Assembly (NCBI GenBank): GCA_964394435.1
Contig: CAYMXN010000002.1
Coordinates: forward strand, 78,196-142,195
Reading direction: 5' to 3'
From: an uncultured Candidatus Saccharibacteria bacterium
GTDB lineage: Bacteria; Patescibacteriota; Minisyncoccia; UBA6257; 1-14-0-10-44-23
DNA: 64,000 nt
The notes below the pieces were generated by a model. The model made no database searches and was not told the origin of the DNA. It saw only the letters and a program-made list of their open reading frames with translations. This document shows positions 1-64,000 of this stretch, one piece after another (position 1 is the first letter of the stretch; the number at the start of each line of letters is the position of its first letter). The position numbers and the translations under genes are program-made.

Positions 1-4
1 CAAG

Positions 5-265
5 ATGGAAGATGTGGGAGAGACGGGGCCCGACCACCGACCCCCGCCCCGCAAAGCGTATAGTCGAGTGATCAGTATTCTCGGTGGCCTCTCGGCTGAC
101 CTGGAATCCTTCCTACAAATCGTCACTGACAAGGATGTGCAGGCGATGGTAAGGTATCGCCCAGAGGAAGATCGCCAGAAACTCATGGCTGCCATTGCTG
201 CCGCCCGCGAGAATCTAGATACTCTCGAAACGGCTATCAAAAAGGCATTGGGTCCCCACCGTTAG
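5..265 (+). CDS. Hypothetical protein encoded in a GC-rich segment. The N-terminus may lie upstream of the window start.
   Basis: The 86-aa ORF lies in a high-GC patch at 1-312 that contrasts with the roughly 45% GC of flanking DNA. It is followed by a strong intrinsic terminator. No recognisable domain. Confidence 0.35.
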   Translation: MEDVGETGPDHRPPPRKAYSRVISILGGLSADLESFLQIVTDKDVQAMVRYRPEEDRQKLMAAIAAARENLDTLETAIKKALGPHR

Positions 266-267
266 TT

Positions 268-312
268 CCCCCGCCCCGAAGGTGCACGTGCGCACTTTCG
301 GGGCTTTTTTAT
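268..312 (+). terminator. Rho-independent terminator.
   Basis: GC hairpin ccccgaaggtgcacgtgcgcactttcgggg followed by cttttttatt. Confidence 0.7.
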
Positions 313-333
313 TAAGTGCTATACTGGGTATAT

Positions 334-1110
334 ATGAAAAAATCTACACTTTGGCTCTTAATTGCAGTTGTAGCTATTGGTGCCGTTATATTTATCAGTA
401 ATAAGCCCCAACAGCCAGCGGAAGAGATGGCTACCCAGCCAACTACGCCAGCGGAAGAGGCCCAGCCGACGACCCCAACCCCTACTCCAACCCAGGGTGG
501 AAGCGCAGGCACTCCAGGTAAGGCGAACGCACTCGTAGTCAAAGATCAGACTCCGGGAGCAAATGTCGTTATCGAAAGCGCGACGCTCGACCGTGCGGGC
601 TTTGTCGTCATCCATGAAGATAACCGTGGCAGTGTTGGTCGCGTACTAGCGATGAGCAACTATCTCCCTGCGGGAACTTCGAAAAATATCAACATCATCC
701 TCGCGACCGCACCTGGCTCCGGATACTTCGCGATGCTCCACGCCGATATTGATGGCGACAAGTCGTTTTCGCAAAACATCGATGTAGCGCTTAATGATGT
801 AGCTGGAAAACCAGTGGCGGTTGAGTTTTACGCTAACGCAGCCACTACCACTTCAGGCAAAACCGTTGTCGTACACATGAAGAACTTTGCCTTTGACCCG
901 ATCAGCGTAACGATCAACCGTGGCGACCTGGTCACCTTCATCAATGATGACTCGGCGGTCCACACAGCGACCGCGAACATCTTTGGCGGCAGCCACACCA
1001 TTACTACCGGCAAGTCATACACCTTTGACAGCAAAAACACTGCGGCGGGAACGTATACCTATACCTGCGACCTACACCCGGGCATGAAAGGAACGATTGT
1101 TATCAAGTAG
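334..1110 (+). CDS. Membrane-anchored or secreted blue-copper (type 1 cupredoxin) domain protein.
   Basis: N-terminal signal/TM MKKSTLWLLIAVVAIGAVIF, then a Pro/Thr-rich linker. The C-terminal plastocyanin/azurin-like motif is H...C..H....M (HTATAN...YTCDLHPGMKGTIVIK). The first ATG at 316 overlaps a TATACT -10 box, so 334 is the more likely start. Confidence 0.7.
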   Translation: MKKSTLWLLIAVVAIGAVIFISNKPQQPAEEMATQPTTPAEEAQPTTPTPTPTQGGSAGTPGKANALVVKDQTPGANVVIESATLDRAGFVVIHEDNRGSVGRVLAMSNYLPAGTSKNINIILATAPGSGYFAMLHADIDGDKSFSQNIDVALNDVAGKPVAVEFYANAATTTSGKTVVVHMKNFAFDPISVTINRGDLVTFINDDSAVHTATANIFGGSHTITTGKSYTFDSKNTAAGTYTYTCDLHPGMKGTIVIK

Positions 1111-1146
1111 CCCCTACACAAAAAACGCCGGATGGCGTCTTTTGTT

Positions 1147-1959
1147 TTATTTCAGAAATCCTTCATTTTCTAGATCTCGAAGCGCTTTTTTGATTTGAGC
1201 AGCAGATTTGTTATATTTCCTCGCGAATACTTTTTCATCCAAAGGCTCACCTTTTAAAAATGCACGGATCAGTGCACCACGCAACTGCCGATTCGAACCA
1301 GAAAACTTCGCCTGCTTATTATAATGAGCACTCTTGCGATTTGGATTTTCAACCTTGCTCGTTAGGTGCGAGCCATAATCCATAAGCGCGTAGTACCACT
1401 CGCGGATATTTTCCTTCGGTAATGTTTTTTCAACTAACTCTAAAATCTGTTCATCGTGCACATTCTTTTTATCAGCAAAAAAGTGGTGAATAAAAACTCG
1501 GCGGATGTTAGTCTCAATAAAGATACTCGGCAGGTTAAAGGCGAACGCGCGAATCGAGCCGGCGGTGTTTGGGCCTATGCCCGGCAAGGCGTCTAAATCC
1601 CTCATATCCCTTGGTAATTGGCCCTTATAGAGGTGCATCACCTCTTGGGCGAGCTTACGGAGGTTGAGCGCCCGGCGGTTATACCCCATGCCCTGCCAAA
1701 CCTTCAAAAGCTCTGTCGTATCAGCCTTCGCGAGCGCTTCAAAATTTGGAAATGCTTTAATAAATTCAGGGAGTTTTTTCTCAACGCGACTTACCTGTGT
1801 TTGCTGGAGCATCACTTCTGAAACGACGATAATATATGGGTCGAGCGCTCCATCTTTGTGCGGCTTTAATACTGGAGGCCTCCACGAGAGCTGCCTGCCC
1901 TGTTTGTGATAATAATCCCAAATATACCCCTTAAACCTCTTCAGCTTCAGCGAGGTCAT
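1147..1959 (-). CDS. HhH-GPD superfamily DNA glycosylase (MutY/Nth family, adenine glycosylase-like).
   Basis: HhH-GPD motif LPGIGPNTAGSI followed by a Gly/Pro-rich loop and Asp. There is no C-terminal 4Cys FeS cluster loop. It overlaps the downstream NUDIX gene by 29 nt, suggesting an operon. Confidence 0.6.
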   Translation of the reverse strand: MTSLKLKRFKGYIWDYYHKQGRQLSWRPPVLKPHKDGALDPYIIVVSEVMLQQTQVSRVEKKLPEFIKAFPNFEALAKADTTELLKVWQGMGYNRRALNLRKLAQEVMHLYKGQLPRDMRDLDALPGIGPNTAGSIRAFAFNLPSIFIETNIRRVFIHHFFADKKNVHDEQILELVEKTLPKENIREWYYALMDYGSHLTSKVENPNRKSAHYNKQAKFSGSNRQLRGALIRAFLKGEPLDEKVFARKYNKSAAQIKKALRDLENEGFLK

Positions 1960-2401
1960 AACTCAATATCGTCTTGTAGTCCTTAAATCGAAATGTTCCT
2001 TTAAATTTTTTGCCAGCGAGTAAAAGTGGCATCCAGAACTTGTCGTCAGCCCACATATCGGCAAATGGGATATCTTTATGATTAAACCACTGTGGACGCA
2101 TCTCTTCAGTTTCGATCGCATTGCCAGTAAAACCTGGAACAGCAAATACATGCGTCTGCCATGTCTCACCGACTTCTTCGTAGATGAAGGTAAATACTCC
2201 TCGTTTTTCTAAATTATTAAGCTTAATCCCCGACTCTTCCTCGAGCTCGCGTAGTGCGCCCTGCTCCGGCGTCTCACCATCGGCAAGCTTGCCACCATAC
2301 CCGTTCCACTTGCCCGTCGCAAACCCGCGCTTTTTCATTCCTAATAAAATCTGCTGGTCGTTATACAAGAGCACTAATGTAGTTGGTTTTTTCTGAATCA
2401 T
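1931..2401 (-). CDS. NUDIX hydrolase, MutT/MTH1-like 8-oxo-dGTP diphosphatase.
   Basis: Nudix box GGKLADGETPEQGALRELEEESGI. The C-terminal DMWADDKFWMPLLL resembles the MTH1/NUDT1 substrate-recognition region. Confidence 0.65.
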   Translation of the reverse strand: MIQKKPTTLVLLYNDQQILLGMKKRGFATGKWNGYGGKLADGETPEQGALRELEEESGIKLNNLEKRGVFTFIYEEVGETWQTHVFAVPGFTGNAIETEEMRPQWFNHKDIPFADMWADDKFWMPLLLAGKKFKGTFRFKDYKTILSYDLAEAEEV

Positions 2402-2427
2402 ATGCCTTAAGCCTACTGTAAATCAAA

Positions 2428-2455
2428 AACCGGTACAATATACCGGTTTTTGAAA
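2428..2455. terminator. Bidirectional intrinsic terminator.
   Basis: Palindrome aaaaaccggtacaatataccggttttt with an A/T run on both sides. Confidence 0.6.
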
Positions 2456-2456
2456 T

Positions 2457-2576
2457 TTACTTACCTTTGCGGCGACTCTTGGCGCGACGACGATTCGTTG
2501 AACTGTGCGCCCTGCGCTTAAGTACGCGCTTATTTTTACGAGTCGTGCGCTTAGTGCGCTTTCCTGCTTTTGTCAT
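2457..2576 (-). CDS. Small, extremely basic 39-aa protein, possibly ribosomal-protein-like.
   Basis: ORF MTKAGKRTKRTTRKNKRVLKRRAHSSTNRRRAKSRRKGK has about 50% Arg/Lys. Its stop codon abuts the bidirectional terminator. It was missed by the 60-aa ORF cutoff. Confidence 0.35.
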   Translation of the reverse strand: MTKAGKRTKRTTRKNKRVLKRRAHSSTNRRRAKSRRKGK

Positions 2577-2596
2577 ATGTAATGAGAATAGCGCAC

Positions 2597-3220
2597 TTAC
2601 GATTTCGCCACAAGATGCGGCAACTCAACAATAAACCATTGCCAGATAAAATGCTTACTTGGTTCGCTGACATATTTGCGAACTTTCCATCCCCTCGTTT
2701 CAAAAAAGCTTTGCGCTTTTTCCCTCTCCCAGAACTCGAAATGTCGATTATCTCCAGCCGCATGCTCCTGCAGCCTTCTCATTGGAATCCGAATATAGCC
2801 AAATGCACCCGGTTTCATAATACTCTCGATATTCTCAAGCATCTTCGGCCATTTTTCCTCCTGTATATGCATTAAAACCGACCCTGCAAAAAATCCATCA
2901 TACTTTTTCTTTGGTAACCCCTTATTGTCACTAATATCTCCTTGATGAAATACTAAATTTGGATATCTTCGCTTAGCAATTGCCAGCAATTTTTTACTAA
3001 TGTCAAACCCCTCATAAGATACTTTGTTCCCGAAACCTAAAAACATTGGCACGGCCGATCCATGCGCACAACCAATTTCCAAAATCTTCCCACCTTTTTT
3101 GAGGAACGGAAGCAGTGCGCGTAATCCCTTTTCATGAAAAAATGGCGTGTCTTTTTCTGTCGCCCACCACTCTGCTTTTTGATCATACCAAGCTGCATTT
3201 TGCTTTTGTAAAATATCCAT
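2597..3220 (-). CDS. Class I SAM-dependent methyltransferase.
   Basis: Motif I ILEIGCAHGS and the post-I acidic residue, in a typical ~200-aa small-molecule/RNA methyltransferase fold. Confidence 0.6.
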   Translation of the reverse strand: MDILQKQNAAWYDQKAEWWATEKDTPFFHEKGLRALLPFLKKGGKILEIGCAHGSAVPMFLGFGNKVSYEGFDISKKLLAIAKRRYPNLVFHQGDISDNKGLPKKKYDGFFAGSVLMHIQEEKWPKMLENIESIMKPGAFGYIRIPMRRLQEHAAGDNRHFEFWEREKAQSFFETRGWKVRKYVSEPSKHFIWQWFIVELPHLVAKS

Positions 3221-3278
3221 TTTCTTTAGAATAGCATTTTCCTCTGATTTTGCTAAACTTAGCCCATATACAACTTCT

Positions 3279-4259
3279 ATGCCTAAACCAGTTATTATCT
3301 CGGGAATTCAGCCGTCCGGGCGGCTCCACATTGGCAACTACCTTGGTGCGATGAAGAACTTTCTCGCCCTGCAAAATGAGGGAAAGTATCAGTGCCTCTT
3401 TTTTATCGCCGATTTGCACTCCCTCACTGAAACGTACGAGGCGAATGAAAAAGCTAATCAAATTCAGGACTTAGCCATCTCATATCTCGCCGCCGGGCTC
3501 AACCCGAAGAAATCAGTTCTCTTTATTCAGTCGCACGTCCCAGCCCATACCGAACTCGGGTGGATTTTTAACACGATTACACCAATGGGCGAGCTGGAGC
3601 GTATGACGCAGTATAAGGACAAAGCAGAGCGAGCTGGAAACAATGTCGGCCTCTTCGCCTACCCCGTCTTAATGGCGGCAGACATTTTGCTCTACGACAG
3701 CGCAGCCGTGCCGGTTGGCAACGACCAAGACCAGCACCTCGAGCTCACTCGTACGATCGCACGTAAGTTTAATAACCGCTTCGGGCAAACGTTTGTCGAA
3801 CCAAAATCGGTTATCACCTCTACCCCGCGCGTTATGAGTCTAGACGACCCGATGAAAAAAATGAGCAAGAGCCGCCCAGCTGGATGTCTATTTATTGATG
3901 ACGAGCCGGAAGTGATTAAGAAAAAAATTATGTCCGCGGTTACTGACTCGGGCAAAGAGATACTCTTTAGTCCGGAAGCAAAGCCAGGCATTGCGAACCT
4001 CCTAATGATTACCGAGGCGATTACGGGCAAACCGATCGCTGAACTTGAACAGATGTTTGCGGGCAAGAACTATGGTGAGTTTAAAGCCTTTGTCGCCGAA
4101 GCAGTAGCTGACTACTTCGCTCCATTTCGAGCAGCGAAAGCTAAGCTGATGAAGAATCCGAAAAAAGCGCTCGCTGAATTTACTAAGGGAGCGAAGAAAG
4201 CCACCGTGCTCGCAACGAAGAAAATGAAAGAGGTAAAGAAAAAAGTCGGCCTTATTTAA
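3279..4259 (+). CDS. trpS: Tryptophanyl-tRNA synthetase.
   Basis: HIGH-type motif PSGRLHIGNYLGA and KMSKS; a class I Trp/Tyr-type enzyme of about 326 aa. Confidence 0.85.
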   Translation: MPKPVIISGIQPSGRLHIGNYLGAMKNFLALQNEGKYQCLFFIADLHSLTETYEANEKANQIQDLAISYLAAGLNPKKSVLFIQSHVPAHTELGWIFNTITPMGELERMTQYKDKAERAGNNVGLFAYPVLMAADILLYDSAAVPVGNDQDQHLELTRTIARKFNNRFGQTFVEPKSVITSTPRVMSLDDPMKKMSKSRPAGCLFIDDEPEVIKKKIMSAVTDSGKEILFSPEAKPGIANLLMITEAITGKPIAELEQMFAGKNYGEFKAFVAEAVADYFAPFRAAKAKLMKNPKKALAEFTKGAKKATVLATKKMKEVKKKVGLI

Positions 4260-4271
4260 TCCCCTACTCGT

Positions 4272-4550
4272 ATGTTTGGATTTGGTAAATCAAAAGAGTC
4301 TGATATGCAGCCGATTGAAGCTTCGTCGTCTCCGGAGTCATTGCGTGCTCCTCAAGTCGGTGACCCAGTAGTCATTATCGGTAAGGAAAATGAGATTTGG
4401 AGTTTTGACTCCCAGTAGGTTATCGATGGCGACATTATTGCGAATTTGAGCCGAGCTGAAGACGATCGAGATATCTTTGTTAAAGTACCGCTCGCCTCTA
4501 TCCGCCTTTATGTCGAGCCACCAGCAAAGCGACCAAAACGTGCAGCCTAA
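4272..4550 (+). pseudogene. Small ORF interrupted by an in-frame TAG at 4416-4418. Possible pseudogene or two micro-ORFs.
   Basis: The reading frame continues for 44 codons after the TAG: MFGFGKSK...WSFDSQ*VIDGDIIANLSRAED...KRPKRAA. It is followed by a terminator. Confidence 0.25.
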
Positions 4551-4552
4551 TC

Positions 4553-4590
4553 AAGACACCCAGCAAACGCTGGGTGTTTTGATTATTATT
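4553..4590. terminator. Intrinsic terminator, likely bidirectional.
   Basis: Hairpin acacccagcaaacgctgggtgt followed by tttgattattatttt. Confidence 0.55.
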
Positions 4591-5323
4591 TTACTTGAGC
4601 GAGTGGTCCGTTTGGGTTCACGAATTCTCTGATTTGGTCGAGCCGAAATACTACTTTCTGCTGACCGGCCGCATATGCGGCTACGCGATTTGGATTAAAT
4701 ACTACTACGAAACTACCTGGGGTGATGAGAAACACCTGATAGTTATCTGGTTGTGGCGAGGCGCCTTCTTTAATCCAGCGCGCGCCTACTCCTGTTCCTA
4801 ATTTAGTCTTTAGGCTCTCGGTAGCTATCGCGCTTAGCTTCTTTAAGTAATTCTCGCCAATAAATAAATCACTTAGCTGAATATGCTTCTTTCCAATCAA
4901 GTCATAATTAATACTTATCTCATAATTAGTCGGCTTACTCTCGGCGGCGAGCTGACTCGAGATTAAAAACTCGATACTCGCAACTTTAGTGGTTATAAGT
5001 GGCACGCCATACCGAATCGTAAGCGTACTAAATCGCTCCGAACTTGAAGTGTAGTCTTTTAGCGCACGCTCCCTAAACTCTGCGACTGTCTTTGTAATTA
5101 ATTCGGCGATCTCATTGTTTAGGCTTGTTTCTGCGGCTTCGTCCTTAAAACCAGAAAACTGTGGATACTCCGCATTAATGGTGTAGTGATCTTTAATTGA
5201 GCGATCAATTGTCCGATACTTTTCGTATCCAGGCATCGCAGTTCGGTCGGCGATAAGATAGATAAATATGCCGGCGATGATAACAGGAAGAAGATAGAGT
5301 AGTTTGCGCATATAGAAAATCAT
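4586..5323 (-). CDS. Membrane-anchored DUF3298/DUF4163-like (RsiV-like) protein.
   Basis: An N-terminal TM (LLYLLPVIIAGIFIYLIA) followed by a soluble domain. The longer ORF to 5380 abuts ileS, so an internal Met (MIFY/MRKLL) is the likely start. Confidence 0.45.
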   Translation of the reverse strand: MIFYMRKLLYLLPVIIAGIFIYLIADRTAMPGYEKYRTIDRSIKDHYTINAEYPQFSGFKDEAAETSLNNEIAELITKTVAEFRERALKDYTSSSERFSTLTIRYGVPLITTKVASIEFLISSQLAAESKPTNYEISINYDLIGKKHIQLSDLFIGENYLKKLSAIATESLKTKLGTGVGARWIKEGASPQPDNYQVFLITPGSFVVVFNPNRVAAYAAGQQKVVFRLDQIREFVNPNGPLAQVK

Positions 5324-5382
5324 ATCATACCTCACATAATCAACGCGCCCGGCTCGATATCGAGCCGGGCGCGCTTTCATTT

Positions 5383-8300
5383 CTATATTTTCCTTAGACC
5401 AATCCAGATCGGAGCATCGTCGAGCTTGCTCTCAAGCTGAATATCAAACTTTTCTGATTTCTTCATCTCGAGCTGCCCCGCACCCACCGCTTTCTTAAGT
5501 TGGATGGAGTTGCGCTGAACAACATCAAACAGTTTATCAGCGGCCTCAATCATCAGTACAATCTCGTCGCCAACCTGATACCCGGCGTCTTGGCGCAATC
5601 CCTGAATCGTACGTACAAGCTCACGTACCATACCCTCTTCTTTGAGTTCGGCGGTAAGCTCGGTGTCGAGGATAATCCCCTTGCCTTCAGGAAGCTGCTC
5701 GGCAAACAAAATCTTTTTGACGTTAATTTCGTCTTTGAGAATCGCCATCAGCTCATCATCGGCGTACTCTTCAAATGCACCCTTTTTAATCGTTGCGGAA
5801 GCGAGTGGCTGGCGAACCTTAAGCTTGAGTTCAGCACGCAGAGCGAGAGCTTCAGCGGCCAACGCGCGCACCTTCGCCATTTTTTGTGGCAGTAGCTTAT
5901 CCTCCTCATCACCCTCTTCGGCAAACGTCGGCCAGTCAGCGAGGTGGACTGATTTCTGTGCGCCACCTACCGACTGATACAACGCGTCGGAGAAAAACGG
6001 CATAAATGGAGCGAGCAAACGACTGATTGTTTCGAGTGCGAGACGCAACGTATGCGAAGCTGCCTCGTGGTCTTGCTCCTCGTCAGTGCTTCCCGATTGG
6101 AAACGATCGCGACTTCGACGGATATACCAGCGCGAGAGATCGTCAGCAAACGCTTCGATTAAACGGCCAGCCTCGCCAATCTGATACGCATCGAGCTTAG
6201 TCGTCACCTCTTTAGTGAGTGTGCTTAGCGAAGCGAGAATCCAACGGTCGAGTACGTGCTTAATCTTCGGCTCACCCTTACGCGCACTCTCATGTTTTCC
6301 ATAACTATTCCAAAATACAAATGAGTTGTAGATGATGAGAATAAACTTGCGCGTGATTTTAGCTAGATCGTCTTCAGTAAAGCGCTTTGAATCACCTGGG
6401 TCGTTGATCGTATAGAAGTACCAGCGCAGCACGTCGGCTCCGTACTTTTTCATAATCATCATCGGATCGACGATGTTCCCCTTACTCTTGCTCATCTTGA
6501 TACCGTTTTTATCGAGCACTAGACCAAGACAGATGACATTTTTATACGCTGGTTCAAGACCGAGTGCGGTCGACATTGCCAAGAGTGTATAGAACCAACC
6601 GCGCGTCTGATCAACTGCTTCGGCGATATAATCGGCCGGATAGTCGAGTTGCTTAAATAACTGCTTCGCCTCTTCGGAAGTTGGTCGCTTGCCGTCTTTA
6701 GTGAGTGCGTACGGGAAGTTTACTGATGCGTATGGCATCGCTCCAGACTCGAGCCAGACGTCGAGCACCTCTTTAATACGCTGCATCGGTTTTTTACAAG
6801 ATGGACATGCGATATGCACCTCGTCGACAAACGGACGGTGTAAATCAAGCGCACCCTCTCTGTTTACCGGCCAGTTGTTAACCGTAAGTTCTTTGTGATG
6901 ATCATGCGCTGGATAGTAATCAGAAGCGAGTGCCTCTTCATTAGTCATTCCCCGTAAGCTTGCATCGAGCAGCCAGAGTGGGTCACCATGACCAACGATG
7001 ACAATACGCTTATTGCTGTATTTTTTATTAACGTCATTAAAGAAGTCCATCATGCGCTTGCGCACTTCAGTGAGCGTCTCCGCCTTTCCCTTTGGACGCA
7101 CCGTAAAACGCTCCAACTTGTTATTGAAGAACGCGTGATACGCTGGAACCATCGCCCGGTTGTACTCACCTACCTGAATCTCACCAATACGCTTATCAAT
7201 AATCACCTTTGCCTTAGTCGCTTTTGCGATGATTTTTGCGGTCTCTTTCGTGCGAGCGTACGGCGAACAGATAATAAGATCTATTTTTTCTTTCTTGAGC
7301 TTGCCAGCAATATTTTCCGCCTGTCTGACTCCCTTTTCGGTAAGGTGCGAAGCGTTTTTGGCTGTCTCGACTCCGGAAGCTATCCAGTTTTCAACGTTAT
7401 GCTGCGCCTCGGCGTGACGCACTGCAAAGAAACGATTATGACTGACTGCGCGGTCGTTAAGCTCCTGTCGTCCGCTGATTACGATATGCTTTTCGCAATC
7501 TGCGCACTCCCAAATTGGAATTGGCGCACCCCAGTAGCGATTGCGCGAGATAGACCAGTCTTTCAAATCTTTTAGCCACTCACCAAAACGCCCCTCCTTA
7601 ATATTTGCCGGAGTCCAGTTAATCTTTTGGTTGTTCTTGAGCATCTGGTCGCGCAACTTGCTCATCTCAATAAACCAGGAGCTGCGAACCATATACACAA
7701 GCGCACTATTACAGCGCCAGCAGTGTGGATACTCGTGCTCGATCTCGCCCTGCTGATATAACAACCCACGCTTAATCAAATCGGCAACAACGTCGCTATC
7801 CGCTTGCTTGATATACTTTCCAGCGCCTGGATACCCCTTGCCCATCTTGCCCTGATCATCAATGGTCATTGGTAGCCCCTCTTTGATACCCATCAACTTA
7901 AAGTCTTCTTCTCCAAATGATGGAGCGATGTGTACGATACCCGAACCGTCTTCGGTCGAAACGAAATCACCCGCACGGACTTTGTATAGGTCGGCGAGTT
8001 TCAGCTTTGGATGTTTGGCCTTGAGCGGATAGAGCGGGACGTATTTTTTGCCAACGAGTTTTTTTCCAATAACCGCTTCGAGCTCTTTAACCTCATACCC
8101 TTCACGCGCAGCTGGCGTATTGTACGCGTACAAGTACTCGATTGTTCCCGTATCGACTTTCTTTACCTCAAACTTTTTGTACGTCAGCCTTGGGTTAATC
8201 GCCAATGCTAAGTTACCCGGAAGTGTCCACGGTGTCGTAGTCCAGGCCAAGAAGTAGGTTTTTGGTTTTTTCTTCGATGTTCCAGCCTCTTTAAGCTCAA

Positions 8301-8934
8301 ACTTTACGAACAACGATGGGTCTTTAGTTGGGCGATACGCTCCCGGCTGACCAAGCTCGTGGCTACTAAGCGGAGTCTGGCATCGCGTACACCATGGAAC
8401 GGTGCGAAGCATCTTCTTAAGCAATCCGGTTTTATTTATCTCTGATAAGAGCCACCAGATACTTTCGATGTAACGGTTTTCGTAGGTTACATACGGGTTC
8501 TTCATATCAAGCCAAAAACCCATACGCTCGGTGCTCGCCTCAAACTCACTGCGATAGCGCCACACAAGCTCCTTACACTTTGCGTTAAACTCGGCGATAC
8601 CGTACTTTTCAATTTCACTCTTATTTTTCATTCCGAGCTCCTTTTCAGTCTGGAGCTCGACCGGCAAACCGTGCGTGTCCCAGCCGGCTTTACGTGGAAC
8701 GTTAAAGCCACGCATCGTTTTGTAGCGCGGAATGACATCCTTAAAGGCACGCGCCTCGATGTGGTGAATACCCGGCATACCGTTGGCGGTTGGTGGGCCT
8801 TCGAAGAATACAAACTTCTTCCCTCCAGCGGAGTTTTTCTTTAGTGATTGTTCGAAAATTTGATTCTGCTTCCAAAAGGCTAATATCTGATCCTCTAACT
8901 CTGGCAATGAGAAATTTTTAAGATTTTTTAACAT
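5383..8934 (-). CDS. ileS: Isoleucyl-tRNA synthetase with an embedded histidine-phosphatase (PGM/SixA-like) domain.
   Basis: Class I HIGH variant PPTANGMPGIHH and KMSKSKGN. A CP1 editing region is present. The IleS-type zinc knuckle reads WECADCEK...ACPSCKK, followed by DLHRPFVDEV...VLDVWLESG. About 190 aa between the two CxxC pairs carry the RHAEAQHN, SPYARTKETA and IVGHG motifs of the histidine phosphatase superfamily. Confidence 0.85.
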   Translation of the reverse strand: MLKNLKNFSLPELEDQILAFWKQNQIFEQSLKKNSAGGKKFVFFEGPPTANGMPGIHHIEARAFKDVIPRYKTMRGFNVPRKAGWDTHGLPVELQTEKELGMKNKSEIEKYGIAEFNAKCKELVWRYRSEFEASTERMGFWLDMKNPYVTYENRYIESIWWLLSEINKTGLLKKMLRTVPWCTRCQTPLSSHELGQPGAYRPTKDPSLFVKFELKEAGTSKKKPKTYFLAWTTTPWTLPGNLALAINPRLTYKKFEVKKVDTGTIEYLYAYNTPAAREGYEVKELEAVIGKKLVGKKYVPLYPLKAKHPKLKLADLYKVRAGDFVSTEDGSGIVHIAPSFGEEDFKLMGIKEGLPMTIDDQGKMGKGYPGAGKYIKQADSDVVADLIKRGLLYQQGEIEHEYPHCWRCNSALVYMVRSSWFIEMSKLRDQMLKNNQKINWTPANIKEGRFGEWLKDLKDWSISRNRYWGAPIPIWECADCEKHIVISGRQELNDRAVSHNRFFAVRHAEAQHNVENWIASGVETAKNASHLTEKGVRQAENIAGKLKKEKIDLIICSPYARTKETAKIIAKATKAKVIIDKRIGEIQVGEYNRAMVPAYHAFFNNKLERFTVRPKGKAETLTEVRKRMMDFFNDVNKKYSNKRIVIVGHGDPLWLLDASLRGMTNEEALASDYYPAHDHHKELTVNNWPVNREGALDLHRPFVDEVHIACPSCKKPMQRIKEVLDVWLESGAMPYASVNFPYALTKDGKRPTSEEAKQLFKQLDYPADYIAEAVDQTRGWFYTLLAMSTALGLEPAYKNVICLGLVLDKNGIKMSKSKGNIVDPMMIMKKYGADVLRWYFYTINDPGDSKRFTEDDLAKITRKFILIIYNSFVFWNSYGKHESARKGEPKIKHVLDRWILASLSTLTKEVTTKLDAYQIGEAGRLIEAFADDLSRWYIRRSRDRFQSGSTDEEQDHEAASHTLRLALETISRLLAPFMPFFSDALYQSVGGAQKSVHLADWPTFAEEGDEEDKLLPQKMAKVRALAAEALALRAELKLKVRQPLASATIKKGAFEEYADDELMAILKDEINVKKILFAEQLPEGKGIILDTELTAELKEEGMVRELVRTIQGLRQDAGYQVGDEIVLMIEAADKLFDVVQRNSIQLKKAVGAGQLEMKKSEKFDIQLESKLDDAPIWIGLRKI

Positions 8935-8961
8935 ATGAAATTTAACGGATAAGTTACGAAT

Positions 8962-8990
8962 TATAAATAAAAAACCGCAAGCTAGTGCGG
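8962..8990 (-). terminator. Intrinsic terminator on the minus strand just upstream of the ileS start.
   Basis: Hairpin ccgcaagctagtgcgg followed by a T-run on the minus strand. Confidence 0.5.
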
Positions 8991-9081
8991 CGCGACATCA
9001 CCACAACTAGCTGTATATCAGACAGCAATCGTTGCTATTTCCTATTCCTATGTACATCAACTATAGCAAAAATCTATATAC

Positions 9082-9124
9082 ATGCAAATAATAAGTGCCT
9101 TGTCGAAAGAGCCCGACAAGGCAC
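9082..9124 (-). terminator. Intrinsic terminator for the GC-rich sigma-like gene.
   Basis: Hairpin with an 11-bp stem (gtgccttgtcg-aaagagc-ccgacaaggcac) followed by UUAUUAUUU on the minus strand. Confidence 0.6.
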
Positions 9125-9132
9125 GATATAGA

Positions 9133-9723
9133 TCACTCTCCGAGAAACGACTCAAGCTTCCTGCGACGAACTGGGTGCTGAAGCCTTCGGACTGCTTCGA
9201 GGCATAGTTGCCTAACCCGCTCTCGGCTTAGACCTATTTCTCGCCCGATTGCCGCATGGGTCATTCCTTCAAGAAAATGCTTGCGAACAATCAAAGCATC
9301 CTTTGGGTTGAGCGTTCCAAGCACCTTCCCGATTAATGCACGAAGCTCCTTCTGCTCGGCTCCTTCACTCGCCGGCCCGGCGGGAAGAGTAGCAAATGCA
9401 GTCGCGCGCCCCAACATCCTCACAGGAATAGCTCGCGTCGCCTCGAAGGTCTTCGGCGTGGTTAGGAACTCTTGCGTGAAGACTTTCTCCGGCCAAAGCT
9501 CGGAAACGCTCTTCCTGGTTAATTCGAAGAGCTTCGCCGCCACCAGCGGACTGACCTCCTTCGGTCTTTTCCGCATATTGACCCACCGCCCGAATGTGAC
9601 ATGATCCACTCCGACGAATTCTGCGCCCTGCTTTTGCGTCCAGCCACGCCTGCGCAACGCCTCCCAGAGGATGCCGTGCTTAAGCTGTGCGCGGATTGCG
9701 ATCGGAAACCTTGATTCGGACAT
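9133..9723 (-). CDS. GC-rich cassette gene encoding a DNA-binding protein with an XRE-like HTH and a sigma-70 region-4-like HTH.
   Basis: The C-terminus THAAIGREIGLSRERVRQLCLEAVRRL matches sigma70 region 4.2. The N-terminal WTQKQGAEFVGVDHVTFGRW is HTH-like. GC content is high against the surrounding DNA. Its own SD is GGAGG with a 5-nt spacing, and a TTGACG-N17-CACAAT promoter lies at about 9745-9775 on the minus strand. Confidence 0.55.
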   Translation of the reverse strand: MSESRFPIAIRAQLKHGILWEALRRRGWTQKQGAEFVGVDHVTFGRWVNMRKRPKEVSPLVAAKLFELTRKSVSELWPEKVFTQEFLTTPKTFEATRAIPVRMLGRATAFATLPAGPASEGAEQKELRALIGKVLGTLNPKDALIVRKHFLEGMTHAAIGREIGLSRERVRQLCLEAVRRLQHPVRRRKLESFLGE

Positions 9724-9814
9724 ACCGACCTCCTACAAAAATAACCGTTCCTATTGTGAAATATATTCTTTATTTCGTCAAACAAAAGCAAGCTCCGATG
9801 TGAGTCCGATTTTA

Positions 9815-11521
9815 TTAAATTCTCTCAAGAACTTTAATGCCAAGCAGGCTCAATCCTTGTTTCATCGCCTGCGCGACGTTGCTGATTAAAACTAACCGAG
9901 CGTTTTTGCGTAACTCGTTTTCGTCGTTTAACACCCTCACCTGTTCGTAGAACTGGCTCGTTAATTTAGCGAGATCAAACACATACTTTGCTAGGTGGCT
10001 GGTGAAGTTTGTTTCTACACACAGCGCGACTACATCCGGCAGGTCGAGAATCTTTTTAGACAACTCCTGCTCAACTGGTTCGGTGAGTAAACTCAAGTCA
10101 GCCTTTTTAATCTTGCCGGCTTTTTCTAAGATGCTCATCAGCCTGGCGTACGTGTACTGGAGGTATGGGGCGCTATCACCGGCGAAATCGAGCATCTGCT
10201 CCCAGTTGAAGATAATGTCGGACTGCCTGTTTTCTTTGAGGTCGTTGTACTTAAGCGCACCAATACCGACAATTTCGGCGATTTCTTTCTGGCGCTCTGC
10301 GGACAAATTGCTGTTTTTTATTTTTACCCTTTCAATGGCGAGCTCAACGATTTTATCCATCAACTCTTCAAGACGAATCGCCCTGCCCTCACGAGTTGAA
10401 AACTTTTTCCCGTCTTCGCCAAGCACCATTCCGTACTTAATATGCTCGGACTCGGTTTTTATACCCAGGAGCTTATCAATCGCAAATAACTGGCTAAAGT
10501 GGAGTGCTTGGTCGTTGGCTACTACGTGTAAAATCTTGGCTGGTTTGTACTTTTTCTCACGATAAAGTGCGGTCGCGATATCGCGGGTTATATACAGACT
10601 CGCCCCGTCAGACTTTTGTACAAGCGCCGGTGGCAAACCGAACTGATCAAGTGGAACAATAATCGAACTCCCCTCGCCAGGCTTGGCGATAGTTTTCTTG
10701 AGTAACGCTAATACTGCCGGCAAATCACGTTCGAAAAATCCTTCGCCTAAATCAACGTCAAAGTGAATACCGAGGCGCGTAAACAATTTATTAAATGCGA
10801 CCATCGACTCATCCTTAAACCACTGCCAGAGCTTGCGATTCTCTTTGTCCCCCTGCTCGAGCTTACGAAACTCTTCTTGGCCCACATTTTCCAAATCCGG
10901 ACGATGCTTAATCTCGTCGTGGAAGCGCACATAAAGTGCGAGCAGTGTTTCGATCGGGTCGCGCTCAACCGAGGCGCGGTCTCCCCACATCTTGTACGCG
11001 GAAATCAGTTTTCCAAACTGCGTGCCCCAGTCGCCAATCCAGTTCCAGCGAATCACCTTATACCCTGACGCCTGATACATATTTGAAAGCGCCTCGCCGA
11101 TGATCATTGAGCGAAGGTGTCCGACGTGCGCCGGCTTGGCGATATTGAGCGACGCGTACTCGATAATCACCTTTTGCCCATCGCCGATATTTGTAAATGC
11201 GAACCCCTTTTTAAAAATGCGCTCGAGTTGAGTCGCAAGATATCCCTGGCTCAAGGTGAAATTAATAAAGCCCGGAGCGACAGCCTCAATACTGCTAAAC
11301 ATTCCCTTTTTGTCGGCGAGCTTAAGCTGCTGTGCAAACTTAGTTGCGATATCAAGCGGATTACTTTTGAGTTCCTTTGCCAAACGCATCGCAACGTTAG
11401 TCGCGTAGTGGCCGAACTCCTTTGCTTTTGGTACATCAAGAGCGGGCTCAAAGGAGAGCTTGAGTGTGTTCTTAATAAAGTCTTTTACGGCTTGTTGGGT
11501 CATTGCTTCAATTATACGCAA
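9815..11521 (-). CDS. argS: Arginyl-tRNA synthetase.
   Basis: HIGH region HVGHLRSMIIGEALSNM and a KFSTREG (KMSK-like) motif; length 568 aa. Confidence 0.85.
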   Translation of the reverse strand: MRIIEAMTQQAVKDFIKNTLKLSFEPALDVPKAKEFGHYATNVAMRLAKELKSNPLDIATKFAQQLKLADKKGMFSSIEAVAPGFINFTLSQGYLATQLERIFKKGFAFTNIGDGQKVIIEYASLNIAKPAHVGHLRSMIIGEALSNMYQASGYKVIRWNWIGDWGTQFGKLISAYKMWGDRASVERDPIETLLALYVRFHDEIKHRPDLENVGQEEFRKLEQGDKENRKLWQWFKDESMVAFNKLFTRLGIHFDVDLGEGFFERDLPAVLALLKKTIAKPGEGSSIIVPLDQFGLPPALVQKSDGASLYITRDIATALYREKKYKPAKILHVVANDQALHFSQLFAIDKLLGIKTESEHIKYGMVLGEDGKKFSTREGRAIRLEELMDKIVELAIERVKIKNSNLSAERQKEIAEIVGIGALKYNDLKENRQSDIIFNWEQMLDFAGDSAPYLQYTYARLMSILEKAGKIKKADLSLLTEPVEQELSKKILDLPDVVALCVETNFTSHLAKYVFDLAKLTSQFYEQVRVLNDENELRKNARLVLISNVAQAMKQGLSLLGIKVLERI

Positions 11522-11528
11522 CTATCCT

Positions 11529-11715
11529 AAAATGAAAATCGGCGACCTCTTCCTGCGGGCAGGAAAAGGTCGCCGAATGAATCCGTCAGTGCGGATGCTT
11601 GCAGCTCGTCTCGAGCAATCCCTTGCCGAAGCGACTGTCGGCCATCCGGCAGAAGAGCTTACAGGCGAGCCGAACCGGCGCCAGAATCAGGCTCATGAGC
11701 CTCCTTTCGTGCGCC
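11529..11715 (-). other. GC-rich structured element or mini-cassette immediately 5' of argS.
   Basis: A GC-rich patch of about 190 bp on the minus strand. It contains AGGAGG-ctc-ATG and a 36-aa Cys/Arg-rich ORF (11586-11696). It ends with a strong hairpin (ggcgacctcttcctgcgggcaggaaaaggtcgcc) followed by a U-run, then the TATAAT -10 box and ATG of argS. It could alternatively be a cis-regulatory leader or an ncRNA. Confidence 0.35.
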
Positions 11716-11795
11716 GTTGCCGTGGGCGCATTCATTTATTATGCCAAAAAATGCTGCTTTAGGCAATTTATGCTATTAATGAGTATAATTGAACT

Positions 11796-12248
11796 ATGCT
11801 CAAGAAAATGGAGATATTTGCGGAAAACCGAACAGCTAAATTTGACTATGAGATTATCGACACGTTTGAGGCGGGTATCGCCCTACTCGGCGGCGAGGTC
11901 AAATCTATTCAAAGCGGTAGAGTAAATCTCACCGGCTCGATTATTCGCTTTGAGAAAGGAAAACTCGCACTCTTAAACGCCGATATCCCTGCGTATCAGC
12001 CCAATAACGCCTCGGAGGGTTATGTGCCGACACGTCCACGCTTTTTGCTTTTAAAGAAAAATGAAATCGCAAAAATCGCTGATTATCTCGACCAACGCAC
12101 ATTGACAATACTGCCTATTTCGGTTTATAATAATGGTAATCTCATCAAGCTGAAGATAGCGGTTGGGCGCAAGCGTAAGAAATCAGACAAGCGAGCCGTT
12201 ATAAAGAAGCGAGAGACCTCACGAGAAATCCAGAGGACTCTGAGATAA
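11796..12248 (+). CDS. smpB: SsrA-binding protein.
   Basis: KFDYEIIDTFEAGIALLGGEVKSI is typical of SmpB. The gene lies directly upstream of the tmRNA. Confidence 0.85.
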   Translation: MLKKMEIFAENRTAKFDYEIIDTFEAGIALLGGEVKSIQSGRVNLTGSIIRFEKGKLALLNADIPAYQPNNASEGYVPTRPRFLLLKKNEIAKIADYLDQRTLTILPISVYNNGNLIKLKIAVGRKRKKSDKRAVIKKRETSREIQRTLR

Positions 12249-12254
12249 CACATG

Positions 12255-12580
12255 GGGACGCCAGGCTTTGACGGCGCGTCTTGTGTGTATCATGCAAGCC
12301 GAGCAGAATTAACTCGTAAATCTGATTCAAACTTACTAAACTGCCAACTTTACTCGCGAGAGCAATTTTGCTTTAGCCTACGCCTAGCGTAAGCCATCGG
12401 CCTATCGACATCCCATAGGTAGATCCCGGTGTTATATTGGGAATAAGAATCGCTTAGTTGAACACGCGCGGCGATTACGAAAATCCAGGTGTTCGGAAGA
12501 TCTCACGTTTTGAGACCTAAGCTTGTAGAGTGATACATATGAACGCATCGGACGGGATTTCAATATCCCCGTCTCCACCA
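12255..12580 (+). ncRNA. ssrA: Transfer-messenger RNA (tmRNA).
   Basis: The 5' end GGGGACGCCAGGCUUUGACGG forms a tRNA-like acceptor/D region. The 3' end GGACGGGAUUUCAAUAUCCCCGUCUCCACCA is a T-arm plus acceptor ending in CCA. The internal reading frame ...GCC AAC UUU ACU CGC GAG AGC AAU UUU GCU UUA GCC UAC GCC UAG gives a candidate tag peptide ANFTRESNFALAYA. The gene is adjacent to smpB. Confidence 0.8.
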
Positions 12581-12590
12581 GAAGACACAA

Positions 12591-12610
12591 AAAACGCCCT
12601 AGGGCGTTTT
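12591..12610 (+). terminator. Intrinsic terminator after the tmRNA.
   Basis: Palindrome aaaacgccctagggcgtttt. Confidence 0.7.
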
Positions 12611-12646
12611 TTGGACTATTTTTAAAAGGAGGGGCATAATTTATAA

Positions 12647-13375
12647 ATGAGCATTAAAGGAATATTATTCCCCTTTCGTAAACGCTATAAAGATCTCCAG
12701 TCTAAATGGTGGCACCGCTTACTCGTGGTTGCTTTCGCAGTCTTTCTCTGCTTCTATGCATATCTTCTAGCGATTGATTTGATAGAAGACAGCTCGCATA
12801 CGCCACGAAATACAAACTATGTATCTCTAGCGCAGTTCACTAAAGAATACTCTGGATCTGGTAATGCTATTAAACCGTTTTTAGCTAAAAGTTGGACGGT
12901 TGCATGCCTTCAACGCAATACTTTTTCTGACCTATATACCGCTAGCTTTGGCAATGAATTAGTCTCTGGAAATGGCAAATTTAATTTTAGTGGAGGAGAT
13001 TTTTTGGCTAACGCATCATACTGCAACGCGAATCTTAGAGAAAACATCCCTGATTTTATTCGACAACTCCAAGAGAAAGCTCCAAATGTTGAAAAGATGT
13101 ACAAAAATCAAGGAGTTGATTTAACTGAGGCCTTGAACACCTACATTGATCGAAATCCGAGTAATTTATGTATAATTCACCCATCTGTAAAATGTGGCAT
13201 CAAAAACTTGAGCGATCCAGATCAAATCGTCATATTTAGCCCATCCTACAAATTAAATCTCTATGTACTGGGGGCAGGGGTTATAATTTTGCGTATCTAT
13301 TTATTGAGCCTATTTATTCAATTCCTATACTATTTCGGACTCCTCTATGTAATTCTTGGCAAAGAAAATGGCTAA
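12647..13375 (+). CDS. Hypothetical membrane protein (AT-rich island gene 1).
   Basis: An N-terminal TM and C-terminal TMs. The SD is AAGGAGG. The region is AT-rich relative to its neighbours. Confidence 0.5.
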   Translation: MSIKGILFPFRKRYKDLQSKWWHRLLVVAFAVFLCFYAYLLAIDLIEDSSHTPRNTNYVSLAQFTKEYSGSGNAIKPFLAKSWTVACLQRNTFSDLYTASFGNELVSGNGKFNFSGGDFLANASYCNANLRENIPDFIRQLQEKAPNVEKMYKNQGVDLTEALNTYIDRNPSNLCIIHPSVKCGIKNLSDPDQIVIFSPSYKLNLYVLGAGVIILRIYLLSLFIQFLYYFGLLYVILGKENG

Positions 13376-13670
13376 TTGGCTCAAACAAAATTGGTTTAAG
13401 ATAAGTTTGATAGGCTGCTTGTTAATTTACCTTATGCTCGCAATTAGTTCTCAAGCGGGTAAATTTTCCCCCGGCAAGTGCGTACAGGGACTGGACGGGT
13501 ATATATGGCACATAAATAGATTGAATATGGGAGAATATTACTTAATGGGATGGCAAGGTAAGGCATGGGGCAATGAGGTTAAGTTGGATAAAAGCATACT
13601 GGAAAGAAAAACTATTTCGGGAATCCCCGAATATCACGAAATAGAATGCCTTGAATTTAACCCAAGTTAA
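13356..13670 (+). CDS. Hypothetical small secreted or membrane protein.
   Basis: N-terminal hydrophobic segment; overlaps the upstream ORF by 20 nt. Confidence 0.4.
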   Translation: MAKKMANWLKQNWFKISLIGCLLIYLMLAISSQAGKFSPGKCVQGLDGYIWHINRLNMGEYYLMGWQGKAWGNEVKLDKSILERKTISGIPEYHEIECLEFNPS

Positions 13671-13770
13671 AAGACTGTCCTCGACAGAATAGACGATAAT
13701 CGCTCACGCTCCCTCATGAACTGATTCCAAAAGACTGCTCCTGAAGACACCAAAAAGGAAGGATTCATCA

Positions 13771-14031
13771 GTGTTTCCCCTTTTTGCCTATTATAGGGGG
13801 GAGAAAAATAAAAATACAACATCCCGAATGACTAAAAAAGAATTTTTTTGGATCACGATCTATCTCCTGGCTTTAGGTGTTGCTGCGTACTTCGACAACA
13901 AGCACGATAAAGAGTATGAGGAATTTCAGTCTAGGATAACGCCAGAAATAAGAGAGCAATTTAAAAGATGTATTAATGATACTAATAGCTATAAAGACTT
14001 CCAAGAATGCGAAAGTAAAATAAAATTCTAA
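13771..14031 (+). CDS. Hypothetical small membrane protein.
   Basis: Single TM FFWITIYLLALGVAAYF. Confidence 0.4.
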   Translation: MFPLFAYYRGEKNKNTTSRMTKKEFFWITIYLLALGVAAYFDNKHDKEYEEFQSRITPEIREQFKRCINDTNSYKDFQECESKIKF

Positions 14032-14492
14032 TGTCTCCTGCTTTCGCTAAGCTTTTTAAATTGACCATAATCCCCTTGGCAATTTTCAGTTGCGTCTACG
14101 CAACACTCAACCAGCTACTGCCGGAACCAATTCAAGGCTGGACATCAGAAAAGACATCGCTTGAAATGGAGCCTGAAAATATCAATCTGACTAGCGTCAA
14201 GATAATTGATCTCGCAGGATATTTATCTGCTGTTGATGAAGTTGGAGATTCTCAATTTAGTACGTTTGTTTCAAAAAATTTAGACGAACGCTGTCCTTTC
14301 TATGAGCCAAATGGGATCGCCTACCGAGATTGTCTATATGCTTTTGCGGAAGAACAGCGAGCTTTATTTAAGGGTAGCGAAGCTAAAATTGAAGAAGTTG
14401 AACAGTATTGCAATTTAATTAGCGAAAAGTATTTTCCGAGCCTTAAAGGGATTGAACTCTATAATTGGTGCCTGGCGTATAAATTCAGCTAG
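14031..14492 (+). CDS. Hypothetical secreted protein.
   Basis: Signal-peptide-like N-terminus; the start overlaps the stop of the previous ORF (ATGTCT/TAATG overlap). Confidence 0.45.
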   Translation: MSPAFAKLFKLTIIPLAIFSCVYATLNQLLPEPIQGWTSEKTSLEMEPENINLTSVKIIDLAGYLSAVDEVGDSQFSTFVSKNLDERCPFYEPNGIAYRDCLYAFAEEQRALFKGSEAKIEEVEQYCNLISEKYFPSLKGIELYNWCLAYKFS

Positions 14493-14534
14493 CAGACCCG
14501 TTGATTTAGCTAGGATTTGTGCTAAAATCTTCGC

Positions 14535-15041
14535 ATGTTACCAAACCGCATCAATAATCAGATTACCGCACCAGAGGTGCGCGTTATCGATGAGAACGAC
14601 GAAAACGTTGGCGTTTTAGCGATCGCTGAAGCTTTGAAGGTTGCGAAAGAGCGGGGACTCGACTTGATTGAGATTTCAGCTGAAGCAAAGCCGCCGGTTT
14701 GTAAGATTATCAGCTTTGACAAGTTCCGCTATCAGCAGGAGAAAAAGCTCAAGAAGCAAAAAGCGGCGCAGAAAAACACTGGTGGCAATAAGCAGGTGCA
14801 AATCAGTATCCGTGAGGCGAAAAACGACCTCATTATGAAGGCTAACCGTGTAAATGAGTTTTTGAGCGAAGGAAACAATGTGGAAGTTCTACTCCAGCTT
14901 CGTGGACGCGAAAAAGGCAATCGCGATTTCGCCCGCAAGAAAGTCGATGAGTTCTTATTGATGATTACGCCAAATCACACGATTATCGGCGGACCTTCGA
15001 ACGGAATGAGCGGTATTAGCACGCTTTTGGCTAAAAAGTAG
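14535..15041 (+). CDS. infC: Translation initiation factor IF-3.
   Basis: PNRINNQITAPEVRVIDENDENVGV matches the IF-3 N-domain. The gene order infC-rpmI-rplT is conserved. A TTGATT-N16-TAAAAT promoter lies upstream. Confidence 0.85.
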   Translation: MLPNRINNQITAPEVRVIDENDENVGVLAIAEALKVAKERGLDLIEISAEAKPPVCKIISFDKFRYQQEKKLKKQKAAQKNTGGNKQVQISIREAKNDLIMKANRVNEFLSEGNNVEVLLQLRGREKGNRDFARKKVDEFLLMITPNHTIIGGPSNGMSGISTLLAKK

Positions 15042-15115
15042 CCCTCCCCTTGCTAAATCTCCAGCCGTCTGCTATTATCGGTTTATCTTTTTATTAGGTC
15101 CTCTGGACTTTTTTT

Positions 15116-15301
15116 ATGAGAAAAACAGTTGCAAAACGAATTAGAATAACCAAAACCGGCAAGATCATGCGCCGTAAAATGGGTGTTGACCACTTCCGTG
15201 TTCGCAAGAGCAAGGGTCAAAAGCGTGGACAGAAACACAGTCTCGCCGTTCACTCATCTGACCGCCGTATTTTCATGCAGCAAATGCACCGTATTGGATA
15301 A
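15116..15301 (+). CDS. rpmI: 50S ribosomal protein L35.
   Basis: MRKTVAKRIRITKTGKIMRRKMG... Confidence 0.85.
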   Translation: MRKTVAKRIRITKTGKIMRRKMGVDHFRVRKSKGQKRGQKHSLAVHSSDRRIFMQQMHRIG

Positions 15302-15316
15302 TCACTACCTACATTT

Positions 15317-15661
15317 ATGACACGCGTAAAACGAGGAACACTCAATACCCGCAAGCGAAAAAAGACCCTGAAATACACCAAGGGCTTTAAGTGGGGCCGT
15401 AAGAGCAAAGAGGCGGCAGCCAAAGAAGCCTTACTCCACGCCTGGACTCACCAGTTTATGGGTCGCAAGAAGCGTAAACGAGACTTCCGCTCACTCTGGA
15501 CTGTAAAGATGAACGCCGCACTCCGCGAAAACGGAACGACCTACAGCAAGTTCATCGGTGCGCTCAAGAAAGCCAACGTCAAGCTTGATCGCAAGACGCT
15601 CGCCGATCTCGCCGAGCACCAGCCAGAAGTATTCACGAAAATCGTCTCCTTGGTTAAGTAG
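15317..15661 (+). CDS. rplT: 50S ribosomal protein L20.
   Basis: MTRVKRGTLNTRKRKKTLKYTKGFKWGRK... Confidence 0.9.
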   Translation: MTRVKRGTLNTRKRKKTLKYTKGFKWGRKSKEAAAKEALLHAWTHQFMGRKKRKRDFRSLWTVKMNAALRENGTTYSKFIGALKKANVKLDRKTLADLAEHQPEVFTKIVSLVK

Positions 15662-15670
15662 CCAAACATA

Positions 15671-15690
15671 AAACCGCCGAAAGGCGGTTT
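15671..15690. terminator. Bidirectional terminator.
   Basis: aaaccgccgaaaggcggttt with flanking T/A runs. Confidence 0.6.
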
Positions 15691-15692
15691 TA

Positions 15693-16217
15693 TTATTTTA
15701 CTTCTTTAGGTGGCTCGACTACCTGCTTATTTGCTGCTGCCGGCACCTTGCCCTTTTGGAGGAAGTTATAGGCTTTTTCCAAAATCTTTACACTGTCTTT
15801 ATATCTACCCATAATCTTTTTCGCTTCTGAAAACTTGAACCAGCCATACCCTTCGTGCTCGTCCGAGACTGTGATGTTTGGCTGCTTGGTTTCGGCAAGA
15901 TATAAGATAACTACTTTAAAGATACGGTCGTTACCGCGGCGGTAGAAAAACTTCTCAAATGCTTTAAAATTGCCGACGAGTTTAAGCTCGGTCGACTTGA
16001 GTCCTGTCTCCTCGCGTACTTCACGGAAAGCCGCTTGCCAGCTGCGCTCGGCCTGTTCGAGCTTACCCTTTGGGAAGTTCCAGTAATCGCGCCCGTGGTA
16101 GAGGATTAAGAACTTTATACCCTCTTTGGTGCGGCGAAATACGATAATACCCGCGGAAATAATACGAGTAGCCTTTGTGTCTAAAGGCTGATTTTCTTTC
16201 TCCTTATTCAATTCCAT
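15693..16217 (-). CDS. NUDIX hydrolase (Ap4A/nucleoside-polyphosphate hydrolase-like).
   Basis: Nudix box REVREETGL within a GKLE...REVREETG context. Confidence 0.6.
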   Translation of the reverse strand: MELNKEKENQPLDTKATRIISAGIIVFRRTKEGIKFLILYHGRDYWNFPKGKLEQAERSWQAAFREVREETGLKSTELKLVGNFKAFEKFFYRRGNDRIFKVVILYLAETKQPNITVSDEHEGYGWFKFSEAKKIMGRYKDSVKILEKAYNFLQKGKVPAAANKQVVEPPKEVK

Positions 16218-16250
16218 TACCGCCAGTTTACCACACCTCTGCCGTTTTTT

Positions 16251-18734
16251 CTATTTTTCAGACTGCTCAAAAACAAAGCTGTGTCCGTTGTGCGAAACTG
16301 TCAGTGTACAGCCCCGAGGAATCTCGCCTTTAAGTACCTGCTCGGCTAAAACACCCCGGATTTGCTCTGAAATGACCTTGCGCAGCGGGCGAGCACCAAA
16401 AACCGGGTCGTAGCCCAACTCGGCGATTTTTTGTACCGCGGTGGCGTCAAATGAGAGGTCTACTGCTTGCGCTTGCTGCATCGCACTAATCACCTCTTCC
16501 AGGTTAAGCTTGGCGATTTCTATCGTGTCAGCCCGACTCAAGCTCTTGAAGACGATAATATCGGAAAAGCGATTGAGGAGCTCCGGCTTGAAGTATTCGA
16601 CGAGGCGTTTCTTTAATAGATCGGAAATGGTGCTGATCGAGGTGCCCTTTTCAATTTCTTCTTTAATCAATCCCGAGTGAGCATTGCTGGTTGCGATAAT
16701 AATCGTATTGGTAAAATCTACGGCACGGCCAACACTATCGTTCATCTTGCCGTCATCGAAAATCGCCAAGAATAAATTAAGAATGTCGGGATGCGCTTTT
16801 TCAAACTCATCCAGCAAGATGAGTGAGTATGGTCGCTCGAGTACCGCGTCGGCAAGCGCACCGGAAACCGAACCATCAGATGAACCGATGAAACTGACGA
16901 TACTCTCCTTTGTTTGATACTGTGACATATCAAAACGTGTCATTAGGTCTTTTGAGCCGAATTGGATTTTAGCGATTATCTTACTTAACTCGGTTTTACC
17001 GACACCAGTTGGTCCGACGAATAAAAATGTGGCGATTGGCCCGCCCTTGCGCGAAAGACCGCTCCGATACTCTCGTAATGCACTACTGACCGCCTTAACC
17101 GCCTCGTCTTGATCAATAAATGATTTATGAATGGTCTCTTCGAGTTTTAAGAGTTGCTTCGCCTCGCCCGCACCGACTGTGTGAAGTGGGATATTAATCT
17201 TTTGTTCGGCTACCGCAACTACGTCATCACCCTTGATAAGACTCTTCCCTTTCTGCATCGCGTCAGCGAGTGTTTCTTTAAGCAAGTCTTCGGCCGAGCC
17301 AGGGAGCAGTTTATCGCGGAAGTATTTGTGGCTTAAACGTACCGCTTCTTTGATCGCGCTAAAGGTAATTACTACTTTGGTTTTCTGCTCGAGGAGCATA
17401 CCCTGGTAAACCAGGTACTGCGTTGCTTGTGCCTCACTCACCTCTTGCACCCGCACTTCTTCAAATGCGCCCTTAAAACTCGAATTAGGCTCGATAAATT
17501 GCTTATACTCGCGCGGCAGCGTCGTGCCAACTACGGAAAATAAACTTGAGCGAATAGCTGGCAAGAAAATGTCTGCTGCCGACATTCGCATCTCACCGGA
17601 AGTCTTAACGAGATTATGCATATCCGGAACATACAGAATAATATTACCCGCGGCGACAATCTCTTCGAGTACTGCATTTAACCTCTCTTGGACATCTCCT
17701 TCGTGGGCGCCTGCGACCAAGCTCCCGATATCTAGCATCACTAAGCGCTTATCAAACAGCGGCGATGGAACGCGGTCTTTGATGATTTGAAATGCGAGGT
17801 GTGTAATCAGACTCTCCTTACCCGCACCTGGCTCGCCGATAAGGAGTGCGTTTGGATTGCCTGGACGAGAGAGCACGCTCACGAGACGCTCATACTCCTG
17901 CTCGTGTCCGATTAAAAACCCCGCCTCACCCGCTCGCACTAAGTCGGTAATATCTGTCGAGTACTCATCTAATATTGGCGTTGGTCGGGCGGTCCACGCA
18001 CGATTCATAACTCGATGCCGTTGATGGAGCGGTTTGCCTAAAAATCCGGTAAGCGTAAATGGCGTTTTTTTGCTAAATAATAATGCGGCATCTAAGTCGC
18101 CGGTATTAATATCAAATAGCGCGAACAGTCGTTTAATGCGAACACCCCCAACCTCGCTCAATGCGGAAAGAATATCTTTTGGCTCGATGCTTGCCGAAAA
18201 ACTTCCTCGCGCCTTTATCAAAGCCGAGAGGACGATCTTTTCAAGTTGTTCGGCGAGCGCATCCTTAGCTACCCGCTGCTTACCTGACTCTTGTAGGTAT
18301 CCGTCGATTTTAGCTATTAAATCGGCACTCCCTACATCCATACGAAGCATCGCCTTCTTAATCTCGCGACGCTTTAATAACTCGGAGAGCAAGCGAAGTT
18401 CGATATCTCCTCCTGCGACCGCAACCTGGTCGTACGCGCCCTCAATCGCTGCATACGCAGCTGGGTCGAGATACATTCGCGCGTTCGCATGAGCTGCTGA
18501 CAATCGAGAAAGTGGGCGCTCTGGTTTGCCAAGATGATAGAGGCGTTCAATAATAAACAACATGACGAGAGCGCCAAACGACTGAAGCCAGGCGACATCA
18601 GAGATAATACCTACAACCGCTCCGGCGAGCAGAAATCCATATGAAAAGTACGAGATAAGCCGGACAAAAAAGCGCCCGACCGCGGTCATTTTTAACCTTG
18701 GATCTTGATAATAGATTTCTATTTCTTTAGCCAT
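16251..18734 (-). CDS. Clp/Hsp100-family AAA+ chaperone ATPase with two AAA modules, an N-terminal membrane anchor and a degenerate D1 module.
   Basis: Two N-terminal TM segments, then Clp_N-like repeats. D1 reads LLIGEPGAGKES (Walker A Thr replaced by Glu) and IILYVPDMH (Walker B DE replaced by PD). D2 is canonical: FVGPTGVGKTEL and LILLDEFEKAHPD. Confidence 0.75.
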   Translation of the reverse strand: MAKEIEIYYQDPRLKMTAVGRFFVRLISYFSYGFLLAGAVVGIISDVAWLQSFGALVMLFIIERLYHLGKPERPLSRLSAAHANARMYLDPAAYAAIEGAYDQVAVAGGDIELRLLSELLKRREIKKAMLRMDVGSADLIAKIDGYLQESGKQRVAKDALAEQLEKIVLSALIKARGSFSASIEPKDILSALSEVGGVRIKRLFALFDINTGDLDAALLFSKKTPFTLTGFLGKPLHQRHRVMNRAWTARPTPILDEYSTDITDLVRAGEAGFLIGHEQEYERLVSVLSRPGNPNALLIGEPGAGKESLITHLAFQIIKDRVPSPLFDKRLVMLDIGSLVAGAHEGDVQERLNAVLEEIVAAGNIILYVPDMHNLVKTSGEMRMSAADIFLPAIRSSLFSVVGTTLPREYKQFIEPNSSFKGAFEEVRVQEVSEAQATQYLVYQGMLLEQKTKVVITFSAIKEAVRLSHKYFRDKLLPGSAEDLLKETLADAMQKGKSLIKGDDVVAVAEQKINIPLHTVGAGEAKQLLKLEETIHKSFIDQDEAVKAVSSALREYRSGLSRKGGPIATFLFVGPTGVGKTELSKIIAKIQFGSKDLMTRFDMSQYQTKESIVSFIGSSDGSVSGALADAVLERPYSLILLDEFEKAHPDILNLFLAIFDDGKMNDSVGRAVDFTNTIIIATSNAHSGLIKEEIEKGTSISTISDLLKKRLVEYFKPELLNRFSDIIVFKSLSRADTIEIAKLNLEEVISAMQQAQAVDLSFDATAVQKIAELGYDPVFGARPLRKVISEQIRGVLAEQVLKGEIPRGCTLTVSHNGHSFVFEQSEK

Positions 18735-19096
18735 ACGGGAAATGGGTAAGCACCCTGATTAATCGCGTGCAAGATAATATAGATTGGAATAAGCGCCCAG
18801 ACTACGTACAATACGACGCTCGCGATAATAACGGCGCTATATATGATAAGCGCTAAGCAGATACGAATCGTACGGAATATAAACCCTAGGATGCGAGCGA
18901 TAAATCCGCTGTCCTGGTAGAGCGGACGGAAGATATATCTCAAGTTAATCTTTACCGCCCAGTAGCGGTCGAGACTTTCAAGGGCGTCAATGCACTTTCG
19001 TGCGATCGTCATAAAACTCCCGAGATACCAACTCGAGATGAAAATATAGATGCGATAGAAAAAGCGCTGGATGAGATAAATAAGAGAGAAGCTCAC
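18719..19096 (-). CDS. Hypothetical membrane protein.
   Basis: Three predicted TM helices; 125 aa. Confidence 0.4.
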   Translation of the reverse strand: MSFSLIYLIQRFFYRIYIFISSWYLGSFMTIARKCIDALESLDRYWAVKINLRYIFRPLYQDSGFIARILGFIFRTIRICLALIIYSAVIIASVVLYVVWALIPIYIILHAINQGAYPFPVWLKK

Positions 19097-19191
19097 CTAT
19101 TTATTTTAGCATCTTTATTCTTAAACGTATGCTACATATACCAGCCTTTTCTTATAAAATAAGCCGGCATCGTATTGATGCCGGCGATAGA

Positions 19192-19509
19192 CTACGCCAA
19201 CCCACTACGCAGGTCTTTCAAGACCTTAGTAGTTAACATCCAGAGTGGAATGAGCGAGGCGACAACCATGACCAAAAGAGCGATATCACGAAACCTTAGG
19301 GCGTGCTCCCTACTGTCCAGCATGATACCTGTCTTAAACGAAGCGGCCGCGATCAGACCAAACAACAGAATCTTGCCAACCAAGAACCCCTTCATTCGCC
19401 TGGCGAGCCTGGGATTTTTCAAAAGGAACCAGAGCATCCTCGCTACGAGAATGCTAGCGCCAACCCCCAGAACGAACTCACTCAACCCAGCGGAGATGAA
19501 CAGCTTCAT
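19192..19509 (-). CDS. Hypothetical membrane protein.
   Basis: Two to three TM helices; a hairpin terminator lies downstream at about 19150-19190 on the minus strand. Confidence 0.4.
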   Translation of the reverse strand: MKLFISAGLSEFVLGVGASILVARMLWFLLKNPRLARRMKGFLVGKILLFGLIAAASFKTGIMLDSREHALRFRDIALLVMVVASLIPLWMLTTKVLKDLRSGLA

Positions 19510-19570
19510 CGCAGTCCTCCTTATGCGTCTTTCCCTAGAATAAGAAGTCGACTACTTTTTGTCAAAATCA

Positions 19571-20878
19571 CTACTCTTTCCTATTGGCGATCGCCTTTTT
19601 CTCTTTTGGGCTAAAGATTTTTACTACACCGTACTCACCGTCATAGCCCGGGGTGATACTCAACTGACCTAGGCGCATGCGCTTGAGCCCCTCGACTACT
19701 CCCGGAGTAGCTACGGCCGCGAAGTCTTTGAGTGGTACCTTCATCAGAATATCGATTTCGGTTGTAAACGCCTTAATCAGCTTTTCATACTCGCGCCAAA
19801 CTGATTTAGATTTCACACCTACGTCAAACGCTTCGCCGATAATACTATCGAGCGTAACAAGATTGATATACGGAACGCGGTTTTGATGATGATTGGCGAT
19901 GACCTGCTCAAATGGTTTTTGTACCGGTCTAATCTCGTCTCTGTCCGCGAGCCGATCGACGCGGTTCATCACCCCCACCACCACTGGCTTACCGCACGCA
20001 CTACAAATGCCGCGATGTTTTTTAGTTTCGTCTGGCGTCCAGCTGATACCACAGGCGCGATGACCATCATAATGATACTTTCCCTCTTCGGGATAATACT
20101 CGATGGTCGCGACAAATGATTTTGGATCGTTCTTTTTAAGCGCGTTTATAATACCAGCGTAAGAGAGTTCGGTATCAAATATATTCGCCTCTCTACCAAT
20201 ACGCTCAAGACTGTGACTGTCAGAGTTTGAGATGAGCGCGATGCGGTCGAGCATCGAAAGTCTCCAGTTCATCGCAGGATCAGATGAGAGCCCGGTCTCC
20301 ATCGCAAAAATTTGATTACTATACTCACCAAAACACTCTTCTATCGTATTAAATCCGGACATTGATCCAAAAAGTGCGAACCACGGAGTCCAAATGTGCG
20401 CCGGGATCACTACCGCCTCGGGATTACTTACAAAAGCGATTTTGGCGACTTCGCGCGCATCAAGCCCCACAATTGGCCGGCCATCCGAACTCAACTTCGC
20501 CCCTGCCTTAAGAAGCGCGGCGTTAATCGTTTCGATCGTCTTAATATCTGGCGCGAGGATAATATTATGCACTCGCCGAGTCTGTCCATCCTTTCTGTAG
20601 ATACTGGAAATCTCAACGGTTAGCACAAATCGAGTCTGTCCAAACGTACCCTTGATTGTTTTTTCTTGATACCTCTTTTTGACACGAAAAAGGCCCGGCT
20701 CTGCTGGCTCAAGCGTCTCCTTAAGATGCTTTATCCAAAGTGGATGCGTAAAATCCCCCGTTCCCATTACTAAGATTCCTTTGTCATCAGCCCAACGGTC
20801 GAGCATCGGAATCGTCATCTGCTTACTCACTGCCCGCGAGTATTTGGAGTGAATATGAAAGTCGCCAATAAAACGCAT
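19571..20878 (-). CDS. PHP-domain nuclease, endonuclease Q-like.
   Basis: The N-terminus MRFIGDFHIHSKYSRAVS carries the PHP metal-binding HxH motif. There is a C-terminal zinc ribbon (CGISW...CSACGKP). The size, 435 aa, matches EndoQ at about 420 aa. Confidence 0.5.
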   Translation of the reverse strand: MRFIGDFHIHSKYSRAVSKQMTIPMLDRWADDKGILVMGTGDFTHPLWIKHLKETLEPAEPGLFRVKKRYQEKTIKGTFGQTRFVLTVEISSIYRKDGQTRRVHNIILAPDIKTIETINAALLKAGAKLSSDGRPIVGLDAREVAKIAFVSNPEAVVIPAHIWTPWFALFGSMSGFNTIEECFGEYSNQIFAMETGLSSDPAMNWRLSMLDRIALISNSDSHSLERIGREANIFDTELSYAGIINALKKNDPKSFVATIEYYPEEGKYHYDGHRACGISWTPDETKKHRGICSACGKPVVVGVMNRVDRLADRDEIRPVQKPFEQVIANHHQNRVPYINLVTLDSIIGEAFDVGVKSKSVWREYEKLIKAFTTEIDILMKVPLKDFAAVATPGVVEGLKRMRLGQLSITPGYDGEYGVVKIFSPKEKKAIANRKE

Positions 20879-20931
20879 AGAGCTTATTGCTCGTAGCTTA
20901 AAACGTTCTGCGCGAAAAAGAAATAGTCTAA

Positions 20932-21399
20932 CTAGTTAACGATCTTGATCGTTCCCTTAAACGCCGGAAAGGTTTTATCGTAAAACGTACAGGACTGTGC
21001 CTTATCAAAAACAATTCCATACGCCTCGCGCTGATTAAGTGCTCGATGTGAGTCGAGTGCCGGGCAGGTATCTGAAATCGGCCAGTGCTGACGGGTGTCG
21101 GTATTAGTAAAAGTAAGCGTGTCGTATCGCTTGATGACAAGGTCTTTAGGCGCAAATCCCTGCGCGGTCATCTGAATAGCATACTTTTTTCCTTCGGCGA
21201 TCAATGTCGCTTCTGATTTATTAGTCTTCGAGCTCTTGCTCGTAGAGCTGCCGATTGGAGCGAGTCCGGAGTTGAGGTACCAAGCGCCAAAAATTAATAA
21301 GCCGGCGATAACAAGCAGGCCGAGAAACGCCCCGGCTCCACCACCGCCCTCTCCCCCTGAACTACCCCGCTGACTCTTAAAGTCAAAATATGAAATCAT
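20932..21399 (-). CDS. Membrane-anchored cupredoxin-like domain protein, a degenerate paralog of the 334-1110 gene.
   Basis: A Gly-rich linker and TM, then a C-terminal LTFTNTDTRQHWP...SCTFYDKTFPAFKGTIKIV that aligns to the cupredoxin C-terminus of the first protein but lacks the Cys-x-x-His-x-x-x-x-Met ligand pattern. Confidence 0.45.
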   Translation of the reverse strand: MISYFDFKSQRGSSGGEGGGGAGAFLGLLVIAGLLIFGAWYLNSGLAPIGSSTSKSSKTNKSEATLIAEGKKYAIQMTAQGFAPKDLVIKRYDTLTFTNTDTRQHWPISDTCPALDSHRALNQREAYGIVFDKAQSCTFYDKTFPAFKGTIKIVN

Positions 21400-21518
21400 A
21401 CAGCTAGTATAGCAAATACCTCCCTCCGCTTTAAGACAGCCCTTGCTTGACTGGTGATATACGCCTGCTAGGTTAAAGGTAGTTCTTCAACACCCTACAG
21501 AAAGGAGGTGGCACCTCT

Positions 21519-22619
21519 ATGCCGAAAAAGATCTCTCGCGTAAGCGAGCTGAAGGTGCAGCAAGTCACCTCCCGCATCGCATCGATGGCGCAGATTGTCA
21601 TCGAACTCCTCCCTGACGGAAGCGTGACTACGCACTGGAATGCGACTCCGCAGATACATCTTCTCGTGGTTATTGGTCCTGGGCGCGCCTGGGATTACGA
21701 CTACCAGCGAGCGATTCTTTGCGAGATTGGACTCCACCGGACTCGTCCTTACCGTCAGGCGTACGCTATCGGCTCGGGAACGAGTCGAATGAAAACGGGT
21801 AAGCGGCCACTGGTGATTCCGAAGCGTACAAAAAAGTTCTTCTTAACGGACGAGCAGCACCTACGCGTAGCTCCAGCGATTTTCGCAGCCCTTCAGGATT
21901 GGGCCGACCTCTGCGTCGCTCCGTGGAAAAATCGAACCTTCGCACTCCCCCAGCAGCGTCTCTACTATCTACGCAGAGGACGCCGAACTGCTGAATCTGT
22001 CTCAGTTAAGGAGTGGAAACGTGGCATCCGCGTCCATGTGAGTCCGCTCGACGAGCTTCTTCTGGCTGACTTCTATGCAGCCGAAGCTCGACTAAACACT
22101 CAACGACAGGACTGGCGGACGAGCATCGCCAAACGGTTAAGCATGATGCTCTCTGATACCAGAGGTGCGCACGTGCGACCGCTCGAGCAGCTCAAGCCGT
22201 TTGCTAACGCGGTAGAGTTCCTAACCAAGAGCAGCTATCCTCGCCATCTCATCTTTGGACTTAGATCGACACTCGGCAAGCGTCTTCGTGAAGACATCTT
22301 CCCTAAGCTCCTCCCGAGGGTCTTTAACGGCGACTTGCGTTATTACCGAGAGATGAGCAAGTGGGAAAGTCGAGCGTTAGACGGCCTTAGAGAGCGCGTT
22401 GGCGAACTTCAGGTGTTCTACGTACCAGAGCGCGAAGCAGTAGGTGGCCCGCAGCACAGCGGAGTTACGTTTGAGCTTTGGGCTCACCCGGAGCTCTATG
22501 TGAACACTCGGCCGAAGCCACCCGAGGGCGACTTCGCTGATCGAGAGTCTACTAGCACCGAAGAAACCACAAACTCACCCGGGTTGAACTTTGACCCCGA
22601 GGGTGAGATTCCCTTCTAA
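21519..22619 (+). CDS. GC-rich cassette gene encoding a hypothetical 366-aa protein.
   Basis: GC composition is high against the flanks. Its own SD is AGGAGG 9 nt upstream, with a TTGACT -35-like box upstream and an intrinsic terminator downstream. No recognisable domain. Confidence 0.5.
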   Translation: MPKKISRVSELKVQQVTSRIASMAQIVIELLPDGSVTTHWNATPQIHLLVVIGPGRAWDYDYQRAILCEIGLHRTRPYRQAYAIGSGTSRMKTGKRPLVIPKRTKKFFLTDEQHLRVAPAIFAALQDWADLCVAPWKNRTFALPQQRLYYLRRGRRTAESVSVKEWKRGIRVHVSPLDELLLADFYAAEARLNTQRQDWRTSIAKRLSMMLSDTRGAHVRPLEQLKPFANAVEFLTKSSYPRHLIFGLRSTLGKRLREDIFPKLLPRVFNGDLRYYREMSKWESRALDGLRERVGELQVFYVPEREAVGGPQHSGVTFELWAHPELYVNTRPKPPEGDFADRESTSTEETTNSPGLNFDPEGEIPF

Positions 22620-22660
22620 CCCGCCCTTTTGCGCAAGCGACTGGGCGGGCTTTTTATTTT
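22620..22660. terminator. Intrinsic terminator shared with the convergent SDR gene.
   Basis: cccgccc...gggcggg hairpin followed by ctttttatttt. Confidence 0.7.
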
Positions 22661-23475
22661 ACTGTCTCAAAATCAAGATTTTCCTTAGTTATCTCAACAA
22701 TCTCACCGTCTTGAATCGGTAGATCGTATTTTTTTGTTTTAGAATTGAACTTTTTCCTTCCCACTGACATTTTGGCGATAATTTTCCCGATAATAGCTGG
22801 GTTACTTAACCGTCCGGCTGCTTTTCCCACCTTAGACATTGAAGCGAGTGCGGGTGGTCCAAATTGCGCGATTTCTTCGTGCATACGCGTATCAACCGCC
22901 CCCGGACTCACGCTAAAATAGTGAATGCCTTTGTTTTCCGGGCGCTTCATAAACTCATCGAGAAACTCCTCAACTCGCTTCTTACTCTTCCCATACTCTT
23001 CTGCTCCAGGCAAAGCCCTTCGGGCGAGACCGGAGGTCATAAATACCACCACCCCGTTATTTTTCTTGAGCTCTGCCGCAGCAGAATGCGTTAAAGCCAC
23101 CTGCGCCACCTCGTTTACCTTAATAATGGCCCGACGACGCTCTTCAGCTTGTGCTTCTGTCTCTCCCTGACGCGGCACCCCAGGAATGGCGGCGTTGAGA
23201 ATTAACAAATCTAATCCTTCCATTTCAGTAATCGCATCTTGCACAAAGTCATGCGCATCGCCGTGATTCGCAAGATCAACTTCATAAGCGGAGATGTTCG
23301 CATTTTCTTTAACAATAGATTCAAGCCGCTCTTTTGTTCTTGCGCAAATAACTACCTCTTGGTTCTGTGATGAAAGTTCGAGCGCAATCGCCCGCCCAAT
23401 CCCCTCCGTACCTCCGGTAATGACCACTTTCTTTTTTTCGAAATTATTTTCGTTGTTAAAATGCTCTATAGACAT
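22654..23475 (-). CDS. Short-chain dehydrogenase/reductase (SDR).
   Basis: N-terminal Rossmann motif KKVVITGGTEGIGRAIA; SDR length. Confidence 0.7.
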   Translation of the reverse strand: MSIEHFNNENNFEKKKVVITGGTEGIGRAIALELSSQNQEVVICARTKERLESIVKENANISAYEVDLANHGDAHDFVQDAITEMEGLDLLILNAAIPGVPRQGETEAQAEERRRAIIKVNEVAQVALTHSAAAELKKNNGVVVFMTSGLARRALPGAEEYGKSKKRVEEFLDEFMKRPENKGIHYFSVSPGAVDTRMHEEIAQFGPPALASMSKVGKAAGRLSNPAIIGKIIAKMSVGRKKFNSKTKKYDLPIQDGEIVEITKENLDFETVK

Positions 23476-23573
23476 ACGAGCTATCGATTATAGCATGATA
23501 AAATATCCACTCGTCGAGATATTTTCTGTGGAAAAATAAAAGCTCTCCGTAATGCGGATTATTTCTGTTTTTG

Positions 23574-23645
23574 TGCTCGCGTGTGGAATCGAACCACAAT
23601 TGCAGGATTCGGAATCCTGCGTCCTATCCATTAAACGACGCGAGC
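23574..23645 (-). tRNA. tRNA-Arg(CCG), without an encoded CCA.
   Basis: Cloverleaf on the minus strand: acceptor GCUCGCG/CGCGAGC, anticodon loop UUCCGAA (anticodon CCG), T-arm UGUGG-UUCGAUU-CCACA, discriminator A. Length 72 nt. Confidence 0.8.
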
Positions 23646-23656
23646 TTATCTACTCT

Positions 23657-24970
23657 CTATGCGAAAGCGAGAATGAGTACGAGCGAGAAGATAAGCCTTC
23701 CCTGCTCGAGCGTCAAGAAGAAGTGATCAAACATCGCACTCGTTAGCAATACTGCTATTAAACTAAGTGCGAGTGCTGACTTTTCGGTTTGCTGACGCAA
23801 CAAACGTATCACCACGATAGCTAAAAGGCCAAGAAAACTCAATAAACCGATTAATCCTGTTTCAGCGGCGATAGCAATCAATAGATTGTGCGCTGGCTGC
23901 CACTGCCATGGCTGCGTAAGCCCCAAAAATCTAAATGCCTGCGTAGACTGCGAAATCACATAATTGCCAATGCCGACCCCCGTAAGCGGATTATTTATCG
24001 CAACTGCCAACCCAATACCGTTATACATTACCCGCTCGTTTAGCGAGGTAGTATAGTTTTGCGTGTTTATTCTATTTAGGAGAAATGGGTGGAGCACGAT
24101 ACTAACGGCAACTATCATACACGCTAATCCAGCAGCTAGGCGCAGCACTGGCCGCACACCCCGACCTATTGATCGGGCAGCAAATATACCAATACCGATG
24201 CTCGCCGCAAGCCAGCCAGAGCGGGAAAATGTCAGCGCTAAGCCGAAGACAAGAAAGCTCATAGCTAGAATAAGCACCAGGCGAATGTAGAAATATTTGC
24301 TCGTAATAAATGCATCAAAGTTTTTACCAATCGACTGCCGCCAATTAAATAAATACAACTTTTTATCTGCGCGTAAGTAGAAGTAGCTCGCAGCTACCAA
24401 TCCGAGAGCGAGGAAAACTGCTAAGACATTTGGATGCAAAAATGTTCCATATGCACGCAGAAACTTAAACCCCGCAACATCTAGCTTGGCGACTCCCGCA
24501 ATTTGTGTACTAAGATGCGACTCACCTAATACTCTCAAGCCGAGATCGTGCTGATAGAGATACTGGAGAATACCTATCCCCGCTTCAATTACGCTCATCG
24601 CGAGAACTATTATTAGTGTAAGGCGTAGTATGCCCTCTTTTTTGATATACCGTACACCAAATAATATATATGCGATGGCCAACACGAGTCGGAGTGTCGC
24701 CATAAGAGCGATTATTTTATTTGGAGCAACAATAACTGATCCCATAACGGCAGCGGCACCGCCAAGCATCAATATGCGATTTAGTAGACCGAGACGAAAA
24801 GAGATATGCCCACTTAACAATGAGGAGAGTAAGAAGCCGATAATCGCTATATCAGAAGCGTACAAAAAGATCGCTGAATACTCGATCGGCAGAGAAGCAA
24901 ATGATCCGAGAAAAAGGCGCGGGTTAAGCGCAATTGTGATTAGGCTAAGCACCCAAAAGATTTTTTTCAT
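23657..24970 (-). CDS. Polytopic membrane protein, O-antigen ligase/polymerase (Wzy_C)-like.
   Basis: At least ten predicted TM helices and a large periplasmic loop. Confidence 0.4.
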   Translation of the reverse strand: MKKIFWVLSLITIALNPRLFLGSFASLPIEYSAIFLYASDIAIIGFLLSSLLSGHISFRLGLLNRILMLGGAAAVMGSVIVAPNKIIALMATLRLVLAIAYILFGVRYIKKEGILRLTLIIVLAMSVIEAGIGILQYLYQHDLGLRVLGESHLSTQIAGVAKLDVAGFKFLRAYGTFLHPNVLAVFLALGLVAASYFYLRADKKLYLFNWRQSIGKNFDAFITSKYFYIRLVLILAMSFLVFGLALTFSRSGWLAASIGIGIFAARSIGRGVRPVLRLAAGLACMIVAVSIVLHPFLLNRINTQNYTTSLNERVMYNGIGLAVAINNPLTGVGIGNYVISQSTQAFRFLGLTQPWQWQPAHNLLIAIAAETGLIGLLSFLGLLAIVVIRLLRQQTEKSALALSLIAVLLTSAMFDHFFLTLEQGRLIFSLVLILAFA

Positions 24971-24973
24971 CGC

Positions 24974-26146
24974 CTAGAATGCGAGCGCAACTAGCGCCCC
25001 AAAGAAAATGATAAGAAGGAATGCGGTTAAGAATGGAGTGGCGGTTTTTGGAATTAACACTCCCCCTTTCCCGTTCTGTTTATTTATCCTACGCCAAATC
25101 GCCATCACAAAAATACCTTCGAGCGAGAGAAATACTCCACCCACGATACTAATAAGTGCTAAAAAGTTTTGAATGCCAAGCAGGTACAGCAAGAGCGGCG
25201 CAAACACTACTAAGACAAGGCGGAGAAACGTTGGTACCCGTAAGTCTTCGGCTAAGGTTCGCTCGATATCTAGACCGACAAGGATATAGGAGCTCCAGAG
25301 TGAGAGCCAACCAAGAATACCGATAAGTAATAGGAGTTGGCCGGGCAACACACCCAATAAACCCGAAACTCCATCAGCACTCACCTGCCCGGAAAGAGTC
25401 ATCACGCCATACACAAATAGGGCGTAAACGAGCGCCGGAAGCACCGTTCCGACAACAATCGCTTTCTTGATTGCTTTTGGATGAACTTGTTGTTCGGATT
25501 TAAACCAATCGATTACTGACGGAATGGCGACTCGGCCAGACAGCGCGAACAGGATCGCGGGGAGCGGAAGCAAGAAGCTGCCCCATTGTCCGATGAGCGG
25601 AATATTTTTTACACCCCCACCATACACAAGACTAAATCCGAACAGTACGGCGATAATTCCAATCATCGCGAGCGTGACTAGCCCTTCAGAAAGTGCGAGA
25701 CGTTTGATATTAAAAAAGATGGCAATTGACCCAAGTATCCAAAAAATGGCGATTGCGGTTAATGGAGAAACTGCTCCAATAATGAGGGTGCTAAATCCTT
25801 GCGAGAGTAATAAATAGATTGTCAGCACAAGAATCATCTCGATAACTACCATAAGCACCGAAAGCCAAAACGGACCGGCGCCTAAGTATCTGGCGACATA
25901 GCCGGCAAACCGGTGACGTCCGGGCGTACGCAGGATGATGTCTGCATACATCAGATGAATAACCGTGTACGCTCCCGCTGCAAGTAGCAGATAGATCAAA
26001 CCGATAAGTGCCCCCGATGAGACAAATACAAATGGCAATGAAAACATGCCAGCACCAATAATACCGCCGGCTAAGATACCAATCGGAGCGAGTATGCTAG
26101 TCTTCCCGGGCATTGCGCTTGGCTTTGCGGCCGTCCAAACCATCAA
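24974..26146 (-). CDS. Polytopic membrane transporter (APC/amino-acid permease-like).
   Basis: About eleven TM segments; 390 aa. Confidence 0.4.
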   Translation of the reverse strand: MMVWTAAKPSAMPGKTSILAPIGILAGGIIGAGMFSLPFVFVSSGALIGLIYLLLAAGAYTVIHLMYADIILRTPGRHRFAGYVARYLGAGPFWLSVLMVVIEMILVLTIYLLLSQGFSTLIIGAVSPLTAIAIFWILGSIAIFFNIKRLALSEGLVTLAMIGIIAVLFGFSLVYGGGVKNIPLIGQWGSFLLPLPAILFALSGRVAIPSVIDWFKSEQQVHPKAIKKAIVVGTVLPALVYALFVYGVMTLSGQVSADGVSGLLGVLPGQLLLLIGILGWLSLWSSYILVGLDIERTLAEDLRVPTFLRLVLVVFAPLLLYLLGIQNFLALISIVGGVFLSLEGIFVMAIWRRINKQNGKGGVLIPKTATPFLTAFLLIIFFGALVALAF

Positions 26147-26579
26147 CGACGCGCTCCTCGATGAGCCACAACCCAGAAAGGACGACCAAGGTTAATATTG
26201 TTGCGTAGATTGCTACTGAATAGAGCCCAAAGCCGACCGCCATACCAACGCCTCCCGAAACCCAGAGGCCAGCACTGGTTGTTAACCCTTGAATCTTTTC
26301 GTGATTGAAAATGATGATTCCTCCCGCTAAAAATCCGATACCAACAACAATCTGACTCGCGATGCGTGATGGATCAAATCCCGCAGTATTAAACTGGTGA
26401 TACATAATCTCTGAAACAATCGTAAAGAGCGCTGCTCCCATCGAGACGAGCGCAAACGTTCTCATACCCGCGGTTTTATGCGCGATACTCCGCTCAAGGC
26501 CGATAATCATGCCAAGCAATAATGCCAAAGCGAGCTGTCCGAGTACTTGCGCGTTTGGTACAAAAAATAAATCAAACAT
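26097..26579 (-). CDS. MgtC/SapB-family membrane protein.
   Basis: LALALLLGMIIGLERSIAHKTAGMRTFALVSMGAALFT matches the MgtC family. Confidence 0.65.
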   Translation of the reverse strand: MFDLFFVPNAQVLGQLALALLLGMIIGLERSIAHKTAGMRTFALVSMGAALFTIVSEIMYHQFNTAGFDPSRIASQIVVGIGFLAGGIIIFNHEKIQGLTTSAGLWVSGGVGMAVGFGLYSVAIYATILTLVVLSGLWLIEERVVDGLDGRKAKRNARED

Positions 26580-26582
26580 ATA

Positions 26583-26909
26583 TTAAACTGGGAACACCTG
26601 ATCTCCTTCGTGAACTTTCTTAGCGACTTTTATACCGATTTGCTTCCCCTTCTTCGCCATCATAACTGGCTCGTGATCAAGCTGCATTGAGGTAATTTTT
26701 TGCGTGAAGTCAGTGTGCGCGCCGCGAATTTTTATCTCCGCACCAACCTTTACCGGCTTATTGAATTTAAAAATACCGACTTTAATCTTTCCATAGAAAT
26801 GAGTAATAACCCCGATCGATTTTTGAGGCTTACTAACCTTAGCGACTTTCTTCACCGCCTTTTTCTTTGGCGCAGCCTTCTTTTTTACCGCCTTCTTTTT
26901 AGTTGCCAT
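26583..26909 (-). CDS. Lysine-rich (histone H1-like N-terminus) small DNA/RNA-binding-like protein.
   Basis: MATKKKAVKKKAAPKKKAVKKVAKVSKPQK followed by a beta-rich C-terminal domain. Confidence 0.4.
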   Translation of the reverse strand: MATKKKAVKKKAAPKKKAVKKVAKVSKPQKSIGVITHFYGKIKVGIFKFNKPVKVGAEIKIRGAHTDFTQKITSMQLDHEPVMMAKKGKQIGIKVAKKVHEGDQVFPV

Positions 26910-26912
26910 AGA

Positions 26913-27572
26913 TTATCCGCTTACGTGATGATTGTTTCTAAAAGCTCCCGGAGAGTGAATAATGCGCTCATTGTCTTTAATTAGCGCCACTACTTTTTTA
27001 ATCAACTCCTTTGGATCGGTAGAAAAAACGGTTTTGCCAAATCCACGCTTTCCTTTAATCAGGATTTCTTTAATCATGTCGGCAGCTCCACCAGTCCCCT
27101 CGAGCACCCCACTCGGCTTCTGATCTTCGAAGGCGATCGTAAACTCGTTCAGCGTGCCAGTGCGTCCGCAAATAGTAATAACTGCGTCTGAAGAGCGGAT
27201 AAGTAATAAGTTGCGCCCCGAATACTCAAATCCTGTGTAAATAATCAAATCGTGATAGTCGGTTGGGAGATGATACGTTTTGACGTGCGCTATTTCGCTA
27301 GCCGCTGGAGAAAGGCCAATGACAATACCGCCAGCTTCTTTTGCGCCCTTGGCAGCCCAATACGGGATGCCGATAGTCGCACCGGTTACCAGCACCATGC
27401 CCTGCCTGGCGATTTCTCGTCCTACTTCTTCGGCTTTTTGTGCCGCATCAATAGAGCAATGTCCGGTTTCTGCTGCACCCGAAACACAAATTTTGTACTT
27501 TAAATGATGCCGCGGATTTAAACGCAGATGATTTTTTGGAGCGATTTCAGAAGATTTTTTTCTGATTGGCAT
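26913..27572 (-). CDS. LOG/TIGR00725-family Rossmann-fold nucleotide-binding protein.
   Basis: GAAETGHC...VTGATIGIPYWAAKGA...ITICGRTGTLNEFT motifs. Confidence 0.55.
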   Translation of the reverse strand: MPIRKKSSEIAPKNHLRLNPRHHLKYKICVSGAAETGHCSIDAAQKAEEVGREIARQGMVLVTGATIGIPYWAAKGAKEAGGIVIGLSPAASEIAHVKTYHLPTDYHDLIIYTGFEYSGRNLLLIRSSDAVITICGRTGTLNEFTIAFEDQKPSGVLEGTGGAADMIKEILIKGKRGFGKTVFSTDPKELIKKVVALIKDNERIIHSPGAFRNNHHVSG

Positions 27573-27612
27573 ACGATACAGATATTATATCACACGCGCT
27601 ACAGTGTTGTTT

Positions 27613-28986
27613 TTACAGCTCAACGCTCATCCCCTCGGTTGGCACTATGGCGGGAACATTAATCCGCTCGGTTATCTTTTTAGCTAATACAGCAGCCGCT
27701 GATTGCTCCCCTTGCACTACAAATACCTTTTTCGCCTTATCTTTAAGTGGTGCTATCCAGGCGAGCAGTTGATTTTGGTCGGCGTGAGCCGAGTACGCAC
27801 CAATCGCTTTGATTTTTGCCCGTACCTGCACCGGTTTTCCAAAGATATTCACCTCGCTCGCGCCATTGAGCAGCCTGCGTCCAAGTGAACCTTCAGCTTG
27901 ATAGCCAAAAATAAGGAGTGCGCTCTTCGGGTCGGATAAGTAGAGTTGTTCGTGATACAAAATTCTCCCCCCGTGACTCATACCACTTCCCGCAATAACA
28001 ATTTTTGGATTTGGCGCTAAGTTAATCGATTTACTGTCTTCGACAGTTGGTGTCATACGTAATCCCGGAAAATCAAAGATAGTTTCTTTGCTCTCAAACC
28101 GATGCGCGATTTCTTTTTTAAGTAAATGGCGATACTGCGAATACACTGCGGTGAGTTTAATTGCGAGTGGGCTATCTACAAAAACTGGCACACGCGGTAT
28201 CTTATGTTTCTCGAGCATATCTTTGATCTCGAGAAGGAGCACCTGGGTACGTTCGAGGGCGAATGCTGGAATCATCAAGGTGCCGCCCGCCTTCACTGAA
28301 TCTAAAATAACTGTTTCTAATTTGCGTTGGCGCTCTGGGATGCTTTCATGGATACGATCGCCATAAGCAGACTCGATCAAGCAATAATCAGCAAATGTTG
28401 GTGCTTCGGTTGGGCCGATAAGCGGCGCGGGCGAGTTGCCGAGGTCGCCAGAAAAAATAATCGACTTCCCTTCTGCTTCTATTAAATAACTCGCCGATCC
28501 TAAAATGTGTCCGGCACTAAAAGCGGTGATTTTAACTGCTCCGTTTCCCAATGTTAGTGGACGGTGATACTCTACCGGCTCCCAGTGGCGCATTAGCGTT
28601 GCAACGTTAGTCGCATCGTAAATCACCTCCTTGCCGTGTTTCCGTGCTTCATCCGCAAGAATGTGCTCTGAATCAAGCAGAAGCAGCTCGGCAAAATCAC
28701 GCGTTGGTGCGGTTGAGTACACGATGCCATTAAACCCATCGCGAATTAATTTTGCGAGTCGCCCGGTGTGGTCGATGTGCGCGTGTGTTACAAATACTTC
28801 GGTTACTTCTTTGGGATTATAAGCAAACGGTTCGTAGTTATGCTGTTCACAAAAATCAGTTCCTTGATGCAACCCACAATCAATTAAAATTTTCCGTACT
28901 CCGTCTGGTCGCGAAGAATCTTTTACTTCTAGTAAGTAGTTCGCGCCCGTGACCTGACCAGCTCCGCCGTGGAACGTAAGTTTCAT
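27613..28986 (-). CDS. Metallo-beta-lactamase fold, beta-CASP family ribonuclease (RNase J/CPSF-like).
   Basis: MBL motif THAHIDHTG and a beta-CASP region; 457 aa. Confidence 0.6.
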   Translation of the reverse strand: MKLTFHGGAGQVTGANYLLEVKDSSRPDGVRKILIDCGLHQGTDFCEQHNYEPFAYNPKEVTEVFVTHAHIDHTGRLAKLIRDGFNGIVYSTAPTRDFAELLLLDSEHILADEARKHGKEVIYDATNVATLMRHWEPVEYHRPLTLGNGAVKITAFSAGHILGSASYLIEAEGKSIIFSGDLGNSPAPLIGPTEAPTFADYCLIESAYGDRIHESIPERQRKLETVILDSVKAGGTLMIPAFALERTQVLLLEIKDMLEKHKIPRVPVFVDSPLAIKLTAVYSQYRHLLKKEIAHRFESKETIFDFPGLRMTPTVEDSKSINLAPNPKIVIAGSGMSHGGRILYHEQLYLSDPKSALLIFGYQAEGSLGRRLLNGASEVNIFGKPVQVRAKIKAIGAYSAHADQNQLLAWIAPLKDKAKKVFVVQGEQSAAAVLAKKITERINVPAIVPTEGMSVEL

Positions 28987-28991
28987 TGGAG

Positions 28992-29026
28992 ATGAAGTAT
29001 GAATTATGAGTTATGAATTATGAAAA
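28992..29026. repeat. Array of five tandem 7-bp iterons (ATGARTT), 5 nt upstream of the RNase start codon.
   Basis: ATGAAGT ATGAATT ATGAGTT ATGAATT ATGAAAA. The same architecture recurs at 36271-36305, 39269-39303 and 44321-44355. Confidence 0.7.
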
Positions 29027-29067
29027 GATACTAAGACTCGAAAAATCTATTAATTCAATTATAGCGC

Positions 29068-29108
29068 AAATTAAAAAGCCCCGCGCGACGCATAGCATCG
29101 CACGGGGG
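29068..29108 (-). terminator. Intrinsic terminator of the GC-rich cassette gene (minus strand).
   Basis: Hairpin ccccgcgcgacgcatagcatcgcacgggg followed by CUUUUUAAUUU on the minus strand. Confidence 0.65.
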
Positions 29109-29165
29109 CAAAGGGGTTCAGGTGATCAAGGTCTTAGGGACCACGATAACCAGAACCCGAGGGAG

Positions 29166-29657
29166 CTACTTACGGAAGACCAACTCGTGCTTGGGAGACC
29201 AGAGGGTACCGCCGAGATCGGCGTAGTCCGCGCCGAGCCATCGCCCATATACGCGGCGATCGACGCAGATCACGCGCCAGTGGCCGTTCGAGTCCTTGAT
29301 CGGCTCCATCGCCAACCAAAGGACCTCGTTCATCGGCTGGTCGAAGCAGCCGAGGCGAATCGCGACGCCGTCACTTGGCAAGCAGGGCTTCAAGCCCCGC
29401 TCTTGTCCGCGCTTCAGGATCTCGCGCAGTTCCACCACCTCAGTGAATCCGAGCTCATTCACCCTAAGGCGAATGAACTCCACCGTCTCTGCCGTCGTGG
29501 GCAGAGGCACCTTCCCGAGGATTTCGGCCGCCCAGTCTCCTAGTCTCATCCCGGCCCCCTGGAGCGCCAAGCGAATCTCACCGGCGTCTTTGTAGACGGT
29601 CGTCAGAGTCTTCCACGCGCTGACGAAGGCGATGTCAGGGATGTCAGGATAGTTCAC
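29166..29657 (-). CDS. GC-rich cassette gene encoding a hypothetical 163-aa protein.
   Basis: GTG start with SD GAAGGAG; high GC. A consensus TTGACA-N17-TATAAT promoter and a long 5'UTR hairpin lie upstream; a terminator lies downstream. Confidence 0.55.
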   Translation of the reverse strand: MNYPDIPDIAFVSAWKTLTTVYKDAGEIRLALQGAGMRLGDWAAEILGKVPLPTTAETVEFIRLRVNELGFTEVVELREILKRGQERGLKPCLPSDGVAIRLGCFDQPMNEVLWLAMEPIKDSNGHWRVICVDRRVYGRWLGADYADLGGTLWSPKHELVFRK

Positions 29658-29721
29658 GGAAACTCCTTCTCGCCTGAAAGGCGGAGGTTTCTGGCTGCCC
29701 GCCAGTTGAGAGGCGTAGGCG

Positions 29722-29771
29722 TTTTGCCACAGCAGAAAAAGGCCTTAGAGCCCTTTTTTGCTGTGGCAAAA
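29722..29771 (-). promoter_or_regulatory. Long imperfect-palindrome hairpin in the 5'UTR of the cassette gene.
   Basis: ttttgccacagcagaaaaaggcc-ttagag-cccttttttgctgtggcaaaa lies between the promoter and the SD. Confidence 0.5.
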
Positions 29772-29804
29772 CGTGCAAGTAGTCTTATTAAATATCTAAG
29801 ATAA

Positions 29805-29833
29805 ATTATAGCACTTTTTGTGCTATTTGTCAA
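29805..29833 (-). promoter_or_regulatory. Consensus sigma70 promoter TTGACA-N17-TATAAT on the minus strand.
   Basis: The reverse complement reads cattgacaaatagcacaaaaagtgctataattt. Confidence 0.65.
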
Positions 29834-29885
29834 TGCCTCATAACCCCGTTAGAACTAGGATATTAAACGAAATAATACGTACGAA

Positions 29886-31103
29886 TTATGAATGATGGTA
29901 CGAGAACAGCGCCTCTTCGGCGATTGCGCGCTCACTCCAAGCTATTTTTTTACCCTTCGGACCGTAGAACCACTCCTGACTCCCCATGCCCGTGATCGCA
30001 ACCACATCACTTACCTTAGCAAGTTGGATTGCTTTATGAATCGCCTCTTTCCGGTCAGATACTACATGAGCTTTTTCTGGATGTTGCATACCCTTTTTCA
30101 TCTCCTCGATAATCGTGCGCGGATCTTCGTCATATGGGTCATCGCTAGTCAGCACTACTTCATCACAAAACTCTTCGGCGATAGCGGCCATCTGTGGGCG
30201 CTTCCACTTGTCCCTTCCCCCACCTGCTGAGCCAATAACTCCAATCAGTCGCTCTCCTTTTGTTTTTAAAAATACATATACTGCGCGCAATGATTCTGGC
30301 GTGTGTGCATAATCAATAACAACAAGTGGTTTATTTGGATGGGAGATAAACTCGAGCCGCCCTGGTACACCCTTAAATTCGCGAAACACCCTATCGATAA
30401 CCTCCTGCGCAACGCCAATATTCTGAGCGATAGCACTTACGAGCGCCGCATTTTCTAGGTTAAAATCGCTCAACAACCATGAGCTTAACTTAATTTGCTT
30501 ATCCTGCGTAAGACGCTCAACATCTTTGCGTCCATACCAAATTACTTTTCCACGACTGACCGCATCTTCAAAAAATGGCCCGTGCGGACTATCTGTGTTG
30601 ATGAAAAAAGTTTTTTCTAGCTTTGGCGATTTTTCATCGACATATTTAAAGAAACTTGTTTTTGCCTCTCGATAATTTTCGAATGACCCATGGCTCTCGA
30701 TATGCTCGGGGTGCAGACAGGTCATCGCAGCTACATCAAACTGAATAAACCTATGTCGATGCTGAACTACTCCCTGGCTCGTCACCTCGATAATCGCATA
30801 CGTACATCCTGCGTCGGCGGCTTGGCGTAAAAACTTTTGAATATACATGCGCCCCGGCATTGTGTTGCCTGTGCGATTTTTTTCAGTCTTCCCTGCTATT
30901 TTTACGTGTACTGAAGAAAGTACGGCGACTTTATATCCAGCCGCAGTTAAGACGGCGTGTAAGAGTTCTGCGGTAGTCGACTTCCCTTTTGTTCCCGTGA
31001 TACCAATAACGGTTAACTCTTTAGAGGGGTTGCGGTAATACAAATTCCCAAACCAAGCGAGAAAGTGATGATATCTATTTTTCGCAAATGAAATTGGACT
31101 CAT
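29886..31103 (-). CDS. Mur ligase family protein (MurE-like).
   Basis: P-loop GITGTKGKSTT, a Mur ligase central domain, and a C-terminal DDPYDEDPRT that resembles the MurE DNPR motif. Confidence 0.55.
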   Translation of the reverse strand: MSPISFAKNRYHHFLAWFGNLYYRNPSKELTVIGITGTKGKSTTAELLHAVLTAAGYKVAVLSSVHVKIAGKTEKNRTGNTMPGRMYIQKFLRQAADAGCTYAIIEVTSQGVVQHRHRFIQFDVAAMTCLHPEHIESHGSFENYREAKTSFFKYVDEKSPKLEKTFFINTDSPHGPFFEDAVSRGKVIWYGRKDVERLTQDKQIKLSSWLLSDFNLENAALVSAIAQNIGVAQEVIDRVFREFKGVPGRLEFISHPNKPLVVIDYAHTPESLRAVYVFLKTKGERLIGVIGSAGGGRDKWKRPQMAAIAEEFCDEVVLTSDDPYDEDPRTIIEEMKKGMQHPEKAHVVSDRKEAIHKAIQLAKVSDVVAITGMGSQEWFYGPKGKKIAWSERAIAEEALFSYHHS

Positions 31104-31105
31104 AG

Positions 31106-31681
31106 CTATTTCTTTGTGGTGCGCAGCGCTGCCTTGAGTCGCTCGTTAAACCCTTTTACTGACGGATCTATCTTAGCGATAGCTGCTTTTGCTTGCGCCT
31201 TACTATACCCAAGGCTTACGAGCGTCTCCTCGAGATCGAGATCTGACTCCATCAAGCCAAGCGTCTGTGTATTATCTACAAATGAGAGCTTACCCTTTAA
31301 GTCGAGCACGACACGCTCGGCAGTTTTTTTGCCGATACCTGAAGCACGTACAAGCAAATCGGTTTTGCCTTCATTGATCGCAGCAATAAGTTGGTCGCCT
31401 TTTGCCACGCCCATAATATTAATTGCTGTTTTTGGACCAACGCCGTTTACCGAGATGAGCGATTCGAATAACTTAAGTTCTGCCTCGGTTGAAAATCCAA
31501 ATAAGTCGAGCGCGTCTTCGCGGACGTGAAGATGACAAAATAGCTCAACCTCCATACCAACATCCGGCAAGCTCGCCATTACTGGCAGCGGGGCGTATAT
31601 TTTTAGCCCCAACCCGCCGACTGAAACAACCGCAAAACCTTCTTTTTTTACTAACAACTCTCCTTTGACTGAATAAACCAT
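31106..31681 (-). CDS. ruvA: Holliday junction branch-migration protein RuvA.
   Basis: HhH motifs ISVNGVGPKTAINIMG and SGIGKKTAERVVLDLKGK; 191 aa. Confidence 0.85.
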   Translation of the reverse strand: MVYSVKGELLVKKEGFAVVSVGGLGLKIYAPLPVMASLPDVGMEVELFCHLHVREDALDLFGFSTEAELKLFESLISVNGVGPKTAINIMGVAKGDQLIAAINEGKTDLLVRASGIGKKTAERVVLDLKGKLSFVDNTQTLGLMESDLDLEETLVSLGYSKAQAKAAIAKIDPSVKGFNERLKAALRTTKK

Positions 31682-31705
31682 ATACCACCATCATACTGCT
31701 CCGGT

Positions 31706-32065
31706 TAAAACAAATAAAGAAGCCGTATGTTTCTCCGAGAAACATACGGCCAAGAACCAATGCCCGAAGGCTAGCCTGCTGCGCGCGTCCAAACCCGCCG
31801 TCTGATCGCCAACTGCTGGCTCCACCTCCATGTGCTGAGCCACTGGCGAACCATCGACGAGTGGAAGTGCCTCCTGTTCTGCTGGTGCAACCTTGGACGA
31901 CGGAACGCCGTCTTCGGGGTGGGTGCGTGCCCACCGCACGCCAGATGCAGGGCCAACCTCTGGACCCGACCAATCGCCTGCGACATCTACACCTCCTGCT
32001 GGCTCTCTGCGCCTACCGCATGAGCCACATATCTTCATTATTCAGAAGTCCGGGCGTATCGTCAA
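31706..32065 (-). other. GC-rich element immediately 5' of ruvA, either a mini-cassette or a structured ncRNA.
   Basis: About 350 bp of high-GC DNA on the minus strand. It carries a TTGACG-N17-AATAAT promoter (32037-32065) and AGGAGG plus ATG of a 71-aa Arg/Trp-rich ORF (31771-31986). It ends in an intrinsic terminator (31706-31750, gccgtatgtttctccgagaaacatacggc followed by a U-run). The coding status is uncertain. Confidence 0.35.
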
Positions 32066-32083
32066 TGGAAAGCGTATATGCTC

Positions 32084-32112
32084 TTGCCAAATATCGCTAT
32101 TTCATCTATACT
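32084..32112 (+). promoter_or_regulatory. rpsT promoter TTGCCA-N17-TATACT.
   Basis: Near-consensus boxes; the rpsT ATG lies only 11 nt downstream of the -10 box, so the mRNA is leaderless or has a very short leader. Confidence 0.5.
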
Positions 32113-32123
32113 CGTTGCCATAT

Positions 32124-32381
32124 ATGCCGATTACATCTTCAGCTAAAAAGGCGCTGCGCCAGACCAAAACGCACCGCAAAGCAAACATTAAACGCCAGAA
32201 CGAACTCAAGGCTGTTATTAAGGCCTTTAAGAAACTTGTCGCTACTGACAAGAAAGAGGCTGAAAAGTTTGTTAGCCAGCTCTACGCTCGTATCGATAAG
32301 TCAGCTAAGACTGGTATTATCAAGCTCAACAAGGCTGCGCGCCTCAAGAGCCGATTAGTAAAGAAGCTCGTAACTAAATAG
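32124..32381 (+). CDS. rpsT: 30S ribosomal protein S20.
   Basis: MPITSSAKKALRQTKTHRKANIKRQNELKAVIKAFKK... The longer ORF from 31893 is an artefact of the GC-rich upstream DNA. Confidence 0.85.
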   Translation: MPITSSAKKALRQTKTHRKANIKRQNELKAVIKAFKKLVATDKKEAEKFVSQLYARIDKSAKTGIIKLNKAARLKSRLVKKLVTK

Positions 32382-32411
32382 AACTAAACTAAAACACCCC
32401 ATCGGGGTGTT

Positions 32412-33179
32412 TTAGTTTACTGAAGAGAGAACAAAGTCTGTGAGTGCTTCGGCGTAGTCGAGTTTGCCACTTTTAATCGCGATATCGTAGTCGGCAAAGC
32501 GCACCTTGCCCGCCGGGTCGAGCTGGCTCGCGAGCACGTTAAATACTGCGGCTGGCTCGTTTTTCTCTAGGGCAAAATACAGCGAGTTGAGCTTTTTCTG
32601 GATCGGCGCACTCCCCTTGAGACTCATAATGAGCGGGAAAAAGTCTGGCGCGGCTACCGTCCCCTCGCTCTCCCCTCCGTACGCGAGCCGCTCGAGCTCG
32701 GTCATTATGAGCCATAAGTCATCACCTTCCGCATTAACGACTCGACGAATAACATCATCAGAAACTGTCCAACTCTTTTCTTTAATTTCGCTTTTAATAA
32801 ATGAAAGTAGTTTCGCGCCTTCGAGCGGTTCAAACTCCGAGCTCTTTACCCCCTCTTTTAGTAAGAAGTCGAAATCTTTAGGTAGCTTTTTTTCAGCAAC
32901 AACGATAAGCGTCGTCTCTTTGTCTTCGATTAAGCCTTTGAGTAAATCCTTGAGCTCTTTCTTCCCCTCATCAGCCGCGGTTAAAATGCCGAGCTTGGCT
33001 TTCGCAAAGAGCGAACGGGCGGTAGCGAACTCTTTGAGCCGACTAAAATCACCATCACTCTCAAGGGAGAACGATTGCGGAACCGCGTCAGGATATTTTT
33101 TTAGATACTGGGCGACAATTTCGGCGAGTTTTTGAGAGCGCCGATAACTGTCGGGCCCGTAAAGATAAAGAATCATCAA
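32412..33179 (-). CDS. holA: DNA polymerase III delta subunit-like protein.
   Basis: N-terminal LYLYGPDSYRRSQKLAEIV resembles the delta N-domain; 255 aa. Confidence 0.5.
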   Translation of the reverse strand: MMILYLYGPDSYRRSQKLAEIVAQYLKKYPDAVPQSFSLESDGDFSRLKEFATARSLFAKAKLGILTAADEGKKELKDLLKGLIEDKETTLIVVAEKKLPKDFDFLLKEGVKSSEFEPLEGAKLLSFIKSEIKEKSWTVSDDVIRRVVNAEGDDLWLIMTELERLAYGGESEGTVAAPDFFPLIMSLKGSAPIQKKLNSLYFALEKNEPAAVFNVLASQLDPAGKVRFADYDIAIKSGKLDYAEALTDFVLSSVN

Positions 33180-33180
33180 A

Positions 33181-33636
33181 CTATAATGTTGTTAACGCAC
33201 TCCGAACCTCGTCAGGCAGAATCTTAGATTTCCCATCTTCTCCGACAGAAACGACTACAAAATCTATAGTAGCTACAAGCGTGCCATCCTCCTTGAACAT
33301 CGCTTGATGATAAGTTGCACTTTTTGCTCTTGGTGGCATCACCTTAGTAAGAACAATCGCCCGCTCACCAATCTTCATTTCGTCAACATATTCAATGTTG
33401 AGTTTTTTCGCAAAAAGACGAATTCCAAACTCCTTCAGTAAATAATCCCTGCTAATACCACGCTCTTCTTGAGATGATTTTTGAGCCTCTTCAAAAATCT
33501 TAATAAACCCAAGATAATTTAAATGGCCGTTTTCATCAATTAACTCTGTCGTTATTACTCGCTCATATCGAATGCCCCACTCCGCGGTCTCTTTTTCTTT
33601 TGGAATATCGGGAAACTTTGTTGGATTTTCTACCAT
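33181..33636 (-). CDS. Hotdog-fold thioesterase-like protein.
   Basis: 4HBT-like core HLNYLGFIKIFEEA; 151 aa. Confidence 0.45.
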   Translation of the reverse strand: MVENPTKFPDIPKEKETAEWGIRYERVITTELIDENGHLNYLGFIKIFEEAQKSSQEERGISRDYLLKEFGIRLFAKKLNIEYVDEMKIGERAIVLTKVMPPRAKSATYHQAMFKEDGTLVATIDFVVVSVGEDGKSKILPDEVRSALTTL

Positions 33637-33647
33637 AAAATTAATTT

Positions 33648-35354
33648 CTAGTGGCTACCTTTAGTAGTAATCTTTTTAGCCTCCATCGCTGCGGGCGCGG
33701 CATAAATACTCTTTTTCTTTACAGCAGCTTTAATAAACTCCCTAAACAATGGATGTGGGTGTAGTGGGCGGCCGAGGAGTTCCGGGTGCGACTGCGTACC
33801 GACAAAAAACGGGTGCACTTCACGTGGAAGCTCGGCGATCTCCATAAGCCGACGGTCCGGCGATACACCGGAGAAGATTAATCCTTTTTTCTCAAGGCGG
33901 TCGATAAATTTCGGGTTTACTTCGTAGCGGTGGCGGTGGCGCTCGATAATACGCTTTGCTCCATACGCTTCCATCGCGATAGTATCTGACTTGAGGAGCG
34001 CCGGATAGTTACCGAGGCGCATCGTCGCGCCATAACGCTTATTAATAATATTTTCGCGTTGCTCGGGGAGGATATCGATAACCGGGTAGCCGGTTTTCGG
34101 ATCAACCTCGGTCGTACTGGCTCCGCCCATACCGGCGACATGACGGGCGAACTCAACAACGGCGAGCTGCATACCATAACAAAGGCCGAAGTATGGAATC
34201 TTTTTCGTGCGGCAGTACTCGATAACATTAATCTTTCCTTCAATGCCACGACTCCCAAATCCACCAGGAACGATAATACCCTGATACTGATCGAGCTCTT
34301 TAAGCTTTTCTTTATCTTTTTCAAATGTTTCGGCATCTAACCAAGCGATTTCCGGCTTCCTCCCCTGGTCATAGGCGGCTTGGCGAACTGCTTCGATTAC
34401 TGAAATATATGAATCGGCGAGCACAAATCCTCCGGAGGTAAAGTACTTTCCCACAATACCGATCTTAACGGTCTGCGTGGCTTTGCGAATCTGTTGCACA
34501 AAACCCGCCCACTCTCTTAGGTCTGGCTTACGCGGACGCATCTTAAACTTCTCTAAGATTAAATTACCGAGGCCGTCTTTTTCAAAATTGATTGGCACTT
34601 CGTAAATACTGTTCACATCCGGAGCGGCGATGACATCTTGCTCGCGGACGCTGCAGTTAAAGGCGATTTTCTCTTTGCGCATCTTATCGATCGCCACTGC
34701 GGCGCGAGCGATAATGATATCCGGTTGGATACCGGCGGAGTTTACTGAGCGGACTGCGTACTGCGTTGGTTTACTCTTAAGCTCGCCATCCTTCATCCAA
34801 GGCAAGTGACTTACTAATACAAATAACGCGTCTTCCGGTTGGCGAACTTTTAGAATACGATACGCTTCGAGGAATAAAATGTTCTGATACTCCCCGACCG
34901 TGCCTCCGATTTCGATAACCACAAAGTCCGCCTTATCTTTTTTGGCGGCAAAATGAATCTTGTCCAACACTGCCATCGGGATTTCCGGCACTACTGACAC
35001 ACACTTCCCTTTGTACTCAAGATTGCGCTCTTTGCTAATAACCGACAGATAAATACTGCCGGTAGTCATATAGTTGGCGGAACTCAAATCTCTGTTTAAA
35101 AAGCGCTCGTAGTTGCCCAGGTCTTGGTCAGTTTCCATTCCGTCCTTGAGTACAAAGACCTCTCCGTGCTCAACTGGGTTCATCGTGCCCGCATCTACGT
35201 TTACATACGGGTCAATCTTCATTGCGCTGACGTTAAATCCACGGGACTGCAATATCTTGGCGATGGACGATGCGGCAATACCTTTACCGACGCCACTCAT
35301 TACGCCTCCTGCTACAAAAATATATTTTGTCTTGTGGTTAACTTTTTTTGCCAT
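33648..35354 (-). CDS. pyrG: CTP synthase.
   Basis: N-terminal KYIFVAGGVMSGVGKGIAASSIA and the C-terminal GATase GLCYGMQLAVVEFARH. Confidence 0.9.
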   Translation of the reverse strand: MAKKVNHKTKYIFVAGGVMSGVGKGIAASSIAKILQSRGFNVSAMKIDPYVNVDAGTMNPVEHGEVFVLKDGMETDQDLGNYERFLNRDLSSANYMTTGSIYLSVISKERNLEYKGKCVSVVPEIPMAVLDKIHFAAKKDKADFVVIEIGGTVGEYQNILFLEAYRILKVRQPEDALFVLVSHLPWMKDGELKSKPTQYAVRSVNSAGIQPDIIIARAAVAIDKMRKEKIAFNCSVREQDVIAAPDVNSIYEVPINFEKDGLGNLILEKFKMRPRKPDLREWAGFVQQIRKATQTVKIGIVGKYFTSGGFVLADSYISVIEAVRQAAYDQGRKPEIAWLDAETFEKDKEKLKELDQYQGIIVPGGFGSRGIEGKINVIEYCRTKKIPYFGLCYGMQLAVVEFARHVAGMGGASTTEVDPKTGYPVIDILPEQRENIINKRYGATMRLGNYPALLKSDTIAMEAYGAKRIIERHRHRYEVNPKFIDRLEKKGLIFSGVSPDRRLMEIAELPREVHPFFVGTQSHPELLGRPLHPHPLFREFIKAAVKKKSIYAAPAAMEAKKITTKGSH

Positions 35355-36261
35355 TGTGGGTTTGGCATTTCGGGCAGAAATGCGCCGATCTCCCTCCTAC
35401 TGTAATCCTTTTGATAGGAGTTGCGCAACGTTGACAAGGTTCATCTTCTCTTTGATAAACAAGTCGATGTCCCGTATACCCACCCTCTTTGCCACTAGGG
35501 TCACGAAAGTCGGAAGTCGAGGTACCACGCAACTCAACAGCCTTTGATAGAACTGCGCGCATCGCTTCATAGATAGCGGACAGTTCGTCGGTCTTGAGTT
35601 TATTCGCCGGGCGGCTTGGATGGACGTGGGCGCGCCAGAGGATATCGTCGGAGTAGATGTTGCCGATACCGGCCAGTACATATGGGTCCATCAGCACCTG
35701 CTTAATTGGTCGGTGTTCGTGCGTGATGATATCTGCGAAAATCTCCTCGGTAAGCTTTGGGTCGAGCGCGTCTGGCCCGAGTTCGGCGAGCTCGGGGAGT
35801 GATTCGATTTGTTCGCATGGCCCGAGCAGCACCTTTGCAAACTTGCGCACATCAGAAAGTCCGAGCATCTGCCCGTTATCTAAATACAAAATCAGATGCA
35901 CGTAGCCGTTATATGAGTCTTCGATTATCTCTCTTGGTTCGAGTGCGACCGCCCTACCGCCTACAATCTCCCACTTCCCAATTAAAAAGTGGCCGGTCAT
36001 TTTTTGATGTACAAGTAGAAGTTTGTCGCGCGTAAGGTCGATGAGGATATTTTTCCCTTTGCGACGGGCGCCGATTATTTTTTCACCAATGATATCTTTT
36101 TGAAACTTTGTGACTGCGGACTCTGATATATGCAGCCGAGATTGGTTGAGTGGATCTTTAATCATCTTCGGCCAGTCAAACCAAACACCGACAATAACGC
36201 GCCCGGTGAGTCGGTCGCGCAAATCTCTTACCACAGTTTCTACTTCGGGAAGTTCGGGCAT
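35338..36261 (-). CDS. mutM: Formamidopyrimidine-DNA glycosylase.
   Basis: N-terminal MPELPEVETV with the catalytic Pro2, and a C-terminal zinc finger CQRCATPIKRITVGGRSAHFCPKCQ. The track ORF extending to 36309 reads through the iteron array and is unlikely. Confidence 0.85.
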   Translation of the reverse strand: MPELPEVETVVRDLRDRLTGRVIVGVWFDWPKMIKDPLNQSRLHISESAVTKFQKDIIGEKIIGARRKGKNILIDLTRDKLLLVHQKMTGHFLIGKWEIVGGRAVALEPREIIEDSYNGYVHLILYLDNGQMLGLSDVRKFAKVLLGPCEQIESLPELAELGPDALDPKLTEEIFADIITHEHRPIKQVLMDPYVLAGIGNIYSDDILWRAHVHPSRPANKLKTDELSAIYEAMRAVLSKAVELRGTSTSDFRDPSGKEGGYTGHRLVYQREDEPCQRCATPIKRITVGGRSAHFCPKCQTHNGKKS

Positions 36262-36270
36262 AAGGGGGGG

Positions 36271-36305
36271 ATGAGTTATGACGTATGAATTACGAACTAT
36301 GAATA
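36271..36305. repeat. Array of five 7-bp iterons, 10 nt upstream of the mutM start.
   Basis: ATGAGTT ATGACGT ATGAATT ACGAACT ATGAATA. The first 26 nt are identical to 39269-39294. Confidence 0.7.
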
Positions 36306-36371
36306 ACAAAGAAGAGACCTTTAGCTGTCAGCTTAAAGCTTTTGGGAATAAATACAAAGCAAGCGAAGATA

Positions 36372-36400
36372 TTGACATTATATAGAATAGAATGTATAAT
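36372..36400 (+). promoter_or_regulatory. Consensus sigma70 promoter TTGACA-N17-TATAAT.
   Basis: ttgaca-ttatatagaatagaatg-tataat. Confidence 0.65.
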
Positions 36401-36481
36401 ATATTTGCTCGTAACCTAGCACCTTTGCCCATTGGCGCTGGTGCGCAATCCTACCTCCAAGAGACAGGAAAGGAGTTCCCC

Positions 36482-36970
36482 GTGAAGAAGATCCGGATCG
36501 GCAAAAAACTCGCACTACTCCTCCGCGCGCTTCCGAAGATTATCGAGGCCGCCCTCAAAGAGCGGTTCCGAGAGGTTGATGAATGGGAGTTCTATCATGT
36601 CGCCAGTCGAGCCGAAGCCCCTCCCGAATACAGAGAGCCTCTCGCGGACAATGCAACAGAGGAGGAGGTTGATGAGTGGCACATGCGCCAAAATGATTGG
36701 CGCTTCGATGACTACCTGTGTACTGCCTCGATCTCCTACAACGGGCACATCCAGGTGCGCGGCAAGATCGAAATCGAGGAGTGGTTCGCGATCGGATATG
36801 ACCCGATTGTGAACGCGACTCTATGGATCTGCCTGCCCGACGGAACGCAGATTCGCAAGGCGTTCCGCTATGACGAGCGGACTAGCCACCTCGCCGAAGA
36901 AAATGATGAGAAGATTCCGGAGAGCCCGCCGGAAGAGATCCCCTTCGACAAATCGAAGAGTGCAGCGTAG
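36482..36970 (+). CDS. GC-rich cassette gene encoding a hypothetical acidic 162-aa protein.
   Basis: GTG start with SD GGAAAGGAG 7 nt upstream; high GC. The ATG at 36392 overlaps the -10 box and is unlikely to be the start. A terminator follows. Confidence 0.5.
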   Translation: MKKIRIGKKLALLLRALPKIIEAALKERFREVDEWEFYHVASRAEAPPEYREPLADNATEEEVDEWHMRQNDWRFDDYLCTASISYNGHIQVRGKIEIEEWFAIGYDPIVNATLWICLPDGTQIRKAFRYDERTSHLAEENDEKIPESPPEEIPFDKSKSAA

Positions 36971-36980
36971 GAAGTCACGC

Positions 36981-37015
36981 CCCCGACCAGACAGCTGGTT
37001 CGGGGCTTTTTTATT
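36981..37015 (+). terminator. Intrinsic terminator.
   Basis: ccccgaccagacagctggttcgggg followed by cttttttatt. Confidence 0.7.
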
Positions 37016-37105
37016 CGAATGAGAGGAGAAGCGGGGCGTGATCTGAAACCTCGTCAGGCAAAATCTGAAAGTCATTTACCTGCACCCCTGGAGATACGAA
37101 GATAT

Positions 37106-37152
37106 AGTCAGGAAATCTCTGACCACGGTTTCTACTTCAGGAAGTTCGGGTA
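37106..37152 (-). repeat. Duplicated fragment of the mutM 5' end (about codons 1-15).
   Basis: About 40 of 45 nt are identical to 36215-36261: the fragment reads ...aaatctctgaccacggtttctacttcaggaagttcgggtat against mutM ...aaatctcttaccacagtttctacttcgggaagttcgggcat. In the copy ATG has become ATA. Confidence 0.6.
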
Positions 37153-37161
37153 TGAAAAGTG

Positions 37162-37911
37162 CTATTTCTTTGGGGTCCTCCCAAGAAGCTTGTCGATTTC
37201 CTCCTTGTTGAGATTGATTCTATCTTCTTCGGTCATAAGAGCCCTTGGGGCTAAAGGCTTCCACACTTGATAGAGCCGTACGACATGAGGAAAATTTCTT
37301 TGATAGAAGTTTTTTAACACATAAAGCATAATGGCGTTTGTCTCTACCACTTCAATGAATGGATAATGAATTGCTTTATATGCTTCATGTTCTGAATTCT
37401 CGGGTAAAAGTATTTTTGCGGATAATTCTTCAAGCATATTCAACATATCAATAATTATCCTTTGCAATTTCATGTTTTTAAAAATATCTTCATTATATTC
37501 TTTGAATTTTTTGCCAAATGTCTCAATTTCTTTATCGGAAAGAGATGTTATGTCTTTTAATGAGAAGGTAGTTCCTCCGCTGAGTGACCCTAAGTTTATC
37601 ATTTTTACATTTTCATCTTTTACGCTGTCAAATACTTTTTGATTCAGAGGAATAATCTCTTCCCTAAAAAAATTCAAGACGCCCAAGACAGACTCGTTAG
37701 CATTTCTTTTTCTTTCTTCATGCAGATCAATCAGCGATACTAATATTGGTATTACACCTAAAATACCAATCGTAGCTAAAATTGCTTTTGCAGCTTCTCC
37801 TAAATCTCTGATAACCTCACTTGGCAACTGAGGGATTATAAAATAAGTTAATAAGCTGACTGCAAATACATCTATCGCTACCCATGTAAAAATTTTTTTA
37901 TATGACTTCAT
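37162..37911 (-). CDS. Hypothetical membrane-anchored protein in an AT-rich region.
   Basis: N-terminal TM helices; low GC compared with its neighbours. Confidence 0.45.
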   Translation of the reverse strand: MKSYKKIFTWVAIDVFAVSLLTYFIIPQLPSEVIRDLGEAAKAILATIGILGVIPILVSLIDLHEERKRNANESVLGVLNFFREEIIPLNQKVFDSVKDENVKMINLGSLSGGTTFSLKDITSLSDKEIETFGKKFKEYNEDIFKNMKLQRIIIDMLNMLEELSAKILLPENSEHEAYKAIHYPFIEVVETNAIMLYVLKNFYQRNFPHVVRLYQVWKPLAPRALMTEEDRINLNKEEIDKLLGRTPKK

Positions 37912-37914
37912 AAA

Positions 37915-39240
37915 CTACTCCGCCTCGTACACGCCGACTTCTTTTTGAGGGACTAACGATGGGTCGGTCGGAATCGTAAAGTGAAACTCGGTGCCACGCC
38001 CTACTACTGATTGCGCCCAAATCTCGCCGCCGTGCTGCTGAATAATGTTTTTAACCAAGTATAAGCCAAGGCCGGAGCCGGTTGCGTCGAGCTTAATCGC
38101 CGCTTCGGTACGGAAGAACTTCGTAAATAACTTTTTAATCTCTTCGGGCGTGATGCCAACGCCAGTATCTTTGATTACCACTTCGACAAACGGCTTGCTG
38201 ACAATTTGGTGAATGCTGACTACGACTTGGCCGTTTTCCACATTGTACTTAATCGCGTTATCAATCAGGTTGGAAAATACAATTCCCATCTTAGCCTGGT
38301 CGAGTAGAACCATAATCGGCGTGGCCGGTTTTTCGAAATATACGTTTACTTTATACTGCTTGGCGATTGGAGCCGCCTCCTCAACCACCTTGCGCGTGAA
38401 GTCGACGAGGTCAGCATTTTGATAGTTATAGCCAAACCTCCCCTCTTCGATTTTTGCCACATCTAAAAAGTCGTTGACGATACGGGATAATTTCTGGGCA
38501 GCCATCGCGCCGGTTTGCGTGAGCTCGATACGATCCTGATCTGAAATACCAACTTGCTGAAGCTCTTGAAACGCCCAGTTTACTGCGGTTAGGGGCGTAC
38601 GAAGTTGGTGGCTCGTAATGGTAACAAACTCGCTCTTTGCTTTGAGGAGATTCATCTCGCGCGTGCGGTCGTGAATTACTTTAATCACACCCGTCTGCTG
38701 CCCATTTTTATCAGTCATCGGCATCGTCGCCACACGTAGTTGCATAAACGGTTGCTCAAACACAATGTCGACAATTTGCGGATACGCGCCCGGGTCGCTG
38801 CGCTTAATAATCACTGGAGCGAGCGATGGAAATAGCACCTGGGAAAGCAACTTGTGTTGCGGGTTTTGATTTGCGGATTCGAGTGCGAACTTTTTTCCCA
38901 CCATCTCCTCTTGTGGAATGCGGAACAACGTTGACGCGGCTTTATTAAAAATATGTACCGTAAACTCGTTGTCATGCACGATAACTGCATCTTCAAGACC
39001 GGTAATAACTGTGTCGAGCATCTGGTGCTCGTTTTTCAGCTCGAAATTGCTACGTGCGGTGCTAAGCGAACCGGCAAATAACAGAACTCCAGCGCCGATT
39101 AAGACAACGAGTCCGATGAGCCCCCAGATTGGTGGGAGATAGAAAAAGTCGATGATCGCCATTGCTAAAAATAAAACGGCGAAAATCCAAACGACCCTCA
39201 TCTCTGGCATTTTTGCGTATTGAGTAAATCCACGCTTCAT
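37915..39240 (-). CDS. Sensor histidine kinase with a PAS domain.
   Basis: Two TM helices, a PAS-like region, the H-box HQLRTPLTAVNWA, and the N/G boxes of the HATPase domain. No adjacent response regulator. Confidence 0.75.
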   Translation of the reverse strand: MKRGFTQYAKMPEMRVVWIFAVLFLAMAIIDFFYLPPIWGLIGLVVLIGAGVLLFAGSLSTARSNFELKNEHQMLDTVITGLEDAVIVHDNEFTVHIFNKAASTLFRIPQEEMVGKKFALESANQNPQHKLLSQVLFPSLAPVIIKRSDPGAYPQIVDIVFEQPFMQLRVATMPMTDKNGQQTGVIKVIHDRTREMNLLKAKSEFVTITSHQLRTPLTAVNWAFQELQQVGISDQDRIELTQTGAMAAQKLSRIVNDFLDVAKIEEGRFGYNYQNADLVDFTRKVVEEAAPIAKQYKVNVYFEKPATPIMVLLDQAKMGIVFSNLIDNAIKYNVENGQVVVSIHQIVSKPFVEVVIKDTGVGITPEEIKKLFTKFFRTEAAIKLDATGSGLGLYLVKNIIQQHGGEIWAQSVVGRGTEFHFTIPTDPSLVPQKEVGVYEAE

Positions 39241-39268
39241 ATACTTATATTTAGGATAACACAGGAAA

Positions 39269-39353
39269 ATGAGTTATGACGTATGAATTACGAGTTATGA
39301 GCGACGAGAAAATCTCAGTCATAATTCATAACTCTTACTTCGTTATTCATTAC
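39269..39353. repeat. Inverted pair of five-iteron arrays separated by a 15-bp spacer.
   Basis: The forward array is ATGAGTT ATGACGT ATGAATT ACGAGTT ATGAGCG (39269-39303). The inverted array is TCATAAT TCATAAC TCTTACT TCGTTAT TCATTAC (39319-39353). It sits between the kinase start and the stop of the exonuclease gene. Confidence 0.65.
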
Positions 39354-40219
39354 AGCTCCTCCAGCTGACGAATCAGACTGCTAAACGCGTATTTTTCAAA
39401 AAACGCCTTCAGCGCAACTTTATCAAACGGAAGCACTTTCGCGTCTTCAATTGAGTCGATAAAAATGGGCGCGTTGCGATGAATCGTTGCGAGGTCGCGG
39501 CTCATCAGGGCGATTTCTTTTTTGCCCTCGAACTTTTTTGCAATTTTCGGATTAACAATTACGAGATTGTCATAAATCTCCTCGATGGTTTTAAACTCCT
39601 GAATCAGTGGTGTGGCGGTTTTTGGACCCACCCCTTCTACGCCTGGAATATTATCCGAGGTATCACCAATTAATCCCTTGAGCTCAATGAGTTGTGCTGG
39701 TGCGAGGCCGTACTCCTCTTTCACGTGCGCCTCGTTATACTCAACCGTCTCATTACCGCCATTACGCATCAAGCGAACTACCACGTGGTCATCATCGACA
39801 AGCTGAAGCAGATCGCGGTCTCCGGAAAGAATCACCACCTGCGTACCTGGTTGGCGCTTGAGTTTTTCAGCGAGCGTGCCGATCAAGTCGTCAGCCTCAA
39901 AACCCGGCAAATCAAACTGTTTGATATGAAACGCGTCAAAGACTTCGCGGATTTTCGCGAGCTGACTCACGAGGTCGTCTGGCATCGGCTGGCGATGTGC
40001 CTTATACTCTTCGTATTTCTCTTTACGAAATGTCCGCTCTTTGCGATCAAAACACGCGATAATATAGTCAGGATTAATATCGTGATAAATCTTCAGTAAG
40101 AGTCCGGCGAGGCCGTATACCGCGCCGACCGGCTCATTTTCCGGACTAGTGAGTGGCGCCATCGCGTGATACATCCGGTAGATGAGTGCGTGTGAGTCAA
40201 TTAAGAGGAGCTTCTTCAT
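39350..40219 (-). CDS. 5'-3' exonuclease (FEN / Pol I 5'-nuclease domain family), stand-alone.
   Basis: N-terminal MKKLLLIDSHALIYRMYHA and a downstream HhH2 region; 289 aa. Confidence 0.75.
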   Translation of the reverse strand: MKKLLLIDSHALIYRMYHAMAPLTSPENEPVGAVYGLAGLLLKIYHDINPDYIIACFDRKERTFRKEKYEEYKAHRQPMPDDLVSQLAKIREVFDAFHIKQFDLPGFEADDLIGTLAEKLKRQPGTQVVILSGDRDLLQLVDDDHVVVRLMRNGGNETVEYNEAHVKEEYGLAPAQLIELKGLIGDTSDNIPGVEGVGPKTATPLIQEFKTIEEIYDNLVIVNPKIAKKFEGKKEIALMSRDLATIHRNAPIFIDSIEDAKVLPFDKVALKAFFEKYAFSSLIRQLEEL

Positions 40220-40325
40220 CCCGTTAGAGGTTAATTGTGTTATTAGCTATCATACCCTATTTGTCCGTATTTATTAATTTCTAACAAAATCGCCCCACCT
40301 CCATGAGAGATGCGGCGATCTTGGA

Positions 40326-40796
40326 TTAAATCCCCTTCACCTTCGCACTGCGAACTCCGTCTTTTACTCCGTGGGCGAGCTCGATCCAGATGGTGTTTTT
40401 GGGAAGCAGCTTTTTAAACTTATCCGCCCACTCGATGATGACGATATTGTGCGGCTCGCTGAACATATCTTTAAGCCCAAGTGCTAACAACTCCTTATCA
40501 CTATCAATACGATACGTATCGATGTGGTATGCGGTGTGATGACTATTGGCGGAAAGTGCGTACGGCTTTACGAGTACAAACGTTGGACTCGTAATGCGTC
40601 CGCGTGCACCGAGCGCCTTGAGAAAACTTTGTGTAAACGAAGTCTTACCCGCACCCAACTCACCCACCAAACCGATGACCGTGCCCTGTTTTGATTTTTT
40701 GGTTGAGCTCGATACTTTTTCAGCGATTGATTGCGCAAACTTTTTTGTAGCAAGCTTATTAGCTAAATGGATTATCTTTGGATTGGTCGTTTTCAT
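40326..40796 (-). CDS. tsaE: tRNA threonylcarbamoyladenosine biosynthesis ATPase TsaE.
   Basis: P-loop GELGAGKTSFTQSFLKALG and a conserved SPTF motif. Confidence 0.75.
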   Translation of the reverse strand: MKTTNPKIIHLANKLATKKFAQSIAEKVSSSTKKSKQGTVIGLVGELGAGKTSFTQSFLKALGARGRITSPTFVLVKPYALSANSHHTAYHIDTYRIDSDKELLALGLKDMFSEPHNIVIIEWADKFKKLLPKNTIWIELAHGVKDGVRSAKVKGI

Positions 40797-41274
40797 GTAT
40801 CTTGTTATACACGATAGTGGCGATAGTTGCTAGAGCTATGGCGACACATAGTCCAAATATATAGACCTGCGAGCTGACTCCCCCGCCAATCTGCTCGGGT
40901 AATTTCTTAAAAGCGAGGTCATCAAACATTTGAGCTTTGAGTTCGGGCGTGAGCTCGGTAATATGACGAACAATATACCCTTCGGCGGCAGTACCCGCGT
41001 AACTCAACGTATCAATAACGCTTCCTGACGCGTCGATAAGCGAAACTGTCTCGCCACTATTACCTAAACTAATTTTTGTTACTGAACTTTCAAATTTAAG
41101 CGACTGCCCGGCGGACAAGATAAACCCATTGAGATTAAATGACTTCCCAGACGCGTCTTTGAGCTGCCAGCCAGTTAAGCTTACTGAAGAGTCGTCTGTA
41201 TTTTTAATGACAATATACTCCCCTGCGCTATCTTTGCCGACGGGATTGGGAAGAAATGAGTCGATGAGAACCAT
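40759..41274 (-). CDS. Lamin-tail-domain (LTD) protein with a C-terminal TM.
   Basis: FLPNPVGKDSAGEYIVIKNTDDSSVSLTGWQLKDASG matches the LTD signature. Confidence 0.55.
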   Translation of the reverse strand: MVLIDSFLPNPVGKDSAGEYIVIKNTDDSSVSLTGWQLKDASGKSFNLNGFILSAGQSLKFESSVTKISLGNSGETVSLIDASGSVIDTLSYAGTAAEGYIVRHITELTPELKAQMFDDLAFKKLPEQIGGGVSSQVYIFGLCVAIALATIATIVYNKIHENDQSKDNPFS

Positions 41275-41282
41275 ACACTTCT

Positions 41283-42284
41283 TTACTTAGCCGGCTTTTT
41301 GCGGAGATGCTGATACGCCGTTTCGGTAACTTTTCGGCCAGATGGAGTGCGCGTCAAAAGTCCGATGCTCATTAGATATGGCTCGTATACATCTTCAATT
41401 ACGCCTTTGTCTTCGTTAATAGCAGCAGCGAGCGTTCCTAGACCAACTGGTCCGCCATTAAACTTATCAATAATGACCTCGAGGATGCGTCGGTCGTGCG
41501 GATCGAGCCCAAGGTTATCAATTTCCAACAACTCAAGTGTTTTTTGTGCTGCATCAGCATCAATAATCTCTCGCCCATGAACTTGAGCGTAGTCGCGAGC
41601 ACGGCGCATCAAACGATTGGCGATACGCGGAGTGAAGCGAGCAGCTTTAGCGAGTATCGAGAGACCTTCTTGATTTACTTTTAAGCCTAGGAGTTTCGCA
41701 CTGCGCCCTAAAATCGCCTCAACATCCGGGACTTCGTAATAGTCGAGCTTAAACGTGGCACCAAAACGGGAGCGGAGCGGTGCAGAGAGTAAATTTGGAC
41801 GTGTAGTTGCGGCAATTAACGTGAATGGCGGGAGATCCATTGAAAGCGTGCGGGCGGCCGGACCTTTACCAACGATTAAGTGAAGCTTACGCATCTCCAT
41901 TGCGGGATAGAGCACCTCTTCGATTAGTCGGTTTAAGCGGTGAACCTCATCAATAAAGAGGACATCCCCTTTGTTGAGGTTGGTGAGTACCGCTGCGAGG
42001 TCGGCCATTTTTTCGAGCGCCGGCCCAGAGGTGATCTTTAAATTCGCTCCTAGTTCGGATGCAACTAGACTCGCGAGCGTCGTTTTTCCTAGTCCTGCTT
42101 GTCCAAAAAATAATAAGTGATCAGAAGCTTCGCCGCGCTGTTTAGCTGCGGATAAAATAATACGTAAATTTTTCTTTACCTTCTCCTGTCCTACATACTC
42201 ATCCCAATTTGTCGGGCGTAAAATCAGGTCTATCGCCCTGTCATCTACTGGTTCAGCTGTTTTTTCTTTATCAAGCTCACTCAT
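41283..42284 (-). CDS. ruvB: Holliday junction ATP-dependent DNA helicase RuvB.
   Basis: AAA+ Walker A FGQAGLGKTTLA and the RuvB C-terminal winged helix. Confidence 0.85.
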   Translation of the reverse strand: MSELDKEKTAEPVDDRAIDLILRPTNWDEYVGQEKVKKNLRIILSAAKQRGEASDHLLFFGQAGLGKTTLASLVASELGANLKITSGPALEKMADLAAVLTNLNKGDVLFIDEVHRLNRLIEEVLYPAMEMRKLHLIVGKGPAARTLSMDLPPFTLIAATTRPNLLSAPLRSRFGATFKLDYYEVPDVEAILGRSAKLLGLKVNQEGLSILAKAARFTPRIANRLMRRARDYAQVHGREIIDADAAQKTLELLEIDNLGLDPHDRRILEVIIDKFNGGPVGLGTLAAAINEDKGVIEDVYEPYLMSIGLLTRTPSGRKVTETAYQHLRKKPAK

Positions 42285-42376
42285 ATGCTTATTAGTATAC
42301 GCTATGGGTAAAAATGCGCAAAAACCTAGATTTTATGCGGGTTAAATCCCTCCACAGCCCATACACAGACCCCCTA

Positions 42377-42405
42377 TTGACTTTTGAGTTTCTTTGTGCT
42401 ATACT
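42377..42405 (+). promoter_or_regulatory. Near-consensus sigma70 promoter TTGACT-N17-TATACT in a 340-bp gene-free region.
   Basis: ttgact-tttgagtttctttgtgc-tatact. Confidence 0.5.
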
Positions 42406-42411
42406 GTTAAT

Positions 42412-42624
42412 CCGAAAGTGCGAGTAGTACCTTATCACCTTTTAGCTGTGGGCAAATAGGCTGTTGCTTAGTCATTTGGATAAATTGGCTCCGGCTGGTT
42501 TTCTCCTCGGCGGCTGTCTCACCTCTTTTTAAAATTTTTTAAGAAGAATCTAATCAGTCATCTCCCCAGGTACTGATTTTGCCCACAACTAAGCGGTTAT
42601 AGGTCGCTCGCGTTTTTTTATTTT
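42412..42624 (+). ncRNA. Candidate small RNA of about 200 nt (6S-like size). Identity unknown.
   Basis: It lies downstream of the promoter above and ends in a T-run (cgttttttt-atttttt). A long-range inverted repeat agctgtgggcaaa...tttgcccacaact could close a stem. There is no ORF with an SD. Confidence 0.3.
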
Positions 42625-44313
42625 TTAGCGCAAACCGAGAATTGGTCCGGTGACGTTTTCAACCTCGGCAAAACTCGTCTCTCCCTCGAGTGCTTTTAAG
42701 ATACCGGCTTGCTGTAAGGTTACGAGCCCTTTGCTTAGTGCGAACTTCATAATCTCTCCTTCGGTCGCGTGACGGTTAATAAGCTCCTCAAGCTCTTCGC
42801 CTACTTCCAATAACTCAAAGATGCCGAGGCGACCACGGTAGCCGCTCATATGACACTGATCACACCCTTGGTCGTTTGCCTCAAAAAGCTTAGGTACTTC
42901 GTACGGTTTTTTATTAACCCGTGCCGGAAGTGATTCAACTATTTTCTGAATTTTAGCGAGCAACTCTGGCGTCGCCTCTTTTGGTTTGCGGCACGTCTGA
43001 CAGAGTCGGCGGATTAAACGCTGCGCGATAATTAAATTAAGTGCTGGGCCGATACTGGTCTGTGGCGCGCCTAAGTCGAGTAAACGCGGGATAACGCCAG
43101 CGGCGGAGTTGGTGTGTAGCGTTGAAAATACAAGGTGACCGGTGAGTGCGGCTTGAATAGCGATTTCGGCTGTGTCTTTGTCGCGGATCTCACCAACGAG
43201 AATCACGTCCGGGTCTTGGCGCATCATCGCCTGTAGACCGTTACTAAAGGTGTACCCGCTGCGTAGATCAACCTGTGTCTGCTCAATGCCAGTCAGGTGG
43301 TACTCGATCGGGTCTTCAATAGTGATGATTTTAATTTCTGGGCTCGCTACCTTACGCAAAAATGCGTACAGCGTCGTCGTCTTACCCGAACCAGTTGGAC
43401 CGGTGTTTAGAATCATTCCGTTTGGCGCTTTAAGCTGATCTTCGACAATCGCGAGATCATCTGGGCGCATACCCAGGTCGGCCATTTTTAACTGAATAAC
43501 GCGTGGATCTAAAATACGCATAACGATTGTCTCGCCAAACTCCGATGGAATAACTGAAATACGTAACTCGATTTGTACGCCACCTAATCCAACTGTAAAA
43601 CGTCCGTCTTGTGCGACGTTGGTGATATTTAAACGGAGACTGGCGAGCAGTTTAATACGGGAAAGCAACAAGTGATACGTCTCTTTTCCAAAAGCGGCGA
43701 CCACATCACGGAGTACGCCATCAATACGGTAGCGGAGACGAACTCCTTGCTCGCCTGGCTCAAAGTGAATATCTGAAGCGCGGTTGGTAAGTGCGCCGGC
43801 GAGTACGATATTTAATACTTCACCCGGGGCTGGGTTGTTGGTTAGAAGCGAAACAAACGCCTCTTCTACTTTTATCAAACTTGTCAGTTGCTTCTCGAGT
43901 TCGAGCACGCGTTCCGGCTCGATATCCATACGCGCGGAAACACTTTCGGTTTGTTTTGGTACGAATTGATAAAACGTCAGAGCGTACTCAAAGCTCGCGG
44001 GCGAAATGATAAATGTTTTCACAATCATTCCCTTCTTAGCGAGATCGGCGCTTACCTGCTTCACCTCATCACTCTCTGGATTAATGGCCGCGAGGGCGAC
44101 CAGATTATTTTTTTGCTCAAAAATAACAGCGTGCGCTCGTTCTGCCTGTTCTTTAGAAATGAGCTTGAGCGCATCAATCTGAACTGCGGTCTTAGTCAAA
44201 TCAAGATACCCCACGCGTTCTTTCGCAGCTTCTCGCTCGGTTAAGCGTTCGGCAGATGCGCGCCAAATCTTCTTGAGCTGTTCATCGAGTTTAGGATCTT
44301 TGTTGGGAATCAT
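42625..44313 (-). CDS. Type II/IV secretion system ATPase (GspE/PilB family).
   Basis: Walker A GPTGSGKTTTL, Asp/His boxes, and a C-terminal tetracysteine motif CQTC...CDQC. Confidence 0.8.
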   Translation of the reverse strand: MIPNKDPKLDEQLKKIWRASAERLTEREAAKERVGYLDLTKTAVQIDALKLISKEQAERAHAVIFEQKNNLVALAAINPESDEVKQVSADLAKKGMIVKTFIISPASFEYALTFYQFVPKQTESVSARMDIEPERVLELEKQLTSLIKVEEAFVSLLTNNPAPGEVLNIVLAGALTNRASDIHFEPGEQGVRLRYRIDGVLRDVVAAFGKETYHLLLSRIKLLASLRLNITNVAQDGRFTVGLGGVQIELRISVIPSEFGETIVMRILDPRVIQLKMADLGMRPDDLAIVEDQLKAPNGMILNTGPTGSGKTTTLYAFLRKVASPEIKIITIEDPIEYHLTGIEQTQVDLRSGYTFSNGLQAMMRQDPDVILVGEIRDKDTAEIAIQAALTGHLVFSTLHTNSAAGVIPRLLDLGAPQTSIGPALNLIIAQRLIRRLCQTCRKPKEATPELLAKIQKIVESLPARVNKKPYEVPKLFEANDQGCDQCHMSGYRGRLGIFELLEVGEELEELINRHATEGEIMKFALSKGLVTLQQAGILKALEGETSFAEVENVTGPILGLR

Positions 44314-44320
44314 TTTGGAG

Positions 44321-44355
44321 ATGAATTATGAAAAATGAGTTACGAGTTATGAGAA
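44321..44355. repeat. Array of five 7-bp iterons, 7 nt upstream of the pilB-like start.
   Basis: ATGAATT ATGAAAA ATGAGTT ACGAGTT ATGAGAA. Confidence 0.7.
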
Positions 44356-44418
44356 GAAGGCGGGATTGCTATAAGTATACGGCTTTTGTTGTGATGATTG
44401 AAGTAATTGCGCTATATA

Positions 44419-44447
44419 TTGACATTTATATTAATCTGTGCTATATT
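44419..44447 (+). promoter_or_regulatory. Near-consensus sigma70 promoter TTGACA-N17-TATATT.
   Basis: ttgaca-tttatattaatctgtgc-tatatt. Confidence 0.6.
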
Positions 44448-44491
44448 ATTTTTGTTCTTCAACTTCTAACCCCCGGAGGCAATAGCCTTTT

Positions 44492-44998
44492 ATGCACGAC
44501 CTATCTCCCTGGTGGAAGGGCTTCATCGCCGGCGGACTGTTCATCGGCTGGGCGGTGGCTTGCATCGCGATGACCGTCTGGTTCTTGTACGTACCGTCGC
44601 TGCGAGCCATGGCGTCCAAGACTCTGAAGCGCGCCAGCAAGGCGCTCTGCGTTCTCGCCCTCGGGCTGCTCTCGAGCGGGTGTTCCGCTGTCAGCAGCCG
44701 GGTCAGCCTGGCGACCAACATCCCGCTTATCCGTACCGAGGGGACGATCGTCCGGGTTGTCAACTCGACCGGTGACACGTTGCGCGTACGCGCGGATGGC
44801 CACCCGGAGTTCGCGCTCCCGGCGGGCGAGGAGGTTCCGGTCCTGTTCTACGGGCCGGACTACAGTGCCCACGCATGGGGCAGTAGTGCGACCATCGTCG
44901 TCCTTGGTGCGAGCGGCGCGGCGACGCGATCGGTGTCGGTCGCCTCATCGGGAGTCAACTCTGAGGCGTGGATCGTCGGTCACGACGACCTACGCTAG
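44492..44998 (+). CDS. GC-rich cassette gene encoding a membrane or lipoprotein-like 168-aa hypothetical protein.
   Basis: Two N-terminal hydrophobic segments, the second ending LLSSGC (lipobox-like). SD GGAGG. High GC. A terminator follows. Confidence 0.5.
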   Translation: MHDLSPWWKGFIAGGLFIGWAVACIAMTVWFLYVPSLRAMASKTLKRASKALCVLALGLLSSGCSAVSSRVSLATNIPLIRTEGTIVRVVNSTGDTLRVRADGHPEFALPAGEEVPVLFYGPDYSAHAWGSSATIVVLGASGAATRSVSVASSGVNSEAWIVGHDDLR

Positions 44999-45006
44999 CT
45001 CCCTGT

Positions 45007-45042
45007 CCCCCACCAACTCGTTGGTGGGGGCATTTTTATTTT
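45007..45042 (+). terminator. Intrinsic terminator.
   Basis: cccccaccaactcgttggtggggg followed by catttttatttt. Confidence 0.7.
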
Positions 45043-45173
45043 GAATTGAAAGTTCTGATTAAAGCGCATAGACTGGCAGTAAGAGCTTTTATGCATGAAG
45101 TTGCTACCCCTCGCGATTGCTCGGGGTGATGATTTTATAAATAAAAGCCGTAGCATTTATATAAAATCATCAT

Positions 45174-45716
45174 ATGTCCGGACACAATAAATGGAGCCAA
45201 ATTAAAAACCGCAAAGGAGCTGTTGATAAGAAGAAGTCACTTACATTCAGCAAAATCTTAGCGGCGATTTCGATTGCGGCCAAAGACCAGGCCGATCCAA
45301 CTCAAAACCCACGGCTGCGCTCGTTGATTGAGAAAGCGAAGGAAAATAACGTTCCGAACGAGAATATTGAGCGGGCACTTAAACGCGCGAAAGAGCAGAA
45401 AGACCTAAAAGAGATTGTGATTGAGGCGTATGGCCCGGAAAAGGTGGCTATCTTAATTGAAGCGATTACCGACAACAGTAACCGGACAATTCAGGAGGTG
45501 CGTACGATTATTACCGAGAGTGGGGCGAAGATTGCTGATGCGGGTAGCGTACTGTGGGCGTTTGAACAGGAAAGTAAGGAGAAAGGTTGGCAGGCGAAAT
45601 TTCCTCAACCAATCTCTTCTGCAGGCGCAGAGGCACTCATGGCGATCACTGAAGCTATCGAAGAGCATGATGATGTTCAGCGCGTTGTAACAAACGCCCA
45701 AACTAAACAGGTTTAG
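45174..45716 (+). CDS. YebC/PmpR-family (DUF28, TACO1-like) regulator.
   Basis: N-terminal MSGHNKWSQIKNRKGAVDKKKS. At 180 aa it is shorter than the typical 240 aa. Confidence 0.7.
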   Translation: MSGHNKWSQIKNRKGAVDKKKSLTFSKILAAISIAAKDQADPTQNPRLRSLIEKAKENNVPNENIERALKRAKEQKDLKEIVIEAYGPEKVAILIEAITDNSNRTIQEVRTIITESGAKIADAGSVLWAFEQESKEKGWQAKFPQPISSAGAEALMAITEAIEEHDDVQRVVTNAQTKQV

Positions 45717-45728
45717 TATTTTTCATTT

Positions 45729-46205
45729 ATGAAGATTTTAGGTATCGACCCGGGAAGCACACTCATCGGTTTTGGCGTTATCACTGAAGAGCGGGGCGAG
45801 CTTTCCTTTGTACGCTGTGGCGTACTTACCACCAAATCAAAAGATCCTCTATTAAAGCTAAAAGAGGTGGCGGAGCTAGTGACTAAACTTCTCGATGATG
45901 AAAAGCCGGAACTCGTCGGGCTGGAAAAACTCTATTTTTCAAAAAATAAAAAGACCGCGCTGGAAGTCGCTCAAGCCCGTGGCGTAATCGCCTCACTTTT
46001 ACTCACCCAGGGGATTCCGGTGTGTGAACTTGGCCCAGGAACCGTAAAGGTATCTCTCACAAATGATGGGCGGGCGGATAAGCAAATGATAGAGAAAATG
46101 GTTAAGATTATCCTCAAAACCCCTTTACTTGATGGGGATGATAACGCGAGCGACGCACTCGCTATTGCGATTGCTGCCTATAGCCATAGTCGCATCCCCC
46201 GCTAG
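45729..46205 (+). CDS. ruvC: Holliday junction resolvase RuvC.
   Basis: MKILGIDPGSTLIGFGVI with a catalytic Asp; an RNase H-like fold of 158 aa. Confidence 0.8.
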   Translation: MKILGIDPGSTLIGFGVITEERGELSFVRCGVLTTKSKDPLLKLKEVAELVTKLLDDEKPELVGLEKLYFSKNKKTALEVAQARGVIASLLLTQGIPVCELGPGTVKVSLTNDGRADKQMIEKMVKIILKTPLLDGDDNASDALAIAIAAYSHSRIPR

Positions 46206-46319
46206 CTATTCACAGTTGTCTTCTTGACAGCAGTCGCGTGCTTACCTATTCTATTGGCATTGTAAAGATTTACGATAAACTTTGCATTTATAAAAGGTCA
46301 TTCATTACACATACACACT

Positions 46320-46490
46320 ATGATTGAAGTTCAATCCGAGTTAGATCTCTTACTTATCAACCGAGCTGAAGATGACGACATTGCTGACGATGACGACATC
46401 GAAGATGGCGATGTAGATGATGAGGATGAGTTCCTCGGTGATGACGAAGACGAAGAGGATGATCTTGGTGACGGCAAGGCCGATTACTAA
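46320..46490 (+). CDS. Small, highly acidic 56-aa protein.
   Basis: MIEVQSELDLLLINRAEDDDIADDDDIEDGDVDDEDEFLGDDEDEEDDLGDGKADY. A TTGACA-N17-TATTCT promoter lies at 46226-46254 and an intrinsic terminator at 46520-46544. Confidence 0.45.
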   Translation: MIEVQSELDLLLINRAEDDDIADDDDIEDGDVDDEDEFLGDDEDEEDDLGDGKADY

Positions 46491-46519
46491 GCAACTCCTT
46501 TTAGGTAGGATTTCCTAGC

Positions 46520-46544
46520 AAAAACCCCCGCATGGGGGTTTTTG
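46520..46544 (+). terminator. Intrinsic terminator.
   Basis: aaaacccccgcatgggggtttttgc. Confidence 0.7.
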
Positions 46545-46581
46545 CTTGTGCCGACACCTATAAAAACGTTAGTATTAGTAC

Positions 46582-49068
46582 GTGAAATCAACACTTGTTT
46601 CAACTAGCCTTCGAAAGGCTCGTATCGGCTGGCGCAAACTAATTCAGGGTGCGCGGCGTATTCATTTTTGGCGCTACGCGCTTCTCACGGCGATTGTTCT
46701 TTTTGTTTTTGGATTCTTTTTCTTACTTGGAATAATCAACACGCTCCCTTCACCGCAACTCCTTGCTGATCATGAGGTAACCGAGTCGACAAAAATTTAC
46801 GACCGAACCGGCACGACGGTGCTCTATGAGATCTATGGCGATGAAAAGCGAACCGTTTTACCATTTGAAAAAATCCCAACCCAGGTCAAACAGGCAACTA
46901 TCGCTATCGAAGATGCTGAATTCTATAACCACCCAGCGGTTGACCTCAAATCTCTTTTTCGCGCGGTCTTTGTAAACCTTCGCTACGGCTGGGGAACACA
47001 GGGAGGATCGACTATCACCCAGCAGCTCGCTAAAAATGTGTTTTTAAGCCGCGAAAAAACCATTACCCGTAAAATCAAAGAGCTTGTGCTCGCCTTTCGC
47101 CTCGAACAGAAGTTTACGAAAGATGAGATCCTCTCGTTATATTTAAACCAGATTCCCTATGGAGGCACTGCGTACGGTATTGAGTCGGCGAGTCAGGCGT
47201 ATTTTAAAAAACCCGCAGCTGACCTCTCCCTTCCTGAAATCGCAGTTCTCGTCGCACTTCCTCAATCTCCAAGCTACTACTCACCTTGGGGAAGTCACGT
47301 CAAAGAACTCATGGACCGAAAGACGCTCGTTTTAAGCAAGATGCGCGACTTAGGATATATCACCACTGAACAGTATGAGAGCGCGAATAAAGCAAAAATT
47401 ACTTTTACCCAACAAACCTCTGGCATTCTCGCGCCGCACTTTGTTATTGCGGTTCAAGACTATCTTAATGCGAAGTATGGCGAAGACTTTGTGCGAAGCG
47501 CGGGCTTAAAAGTTATCACCACTCTTGATTGGAATCTACAACAGCGAGCAGAGGAAGCGGTTAAGGCTGGCGCGCAGCGCAATGAAGAGCTCTACCAAGG
47601 AAAAAACGCCGCATTGGTTGCGCAGGATACTAAGACGGGGCAGATTCTCGCACTCGTTGGCAGCCGTGATTACTTTAATAAAGATATTGACGGTCAGTTT
47701 AACGTTGTCATACAGGGATTGCGCCAGCCAGGATCGGCGATCAAGCCGTTCGCGTACCTTGCGGCTCTTGTAAAAGGACTAACTCCTGACACTATTCTTT
47801 TTGATGTTCCGACCGAATTTGATACCACGAAGAATCCCGAGAATAGCTATCAGCCGGGAAACTTTGATGACGACTTCGTAGGACCAATTACCCTGCGTAA
47901 TGCGCTTGCGCAATCGCGCAATATTCCGGCAGTTAAAACGCTTTATTTAGCCGGCGTCGACAACTTTCTTAAGCTCGTAAAGTCGTTTGGTATTAGCACG
48001 CTCACTGAACGTGGACGCTACGGCCTTTCGCTCGTGCTTGGAGGTGGTGAGGTTAAGCTTATTGATTTAATCGGTGCGTACTCTATTCTCTCGCAAGAAG
48101 GAGTTAAGCATAACCAAGCGATGGTTCTTCGCGTTGAAGATCGAAAAGGGCAAATTCTTGAAGAGTATCGCGATATCTCTAGCCGCGTGATTGACGAGCA
48201 GTATCCGCGCATGATTAACAATATTCTTTCGAGCGTTGAGGCGCGTAGCCCCCTCTTCCACGCAAGCCTCAATCAAACAATCTTCCCGGGCTATGATGTC
48301 GCCATTAAAACCGGAACGACCAACGACTATCGTGATGCGTGGTCTATTGGGTACACACCTAACCTCGCCGTTGGCGTGTGGGCGGGAAACAGTAATAATC
48401 AGCCGATGGTTCGTAGTGGTGGAAGTATTTTGGCAGCTATTCCGATTTTACATGCGTTTCTTTCAGACGCGCTTATTGGACAACCTCAAGACCGATTTAC
48501 CCCACCTGAACCACTCACCCCAACCAAGCCCGTACTTCGCGGCGAGCACATTACTACTTATCAACTTGGCGGAACTTCGTATCCGCAGGTACATTCGATT
48601 TTATATTATGTTGATAAGCGTAATCCAAACGGGCCGATACCAGCAGCTCCTGATCAAGATCCGCAATTTGAGAATTGGGAGAAGCCAGTTATCGAGTGGG
48701 CGAAAACGCACATTACGGGATTTGTTGAAGGAGTTACTTATAACCAACCAATTCCATTTGGCGCAGTATTAAGTAATACGAGCCAGATGGCGAGCTCCTC
48801 AATCACCTTTAATACTCCGATTAATGGTTCGTTTGTAAGCACGAATCTATCGATTACTGCGACGCTCTCGTCGATTAATCCTATTACTCGTATTGATGTA
48901 CTCCTTAATGGAGTAATCCTTGAATCAAGAACTGGGTCATTTGGAAACAACTACTCCTATCAGAACACGTTTACGGTAAATAACTTAAATCAACAAAACA
49001 GTTTAATCCTTTCATTCTTTGATACTGCGAATACAAAAACTGAACAAGAAATTATCGTATATAAGTAA
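46582..49068 (+). CDS. Class A penicillin-binding protein (transglycosylase plus transpeptidase, PBP1A-like).
   Basis: N-terminal TM. GT51 motifs IAIEDAEFYNH, GGSTITQQLAKN and RKIKE. Transpeptidase motifs SAIKPF (SxxK) and KTGT. A C-terminal extension is present. GTG start. Confidence 0.85.
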   Translation: MKSTLVSTSLRKARIGWRKLIQGARRIHFWRYALLTAIVLFVFGFFFLLGIINTLPSPQLLADHEVTESTKIYDRTGTTVLYEIYGDEKRTVLPFEKIPTQVKQATIAIEDAEFYNHPAVDLKSLFRAVFVNLRYGWGTQGGSTITQQLAKNVFLSREKTITRKIKELVLAFRLEQKFTKDEILSLYLNQIPYGGTAYGIESASQAYFKKPAADLSLPEIAVLVALPQSPSYYSPWGSHVKELMDRKTLVLSKMRDLGYITTEQYESANKAKITFTQQTSGILAPHFVIAVQDYLNAKYGEDFVRSAGLKVITTLDWNLQQRAEEAVKAGAQRNEELYQGKNAALVAQDTKTGQILALVGSRDYFNKDIDGQFNVVIQGLRQPGSAIKPFAYLAALVKGLTPDTILFDVPTEFDTTKNPENSYQPGNFDDDFVGPITLRNALAQSRNIPAVKTLYLAGVDNFLKLVKSFGISTLTERGRYGLSLVLGGGEVKLIDLIGAYSILSQEGVKHNQAMVLRVEDRKGQILEEYRDISSRVIDEQYPRMINNILSSVEARSPLFHASLNQTIFPGYDVAIKTGTTNDYRDAWSIGYTPNLAVGVWAGNSNNQPMVRSGGSILAAIPILHAFLSDALIGQPQDRFTPPEPLTPTKPVLRGEHITTYQLGGTSYPQVHSILYYVDKRNPNGPIPAAPDQDPQFENWEKPVIEWAKTHITGFVEGVTYNQPIPFGAVLSNTSQMASSSITFNTPINGSFVSTNLSITATLSSINPITRIDVLLNGVILESRTGSFGNNYSYQNTFTVNNLNQQNSLILSFFDTANTKTEQEIIVYK

Positions 49069-49081
49069 CCAAAAAGCGCCG

Positions 49082-50194
49082 TTAGGCGCTTTTTGCTGGC
49101 ATTACGATATAAAGAAGCGTTTCGTCATCGAGCGGCTTAATCACCGCTGGTTTAGAATCTCCGTTTATCCCAATCATAATCTGTTTAGCTTCAATTGGGC
49201 GTAAGGCGTCTAAGAGGTATCGCCAGTTAAATGATACTGCTTCAAACCCCTCACCCTTCTTCTTAATTGGGATTAAGTAGTTATTTTCTCCTAAGTACTG
49301 ATTATTTGAATATACTTCGAGTGCCTTTGCATCAGTAGTGGCTTTAAACTTCACATCACTTGTTCGTCCAGAGAAGTTACTTACCAGCTTAAGAGCGGTA
49401 ATAAGATTCATACGTTCAGCGATAATCTCTGTTTCGGAGTTTTTAGGGATAATCGCTTGATAGTCTGGATACTGCCCATCAATTAATCGAGAGATTAAGC
49501 TAATATTTTCACTCTCAAATAAGACTTGGTTTGTATCAAAAGCGATTTTAAGTTTTTGATCGTCTGAAAAGATACGAAGAACCTCTTGAATAGTTCGAAG
49601 TGGAATAATCGCGCGCAGCCCTTTTTCGATTGTTGTCTTGAAATTTGTATTAAATAACGTCTTCTCGGCTAACCTAAAGCTATCAGTAGCGACTAATTTC
49701 AGCATCGTCACTTGAAAATCAAACAGCACTCCACTTAACTCTGGTTTAATCTCATTTGTTTGCGCAGATCCAACCACCTCACTTAGGGCGCGCTTTAATT
49801 CTGAAGCATCAATTAGTATTCCCTGCTCCGCATTCTCAACTTTTGGGATAATCGGGAACTCATTCTCATCTATACCCTGTATCTTTGCCTCATAATTGTC
49901 CGTTTTAACGATGAGATTGTTTTTTTCGGTAGTTAGACTGATTCGCTCACTATCACTCACCGAAACGATGTTATAGAGGGGATGAAATGGAACTGTAATC
50001 GAACCATTTTCAGTAATTTTCCCGGCCGTAGTACAACGAACACCGATTTCAAGGTTAGTGGTTGAGAGACTTACTCGTGCATCAGCCTTTATTAAAACGT
50101 TTTTTAAAATCGGGAGATTGTTATTCTCTATAACTCCTCTCTCCACAGCCGAAAGAGCATCTTTTAGGTTTTGCTTCAGTATTATTAATTTCAT
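49082..50194 (-). CDS. dnaN: DNA polymerase III beta sliding clamp.
   Basis: A three-domain clamp of 370 aa immediately downstream of dnaA. Confidence 0.8.
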   Translation of the reverse strand: MKLIILKQNLKDALSAVERGVIENNNLPILKNVLIKADARVSLSTTNLEIGVRCTTAGKITENGSITVPFHPLYNIVSVSDSERISLTTEKNNLIVKTDNYEAKIQGIDENEFPIIPKVENAEQGILIDASELKRALSEVVGSAQTNEIKPELSGVLFDFQVTMLKLVATDSFRLAEKTLFNTNFKTTIEKGLRAIIPLRTIQEVLRIFSDDQKLKIAFDTNQVLFESENISLISRLIDGQYPDYQAIIPKNSETEIIAERMNLITALKLVSNFSGRTSDVKFKATTDAKALEVYSNNQYLGENNYLIPIKKKGEGFEAVSFNWRYLLDALRPIEAKQIMIGINGDSKPAVIKPLDDETLLYIVMPAKSA

Positions 50195-50398
50195 ATTTTA
50201 AATACTAGTAAGAGTATTAGGAGGTGTGGATATGTGTATAAGTTATAGTTTACTCGATTTTTTCTTTTATTTCTCTAGGTTTTTTCGTAACAGGTTTTTC
50301 TGGTAACTTGGGGATAAATTTCGAAACATGTGGATGAGTTTTATATTTTCTTTTTTCTCCTCTTTTTTCTCCACAATCTTTTCAAAGATATTCACAGG
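50195..50398. other. Candidate oriC segment between dnaA and dnaN, with a DnaA-box cluster and an AT-rich unwinding element.
   Basis: Near-consensus DnaA boxes at 8 of 9 positions: TGTGGATAT, TGTGTATAA, TGTGGATGA and TTCTCCACA. AT/T-rich tracts lie between them. Confidence 0.5.
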
Positions 50399-51811
50399 TT
50401 ATTTCTTAGTTATCAACTCTTTAATCATCACAATTCTCTGATTTAATTGCTGATTTTTATTTAACTCGTTCGCAATCTTTTCATATGCATAAATAGCGGT
50501 AGTGTGGTCGCGTTTTCCAAGCTTTTCGCCGATGCTTGGATAGGAGAGGTTTAAGACATCACGTAAGAGGTACATTGCGATTTGGCGAGGCTCTACAACC
50601 TCTTTTTTGCGGCAGTGGCCAGTTAAGTCATTTGAAGAAACCTCAAAAGCTTCAGCAACCGCCTTAATAATATCAGTCGGGCTGATATTGAGTGTTGGCT
50701 CCTGGATAATATCGTTAATGATTTGTTCGGCGAATTTTGGAGTTATCTCGATCGATTTTGTTTTTTGGTAGAACAAAATACGGTTTAATACCCCTTCGAG
50801 CTCGCGGAAGTTCTTTTGAATCTTCGTAGCAATAAAGCTAATAACCTCATCAGCGAGATGTACCGAGCGATCCTGGAGTTTTGCCTTTAAAATAGCGCAA
50901 CGAAGTTCATAGTCTGGATAGCTAATATCAACCGTCATTCCTCCTTCAAACCGCGAGCGAAGACGCTCTTCAAGGTTTGGCATAAACTTCGGCGGTTTAT
51001 CCGACGAAATAATAATCTGCTTGTTTTGTTCGTAAAGTGCGTTAAATGTGTGGAAGAACTCTTCTTCTGTGGCAGTTTTACCGATAATAAACTGAATATC
51101 ATCAATAATTAAGACGTCTACCAAGCGATACTTTTCTTTGATTGTCTCCATTCGCTTATTACGAATAGCCCAAATAACGTCATTGGTGAATTTTTCAGAA
51201 GAAACATACTTTACGCGTATTCGCCCTTGGTGTTTATTGCGGATCTCGTTGCCAACAGCTTGCATTAGGTGGGTTTTTCCTAGCCCTACCCCACCATAAA
51301 TAAAGAGCGGGTTATATTTCTTGCCGATATCTTCGACAACTGCGGTAGCGGCTGCATAGCAGAGCTCATTCGATTTACCAACAATAAAGGTGCTGAAGGA
51401 GTATTTTGGGTTGAGATTTGTTTCAGTATCGATTTTAAACTCCGGGAATGAGGGTTGGGCGCTCTCATCCTGTCGTTTCGCACTCTCCTTTTGAACTGCT
51501 GGGGCGCCGTTTTTATGAACAAGGAATTCTACCTTTTTAATACCCTCATCAAGGCCACGAAGCGCGCCTAAAACCACTTTATGATATTTATTTTCAATCC
51601 ACTCCTTCGCAAAGTTGTTTGGGAGTGAGATAAAAGCGGTATTGTCTTCTTTTTTAATAAGCTGGCTGTTTTTAAACCAAGTAACGAAGTTTGGGCGGGT
51701 AATCTGAATCTCAATCTCCCCCAGCGCCGTCTTCCATAACATTTCAATATCATCTACTAAACGCGAAGCCTCCCCAGTTTTTACCAATACCACCTCATCT
51801 TTGCGTTCCAT
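50399..51811 (-). CDS. dnaA: Chromosomal replication initiator protein DnaA.
   Basis: AAA+ Walker A GGVGLGKTHLMQAVGNE and the C-terminal DNA-binding HTH (DnaA signature region). Confidence 0.9.
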   Translation of the reverse strand: MERKDEVVLVKTGEASRLVDDIEMLWKTALGEIEIQITRPNFVTWFKNSQLIKKEDNTAFISLPNNFAKEWIENKYHKVVLGALRGLDEGIKKVEFLVHKNGAPAVQKESAKRQDESAQPSFPEFKIDTETNLNPKYSFSTFIVGKSNELCYAAATAVVEDIGKKYNPLFIYGGVGLGKTHLMQAVGNEIRNKHQGRIRVKYVSSEKFTNDVIWAIRNKRMETIKEKYRLVDVLIIDDIQFIIGKTATEEEFFHTFNALYEQNKQIIISSDKPPKFMPNLEERLRSRFEGGMTVDISYPDYELRCAILKAKLQDRSVHLADEVISFIATKIQKNFRELEGVLNRILFYQKTKSIEITPKFAEQIINDIIQEPTLNISPTDIIKAVAEAFEVSSNDLTGHCRKKEVVEPRQIAMYLLRDVLNLSYPSIGEKLGKRDHTTAIYAYEKIANELNKNQQLNQRIVMIKELITKK

Positions 51812-51993
51812 ATTTTGTGCGATTAAGTATTTCTATTGTAGTGGAAGCAGTTTGCCCGTCAAATTATGAATAACGAACAACCTGTGCACTTTCTGTGTAT
51901 AACATATCCTGGTGGATGCCCAGATGCAAATTTCGAAGCAGTACTTGCATATTTCTTCAATTTCTAGTAAGATATCGCTTAAGCATATCTCAT

Positions 51994-52128
51994 ATGAGCC
52001 AAACATATCAACCGAAAAAACGTAAGCGAGCTCGCACTCATGGATTTCTCGCACGAACTAGCACGATTTGGGGCCGTCGCACGATTAAGCGCCGCCGCCA
52101 GAAAGGGCGAAAACGTCTTACCGTATAA
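51994..52128 (+). CDS. rpmH: 50S ribosomal protein L34.
   Basis: [44 protein letters not shown]. The track ORF from 51895 is an upstream extension. Confidence 0.85.
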
Positions 52129-52177
52129 GAACTACAGCGCCTTTTCGGTGCTGTTTTTCTTTTTATCACCCCTGCAT

Positions 52178-52501
52178 ATGCTCGCAAAACGATATCGTAT
52201 ACCCCTTCAGGTTAAGCAGAGTCAGTCTAAGGTGACTTATCGTTGTCCCTCTTTTACTGCTAAGATTTTCGTAAATGCCCTTCCGTATGGTAGGGTTGGC
52301 GTTGTGGCTTCTAAGGCGGCACTTCCGCTTGCAACCGCGCGCAATTACTTTAAGCGAGTGGTTTTCCAGTACTTTTATGATCGAGTCTCTGGATTAGCTG
52401 GTAAAGACATTCTTATTATCGCCGCCACCTCAAAGAATCTTCCCCGGACAAAGGATGTTATTATTAAGGAACTACAAAATTTTTCTGAAAAATACTTATG
52501 A
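52178..52501 (+). CDS. rnpA: RNase P protein component.
   Basis: Basic protein of about 107 aa (MLAKRYRIPLQ...) in the conserved rpmH-rnpA-yidC-jag order. The start is inferred at an internal Met. Confidence 0.65.
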   Translation: MLAKRYRIPLQVKQSQSKVTYRCPSFTAKIFVNALPYGRVGVVASKAALPLATARNYFKRVVFQYFYDRVSGLAGKDILIIAATSKNLPRTKDVIIKELQNFSEKYL

Positions 52502-53214
52502 GAACTTTTTTCCACGTTATTCTTACTCAGCCACTCTTTAACTCGCTCGTGCTTTTGTATGAGCACGTTACTTTTGGCGATCTTGGGCTCGCGATTATTG
52601 CGCTGACAGTGATTATTCGCTTTTTGCTCTACCCTCTTTTCTATAAGGCACTTCGAAATCAGGCGATTATGCAGAAGATTCAGCCAGAGATGCAGAGGAT
52701 TCAGCGTGAGATGAAAGAAGATAAGGCTGGTCAAGCCGCGGCGATGATGAAGGTATGGAAAGAGAATAAGGTTAACCCATTCTCGCCAATTCTTATTTTA
52801 CTTATCCAACTTCCTATTCTTTTAGTTCTGTATCGTATCTTCCAGCGCGGGTTTTCGGATTCGGCTTTTGCAGCGCTTTACTCATTTGTTCCACATCCAG
52901 AGACGATCAATAATCTCTTTTTGGGGTTGATAAATCTGACTAAACCAAATATGATTATCGTCATACTGGCAGTCATCGCCCAGTACATACAGGCGCGGAT
53001 GGCTATTCCTAAGCAATCCACGGGCGCGGCGGCTAAAAGCGCAAAGAGTATGTCGCTTATCGCCCCGATCCTGACGCTTATCATTCTGCCGAGCCTGTCT
53101 TCTGCTGTAGGTCTCTACTGGCTTACTGGTTCGGTATTCTCGATTTTCCAGCAATACTTCATCAATCGCTCAATTTATGGACACGCAAAATCAGCAACTC
53201 AAGGACAAAATTAA
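52498..53214 (+). CDS. yidC: Membrane protein insertase YidC (short Oxa1-like form).
   Basis: Five TM helices with a conserved PFSPILILLIQLPILLVLY region. Confidence 0.8.
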   Translation: MRTFFHVILTQPLFNSLVLLYEHVTFGDLGLAIIALTVIIRFLLYPLFYKALRNQAIMQKIQPEMQRIQREMKEDKAGQAAAMMKVWKENKVNPFSPILILLIQLPILLVLYRIFQRGFSDSAFAALYSFVPHPETINNLFLGLINLTKPNMIIVILAVIAQYIQARMAIPKQSTGAAAKSAKSMSLIAPILTLIILPSLSSAVGLYWLTGSVFSIFQQYFINRSIYGHAKSATQGQN

Positions 53215-53617
53215 GAAGATTATTGAGCTTATGGGCCTGACGGGCGTTCAGGTTGATTTTAATGCGGAGACGCGCAATGTGAGCATTGCCGTAGGAGAGG
53301 AGGAGTGGCTCAAAAAGATGGTTCCTGACCTCGTAAAGCATCTCAAGCACCTTATTAACATCATGGCGCGCAAAGAGGGCGCAGAGGGCTATTTTGTAGA
53401 TGTAAACAACTATCGTAAGGAGCGTGAGCGATTAATTGGTGAGCTGGCAAAAGCTGCTGCGCAAAAAGCGGTAGCTACGAAGAGTGAGGTGCGTCTTCCG
53501 GCGATGAATGCGTATGAGCGCCGTATCGTACATACCGAGCTTTCGATGCGTCCAGATGTAAAAACAGAGAGCGTGGGTGAAGGAAAAGAGCGCTCGGTCA
53601 TCGTAAAGGCGATTTAA
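53177..53617 (+). CDS. jag: Jag/KhpB-like KH plus R3H domain RNA-binding protein.
   Basis: N-terminal Jag_N, then KH, then a C-terminal R3H (ERRIVHTELS). Confidence 0.7.
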   Translation: MDTQNQQLKDKIKKIIELMGLTGVQVDFNAETRNVSIAVGEEEWLKKMVPDLVKHLKHLINIMARKEGAEGYFVDVNNYRKERERLIGELAKAAAQKAVATKSEVRLPAMNAYERRIVHTELSMRPDVKTESVGEGKERSVIVKAI

Positions 53618-53620
53618 AAT

Positions 53621-53662
53621 AAAACATCCCCTGCCGGAGTCGACAGGGGATGTTTTATTTTA
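53621..53662. terminator. Bidirectional terminator.
   Basis: aaaacatcccctgccggagtcgacaggggatgtttt. Confidence 0.7.
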
Positions 53663-54844
53663 TTGCTGAAGGTTAAGACTGTAGAGATATCCGTCGGTGC
53701 GATTTATGAAGTAAAGCGTGTTGCCATTTTTCTGAACTCCCCATATATCGAGTGCGGTCGGCTGTGCGGGTAGTATTTCTTGTTGGGTGATTGAGGCGGA
53801 GTTGGTAATGTCTAGCTTTAGGATCTTATCGTTTGTGCTGGTTTTTTGCTGGAGATAGTCTTCGGGTGATTTAGTGGCGAGTATGTTGTTAGCTGGAACT
53901 GCGCAATAGATAGTTGTTTTTTCGACAAGACATTTTTGTGGCAATGAGACGATTGGAAGTGTGGCTTGTTCGGTCCCAGAGCTATCAATCAATGCGAGGC
54001 GGTTGCTTTTCCCCGTTATTGAGCTTGTAAAACGAACACCTACTTCACCTGCTTGAGACCAGCTAGAAATGAGTCCTTGGAGGTTGGTTGCTACCGGCTG
54101 AATGGTTTTCTTAGTACTATCGACTATCCAGCTCGAACCTGCGTATATGATTGATGGCTTTGTCTCAATATATATCTTATTTGATTGGTTCCAGCTTAGC
54201 GTGACGTCGAGAAGGTTTGTTTTGACGATTAATTCGGCCTTGCTAGTCTTTGGGTTGTAGAGATAGAGTGCGCCATTTTGGATATAGGCGATTTGGGGGT
54301 TTGTCTCGCTCGGACTCCACGTTGCCGCACTAACTCCTGCAGGAAGGGATTTCCATACTCCCGTGCTTGCGGTAAAGATACTAAAAGTTGACTGATTGTT
54401 TTGAGAGAATTCGATGAGCGCCTGGTCTCCTTTGGCTGAAGCTTGAGCTGATTTGATGGAGTTGGTAAGTGCTGCTCCCCTCTTTTGTTCGCCGTCTTGT
54501 GTGATCTCGTATATCTCGCCATTAATCGTCGTGTAGTATGGGCTATTGGTTGTTTTATTTAACCAAAACGAGGTAGTAATGTTTTTACTGATTTGGCGAA
54601 GAGCATTTTGTTCAGCTGGTTGAGTTTCGCTGGCATCACTTGGCTGATTATCTACCGGTTGTTCGCTTTCTGTTTGAGTGGTGTTGTCTACCACTTCTGG
54701 CGTTTGCATAGCTCCAGTTTCATCTTGCGGAAGCTGTGCTTGGGTGTTTTGAGCTGGTTGAGTTGGAGTGGTTTGTATGAAAAAGATATACCCTCCAATT
54801 GCTACTAGGATGATGATGACCAGGATGATGAGTAGGCGTTTCAT
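53660..54844 (-). CDS. Secreted or membrane-anchored hypothetical protein, beta-rich.
   Basis: N-terminal TM/signal followed by a Gln/Thr-rich linker. Confidence 0.45.
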   Translation of the reverse strand: MKRLLIILVIIILVAIGGYIFFIQTTPTQPAQNTQAQLPQDETGAMQTPEVVDNTTQTESEQPVDNQPSDASETQPAEQNALRQISKNITTSFWLNKTTNSPYYTTINGEIYEITQDGEQKRGAALTNSIKSAQASAKGDQALIEFSQNNQSTFSIFTASTGVWKSLPAGVSAATWSPSETNPQIAYIQNGALYLYNPKTSKAELIVKTNLLDVTLSWNQSNKIYIETKPSIIYAGSSWIVDSTKKTIQPVATNLQGLISSWSQAGEVGVRFTSSITGKSNRLALIDSSGTEQATLPIVSLPQKCLVEKTTIYCAVPANNILATKSPEDYLQQKTSTNDKILKLDITNSASITQQEILPAQPTALDIWGVQKNGNTLYFINRTDGYLYSLNLQQ

Positions 54845-54846
54845 AT

Positions 54847-55830
54847 TTACAGTTTATTTCGCTCTTCGCTTAGACTGGCGCGGACTTTTTCTGCAGCTTC
54901 GATTTCAGCTCTTATTTTTGCTGTGTTTAGAAATAACTGATATTCATTAGTATTGAGATCTGGATTTGCTAGGGCGATTTTCTCAAACGTTTGAGCGTCT
55001 GTTCTCTTTTGAATGTCTAGGAGGGTAGCCCTAAAGATGTCGTCGCCGAGAAGTTTTTGGTATAAGTAATCAGAACTCATTGTTCCATAGCCATTTTGGA
55101 TGATCGGATACGGTCTCTTACCGTCAGATGTTAACGTGGTATTAAAGTATTCTTTTAATTCAACATCGCCAAAGCCCAGCGATTTTAAGTTTTCTTCCAA
55201 TTGTGCGTTATAAGAGCTTGACCAGCCTATCTGCCTTCTCAATATTTCAATTGAGTTATACGCCTCCTTAATTTGTTCGTTACTCGGACTTGATCCAAGT
55301 TTATTAATTATAGAGTCAGATAGTTTTTTAATATCATCTTTCGCTTTTTCAAATTCTGCTGCGTAATCAGCGGTTACGACTTGGATGCTGTTTTTCGCTA
55401 ACTCCACCTGAAGGTCGTCTATTTTTTTCTGTTCAGCTGCTATTTTTGAGTCTAATTCATTCTTTTTTTGGATATCTTGCAGGATTTTACTCGTATCTAT
55501 ATCACTAATATCCGTGATTTTTGAGTTGATTGAGTAGAGAATTGTTACTGCGGCAAGGAGTAGAATAAGGCCGTAGATGGCGGCGCTAATGCGTTCATTG
55601 GCGCTTTCTGCGCTCGCTAGGCTTCCAGCAGAAAGAATTTTTTGGATCGCACCAAATACAAGAAATGCGAGTGCGAATAAAGCGGCTAGCCCAATCCCCC
55701 ATTTATAGATATTTAAAATATATTGTCCAAGTCCAGTGACAGTACCATCGGCGTTGCTAGCACCAATTCCTGTGATGAGTTTTGTTTGTTGAGCGGAGGC
55801 AACTTTTATAAAGAGGTTTATAGTGTGCAT
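54847..55830 (-). CDS. Membrane protein with a C-terminal coiled coil, associated with the T4SS-like cluster.
   Basis: Two TM helices followed by a long Lys/Glu-rich coiled coil. Confidence 0.4.
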   Translation of the reverse strand: MHTINLFIKVASAQQTKLITGIGASNADGTVTGLGQYILNIYKWGIGLAALFALAFLVFGAIQKILSAGSLASAESANERISAAIYGLILLLAAVTILYSINSKITDISDIDTSKILQDIQKKNELDSKIAAEQKKIDDLQVELAKNSIQVVTADYAAEFEKAKDDIKKLSDSIINKLGSSPSNEQIKEAYNSIEILRRQIGWSSSYNAQLEENLKSLGFGDVELKEYFNTTLTSDGKRPYPIIQNGYGTMSSDYLYQKLLGDDIFRATLLDIQKRTDAQTFEKIALANPDLNTNEYQLFLNTAKIRAEIEAAEKVRASLSEERNKL

Positions 55831-55844
55831 ACGAGTAGTTTGAG

Positions 55845-56483
55845 TTAATTTCTCTTTTCAAAAGTAGCTCGTTCATTTGTATTAATTCTATCCTGGATGG
55901 TTATGGCGATCGGATTTTCTATTTTCTCGAGTTGAAGTATGCCTGGCAGGCTTCGTTCTTCCTGGGTGATGTATTTCCCTTGTATAGCCCAGGTAAACAA
56001 TAAATCGGCGAGAGATTGGGTGTTAAAGAAGAATGGGTTAGCAGTATAGACATAACGTCCAGCTATTTCTTTTAGGGAGATGCTTGCCGATTGATTTGAG
56101 AGAGGTATACCAACCGCCCCTTCGACATTTTTCAGGTTGTAACCCTGAATTAGCGCGCGAACAGAGTAGCTTTTGTCGAACGTTGTGTCAGTGAGAAATG
56201 TGGCGGTTGTCATGCCGACTCCCGAGCCGATGAGGTTGTTATTTACGTACCAGGCAATTTTCTTAGTGCTAATATCTATTACCTTATTGTTATCAATGAG
56301 CATTACGGCGAGGGAGATTTTACTTCCTTTGATTGGGAGGGCTTTGCCGACATACCAGGTTGGTGTGTATGTGTTTGTTTGCCAAGTAATAATCGCAGTT
56401 GGCTCGGATGTGGTTTGTGCTAAAGCTGGCGTTGTATTAAACGCAAGAAACAGAATAGCAAGGCTCAAAAGAAAGCTTTTCAT
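55845..56483 (-). CDS. Secreted hypothetical protein.
   Basis: Signal peptide MKSFLLSLAILFLAFNTTPALA. Confidence 0.45.
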   Translation of the reverse strand: MKSFLLSLAILFLAFNTTPALAQTTSEPTAIITWQTNTYTPTWYVGKALPIKGSKISLAVMLIDNNKVIDISTKKIAWYVNNNLIGSGVGMTTATFLTDTTFDKSYSVRALIQGYNLKNVEGAVGIPLSNQSASISLKEIAGRYVYTANPFFFNTQSLADLLFTWAIQGKYITQEERSLPGILQLEKIENPIAITIQDRINTNERATFEKRN

Positions 56484-56541
56484 TACTTTAATTGTACACC
56501 AGAGAAGGCGCCAATGGCAGACAGAGTTATGCGCAGGCTTA

Positions 56542-58251
56542 TTACAGCGTGCCTTGAGCGCTTAGGATTTCTTGCGGGTTGGTCGTAATGAGCTGGTTTT
56601 CGGCGTAACTGGCTACGATTTGGATGGCGACGTGGTTTACACCAGCAAAGAAGAGCCCCTGCCCTACGTCTACTTCGAGTAGGAGGTTTTTTTCACCATC
56701 AGAGAGATTGAATGTTTTAGCGACTAAGTCGAGCATTGCCGGAGCTTGCTTTAGGAGGAGCTGAATTGAGGAGTTGGTGATAATTGGGCGGCCGAATGGT
56801 GAGGAGAGGAAGTCTTCGACATCTTGGGTGATGGTCGTGACACCTAAGAAGTATTTACGGGCGCGTTTTACTAAACCAAATAAGAAGGTGGCGCTGTCCT
56901 GATTTTTCATTAATATCCACGCCTCATCGATAAAGACGACGCGTTTCTTGAGTTCAGCGCGAATTAAGTTCCAGATGAAGTTCAGGACGATATACATCGC
57001 GATTGGACGCAACTCTTCTTCGAGATCGCGGAGAGAGAAGACGATCAGGCGGTTTTTAATATCGATGTTGGTCGGTTGGTTCGTAAATCCAGCGAAACTG
57101 CCTTCGCTGAAGCGGTAGAGGCGGTCGGCCATCTCTGCCCCACCCTCGAGGCTCTTGAGAATTGTAATTAAGTCCTTAAGTAGCGGCGGTGGGATGTTTG
57201 AGAAGTCTTTTCCGGCAACGATTTCGCGGGCGGCATAGGTTTCAGTAACTGCTCGGTCGAGCAATGCTTCTTCCCCTGGCTCTACTTTGCCGAGCATTAA
57301 TTTAATTAAACCAGTGAGGTTTACGATGTGACTGCGGAGTACTTCGGCCGGGTCTTCGTCTTTCGGGATTACTGGAATTTCAAAAGGATTGATGTGGTGC
57401 TCGGAGGTAAGTGAGATTCTGAAGTAGCTCCCCCCTACTGCGTTGGCGAGCTTTTCGTACTCATTTTCCGGGTCGATGATTAAGACGTCAGAGCCGGTCA
57501 TTAGTAGGCGGAGCGCCTCAAGCTTGGCAGCATACGACTTACCAGAGCCGGACTTAGCAAAGATAACCATATTCGCGTTTTCGAGGGAGAAGCGGTCGAA
57601 GATGATTAATGAGTTGTTGTGGCGATTGATACCATACAAAATACCTTCGTCGGAAGTAAGGTTGAGTGAGACAAATGGGAAGAACGAGGAGAGCGGGTTG
57701 GAGTTAAGTGGTGTGTGGATGAGGAGTTTGTCGGTGGCGGTAGGAAGTGTTGAGCTTAGTCCTTCAACTTGTTGGAAGATCGCTGGCTTGCTGTAGATTA
57801 AGCGGCTCTCGAGGAGATTTAAAATCGCACTTTCAATTTTGGCTAGCGAGTCGAGCGTGTCTCCATATAAGGTAATGTATACCCCTACCTGAAAGAGGTT
57901 TTGTTGGGATTGCTGGAGTGAGTCGCGCAGTCCTTCGATGTCCTGGCGAGCTGTTTCTAGGATTGGGTTGCGGATCAGCCCTTTTTGCTCCTGTTCGATC
58001 AATTGAGCTTCGACTTGAGTGGCTTTTTTGCGGAGATTTTTAAGGGCGAGCGCGGTTTCAACCGGGTTGATGTGTATAGAGACGTCGAGGAGGTCTGGAA
58101 AGTTAATAATTGGCGAGAACCAGCCCGTTGCTAGGTAGCGTGGGTAGGTAAAAATAAAGAGCGTTTTGACGTACTTTGAGCCGAGTTTGAGATAGTTCGA
58201 GTTTACCTCAAGTGCGGATGGAGCGATTGTGTTTTTGATATCGTCAGTCAT
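56542..58251 (-). CDS. VirB4/TraC-like (AAA-like, DUF87) secretion ATPase.
   Basis: Walker A FAKSGSGKS and Walker B VVFIDEAW in a roughly 570-aa protein. It is adjacent to a PrgI-like gene. Confidence 0.5.
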   Translation of the reverse strand: MTDDIKNTIAPSALEVNSNYLKLGSKYVKTLFIFTYPRYLATGWFSPIINFPDLLDVSIHINPVETALALKNLRKKATQVEAQLIEQEQKGLIRNPILETARQDIEGLRDSLQQSQQNLFQVGVYITLYGDTLDSLAKIESAILNLLESRLIYSKPAIFQQVEGLSSTLPTATDKLLIHTPLNSNPLSSFFPFVSLNLTSDEGILYGINRHNNSLIIFDRFSLENANMVIFAKSGSGKSYAAKLEALRLLMTGSDVLIIDPENEYEKLANAVGGSYFRISLTSEHHINPFEIPVIPKDEDPAEVLRSHIVNLTGLIKLMLGKVEPGEEALLDRAVTETYAAREIVAGKDFSNIPPPLLKDLITILKSLEGGAEMADRLYRFSEGSFAGFTNQPTNIDIKNRLIVFSLRDLEEELRPIAMYIVLNFIWNLIRAELKKRVVFIDEAWILMKNQDSATFLFGLVKRARKYFLGVTTITQDVEDFLSSPFGRPIITNSSIQLLLKQAPAMLDLVAKTFNLSDGEKNLLLEVDVGQGLFFAGVNHVAIQIVASYAENQLITTNPQEILSAQGTL

Positions 58252-58252
58252 A

Positions 58253-58927
58253 TTAAGACGTTTGAACTTCGAGGTTTTTCTTTTCCGTCGACTCCGGGTT
58301 GTACAGGTTATAGAAGAGCTCTACGACTTCATTGTCATTAAGTGGTATGGCGCGCAACCCAATTTGATTTAGTCCGCTAATTACTTGGTCGGTTCGTTGC
58401 GAGAGCTGCCCGACGTTGATGTTGAATTGGCGATCATCTTCTTCATTGGCAGTTATCGGAGCTCCTTTACTCAATAGGCCAAAAAGCCCTTTAGTTATCA
58501 CTTTGCCTGCTTCTGGGATGACGACTGGATCAAACGGCACCACGATAAAGAACGTTTTGTTCATAATCGCGTTTTCAGAAACAAATGAGCGGATGAATTC
58601 GCGATACTCTGCAATCTGCGTTCTTAACAATGGGTTGGTTTCCTGAACTTCGAGCTTAGAAAGATTATTGAGGTAGTTGTTGATATTAAGTTTGCGTGAG
58701 TGAATGAAGATTTCAATTGAAAAATTAAGCGAGTTAAGAAAGTTTTGGTATGCAAAAGTGATCGCCTCTTGTTCTTCTTCAGATTTTAGGTCGAAGTTCA
58801 TGCCTGAAACCATCAGAATCTGACGTAGACCTCCATTTTTCAAAATTAAGACGCCATTTTTGACGCTTTTTATTTCGATGAACTGTTGAGTTGCTTGTGA
58901 TGGTTGTCCCTGTTTAGTCTCTGGCAT
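58253..58927 (-). CDS. Hypothetical protein, an accessory of the T4SS-like cluster.
   Basis: Translationally coupled to the VirB4-like gene. Confidence 0.35.
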   Translation of the reverse strand: MPETKQGQPSQATQQFIEIKSVKNGVLILKNGGLRQILMVSGMNFDLKSEEEQEAITFAYQNFLNSLNFSIEIFIHSRKLNINNYLNNLSKLEVQETNPLLRTQIAEYREFIRSFVSENAIMNKTFFIVVPFDPVVIPEAGKVITKGLFGLLSKGAPITANEEDDRQFNINVGQLSQRTDQVISGLNQIGLRAIPLNDNEVVELFYNLYNPESTEKKNLEVQTS

Positions 58928-58945
58928 ATAGATAGTATAACAGCT

Positions 58946-59458
58946 TTATCGGTAATCGACGCGCTTGCGAAGTTCGGCATCCCCTGTTTCGTGCTTAAAT
59001 ACTTCGTATTTTTCCAAAACCTCCGTTGGTTTTTTAAAAAATGAGAAGAAGGTTGAGGCTTTTTCTCGGTTTTCGATCGCTTCGGTAGTAGTGTTCATTT
59101 TGAGCCAGAGGTGCTTGAGCTGGCTTGGACCCTCTTCTTGTTTTGGGATGCGGCTGATAGTAGGGAGTTCTGGGCCCATGTCGGCTCGTTTCCAGACATA
59201 AAACTTTGGTTGCCAAAGGTAGCTAAATCCAGCAAGGATTGTGTGGATCAAGGGTCGGCCGTTGAATTTGATGAATGCGAGCGCGCACGCGAGCGTGCCG
59301 ATGATGACGGTTACGATAACCCAGAGCCAGGTTTGTAAAACGAAAAATAGAATAAAGCAGAGCCCGCCGGCGATGGCGAGGTAAAGAAACTCACGAAGAG
59401 TGAGCGGACCAAAAATCTTATCTTCAATTTCAATGAATTGAGGAACTTGAAACTGCAT
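58946..59458 (-). CDS. PrgI-family (VirB3-like) membrane protein.
   Basis: MQFQVPQFIEIEDKIFGPLTLREFLYLAIAGGL followed by two TM helices. Confidence 0.5.
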   Translation of the reverse strand: MQFQVPQFIEIEDKIFGPLTLREFLYLAIAGGLCFILFFVLQTWLWVIVTVIIGTLACALAFIKFNGRPLIHTILAGFSYLWQPKFYVWKRADMGPELPTISRIPKQEEGPSQLKHLWLKMNTTTEAIENREKASTFFSFFKKPTEVLEKYEVFKHETGDAELRKRVDYR

Positions 59459-59504
59459 ACATATATTATACGGCGGAAATGCGTAAACAAAAACAGCAGC
59501 CCGT

Positions 59505-60467
59505 TTAGAACTTTGGCTGCTGTTTTTCGTTTGTTTTTTCGTCGAGCGGGGTGCGCTGGGTAGTGTAGTGGACGATTTTTGGTATTTCCGGACCGGCTGT
59601 TTTAGCGGTTTGCGGTGCTACCGGCTTTTTCATGCTGCTCTCAAACGGCGAGATGAACTGTGCTGGTGCGGGACGTGGTCCCTTAGGTACTTCTGCTTGT
59701 GGTTGAACTCGGAAGGAGAAGCTTTCGCGAGTTGGCTGACTAAGTGGAGCGACCGGTTTTTCTTCGTGGAGCATAAACGGTTTTTTCATACTTACCACAT
59801 TAGCCGTTGGTTGCGTTGGGGCTACTGGGGTTGGGGTTGGCGACGTCGGTGTTGGCGCTGGACGGCTTACGGCGACGTTGTTGCTAAAGCTGATGACGCG
59901 GGCTTTAGGTTGCTCTGGGCCTGGTTGGACTGGAGCGACTGGAACTGTACTTGTCGGCGTTGACGTTGGAGTTTGAGCTGGCTGGAGCGGCTGGGCTGGT
60001 GTAGGGGCTCCGATTGGCGGAATCTTCTCTCCTCCGATTGCTTCGACGGGAATAAAAGAAATGTCGATGCCGGTTGTGTTTTTAAGGGCGACGGCGATTG
60101 GGTTTAAGATTTTACCCTTAATTTCTGCAGCAATTTTTTGAGTAATCTCAACAGGAAGACCTAAGTCTTTTTTAAGTTGGTCGACGAATTCTTTTGGCTG
60201 GATTATCCCAACGACTAAGCGGGTTATGTCGCGGGGAATGATGCGAAGCTTGCCCGGCGGAATATGATTTTTGTCGTTTAAGAGGGTAACAGTATCTACC
60301 ACTTGGTCAGAAGTAAGCCAGACACGGATTGCTTCAGGAAGAAGGCTGAACGCTCCGGCTTTTTGAGCGGCAAGGGTTTCAATATCTACTGGAGTTGCTT
60401 GTTGGGTTGATGTGTTTTCCATGGATTTTAAACTACTGAACCAGGGCTCTGGTTGGTTCGGTGCCAA
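59505..60467 (-). CDS. Pro/Thr-rich hypothetical protein.
   Basis: A long PTPTSTP low-complexity linker between two small domains. Confidence 0.35.
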   Translation of the reverse strand: MAPNQPEPWFSSLKSMENTSTQQATPVDIETLAAQKAGAFSLLPEAIRVWLTSDQVVDTVTLLNDKNHIPPGKLRIIPRDITRLVVGIIQPKEFVDQLKKDLGLPVEITQKIAAEIKGKILNPIAVALKNTTGIDISFIPVEAIGGEKIPPIGAPTPAQPLQPAQTPTSTPTSTVPVAPVQPGPEQPKARVISFSNNVAVSRPAPTPTSPTPTPVAPTQPTANVVSMKKPFMLHEEKPVAPLSQPTRESFSFRVQPQAEVPKGPRPAPAQFISPFESSMKKPVAPQTAKTAGPEIPKIVHYTTQRTPLDEKTNEKQQPKF

Positions 60468-62671
60468 GCTTCAACGCTGCGTGAGAGATCTTGAATAAGT
60501 GCGACTTGTTTATCAATAACTGCGATATCTGCCTTTGGTAGCGCGCGCTTCGTACGAAGGTCCTTGAGTTGATTTTCGAGTTCAGTTCTGGCATCGGTTA
60601 ATCCATAGTTTTTTAGTATCTCATCCCACTTTGCTTTTCCACCGACTCCACCAGTAACCACTGTGTTGAGTGATGTTCCTATGGTAGAGACCTGCTGATC
60701 AAAGGCGCTAAGCATTGCTGCGGTCTCCTCATTTCCAGCATCGGGTAGGCGCTTGCCAAGAATGATACGGTTTTTCGCATATCTTTCGGCGAGTTCTTTT
60801 TGTGCTGGTGCTGACATTTTGTCGAAGCGAATCTTTGCGAGATCTTCGTTTTTCATTGTTCTGATTTGAGCTAAAACAACTTCGTCATCGGTTGATTGAG
60901 CGGTGAGTTTGTTGTTTTTCATAAACTCATCATCAGTTCTTGAGAGTGCAGCCATCATCTTAGGCCTACTAAGCATCATTTCTTTCTTAGCGGAGCTGTA
61001 TGCTTCAGTGGCTCCGGCTTTCTTTGCGGCTTCGAGGAGTTCGAGCATGCGGTCATCAGTTATCTTGTCGGTCCCAAGAGCTTTTTTATCCGCGAGCTGT
61101 TGAAGCATAGCGAGTCTTTCAGCGGTGCCATTTCCGCCATGCGGGTGGCCAACCTCTTTAATGAGTTCATCAGCCCCAAGGTCCTTGAGGTGTTCGCTCT
61201 TGTATTTACTCGCTTCCTGCTGAAGCTTGCCAGTTTTATCTCCCCTATCTGCTAGGCTCGCGACCCAGCCAATTCCTTTGTTTGGATCGATATTAGGAGC
61301 TTGGAATTTACCGGTTTCGAGACTCTTATTGCCAGCTTTGCCGATCCAGGATCCGGCCTTAAATATACCCTTGCCGGCAAGTCCGACTCCGGCATATTTA
61401 AGTGGGTTGTATTTACCCTTTGTTGCAAGCTCTGCGGTTTTTCCGGCGAGTTGCGTGGTGCCAGAGAGTGCGGATTTGCTTAAGCCAAGCGCACCACGGG
61501 CGATGAAACCACCAACGCCAAAGGCGAGTGCAGTGCCTATTACCCCTCCCGCCTTCCCTGCTTTCATGGCCGCAACTAATATGCCGCACAGGATAAGCAT
61601 TTGGATGATATTAACCAAGAGGTCTTTGCCGAAAAGGCCGCCACTTACTGCAGTAACTTCGGTGGTAGTGATAGCTAAAAATACTACAAATGTAACGGTT
61701 GGTAGATAGATAACCCATTTGATAAAATTACTCCACCATTTATCCCAGTGTTCGTTTAGTTTTGGTATTACGTGTAGGCCCCAAATGAGCGGCATAAACA
61801 TAATAAGTATCGCTAACGAGATGTTTCTCGTGAGAACCATAATGGCTAGTGCCATCATAATTACGCCTAGTAATATCGTCATTACATCAGCTAAAAGCAC
61901 TCCTTGGATAATTTTAAACCAAGTCGCCCATCCCCTGTCGCCTTCATTTATCTGAAATTGATAATGCTTACTTCCGTCTTCGTTGGTTCCTAATCTTCTA
62001 ATTCCGCTATATGGATCACCATTTGTATTGTCTTGCGATACAATTCCAAAGTCATTCGGGTCGGCGGGTGAGAGAAGGGATTGAGGATTAAATGCGGATC
62101 CGATTTTTTCGGGAGTTACTTTTCCGATGAAAAAGTTAGTAAATACATTGCTAACATCTATGAATGCACTGGCGATTAAAAAACTAAAGTTTACTAAGAC
62201 TGCGCCAATGATTAAACTTTTCATAAGGCGCTTAGCGCTATATTCTTCGATTTGGAAAATCGTGGCAAACGCCATAATGATAATGGCGAGAACAAACAGT
62301 AGGTTTGTTAAGCTTTGAGTTACTCTAAATCCGGCGATAATAATCGGCATTTCCATAATATTGACGCCTAAACTCATCAGCGCCTTAGTCGCAGACGCTC
62401 CAATATTAAGAATTATTGCAAAGAAGCGTCCAATAATTAACAAAAGAAAGAGGATTGTTTTTTGTAGGGCGATACGGAGATTGCATCCGATTTCTGTTAT
62501 AGAGCAGTTTCCATAATTTATGTCTACATCATAGTTGGCAGTAGCAGCACTTAAATTTATTTCTGCATGGGCAATCGGTATTGCGCGTGGAGAAGTAAAT
62601 AAAACTAAGCCGAACAAGACGGCGAGCGAGAGCCCGGCAATTATCTTAGTTGTTAAATTCCACCTACGCAT
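60428..62671 (-). CDS. VirB6/TrbL-like polytopic membrane protein with a long C-terminal extension.
   Basis: A signal peptide, at least six TM helices, and a Lys-rich coiled-coil tail. Confidence 0.45.
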   Translation of the reverse strand: MRRWNLTTKIIAGLSLAVLFGLVLFTSPRAIPIAHAEINLSAATANYDVDINYGNCSITEIGCNLRIALQKTILFLLLIIGRFFAIILNIGASATKALMSLGVNIMEMPIIIAGFRVTQSLTNLLFVLAIIIMAFATIFQIEEYSAKRLMKSLIIGAVLVNFSFLIASAFIDVSNVFTNFFIGKVTPEKIGSAFNPQSLLSPADPNDFGIVSQDNTNGDPYSGIRRLGTNEDGSKHYQFQINEGDRGWATWFKIIQGVLLADVMTILLGVIMMALAIMVLTRNISLAILIMFMPLIWGLHVIPKLNEHWDKWWSNFIKWVIYLPTVTFVVFLAITTTEVTAVSGGLFGKDLLVNIIQMLILCGILVAAMKAGKAGGVIGTALAFGVGGFIARGALGLSKSALSGTTQLAGKTAELATKGKYNPLKYAGVGLAGKGIFKAGSWIGKAGNKSLETGKFQAPNIDPNKGIGWVASLADRGDKTGKLQQEASKYKSEHLKDLGADELIKEVGHPHGGNGTAERLAMLQQLADKKALGTDKITDDRMLELLEAAKKAGATEAYSSAKKEMMLSRPKMMAALSRTDDEFMKNNKLTAQSTDDEVVLAQIRTMKNEDLAKIRFDKMSAPAQKELAERYAKNRIILGKRLPDAGNEETAAMLSAFDQQVSTIGTSLNTVVTGGVGGKAKWDEILKNYGLTDARTELENQLKDLRTKRALPKADIAVIDKQVALIQDLSRSVEAWHRTNQSPGSVV

Positions 62672-63987
62672 ATTCTTACGTCTCGCTTAATTGATTCAAC
62701 GCTATTATTAGTTTGATCATCAGCTGCAAGTGTTGTTTTTTCGCTTTCAGCGTTTATGCGTAGCTGTTCAGCATTTGTTACGTCAGCCGGTATAGCGATG
62801 TTGGTCGCAATTGCATCTAAGTTAGCCCAGTCATCTTGTGCGAGATTGTCTATCTGTGTTTTTGCTGCTTCGAGAGTGTCGATGATGATTTGGTTGGCGT
62901 TAATTCGGCCGGAGAGGTCGGTGGCGAGTGCGCGAGCGGTTATGAGTTTAGTTGAGACGCAGTAGTTGAGTGAGCCATTTTCATAATCATCCATATAGGC
63001 GATAAGGTTATTCTCTAGCGAGAGAGAGTCTTTCATTATAGTTTTGGCGATCAATCGTGGAATAAGCGCGCTATCAATTTGATTTTTGAGGTCGTTTTTA
63101 GCTCCCGTGAAACCGGAGCGAAGCACGTTGATGTATTGCTGACAAGCTTCGAGTGCGTTTCCGGTTAAGTTTTTGCATGCATTAGCTTTGTTTGAGCCGC
63201 CACTTCCGCGCTGGGTAATATTTTTCAAACCATCAACCCCCGAGACGATGAGGCGGTTGATTAACGCGTCAGAAATCGCCGTTACGTACTCATCGAGTTC
63301 GTCGGCGGTGAGTAGGAAGTCGATGTTGCTCGTAAACGCTTTACTGGCGAGGTCGCCGACAATTCTACCTGGCGTGGTGATTTGGCAGGTAGACGGGATA
63401 TCCCCTCCTTTTTTGTCACCATCGAGGTCTGGTCCATTTGGATTAAGCGGGTCTTCGCTGCAGCTTTGCCCACCCAAAAATCCGTTACCCGCTTTAGCCT
63501 GGCTCTCTGCGTTGTACTGTGCCTGGCTAATACGTCTATCTAATTCATCTTGCGTTAACAAGAAGGCGCCATAGATATTGTTTTGCGGTTCCCAAAGGGT
63601 TTGATAGGCTAGCCAACCACCATTATCAAAATCGTTATAAAAACTTTGAACATTGCCGACGATTTGGTCGAGCGTACAAGTGATTGAGGTGCTGAAGCGC
63701 TTCACTGGGCTTAGAGCGACGCGAATTTGAGCTTGGATTGGGTCACAGAGGAAGCCGAGGGCGGAGCTTTGAATAAACTCGCCTGCGGCAGCGCTGCCCG
63801 CATCTTGAAGAAAGCCACTCCAATCAGTAACAAATCGGGGCTTACCCTCTCCTTGTACCCAGCCGATAATTTGGTCAACCATCTGGTCGAGTAGTAATTT
63901 TTTAAGCTTGGCACGGAGCAGGCGTTCGATTCGAGTTTTGGTGTCGAGAGCGAGCGAGCCCGTGGTATTTTTGGCGATAAGTGCCAA
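62653..63987 (-). CDS. Large hypothetical secreted or surface protein. The 5' end may lie beyond the window.
   Basis: Cys-containing, Gly/Asn-rich; co-oriented with the T4SS-like cluster. Confidence 0.35.
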   Translation of the reverse strand: MALIAKNTTGSLALDTKTRIERLLRAKLKKLLLDQMVDQIIGWVQGEGKPRFVTDWSGFLQDAGSAAAGEFIQSSALGFLCDPIQAQIRVALSPVKRFSTSITCTLDQIVGNVQSFYNDFDNGGWLAYQTLWEPQNNIYGAFLLTQDELDRRISQAQYNAESQAKAGNGFLGGQSCSEDPLNPNGPDLDGDKKGGDIPSTCQITTPGRIVGDLASKAFTSNIDFLLTADELDEYVTAISDALINRLIVSGVDGLKNITQRGSGGSNKANACKNLTGNALEACQQYINVLRSGFTGAKNDLKNQIDSALIPRLIAKTIMKDSLSLENNLIAYMDDYENGSLNYCVSTKLITARALATDLSGRINANQIIIDTLEAAKTQIDNLAQDDWANLDAIATNIAIPADVTNAEQLRINAESEKTTLAADDQTNNSVESIKRDVRICVGGI

Positions 63988-64000
63988 CTTTGGGTCGTTG

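Follow-up and report, generated by a model that had tools for sequence, protein, structure and literature searches.

Foreign DNA can be joined to a resident chromosome by homology-facilitated illegitimate recombination (HFIR), which is defined for foreign DNA uptake in PMC3240628 and was described by de Vries & Wackernagel 2002, Prudhomme et al. 2002 and Meier & Wackernagel 2003, as cited in PMC5361080. In this process, a homologous conserved gene anchors one side, while the opposite joint falls inside a gene and lacks homology apart from, typically, 3-10 bp of microhomology; a route of DNA uptake such as natural competence is presupposed. Kirchberger et al. 2017 (PMC5361080, and references therein) deal with 'orphan' fragments of genes that incoming modules displaced in Rhs, CDI and T6SS effector-immunity loci. 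In such arrays, the displaced resident version or a fragment of it is left beside the new one, and fragments of conserved gene ends are repeated. Integrases provide a further route: phage 21 and e14 integrate in icd, genomic islands in tRNA or tmRNA genes, and the incoming DNA reconstitutes the gene end. Integron cassettes are promoterless, consist of an ORF with a palindromic attC and go together with IntI and attI.

The window analyzed here, i.e., the whole stretch of 64,000 nucleotides from an uncultured Candidatus Saccharibacteria bacterium, carries the 5' end of mutM twice. The distal copy is probably the scar of an illegitimate recombination joint that stacked two kinase-mutM spacer architectures of related Patescibacteria. 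The features of the locus are listed in Table 1.

Table 1. Features of the kinase-mutM region. Positions refer to the window.
Feature	Position	Strand	Evidence
mutM, functional, formamidopyrimidine-DNA glycosylase, 307 aa	35338-36261	-	Pfam; collinearity with L012
Repeat copy A, live mutM start, codons 1-14	36221-36261	-	repeat search; 40/41 match to L179 mutM start
Heptamer array, ATGARTT x5 (earlier 'iteron array')	36271-36305	+	degenerate heptamer pattern search
Conserved block upstream of mutM, with palindrome AGCTGTCAGCT	36322-36359		94.7% identical to L179 614-651
Cassette proper (promoter, leader, ORFc), indel relative to empty site L179	36360-36976	+	absent from L179
Cassette promoter, TTGACA-17-TATAAT	36372-36400	+	12/12 promoter matches
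Structured leader	36401-36481	+	leader hairpin with one compensatory pair
ORFc, GTG start to stop, 162 aa	36482-36970	+	AAAGGAG ribosome-binding site; alignment to P0002, P0124, L012a
Hairpin CCCCGACCAG-ACAG-CTGGTTCGGGG plus T-run, ORFc terminator	36981-37011	+	kept in empty site L179
EEP', pseudogene remnant, last 33-35 codons and stop of an Exo_endo_phos gene (RFPDYIFVSPGVQVNDFQILPDEVSDHAPLLLSFE and stop)	37011-37118	-	translation; Pfam; BLASTP
Repeat copy B, dead mutM start (mutM'), ATA, codons 1-14	37113-37153	-	repeat search; translation; 39/41 to L178 working start
Gene X, 249-aa AT-rich ORFan, hydrophobic N-terminus, between kinase gene and dead mutM start	37162-37911	-	homologue searches
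PAS-HisKA-HATPase histidine kinase	37915-39240	-	Pfam

The proximal copy belongs to an intact gene. Its product shows the N-terminal PELPEVE motif, the H2TH domain and the C-terminal zinc finger of Fpg/MutM, with all three Pfam domains above their cut-offs (Fapy_DNA_glyco, 3.6e-24; H2TH, 1.6e-26; zf-FPG_IleRS, 1e-9), and the gene is collinear with that of L012 from the ATG on (86% nucleotide identity). The first-pass annotation had reported a reproduction of the mutM 5' end at 37106-37152, at about 40/45 identity and about 850 bp away, with a start codon mutated to ATA. The fragment is real: a repeat search of the window returned a direct repeat with 37 of 41 bases alike and 892 nt from start to start. 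Read on the minus strand, the live start is ATG CCC GAA CTT CCC GAA GTA GAA ACT GTG GTA AGA GAT TTG and the dead start is ATA CCC GAA CTT CCT GAA GTA GAA ACC GTG GTC AGA GAT TTC. Homology runs from exactly the start codon to codon 14, with a weaker stretch containing one indel perhaps to codon 16, and the sequences 5' of the two starts are unrelated to each other. A second match to the first 39 nt was sought within the locus for 87 mutM starts, namely those of the window and of related loci; the window reached 35/39 and every other locus 20-27/39. Chance is thus ruled out as the source of the second mutM start.

All four differences in the 41 nt lie at third codon positions, or five if TTG/TTC at the junction is counted. 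With the same number of changes randomly spread over codon positions, this has p ~0.01, and a rate-based estimate gave about 4-5 expected changes at first and second positions versus 0 observed (both own calculations). The dead copy matched the working mutM start of L178 at 39/41 positions and its own neighbour at 37/41, while the live copy matched the working start of L179 at 40/41. The working L178 gene has the dead-copy variants CCT and ACC, and the working L179 gene has the live variant. When polarised with L012, the differences between the starts fall on the branch of the dead copy. The segment is short and highly constrained, so that the allelic argument has no more than 4-5 sites to draw on. 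Since the copies differ at third positions only and both variants work in relatives, the two mutM starts are two alleles, neither a target-site duplication nor a copy decayed in situ.

Target duplication, one of the two mechanisms considered by the first-pass annotation, is contradicted by these data. It would make the cassette a mobile element inserted in the mutM 5' end, with a target-site duplication of about 41-47 bp whose distal copy then decayed. The cassette is indeed bracketed by direct repeats, and its presence varies among relatives, but a transposon would be expected to leave identical repeats of fixed length, defined ends and a transposase. Here, 4 of 41 positions differ in synonymous fashion, with each variant a working allele elsewhere, the left repeat abuts a truncated EEP gene instead of an element end, and no transposase is present. 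Moreover, comparison with the empty site places the cassette boundaries at 36360-36976, upstream of mutM and at a distance of about 100 nt from its ATG, and L011 and L012 have a cassette without the duplication. We know of no described transposon family with target duplications of about 40 bp. This explanation is extremely unlikely. The simplest route to two copies in one genome would be duplication of the mutM start in situ, by a tandem event or by replication slippage, after which one copy decayed neutrally and further DNA was inserted between the two. It is very unlikely given that homology begins at exactly the start codon between unrelated upstream sequences, that no first- or second-position changes accompany the 4-5 at third positions, and that the dead copy is nearer to the L178 allele than to its neighbour; it would also leave the fusion to EEP' without explanation.

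Conservation of 14 codons in a coding-like way could alternatively point to function of the distal fragment, for instance as a decoy, a short upstream ORF or an RNA element with a regulatory role, kept by selection, and pseudo-starts with ATG or TTG are also found in L158 and L159. However, the fragment starts with ATA and has no ribosome-binding site, its frame enters out-of-frame EEP sequence and stops after 25 codons, and it is missing from the closest relatives L012, L178 and L179. No Rfam hit was obtained, the search of 36200-37200 giving sub-threshold chance matches only. A function is most improbable; the mutM' fragment does nothing today.

Gene X stops 8 nt before the dead start, which runs directly and out of frame into EEP', a fusion that the earlier interpretation had overlooked. 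At the joint (37110-37118), mutM codon 14-16 meets the EEP tail, and GAC is a candidate microhomology; after mutM codon 14, the EEP' frame runs to a stop abutting the hairpin. The only Pfam match of EEP' was PF03372 (profile positions 198-225 of 225), at E=0.011, which falls below the gathering cut-off because no more than 35 aa are left. The remnant retains the C-terminal DYI...SDHxP block of Exo_endo_phos proteins and aligns by BLASTP to the exact C-terminus of the EEP gene product of L176 (residues 208-239 of 240; 34% identity over 32 residues, pairwise E=6e-6). L176, a distant homologous locus, is the only other fully resolved context of the cassette ORF. It encodes P0124, an ORFc homologue of 30% identity with the same layout of promoter, leader and terminator, followed by a convergent full-length Exo_endo_phos gene of 240 aa whose C-terminus aligns end-to-end with EEP'. 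Since the ORFc homologue of L176 adjoins such a convergent EEP gene, EEP' is most readily seen as a vestige of the neighbour gene of ORFc. The earlier view of the distal fragment as the footprint of a rearrangement at the mutM 5' end is borne out. An intact EEP gene beside the hairpin was found in no close relative, a point against the stacking of two architectures. The motif GAATAA, which stands ahead of the hairpin, closes EEP' in the window, whereas in L012 and L179 it closes the kinase gene. Either chance agreement or one more deletion through microhomology in that lineage would be required for this double role, and it too counts against the stacking.

The cassette itself was delimited by comparison with L179, which is an empty site with no cassette, no gene X and no mutM'. 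The proposal that the GC-rich cassette is a separable insert is upheld in that it is a presence/absence unit, but not its insertion into the 5' end of mutM: the indel sits upstream of the gene, bounded by the hairpin and the conserved 38-nt block, which is kept in the empty site and also in L012 and L178, and not by the mutM repeats. ORFc, the sole ORF between the repeats, had no Pfam, PHROG or PADLOC match, and a profile search of 1.84e9 representatives returned only P0124 and P0125. An AlphaFold model from 2 sequences was unusable (pLDDT 52); a model from 4 sequences (pLDDT 78) had no Foldseek match in PDB or BFVD (best E 0.49 and 0.068). Gene X likewise had no credible Pfam, PHROG or PADLOC match, found only itself in a word-indexed search of 5.8e9 proteins, and resembled none of the genes that precede mutM in 78 relatives. 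Its GC content is the lowest of the 60 ORFs of the window (0.34, GC3 0.32; mean 0.47, sd 0.05). Neither ORFc nor gene X had relatives in IMG/VR.

In some respects, the cassette resembles those of integrons. In L012, the hairpin stands behind both of two small ORFs (the 39-nt stretch 36978-37016 recurs at L012 1482-1520 with 100% identity, and a second copy is present there), one hairpin is kept at the empty site, and cassette content varies between close strains. In contrast to integron cassettes, however, the mutM-proximal cassette has its own leader and consensus promoter (12/12), while the second cassette of L012 has no clear one. The hairpin is a canonical terminator with GC stem and T-run, and no IntI or attI was found in the loci examined. 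Within the 64-kb window, hairpin and leader are each single-copy and thus not dispersed repeats.

An iteron array had also been described before the mutM start and assigned to the insert. The array exists, although TRF at score 30 gave no tandem repeat there, but it is not part of the insert. The same array stands 5' of minus-strand gene starts at 8934, 28986, 39240 and 44313, the heptamer pattern has 12 hits in the window versus 0.03 expected and precedes at least 5 minus-strand gene starts, and it is not present upstream of mutM in L012, L178 or L179. The gene at 42628-44313 was identified as a T2SSE-type ATPase gene by synteny with a Pfam-annotated gene of L011.

Among the kinase-mutM loci, ORFc-type cassettes were restricted to the window, L012 (two cassettes) and L011 (one). 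In L011 and L012, the cassette family occupies the same place without gene X or the dead start; hence, gene X and the dead start, rather than the cassette, may be the newcomer. The uninterrupted order of gene X followed directly by an intact mutM was looked for in related genomes, and no such lineage was found, which counts against the stacking of two architectures. A search of JGI metagenome contigs for closer relatives gave a best mutM identity of 63%, too distant to help with polarity.

The arrangement is not an assembly artefact: its junctions are crossed by independent Logan contigs that stem from several sequencing runs. A chimera in which the assembler joined the starts of two co-occurring strains would agree with both starts being allelic variants present in natural populations, and several Logan contigs terminate within the region. 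Nevertheless, L004/L007 span 35835-41240 at 100% identity to the window, so that one 5406-nt contig of another run covers mutM to past the kinase gene. Four more contigs from other runs (L005, L008, L009 and L010) cross parts of the region at 100% identity, including the junctions of gene X, mutM', EEP' and the hairpin. The repeats share no exact run longer than 11 nt, and a k-mer assembler would not be misled by so short a match. A chimera is therefore vanishingly unlikely. Exact-protein look-ups for empty-site alleles of the same strain yielded nothing but contigs with 100% identity to the window.

Synonymous differences between direct repeats, next to a target gene that a supplied end keeps intact, are the classic signature of integrase-mediated integration. 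The locus could accordingly be the remnant of an element with an att site in mutM codons 1-14, which carried a replacement start and later lost its integrase and most of its cargo. L158 and L159, which also have a pseudo-start upstream of the real mutM start, would fit; no relatives of these two above 74% identity were found. Unlike integrated elements, however, the scar has neither a recombinase nor defined ends; one of its repeats runs straight into a truncated gene, and the cassette boundaries lie elsewhere. The 892 nt available between the repeats hold ORFc as the sole ORF, and no recombinase gene was found between such mutM repeats in 170 sequences (related loci and the window). Furthermore, the junction of the left repeat lies within EEP coding sequence, so that the deletion would need to begin exactly at the att boundary, and neither ORFc nor gene X has relatives in IMG/VR. 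Duplicated gene starts are also not specific to mutM. In L069, a holA pseudo-start of 26 codons, with 11 synonymous and 2 non-synonymous codon differences from the real holA, is fused to a C-terminal fragment of mutM. Next come a membrane-protein ORF, which is paralogous to an upstream one at 24% identity, and after it the real holA. By analogy, L069 can be regarded as an independent counterpart of the mutM scar. An integrase remnant is improbable.

The stacking of two alleles would account for the locus as follows. Allele 1 would have had the order kinase - gene X - (8 nt) - mutM, with the parental junction gene X stop, CACTTTTC and ATGCCCGAACTTCCTGAAGTAGAAACCGTGGTCAGAGATTTGCGCGAC, i.e., an intact mutM after gene X. 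Allele 2 would have consisted of an EEP nuclease gene and a convergent ORFc sharing the hairpin terminator, with the ORFc promoter next to mutM, and its parental junction would have led from a full-length EEP gene into GAATAAAAAAGCCCCGAACC. Joining codon 14-16 of the allele 1 mutM to the allele 2 EEP gene, at a site that spared the last 33-35 codons of the latter, would have yielded kinase - gene X - mutM'(1-14) / EEP'(tail) - hairpin - ORFc - promoter - intact mutM. HFIR of imported DNA is the likely process. mutM is shared by both partners, with starts alike at 37/41 positions, and could have served as the homologous anchor; an alternative anchor is the kinase gene, which is conserved in relatives and, in 55 of 167 related loci, ends within 200 nt upstream of mutM. 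The joined segments appear to come from different lineages. As in HFIR, one side would have been joined through a conserved homologous gene and the other without homology in mid-gene, foreign DNA would have been added, and resident DNA (most of EEP) possibly deleted. It differs in that HFIR is here deduced from a natural scar and in that the illegitimate joint lies within the homologous gene, so that a 41-nt piece was duplicated.

No clear step was found in the identity of the window to L012, L178 or L179 across mutM and the kinase 3' end. Neither a recombination tract nor a direction of import is visible in these profiles. It is on balance plausible that gene X and mutM' arrived at a resident module, most of EEP being deleted. 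The converse, proposed earlier, is that EEP', ORFc and a mutM start arrived at a resident kinase-gene X-mutM locus; this is a real possibility, if short of an even chance. The related suggestion that the insert reconstituted the gene start holds in so far as the live and dead starts appear to stem from different DNA; that the live start was the incoming one carries the same short-of-even probability.

The locus also shares features with the orphan arrays of Rhs, CDI and T6SS loci, as a displaced fragment would have been left beside the new version and a conserved gene end is repeated; L069 is likewise stacked, with its two paralogous membrane-protein genes. In contrast to these arrays, a housekeeping repair gene, through its 5' end, and not a toxin gene end supplied the repeated piece, there is a single stacking step, and ORFc and EEP are at most a candidate toxin-immunity pair. 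Stacked alternative insertion alleles were observed in the window and L069 and perhaps occur in L158 and L159. It is conceivable, though rather unlikely, that ORFc and EEP form an undescribed strain-variable module (e.g., nuclease and inhibitor/immunity) that moves between Patescibacteria as a cassette of promoter, leader, ORF and terminator. If this were true, allele stacking by illegitimate joints at tight gene boundaries would be a major route of gain for ORFans such as gene X.

The process itself is already known; the locus documents it well but adds no new principle. With the cassette present, the hairpin and the promoter region of the oppositely directed ORFc separate mutM from the kinase operon. 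The earlier picture of the cassette gives way to that of a separable unit that lies between the hairpin and the conserved block and is missing at the empty site of a sister lineage. The scar would explain an ORFan and a rare cassette together within the conserved order exonuclease - kinase - mutM - pyrG, and it provides unusually direct sequence-level evidence of inter-lineage recombination in uncultivated Patescibacteria, in which the routes of gene gain are poorly documented.

Between the kinase gene and mutM, the 5' end of mutM is present twice. Repeat search and alignment revealed a direct repeat, 36221-36261 versus 37113-37153, in which 37 of 41 bases are identical and the two starts lie 892 nt apart. 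The proximal copy is the 5' end of a bona fide mutM (35338-36261, minus strand) with Fpg N-terminal, H2TH and zinc-finger domains in Pfam, and is referred to as the live start. The distal copy, the dead start, reads ATA CCC GAA CTT CCT GAA GTA GAA ACC GTG GTC AGA GAT TTC, with ATA in place of the start codon. Thus, the second mutM 5' end described in the first-pass annotation was confirmed. When 87 mutM starts were searched for a second match to their own first 39 nt, the window scored 35/39 and all others 20-27/39. An assembly artefact was ruled out since every junction was crossed at 100% identity by contigs from independent assemblies of several sequencing runs. Gene X has the lowest GC among the 60 ORFs of the window, and homologues were found neither in the protein database and IMG/VR nor among genes upstream of mutM in relatives.

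Features between the kinase gene and mutM, and heptamer arrays elsewhere in the window
Feature	Position	Strand	Remark
PAS-HisKA-HATPase kinase	37915-39240	minus	
Gene X	37162-37911	minus	249 aa; begins 3 nt past kinase stop
Dead mutM start	37113-37153	minus	begins 8 nt past gene X stop
EEP' remnant	37011-37118	minus	
Hairpin and T-run	36981-37011		ORFc terminator
ORFc	36482-36970	plus	162 aa; GTG start; AAAGGAG ribosome-binding site
Conserved structured leader of ORFc	36401-36481		
Promoter TTGACA-17-TATAAT	36372-36400		consensus match 12/12
Conserved 38-nt block	36322-36359		
Heptamer array	36271-36305		five ATGARTT heptamers (AAYTCAT on sense strand)
Live mutM start	36261	minus	
Heptamer array	8949-8966	plus	upstream of minus-strand start 8934
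Heptamer array	28992-29023	plus	upstream of minus-strand start 28986
Heptamer array	39269-39300	plus	upstream of minus-strand start 39240; inverted copy 39316-39350
Heptamer array	44321-44352	plus	upstream of minus-strand start 44313

All four differences within the 41 nt fall at third codon positions (five if TTG/TTC at the junction is counted). Polarised with L012, the closest genome, they lie on the branch of the dead copy, yet first and second positions are unchanged. By our own calculations, random spread would place all changes at third positions with a probability of about 0.01, and roughly 4-5 first- and second-position changes were expected from rates, with 0 observed. The dead copy matches the working mutM start of the related locus L178 at 39/41 positions, with the variants CCT and ACC common to both, and the live copy matches the mutM start of L179, a related locus without the cassette, at 40/41. 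Thus, most of the divergence of the dead start took place inside a working mutM of a related lineage, and its separation from that gene is recent. Target-site duplication, one of the mechanisms offered in the first-pass annotation, was ruled out by the restriction of the differences to third positions and by the occurrence of the variants as working alleles elsewhere. An old duplication in situ was ruled out by the lack of first- and second-position changes and by the unrelated sequences upstream of the two starts, the homology beginning exactly at the start codon. The recent cut-off likewise excludes an ancient scar common with L011 and L012.

Directly past the dead start, in another frame, the sequence reads RFPDYIFVSPGVQVNDFQILPDEVSDHAPLLLSFE and ends in a stop codon that abuts the hairpin. 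Its sole Pfam match was to the last 28 profile positions of Exo_endo_phos (E=0.011, below the gathering cut-off). Thus, the dead start is joined out of frame to the last part of a gene of the nuclease/phosphatase family (EEP'), a fusion absent from the first-pass annotation. A word-indexed search of 5.8e9 proteins with ORFc, the ORF of the GC-rich cassette, returned only ORFc itself and P0002 (61% identity), and P0124 and P0125 were the only additions from a profile search against 1.84e9 cluster representatives; the family is very rare. P0124 is encoded on contig L176 with the architecture of the ORFc cassette, i.e., a TTGACA-17-TATAGT promoter, a hairpin-rich leader, the ORF and a terminator. 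Next to it lies a convergent, full-length 240-aa Exo_endo_phos gene (both genes within L176 356-1767), whose C-terminus aligns with EEP' up to the last residues (pairwise E=6e-6). EEP' is thus the vestige of a gene that neighboured ORFc.

No family match of ORFc was found in Pfam, PHROG or PADLOC, and its AlphaFold model (pLDDT 78, usable) matched no fold in PDB or BFVD. P0125, on L177, is extended at its C-terminus by about 100 aa and is divergent from a gene with an SLFN_AlbA_2 domain (both within 335-2368). Speculatively, the contexts of P0124 and P0125 might suggest a role associated with a nuclease or resembling defence. The ORFc leader (also at L011 940-1026 and L012 2500-2588, minus strand) is more conserved than the ORF. 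Its hairpin GCACC..GCCCATTGGC..GGTGC shows one compensatory pair, and a second stem overlaps the ribosome-binding site; the leader has no Rfam family and an unexceptional folding energy (z = -0.5). A second GC-rich cassette of the same architecture occupies 44420-45040, divergent from a T2SSE ATPase gene, with a TTGACA-17-TATATT promoter, a 167-aa ORF (44492-44995; GC 0.66, GC3 0.83; no Pfam match) and the hairpin terminator CCCCCACCAACTCGTTGGTGGGGG plus T-run. In L011, its slot (7910-9253) holds an unrelated 447-aa ORF without a Pfam match.

The organism belongs to the Patescibacteria, and the relatives compared are Harrisonbacteria and Parcubacteria-type MAGs, in which the order exonuclease - kinase - mutM - pyrG is widespread. 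Of 167 related mutM loci, 55 have the kinase 3' end within 200 nt of mutM on its upstream side, and a more distant group has the order kinase - response regulator - mutM. ORFc-type genes at these loci were found only in the window, L011 and L012. L011 has the order kinase / hairpin / ORFc homologue / promoter / mutM; both L011 and L012 lack gene X and the dead start. L012 shares about 85% nucleotide identity with the window (amino acid identity of 95% for the kinase, 97% for PyrG and 89% for MutM). Its kinase stop (GAATAA) abuts the same hairpin, with 39 nt there 100% identical, followed by two divergent ORFc-family cassettes, each ending in this hairpin. L179, about 95% identical to L012, represents the empty site, with kinase, hairpin, 7 nt, the conserved 38-nt block and mutM. 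L012 and L179 thus differ by a presence/absence polymorphism (1521-2630 versus 606-620): a 1110-nt double cassette in L012, the hairpin only in L179.

Against L179, the indel in the window spans 36360-36976. The cassette is therefore an insertable or deletable unit bounded upstream of mutM, outside its coding sequence, and the repeats do not mark its boundaries as had been supposed. Of the insertion footprint proposed at the mutM 5' end, a recombination footprint and a cassette indel remain. mutM overlaps the pyrG start at 35354, and its last 140-170 nt (35338-35510) match L012 at 95-100%, third codon positions included; the rest is about 80% identical, with codons 175-240 near saturation (third-position identity 0.36-0.38). 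Either a recombination tract or a conserved pyrG leader/promoter inside mutM would account for this pattern.

The heptamer array, annotated at first as an iteron belonging to the insert, is not part of it: at least five minus-strand gene starts in the window are directly preceded by such arrays (12 pattern matches versus 0.03 expected), and none is present upstream of mutM in L012, L178 and L179. By eye, L013, L018, L026 and L051 appear to have heptamer-like arrays of other unit sequences upstream of mutM. The array is possibly a 5'-UTR or protein-binding motif.

Two architectures of one spacer were probably joined in one chromosome: kinase - gene X - mutM, and EEP -> hairpin <- ORFc <- promoter - mutM. 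In the window, an illegitimate joint connects mutM codon 14-16 to EEP, 33-35 codons ahead of its end. This fits homology-facilitated illegitimate recombination, in which imported DNA is anchored by homology in a conserved gene at one end and joined without homology at the other (PMC3240628; PMC5361080 and references there). In one direction, kinase-anchored DNA would have added gene X and the first mutM codons to a resident module and deleted most of EEP. In the other, mutM-anchored DNA would have added the EEP tail, hairpin, ORFc, promoter and a new mutM start to a resident kinase - gene X - mutM locus, which corresponds to the earlier idea that the insert reconstituted the gene start. We lean slightly towards the resident module, since the module is present in L011, L012 and L179; the cassette, although insertable, may thus not be the newcomer. 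Identity profiles against L012, L178 and L179 showed no breakpoint in the kinase or mutM anchor. The GAATAA before the hairpin ends EEP' in the window, but in L012 and L179 it ends the kinase gene; EEP loss in the L012/L179 lineage, by deletion between two Glu-stop ends, would explain this.

Short direct repeats were scanned across all retrieved loci, and an independent analogue emerged in L069 (10370-11276). Compared with the real holA start, a holA pseudo-start of 26 codons there carries 11 synonymous and 2 non-synonymous codon differences, and it is joined to a C-terminal piece of mutM (...RSAHFCPRCQTF, then stop). Next come a membrane-protein ORF of 226 aa, whose paralogue of 24% identity is a 250-aa ORF lying further upstream (8018-8770), and then the real holA. 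The structure is a scar of the kind seen in the window, with two alternative insertion alleles stacked so as to leave 'start of right-hand gene / end of left-hand gene'. Since holA has this scar, mutM is not claimed as a special hotspot. In L158 (513-650) and L159 (422-625), a pseudo-start with mostly synonymous differences lies upstream of the real mutM start, with a hairpin element between: MPELPEVQTIVNDLNK and an 11-bp-stem hairpin in L158, and, in L159, LPELPEVETTIR and an element of roughly 110 nt whose inverted ends, AACCCCGCCCCCTA and TAGGGGGCGGGGTT, are 14 bp long. No close relatives were found to polarise either.

The locus is a new example of an already known kind of event. More unusual leads than the scar are the rare ORFc-EEP module and the lineage-specific heptamer arrays.
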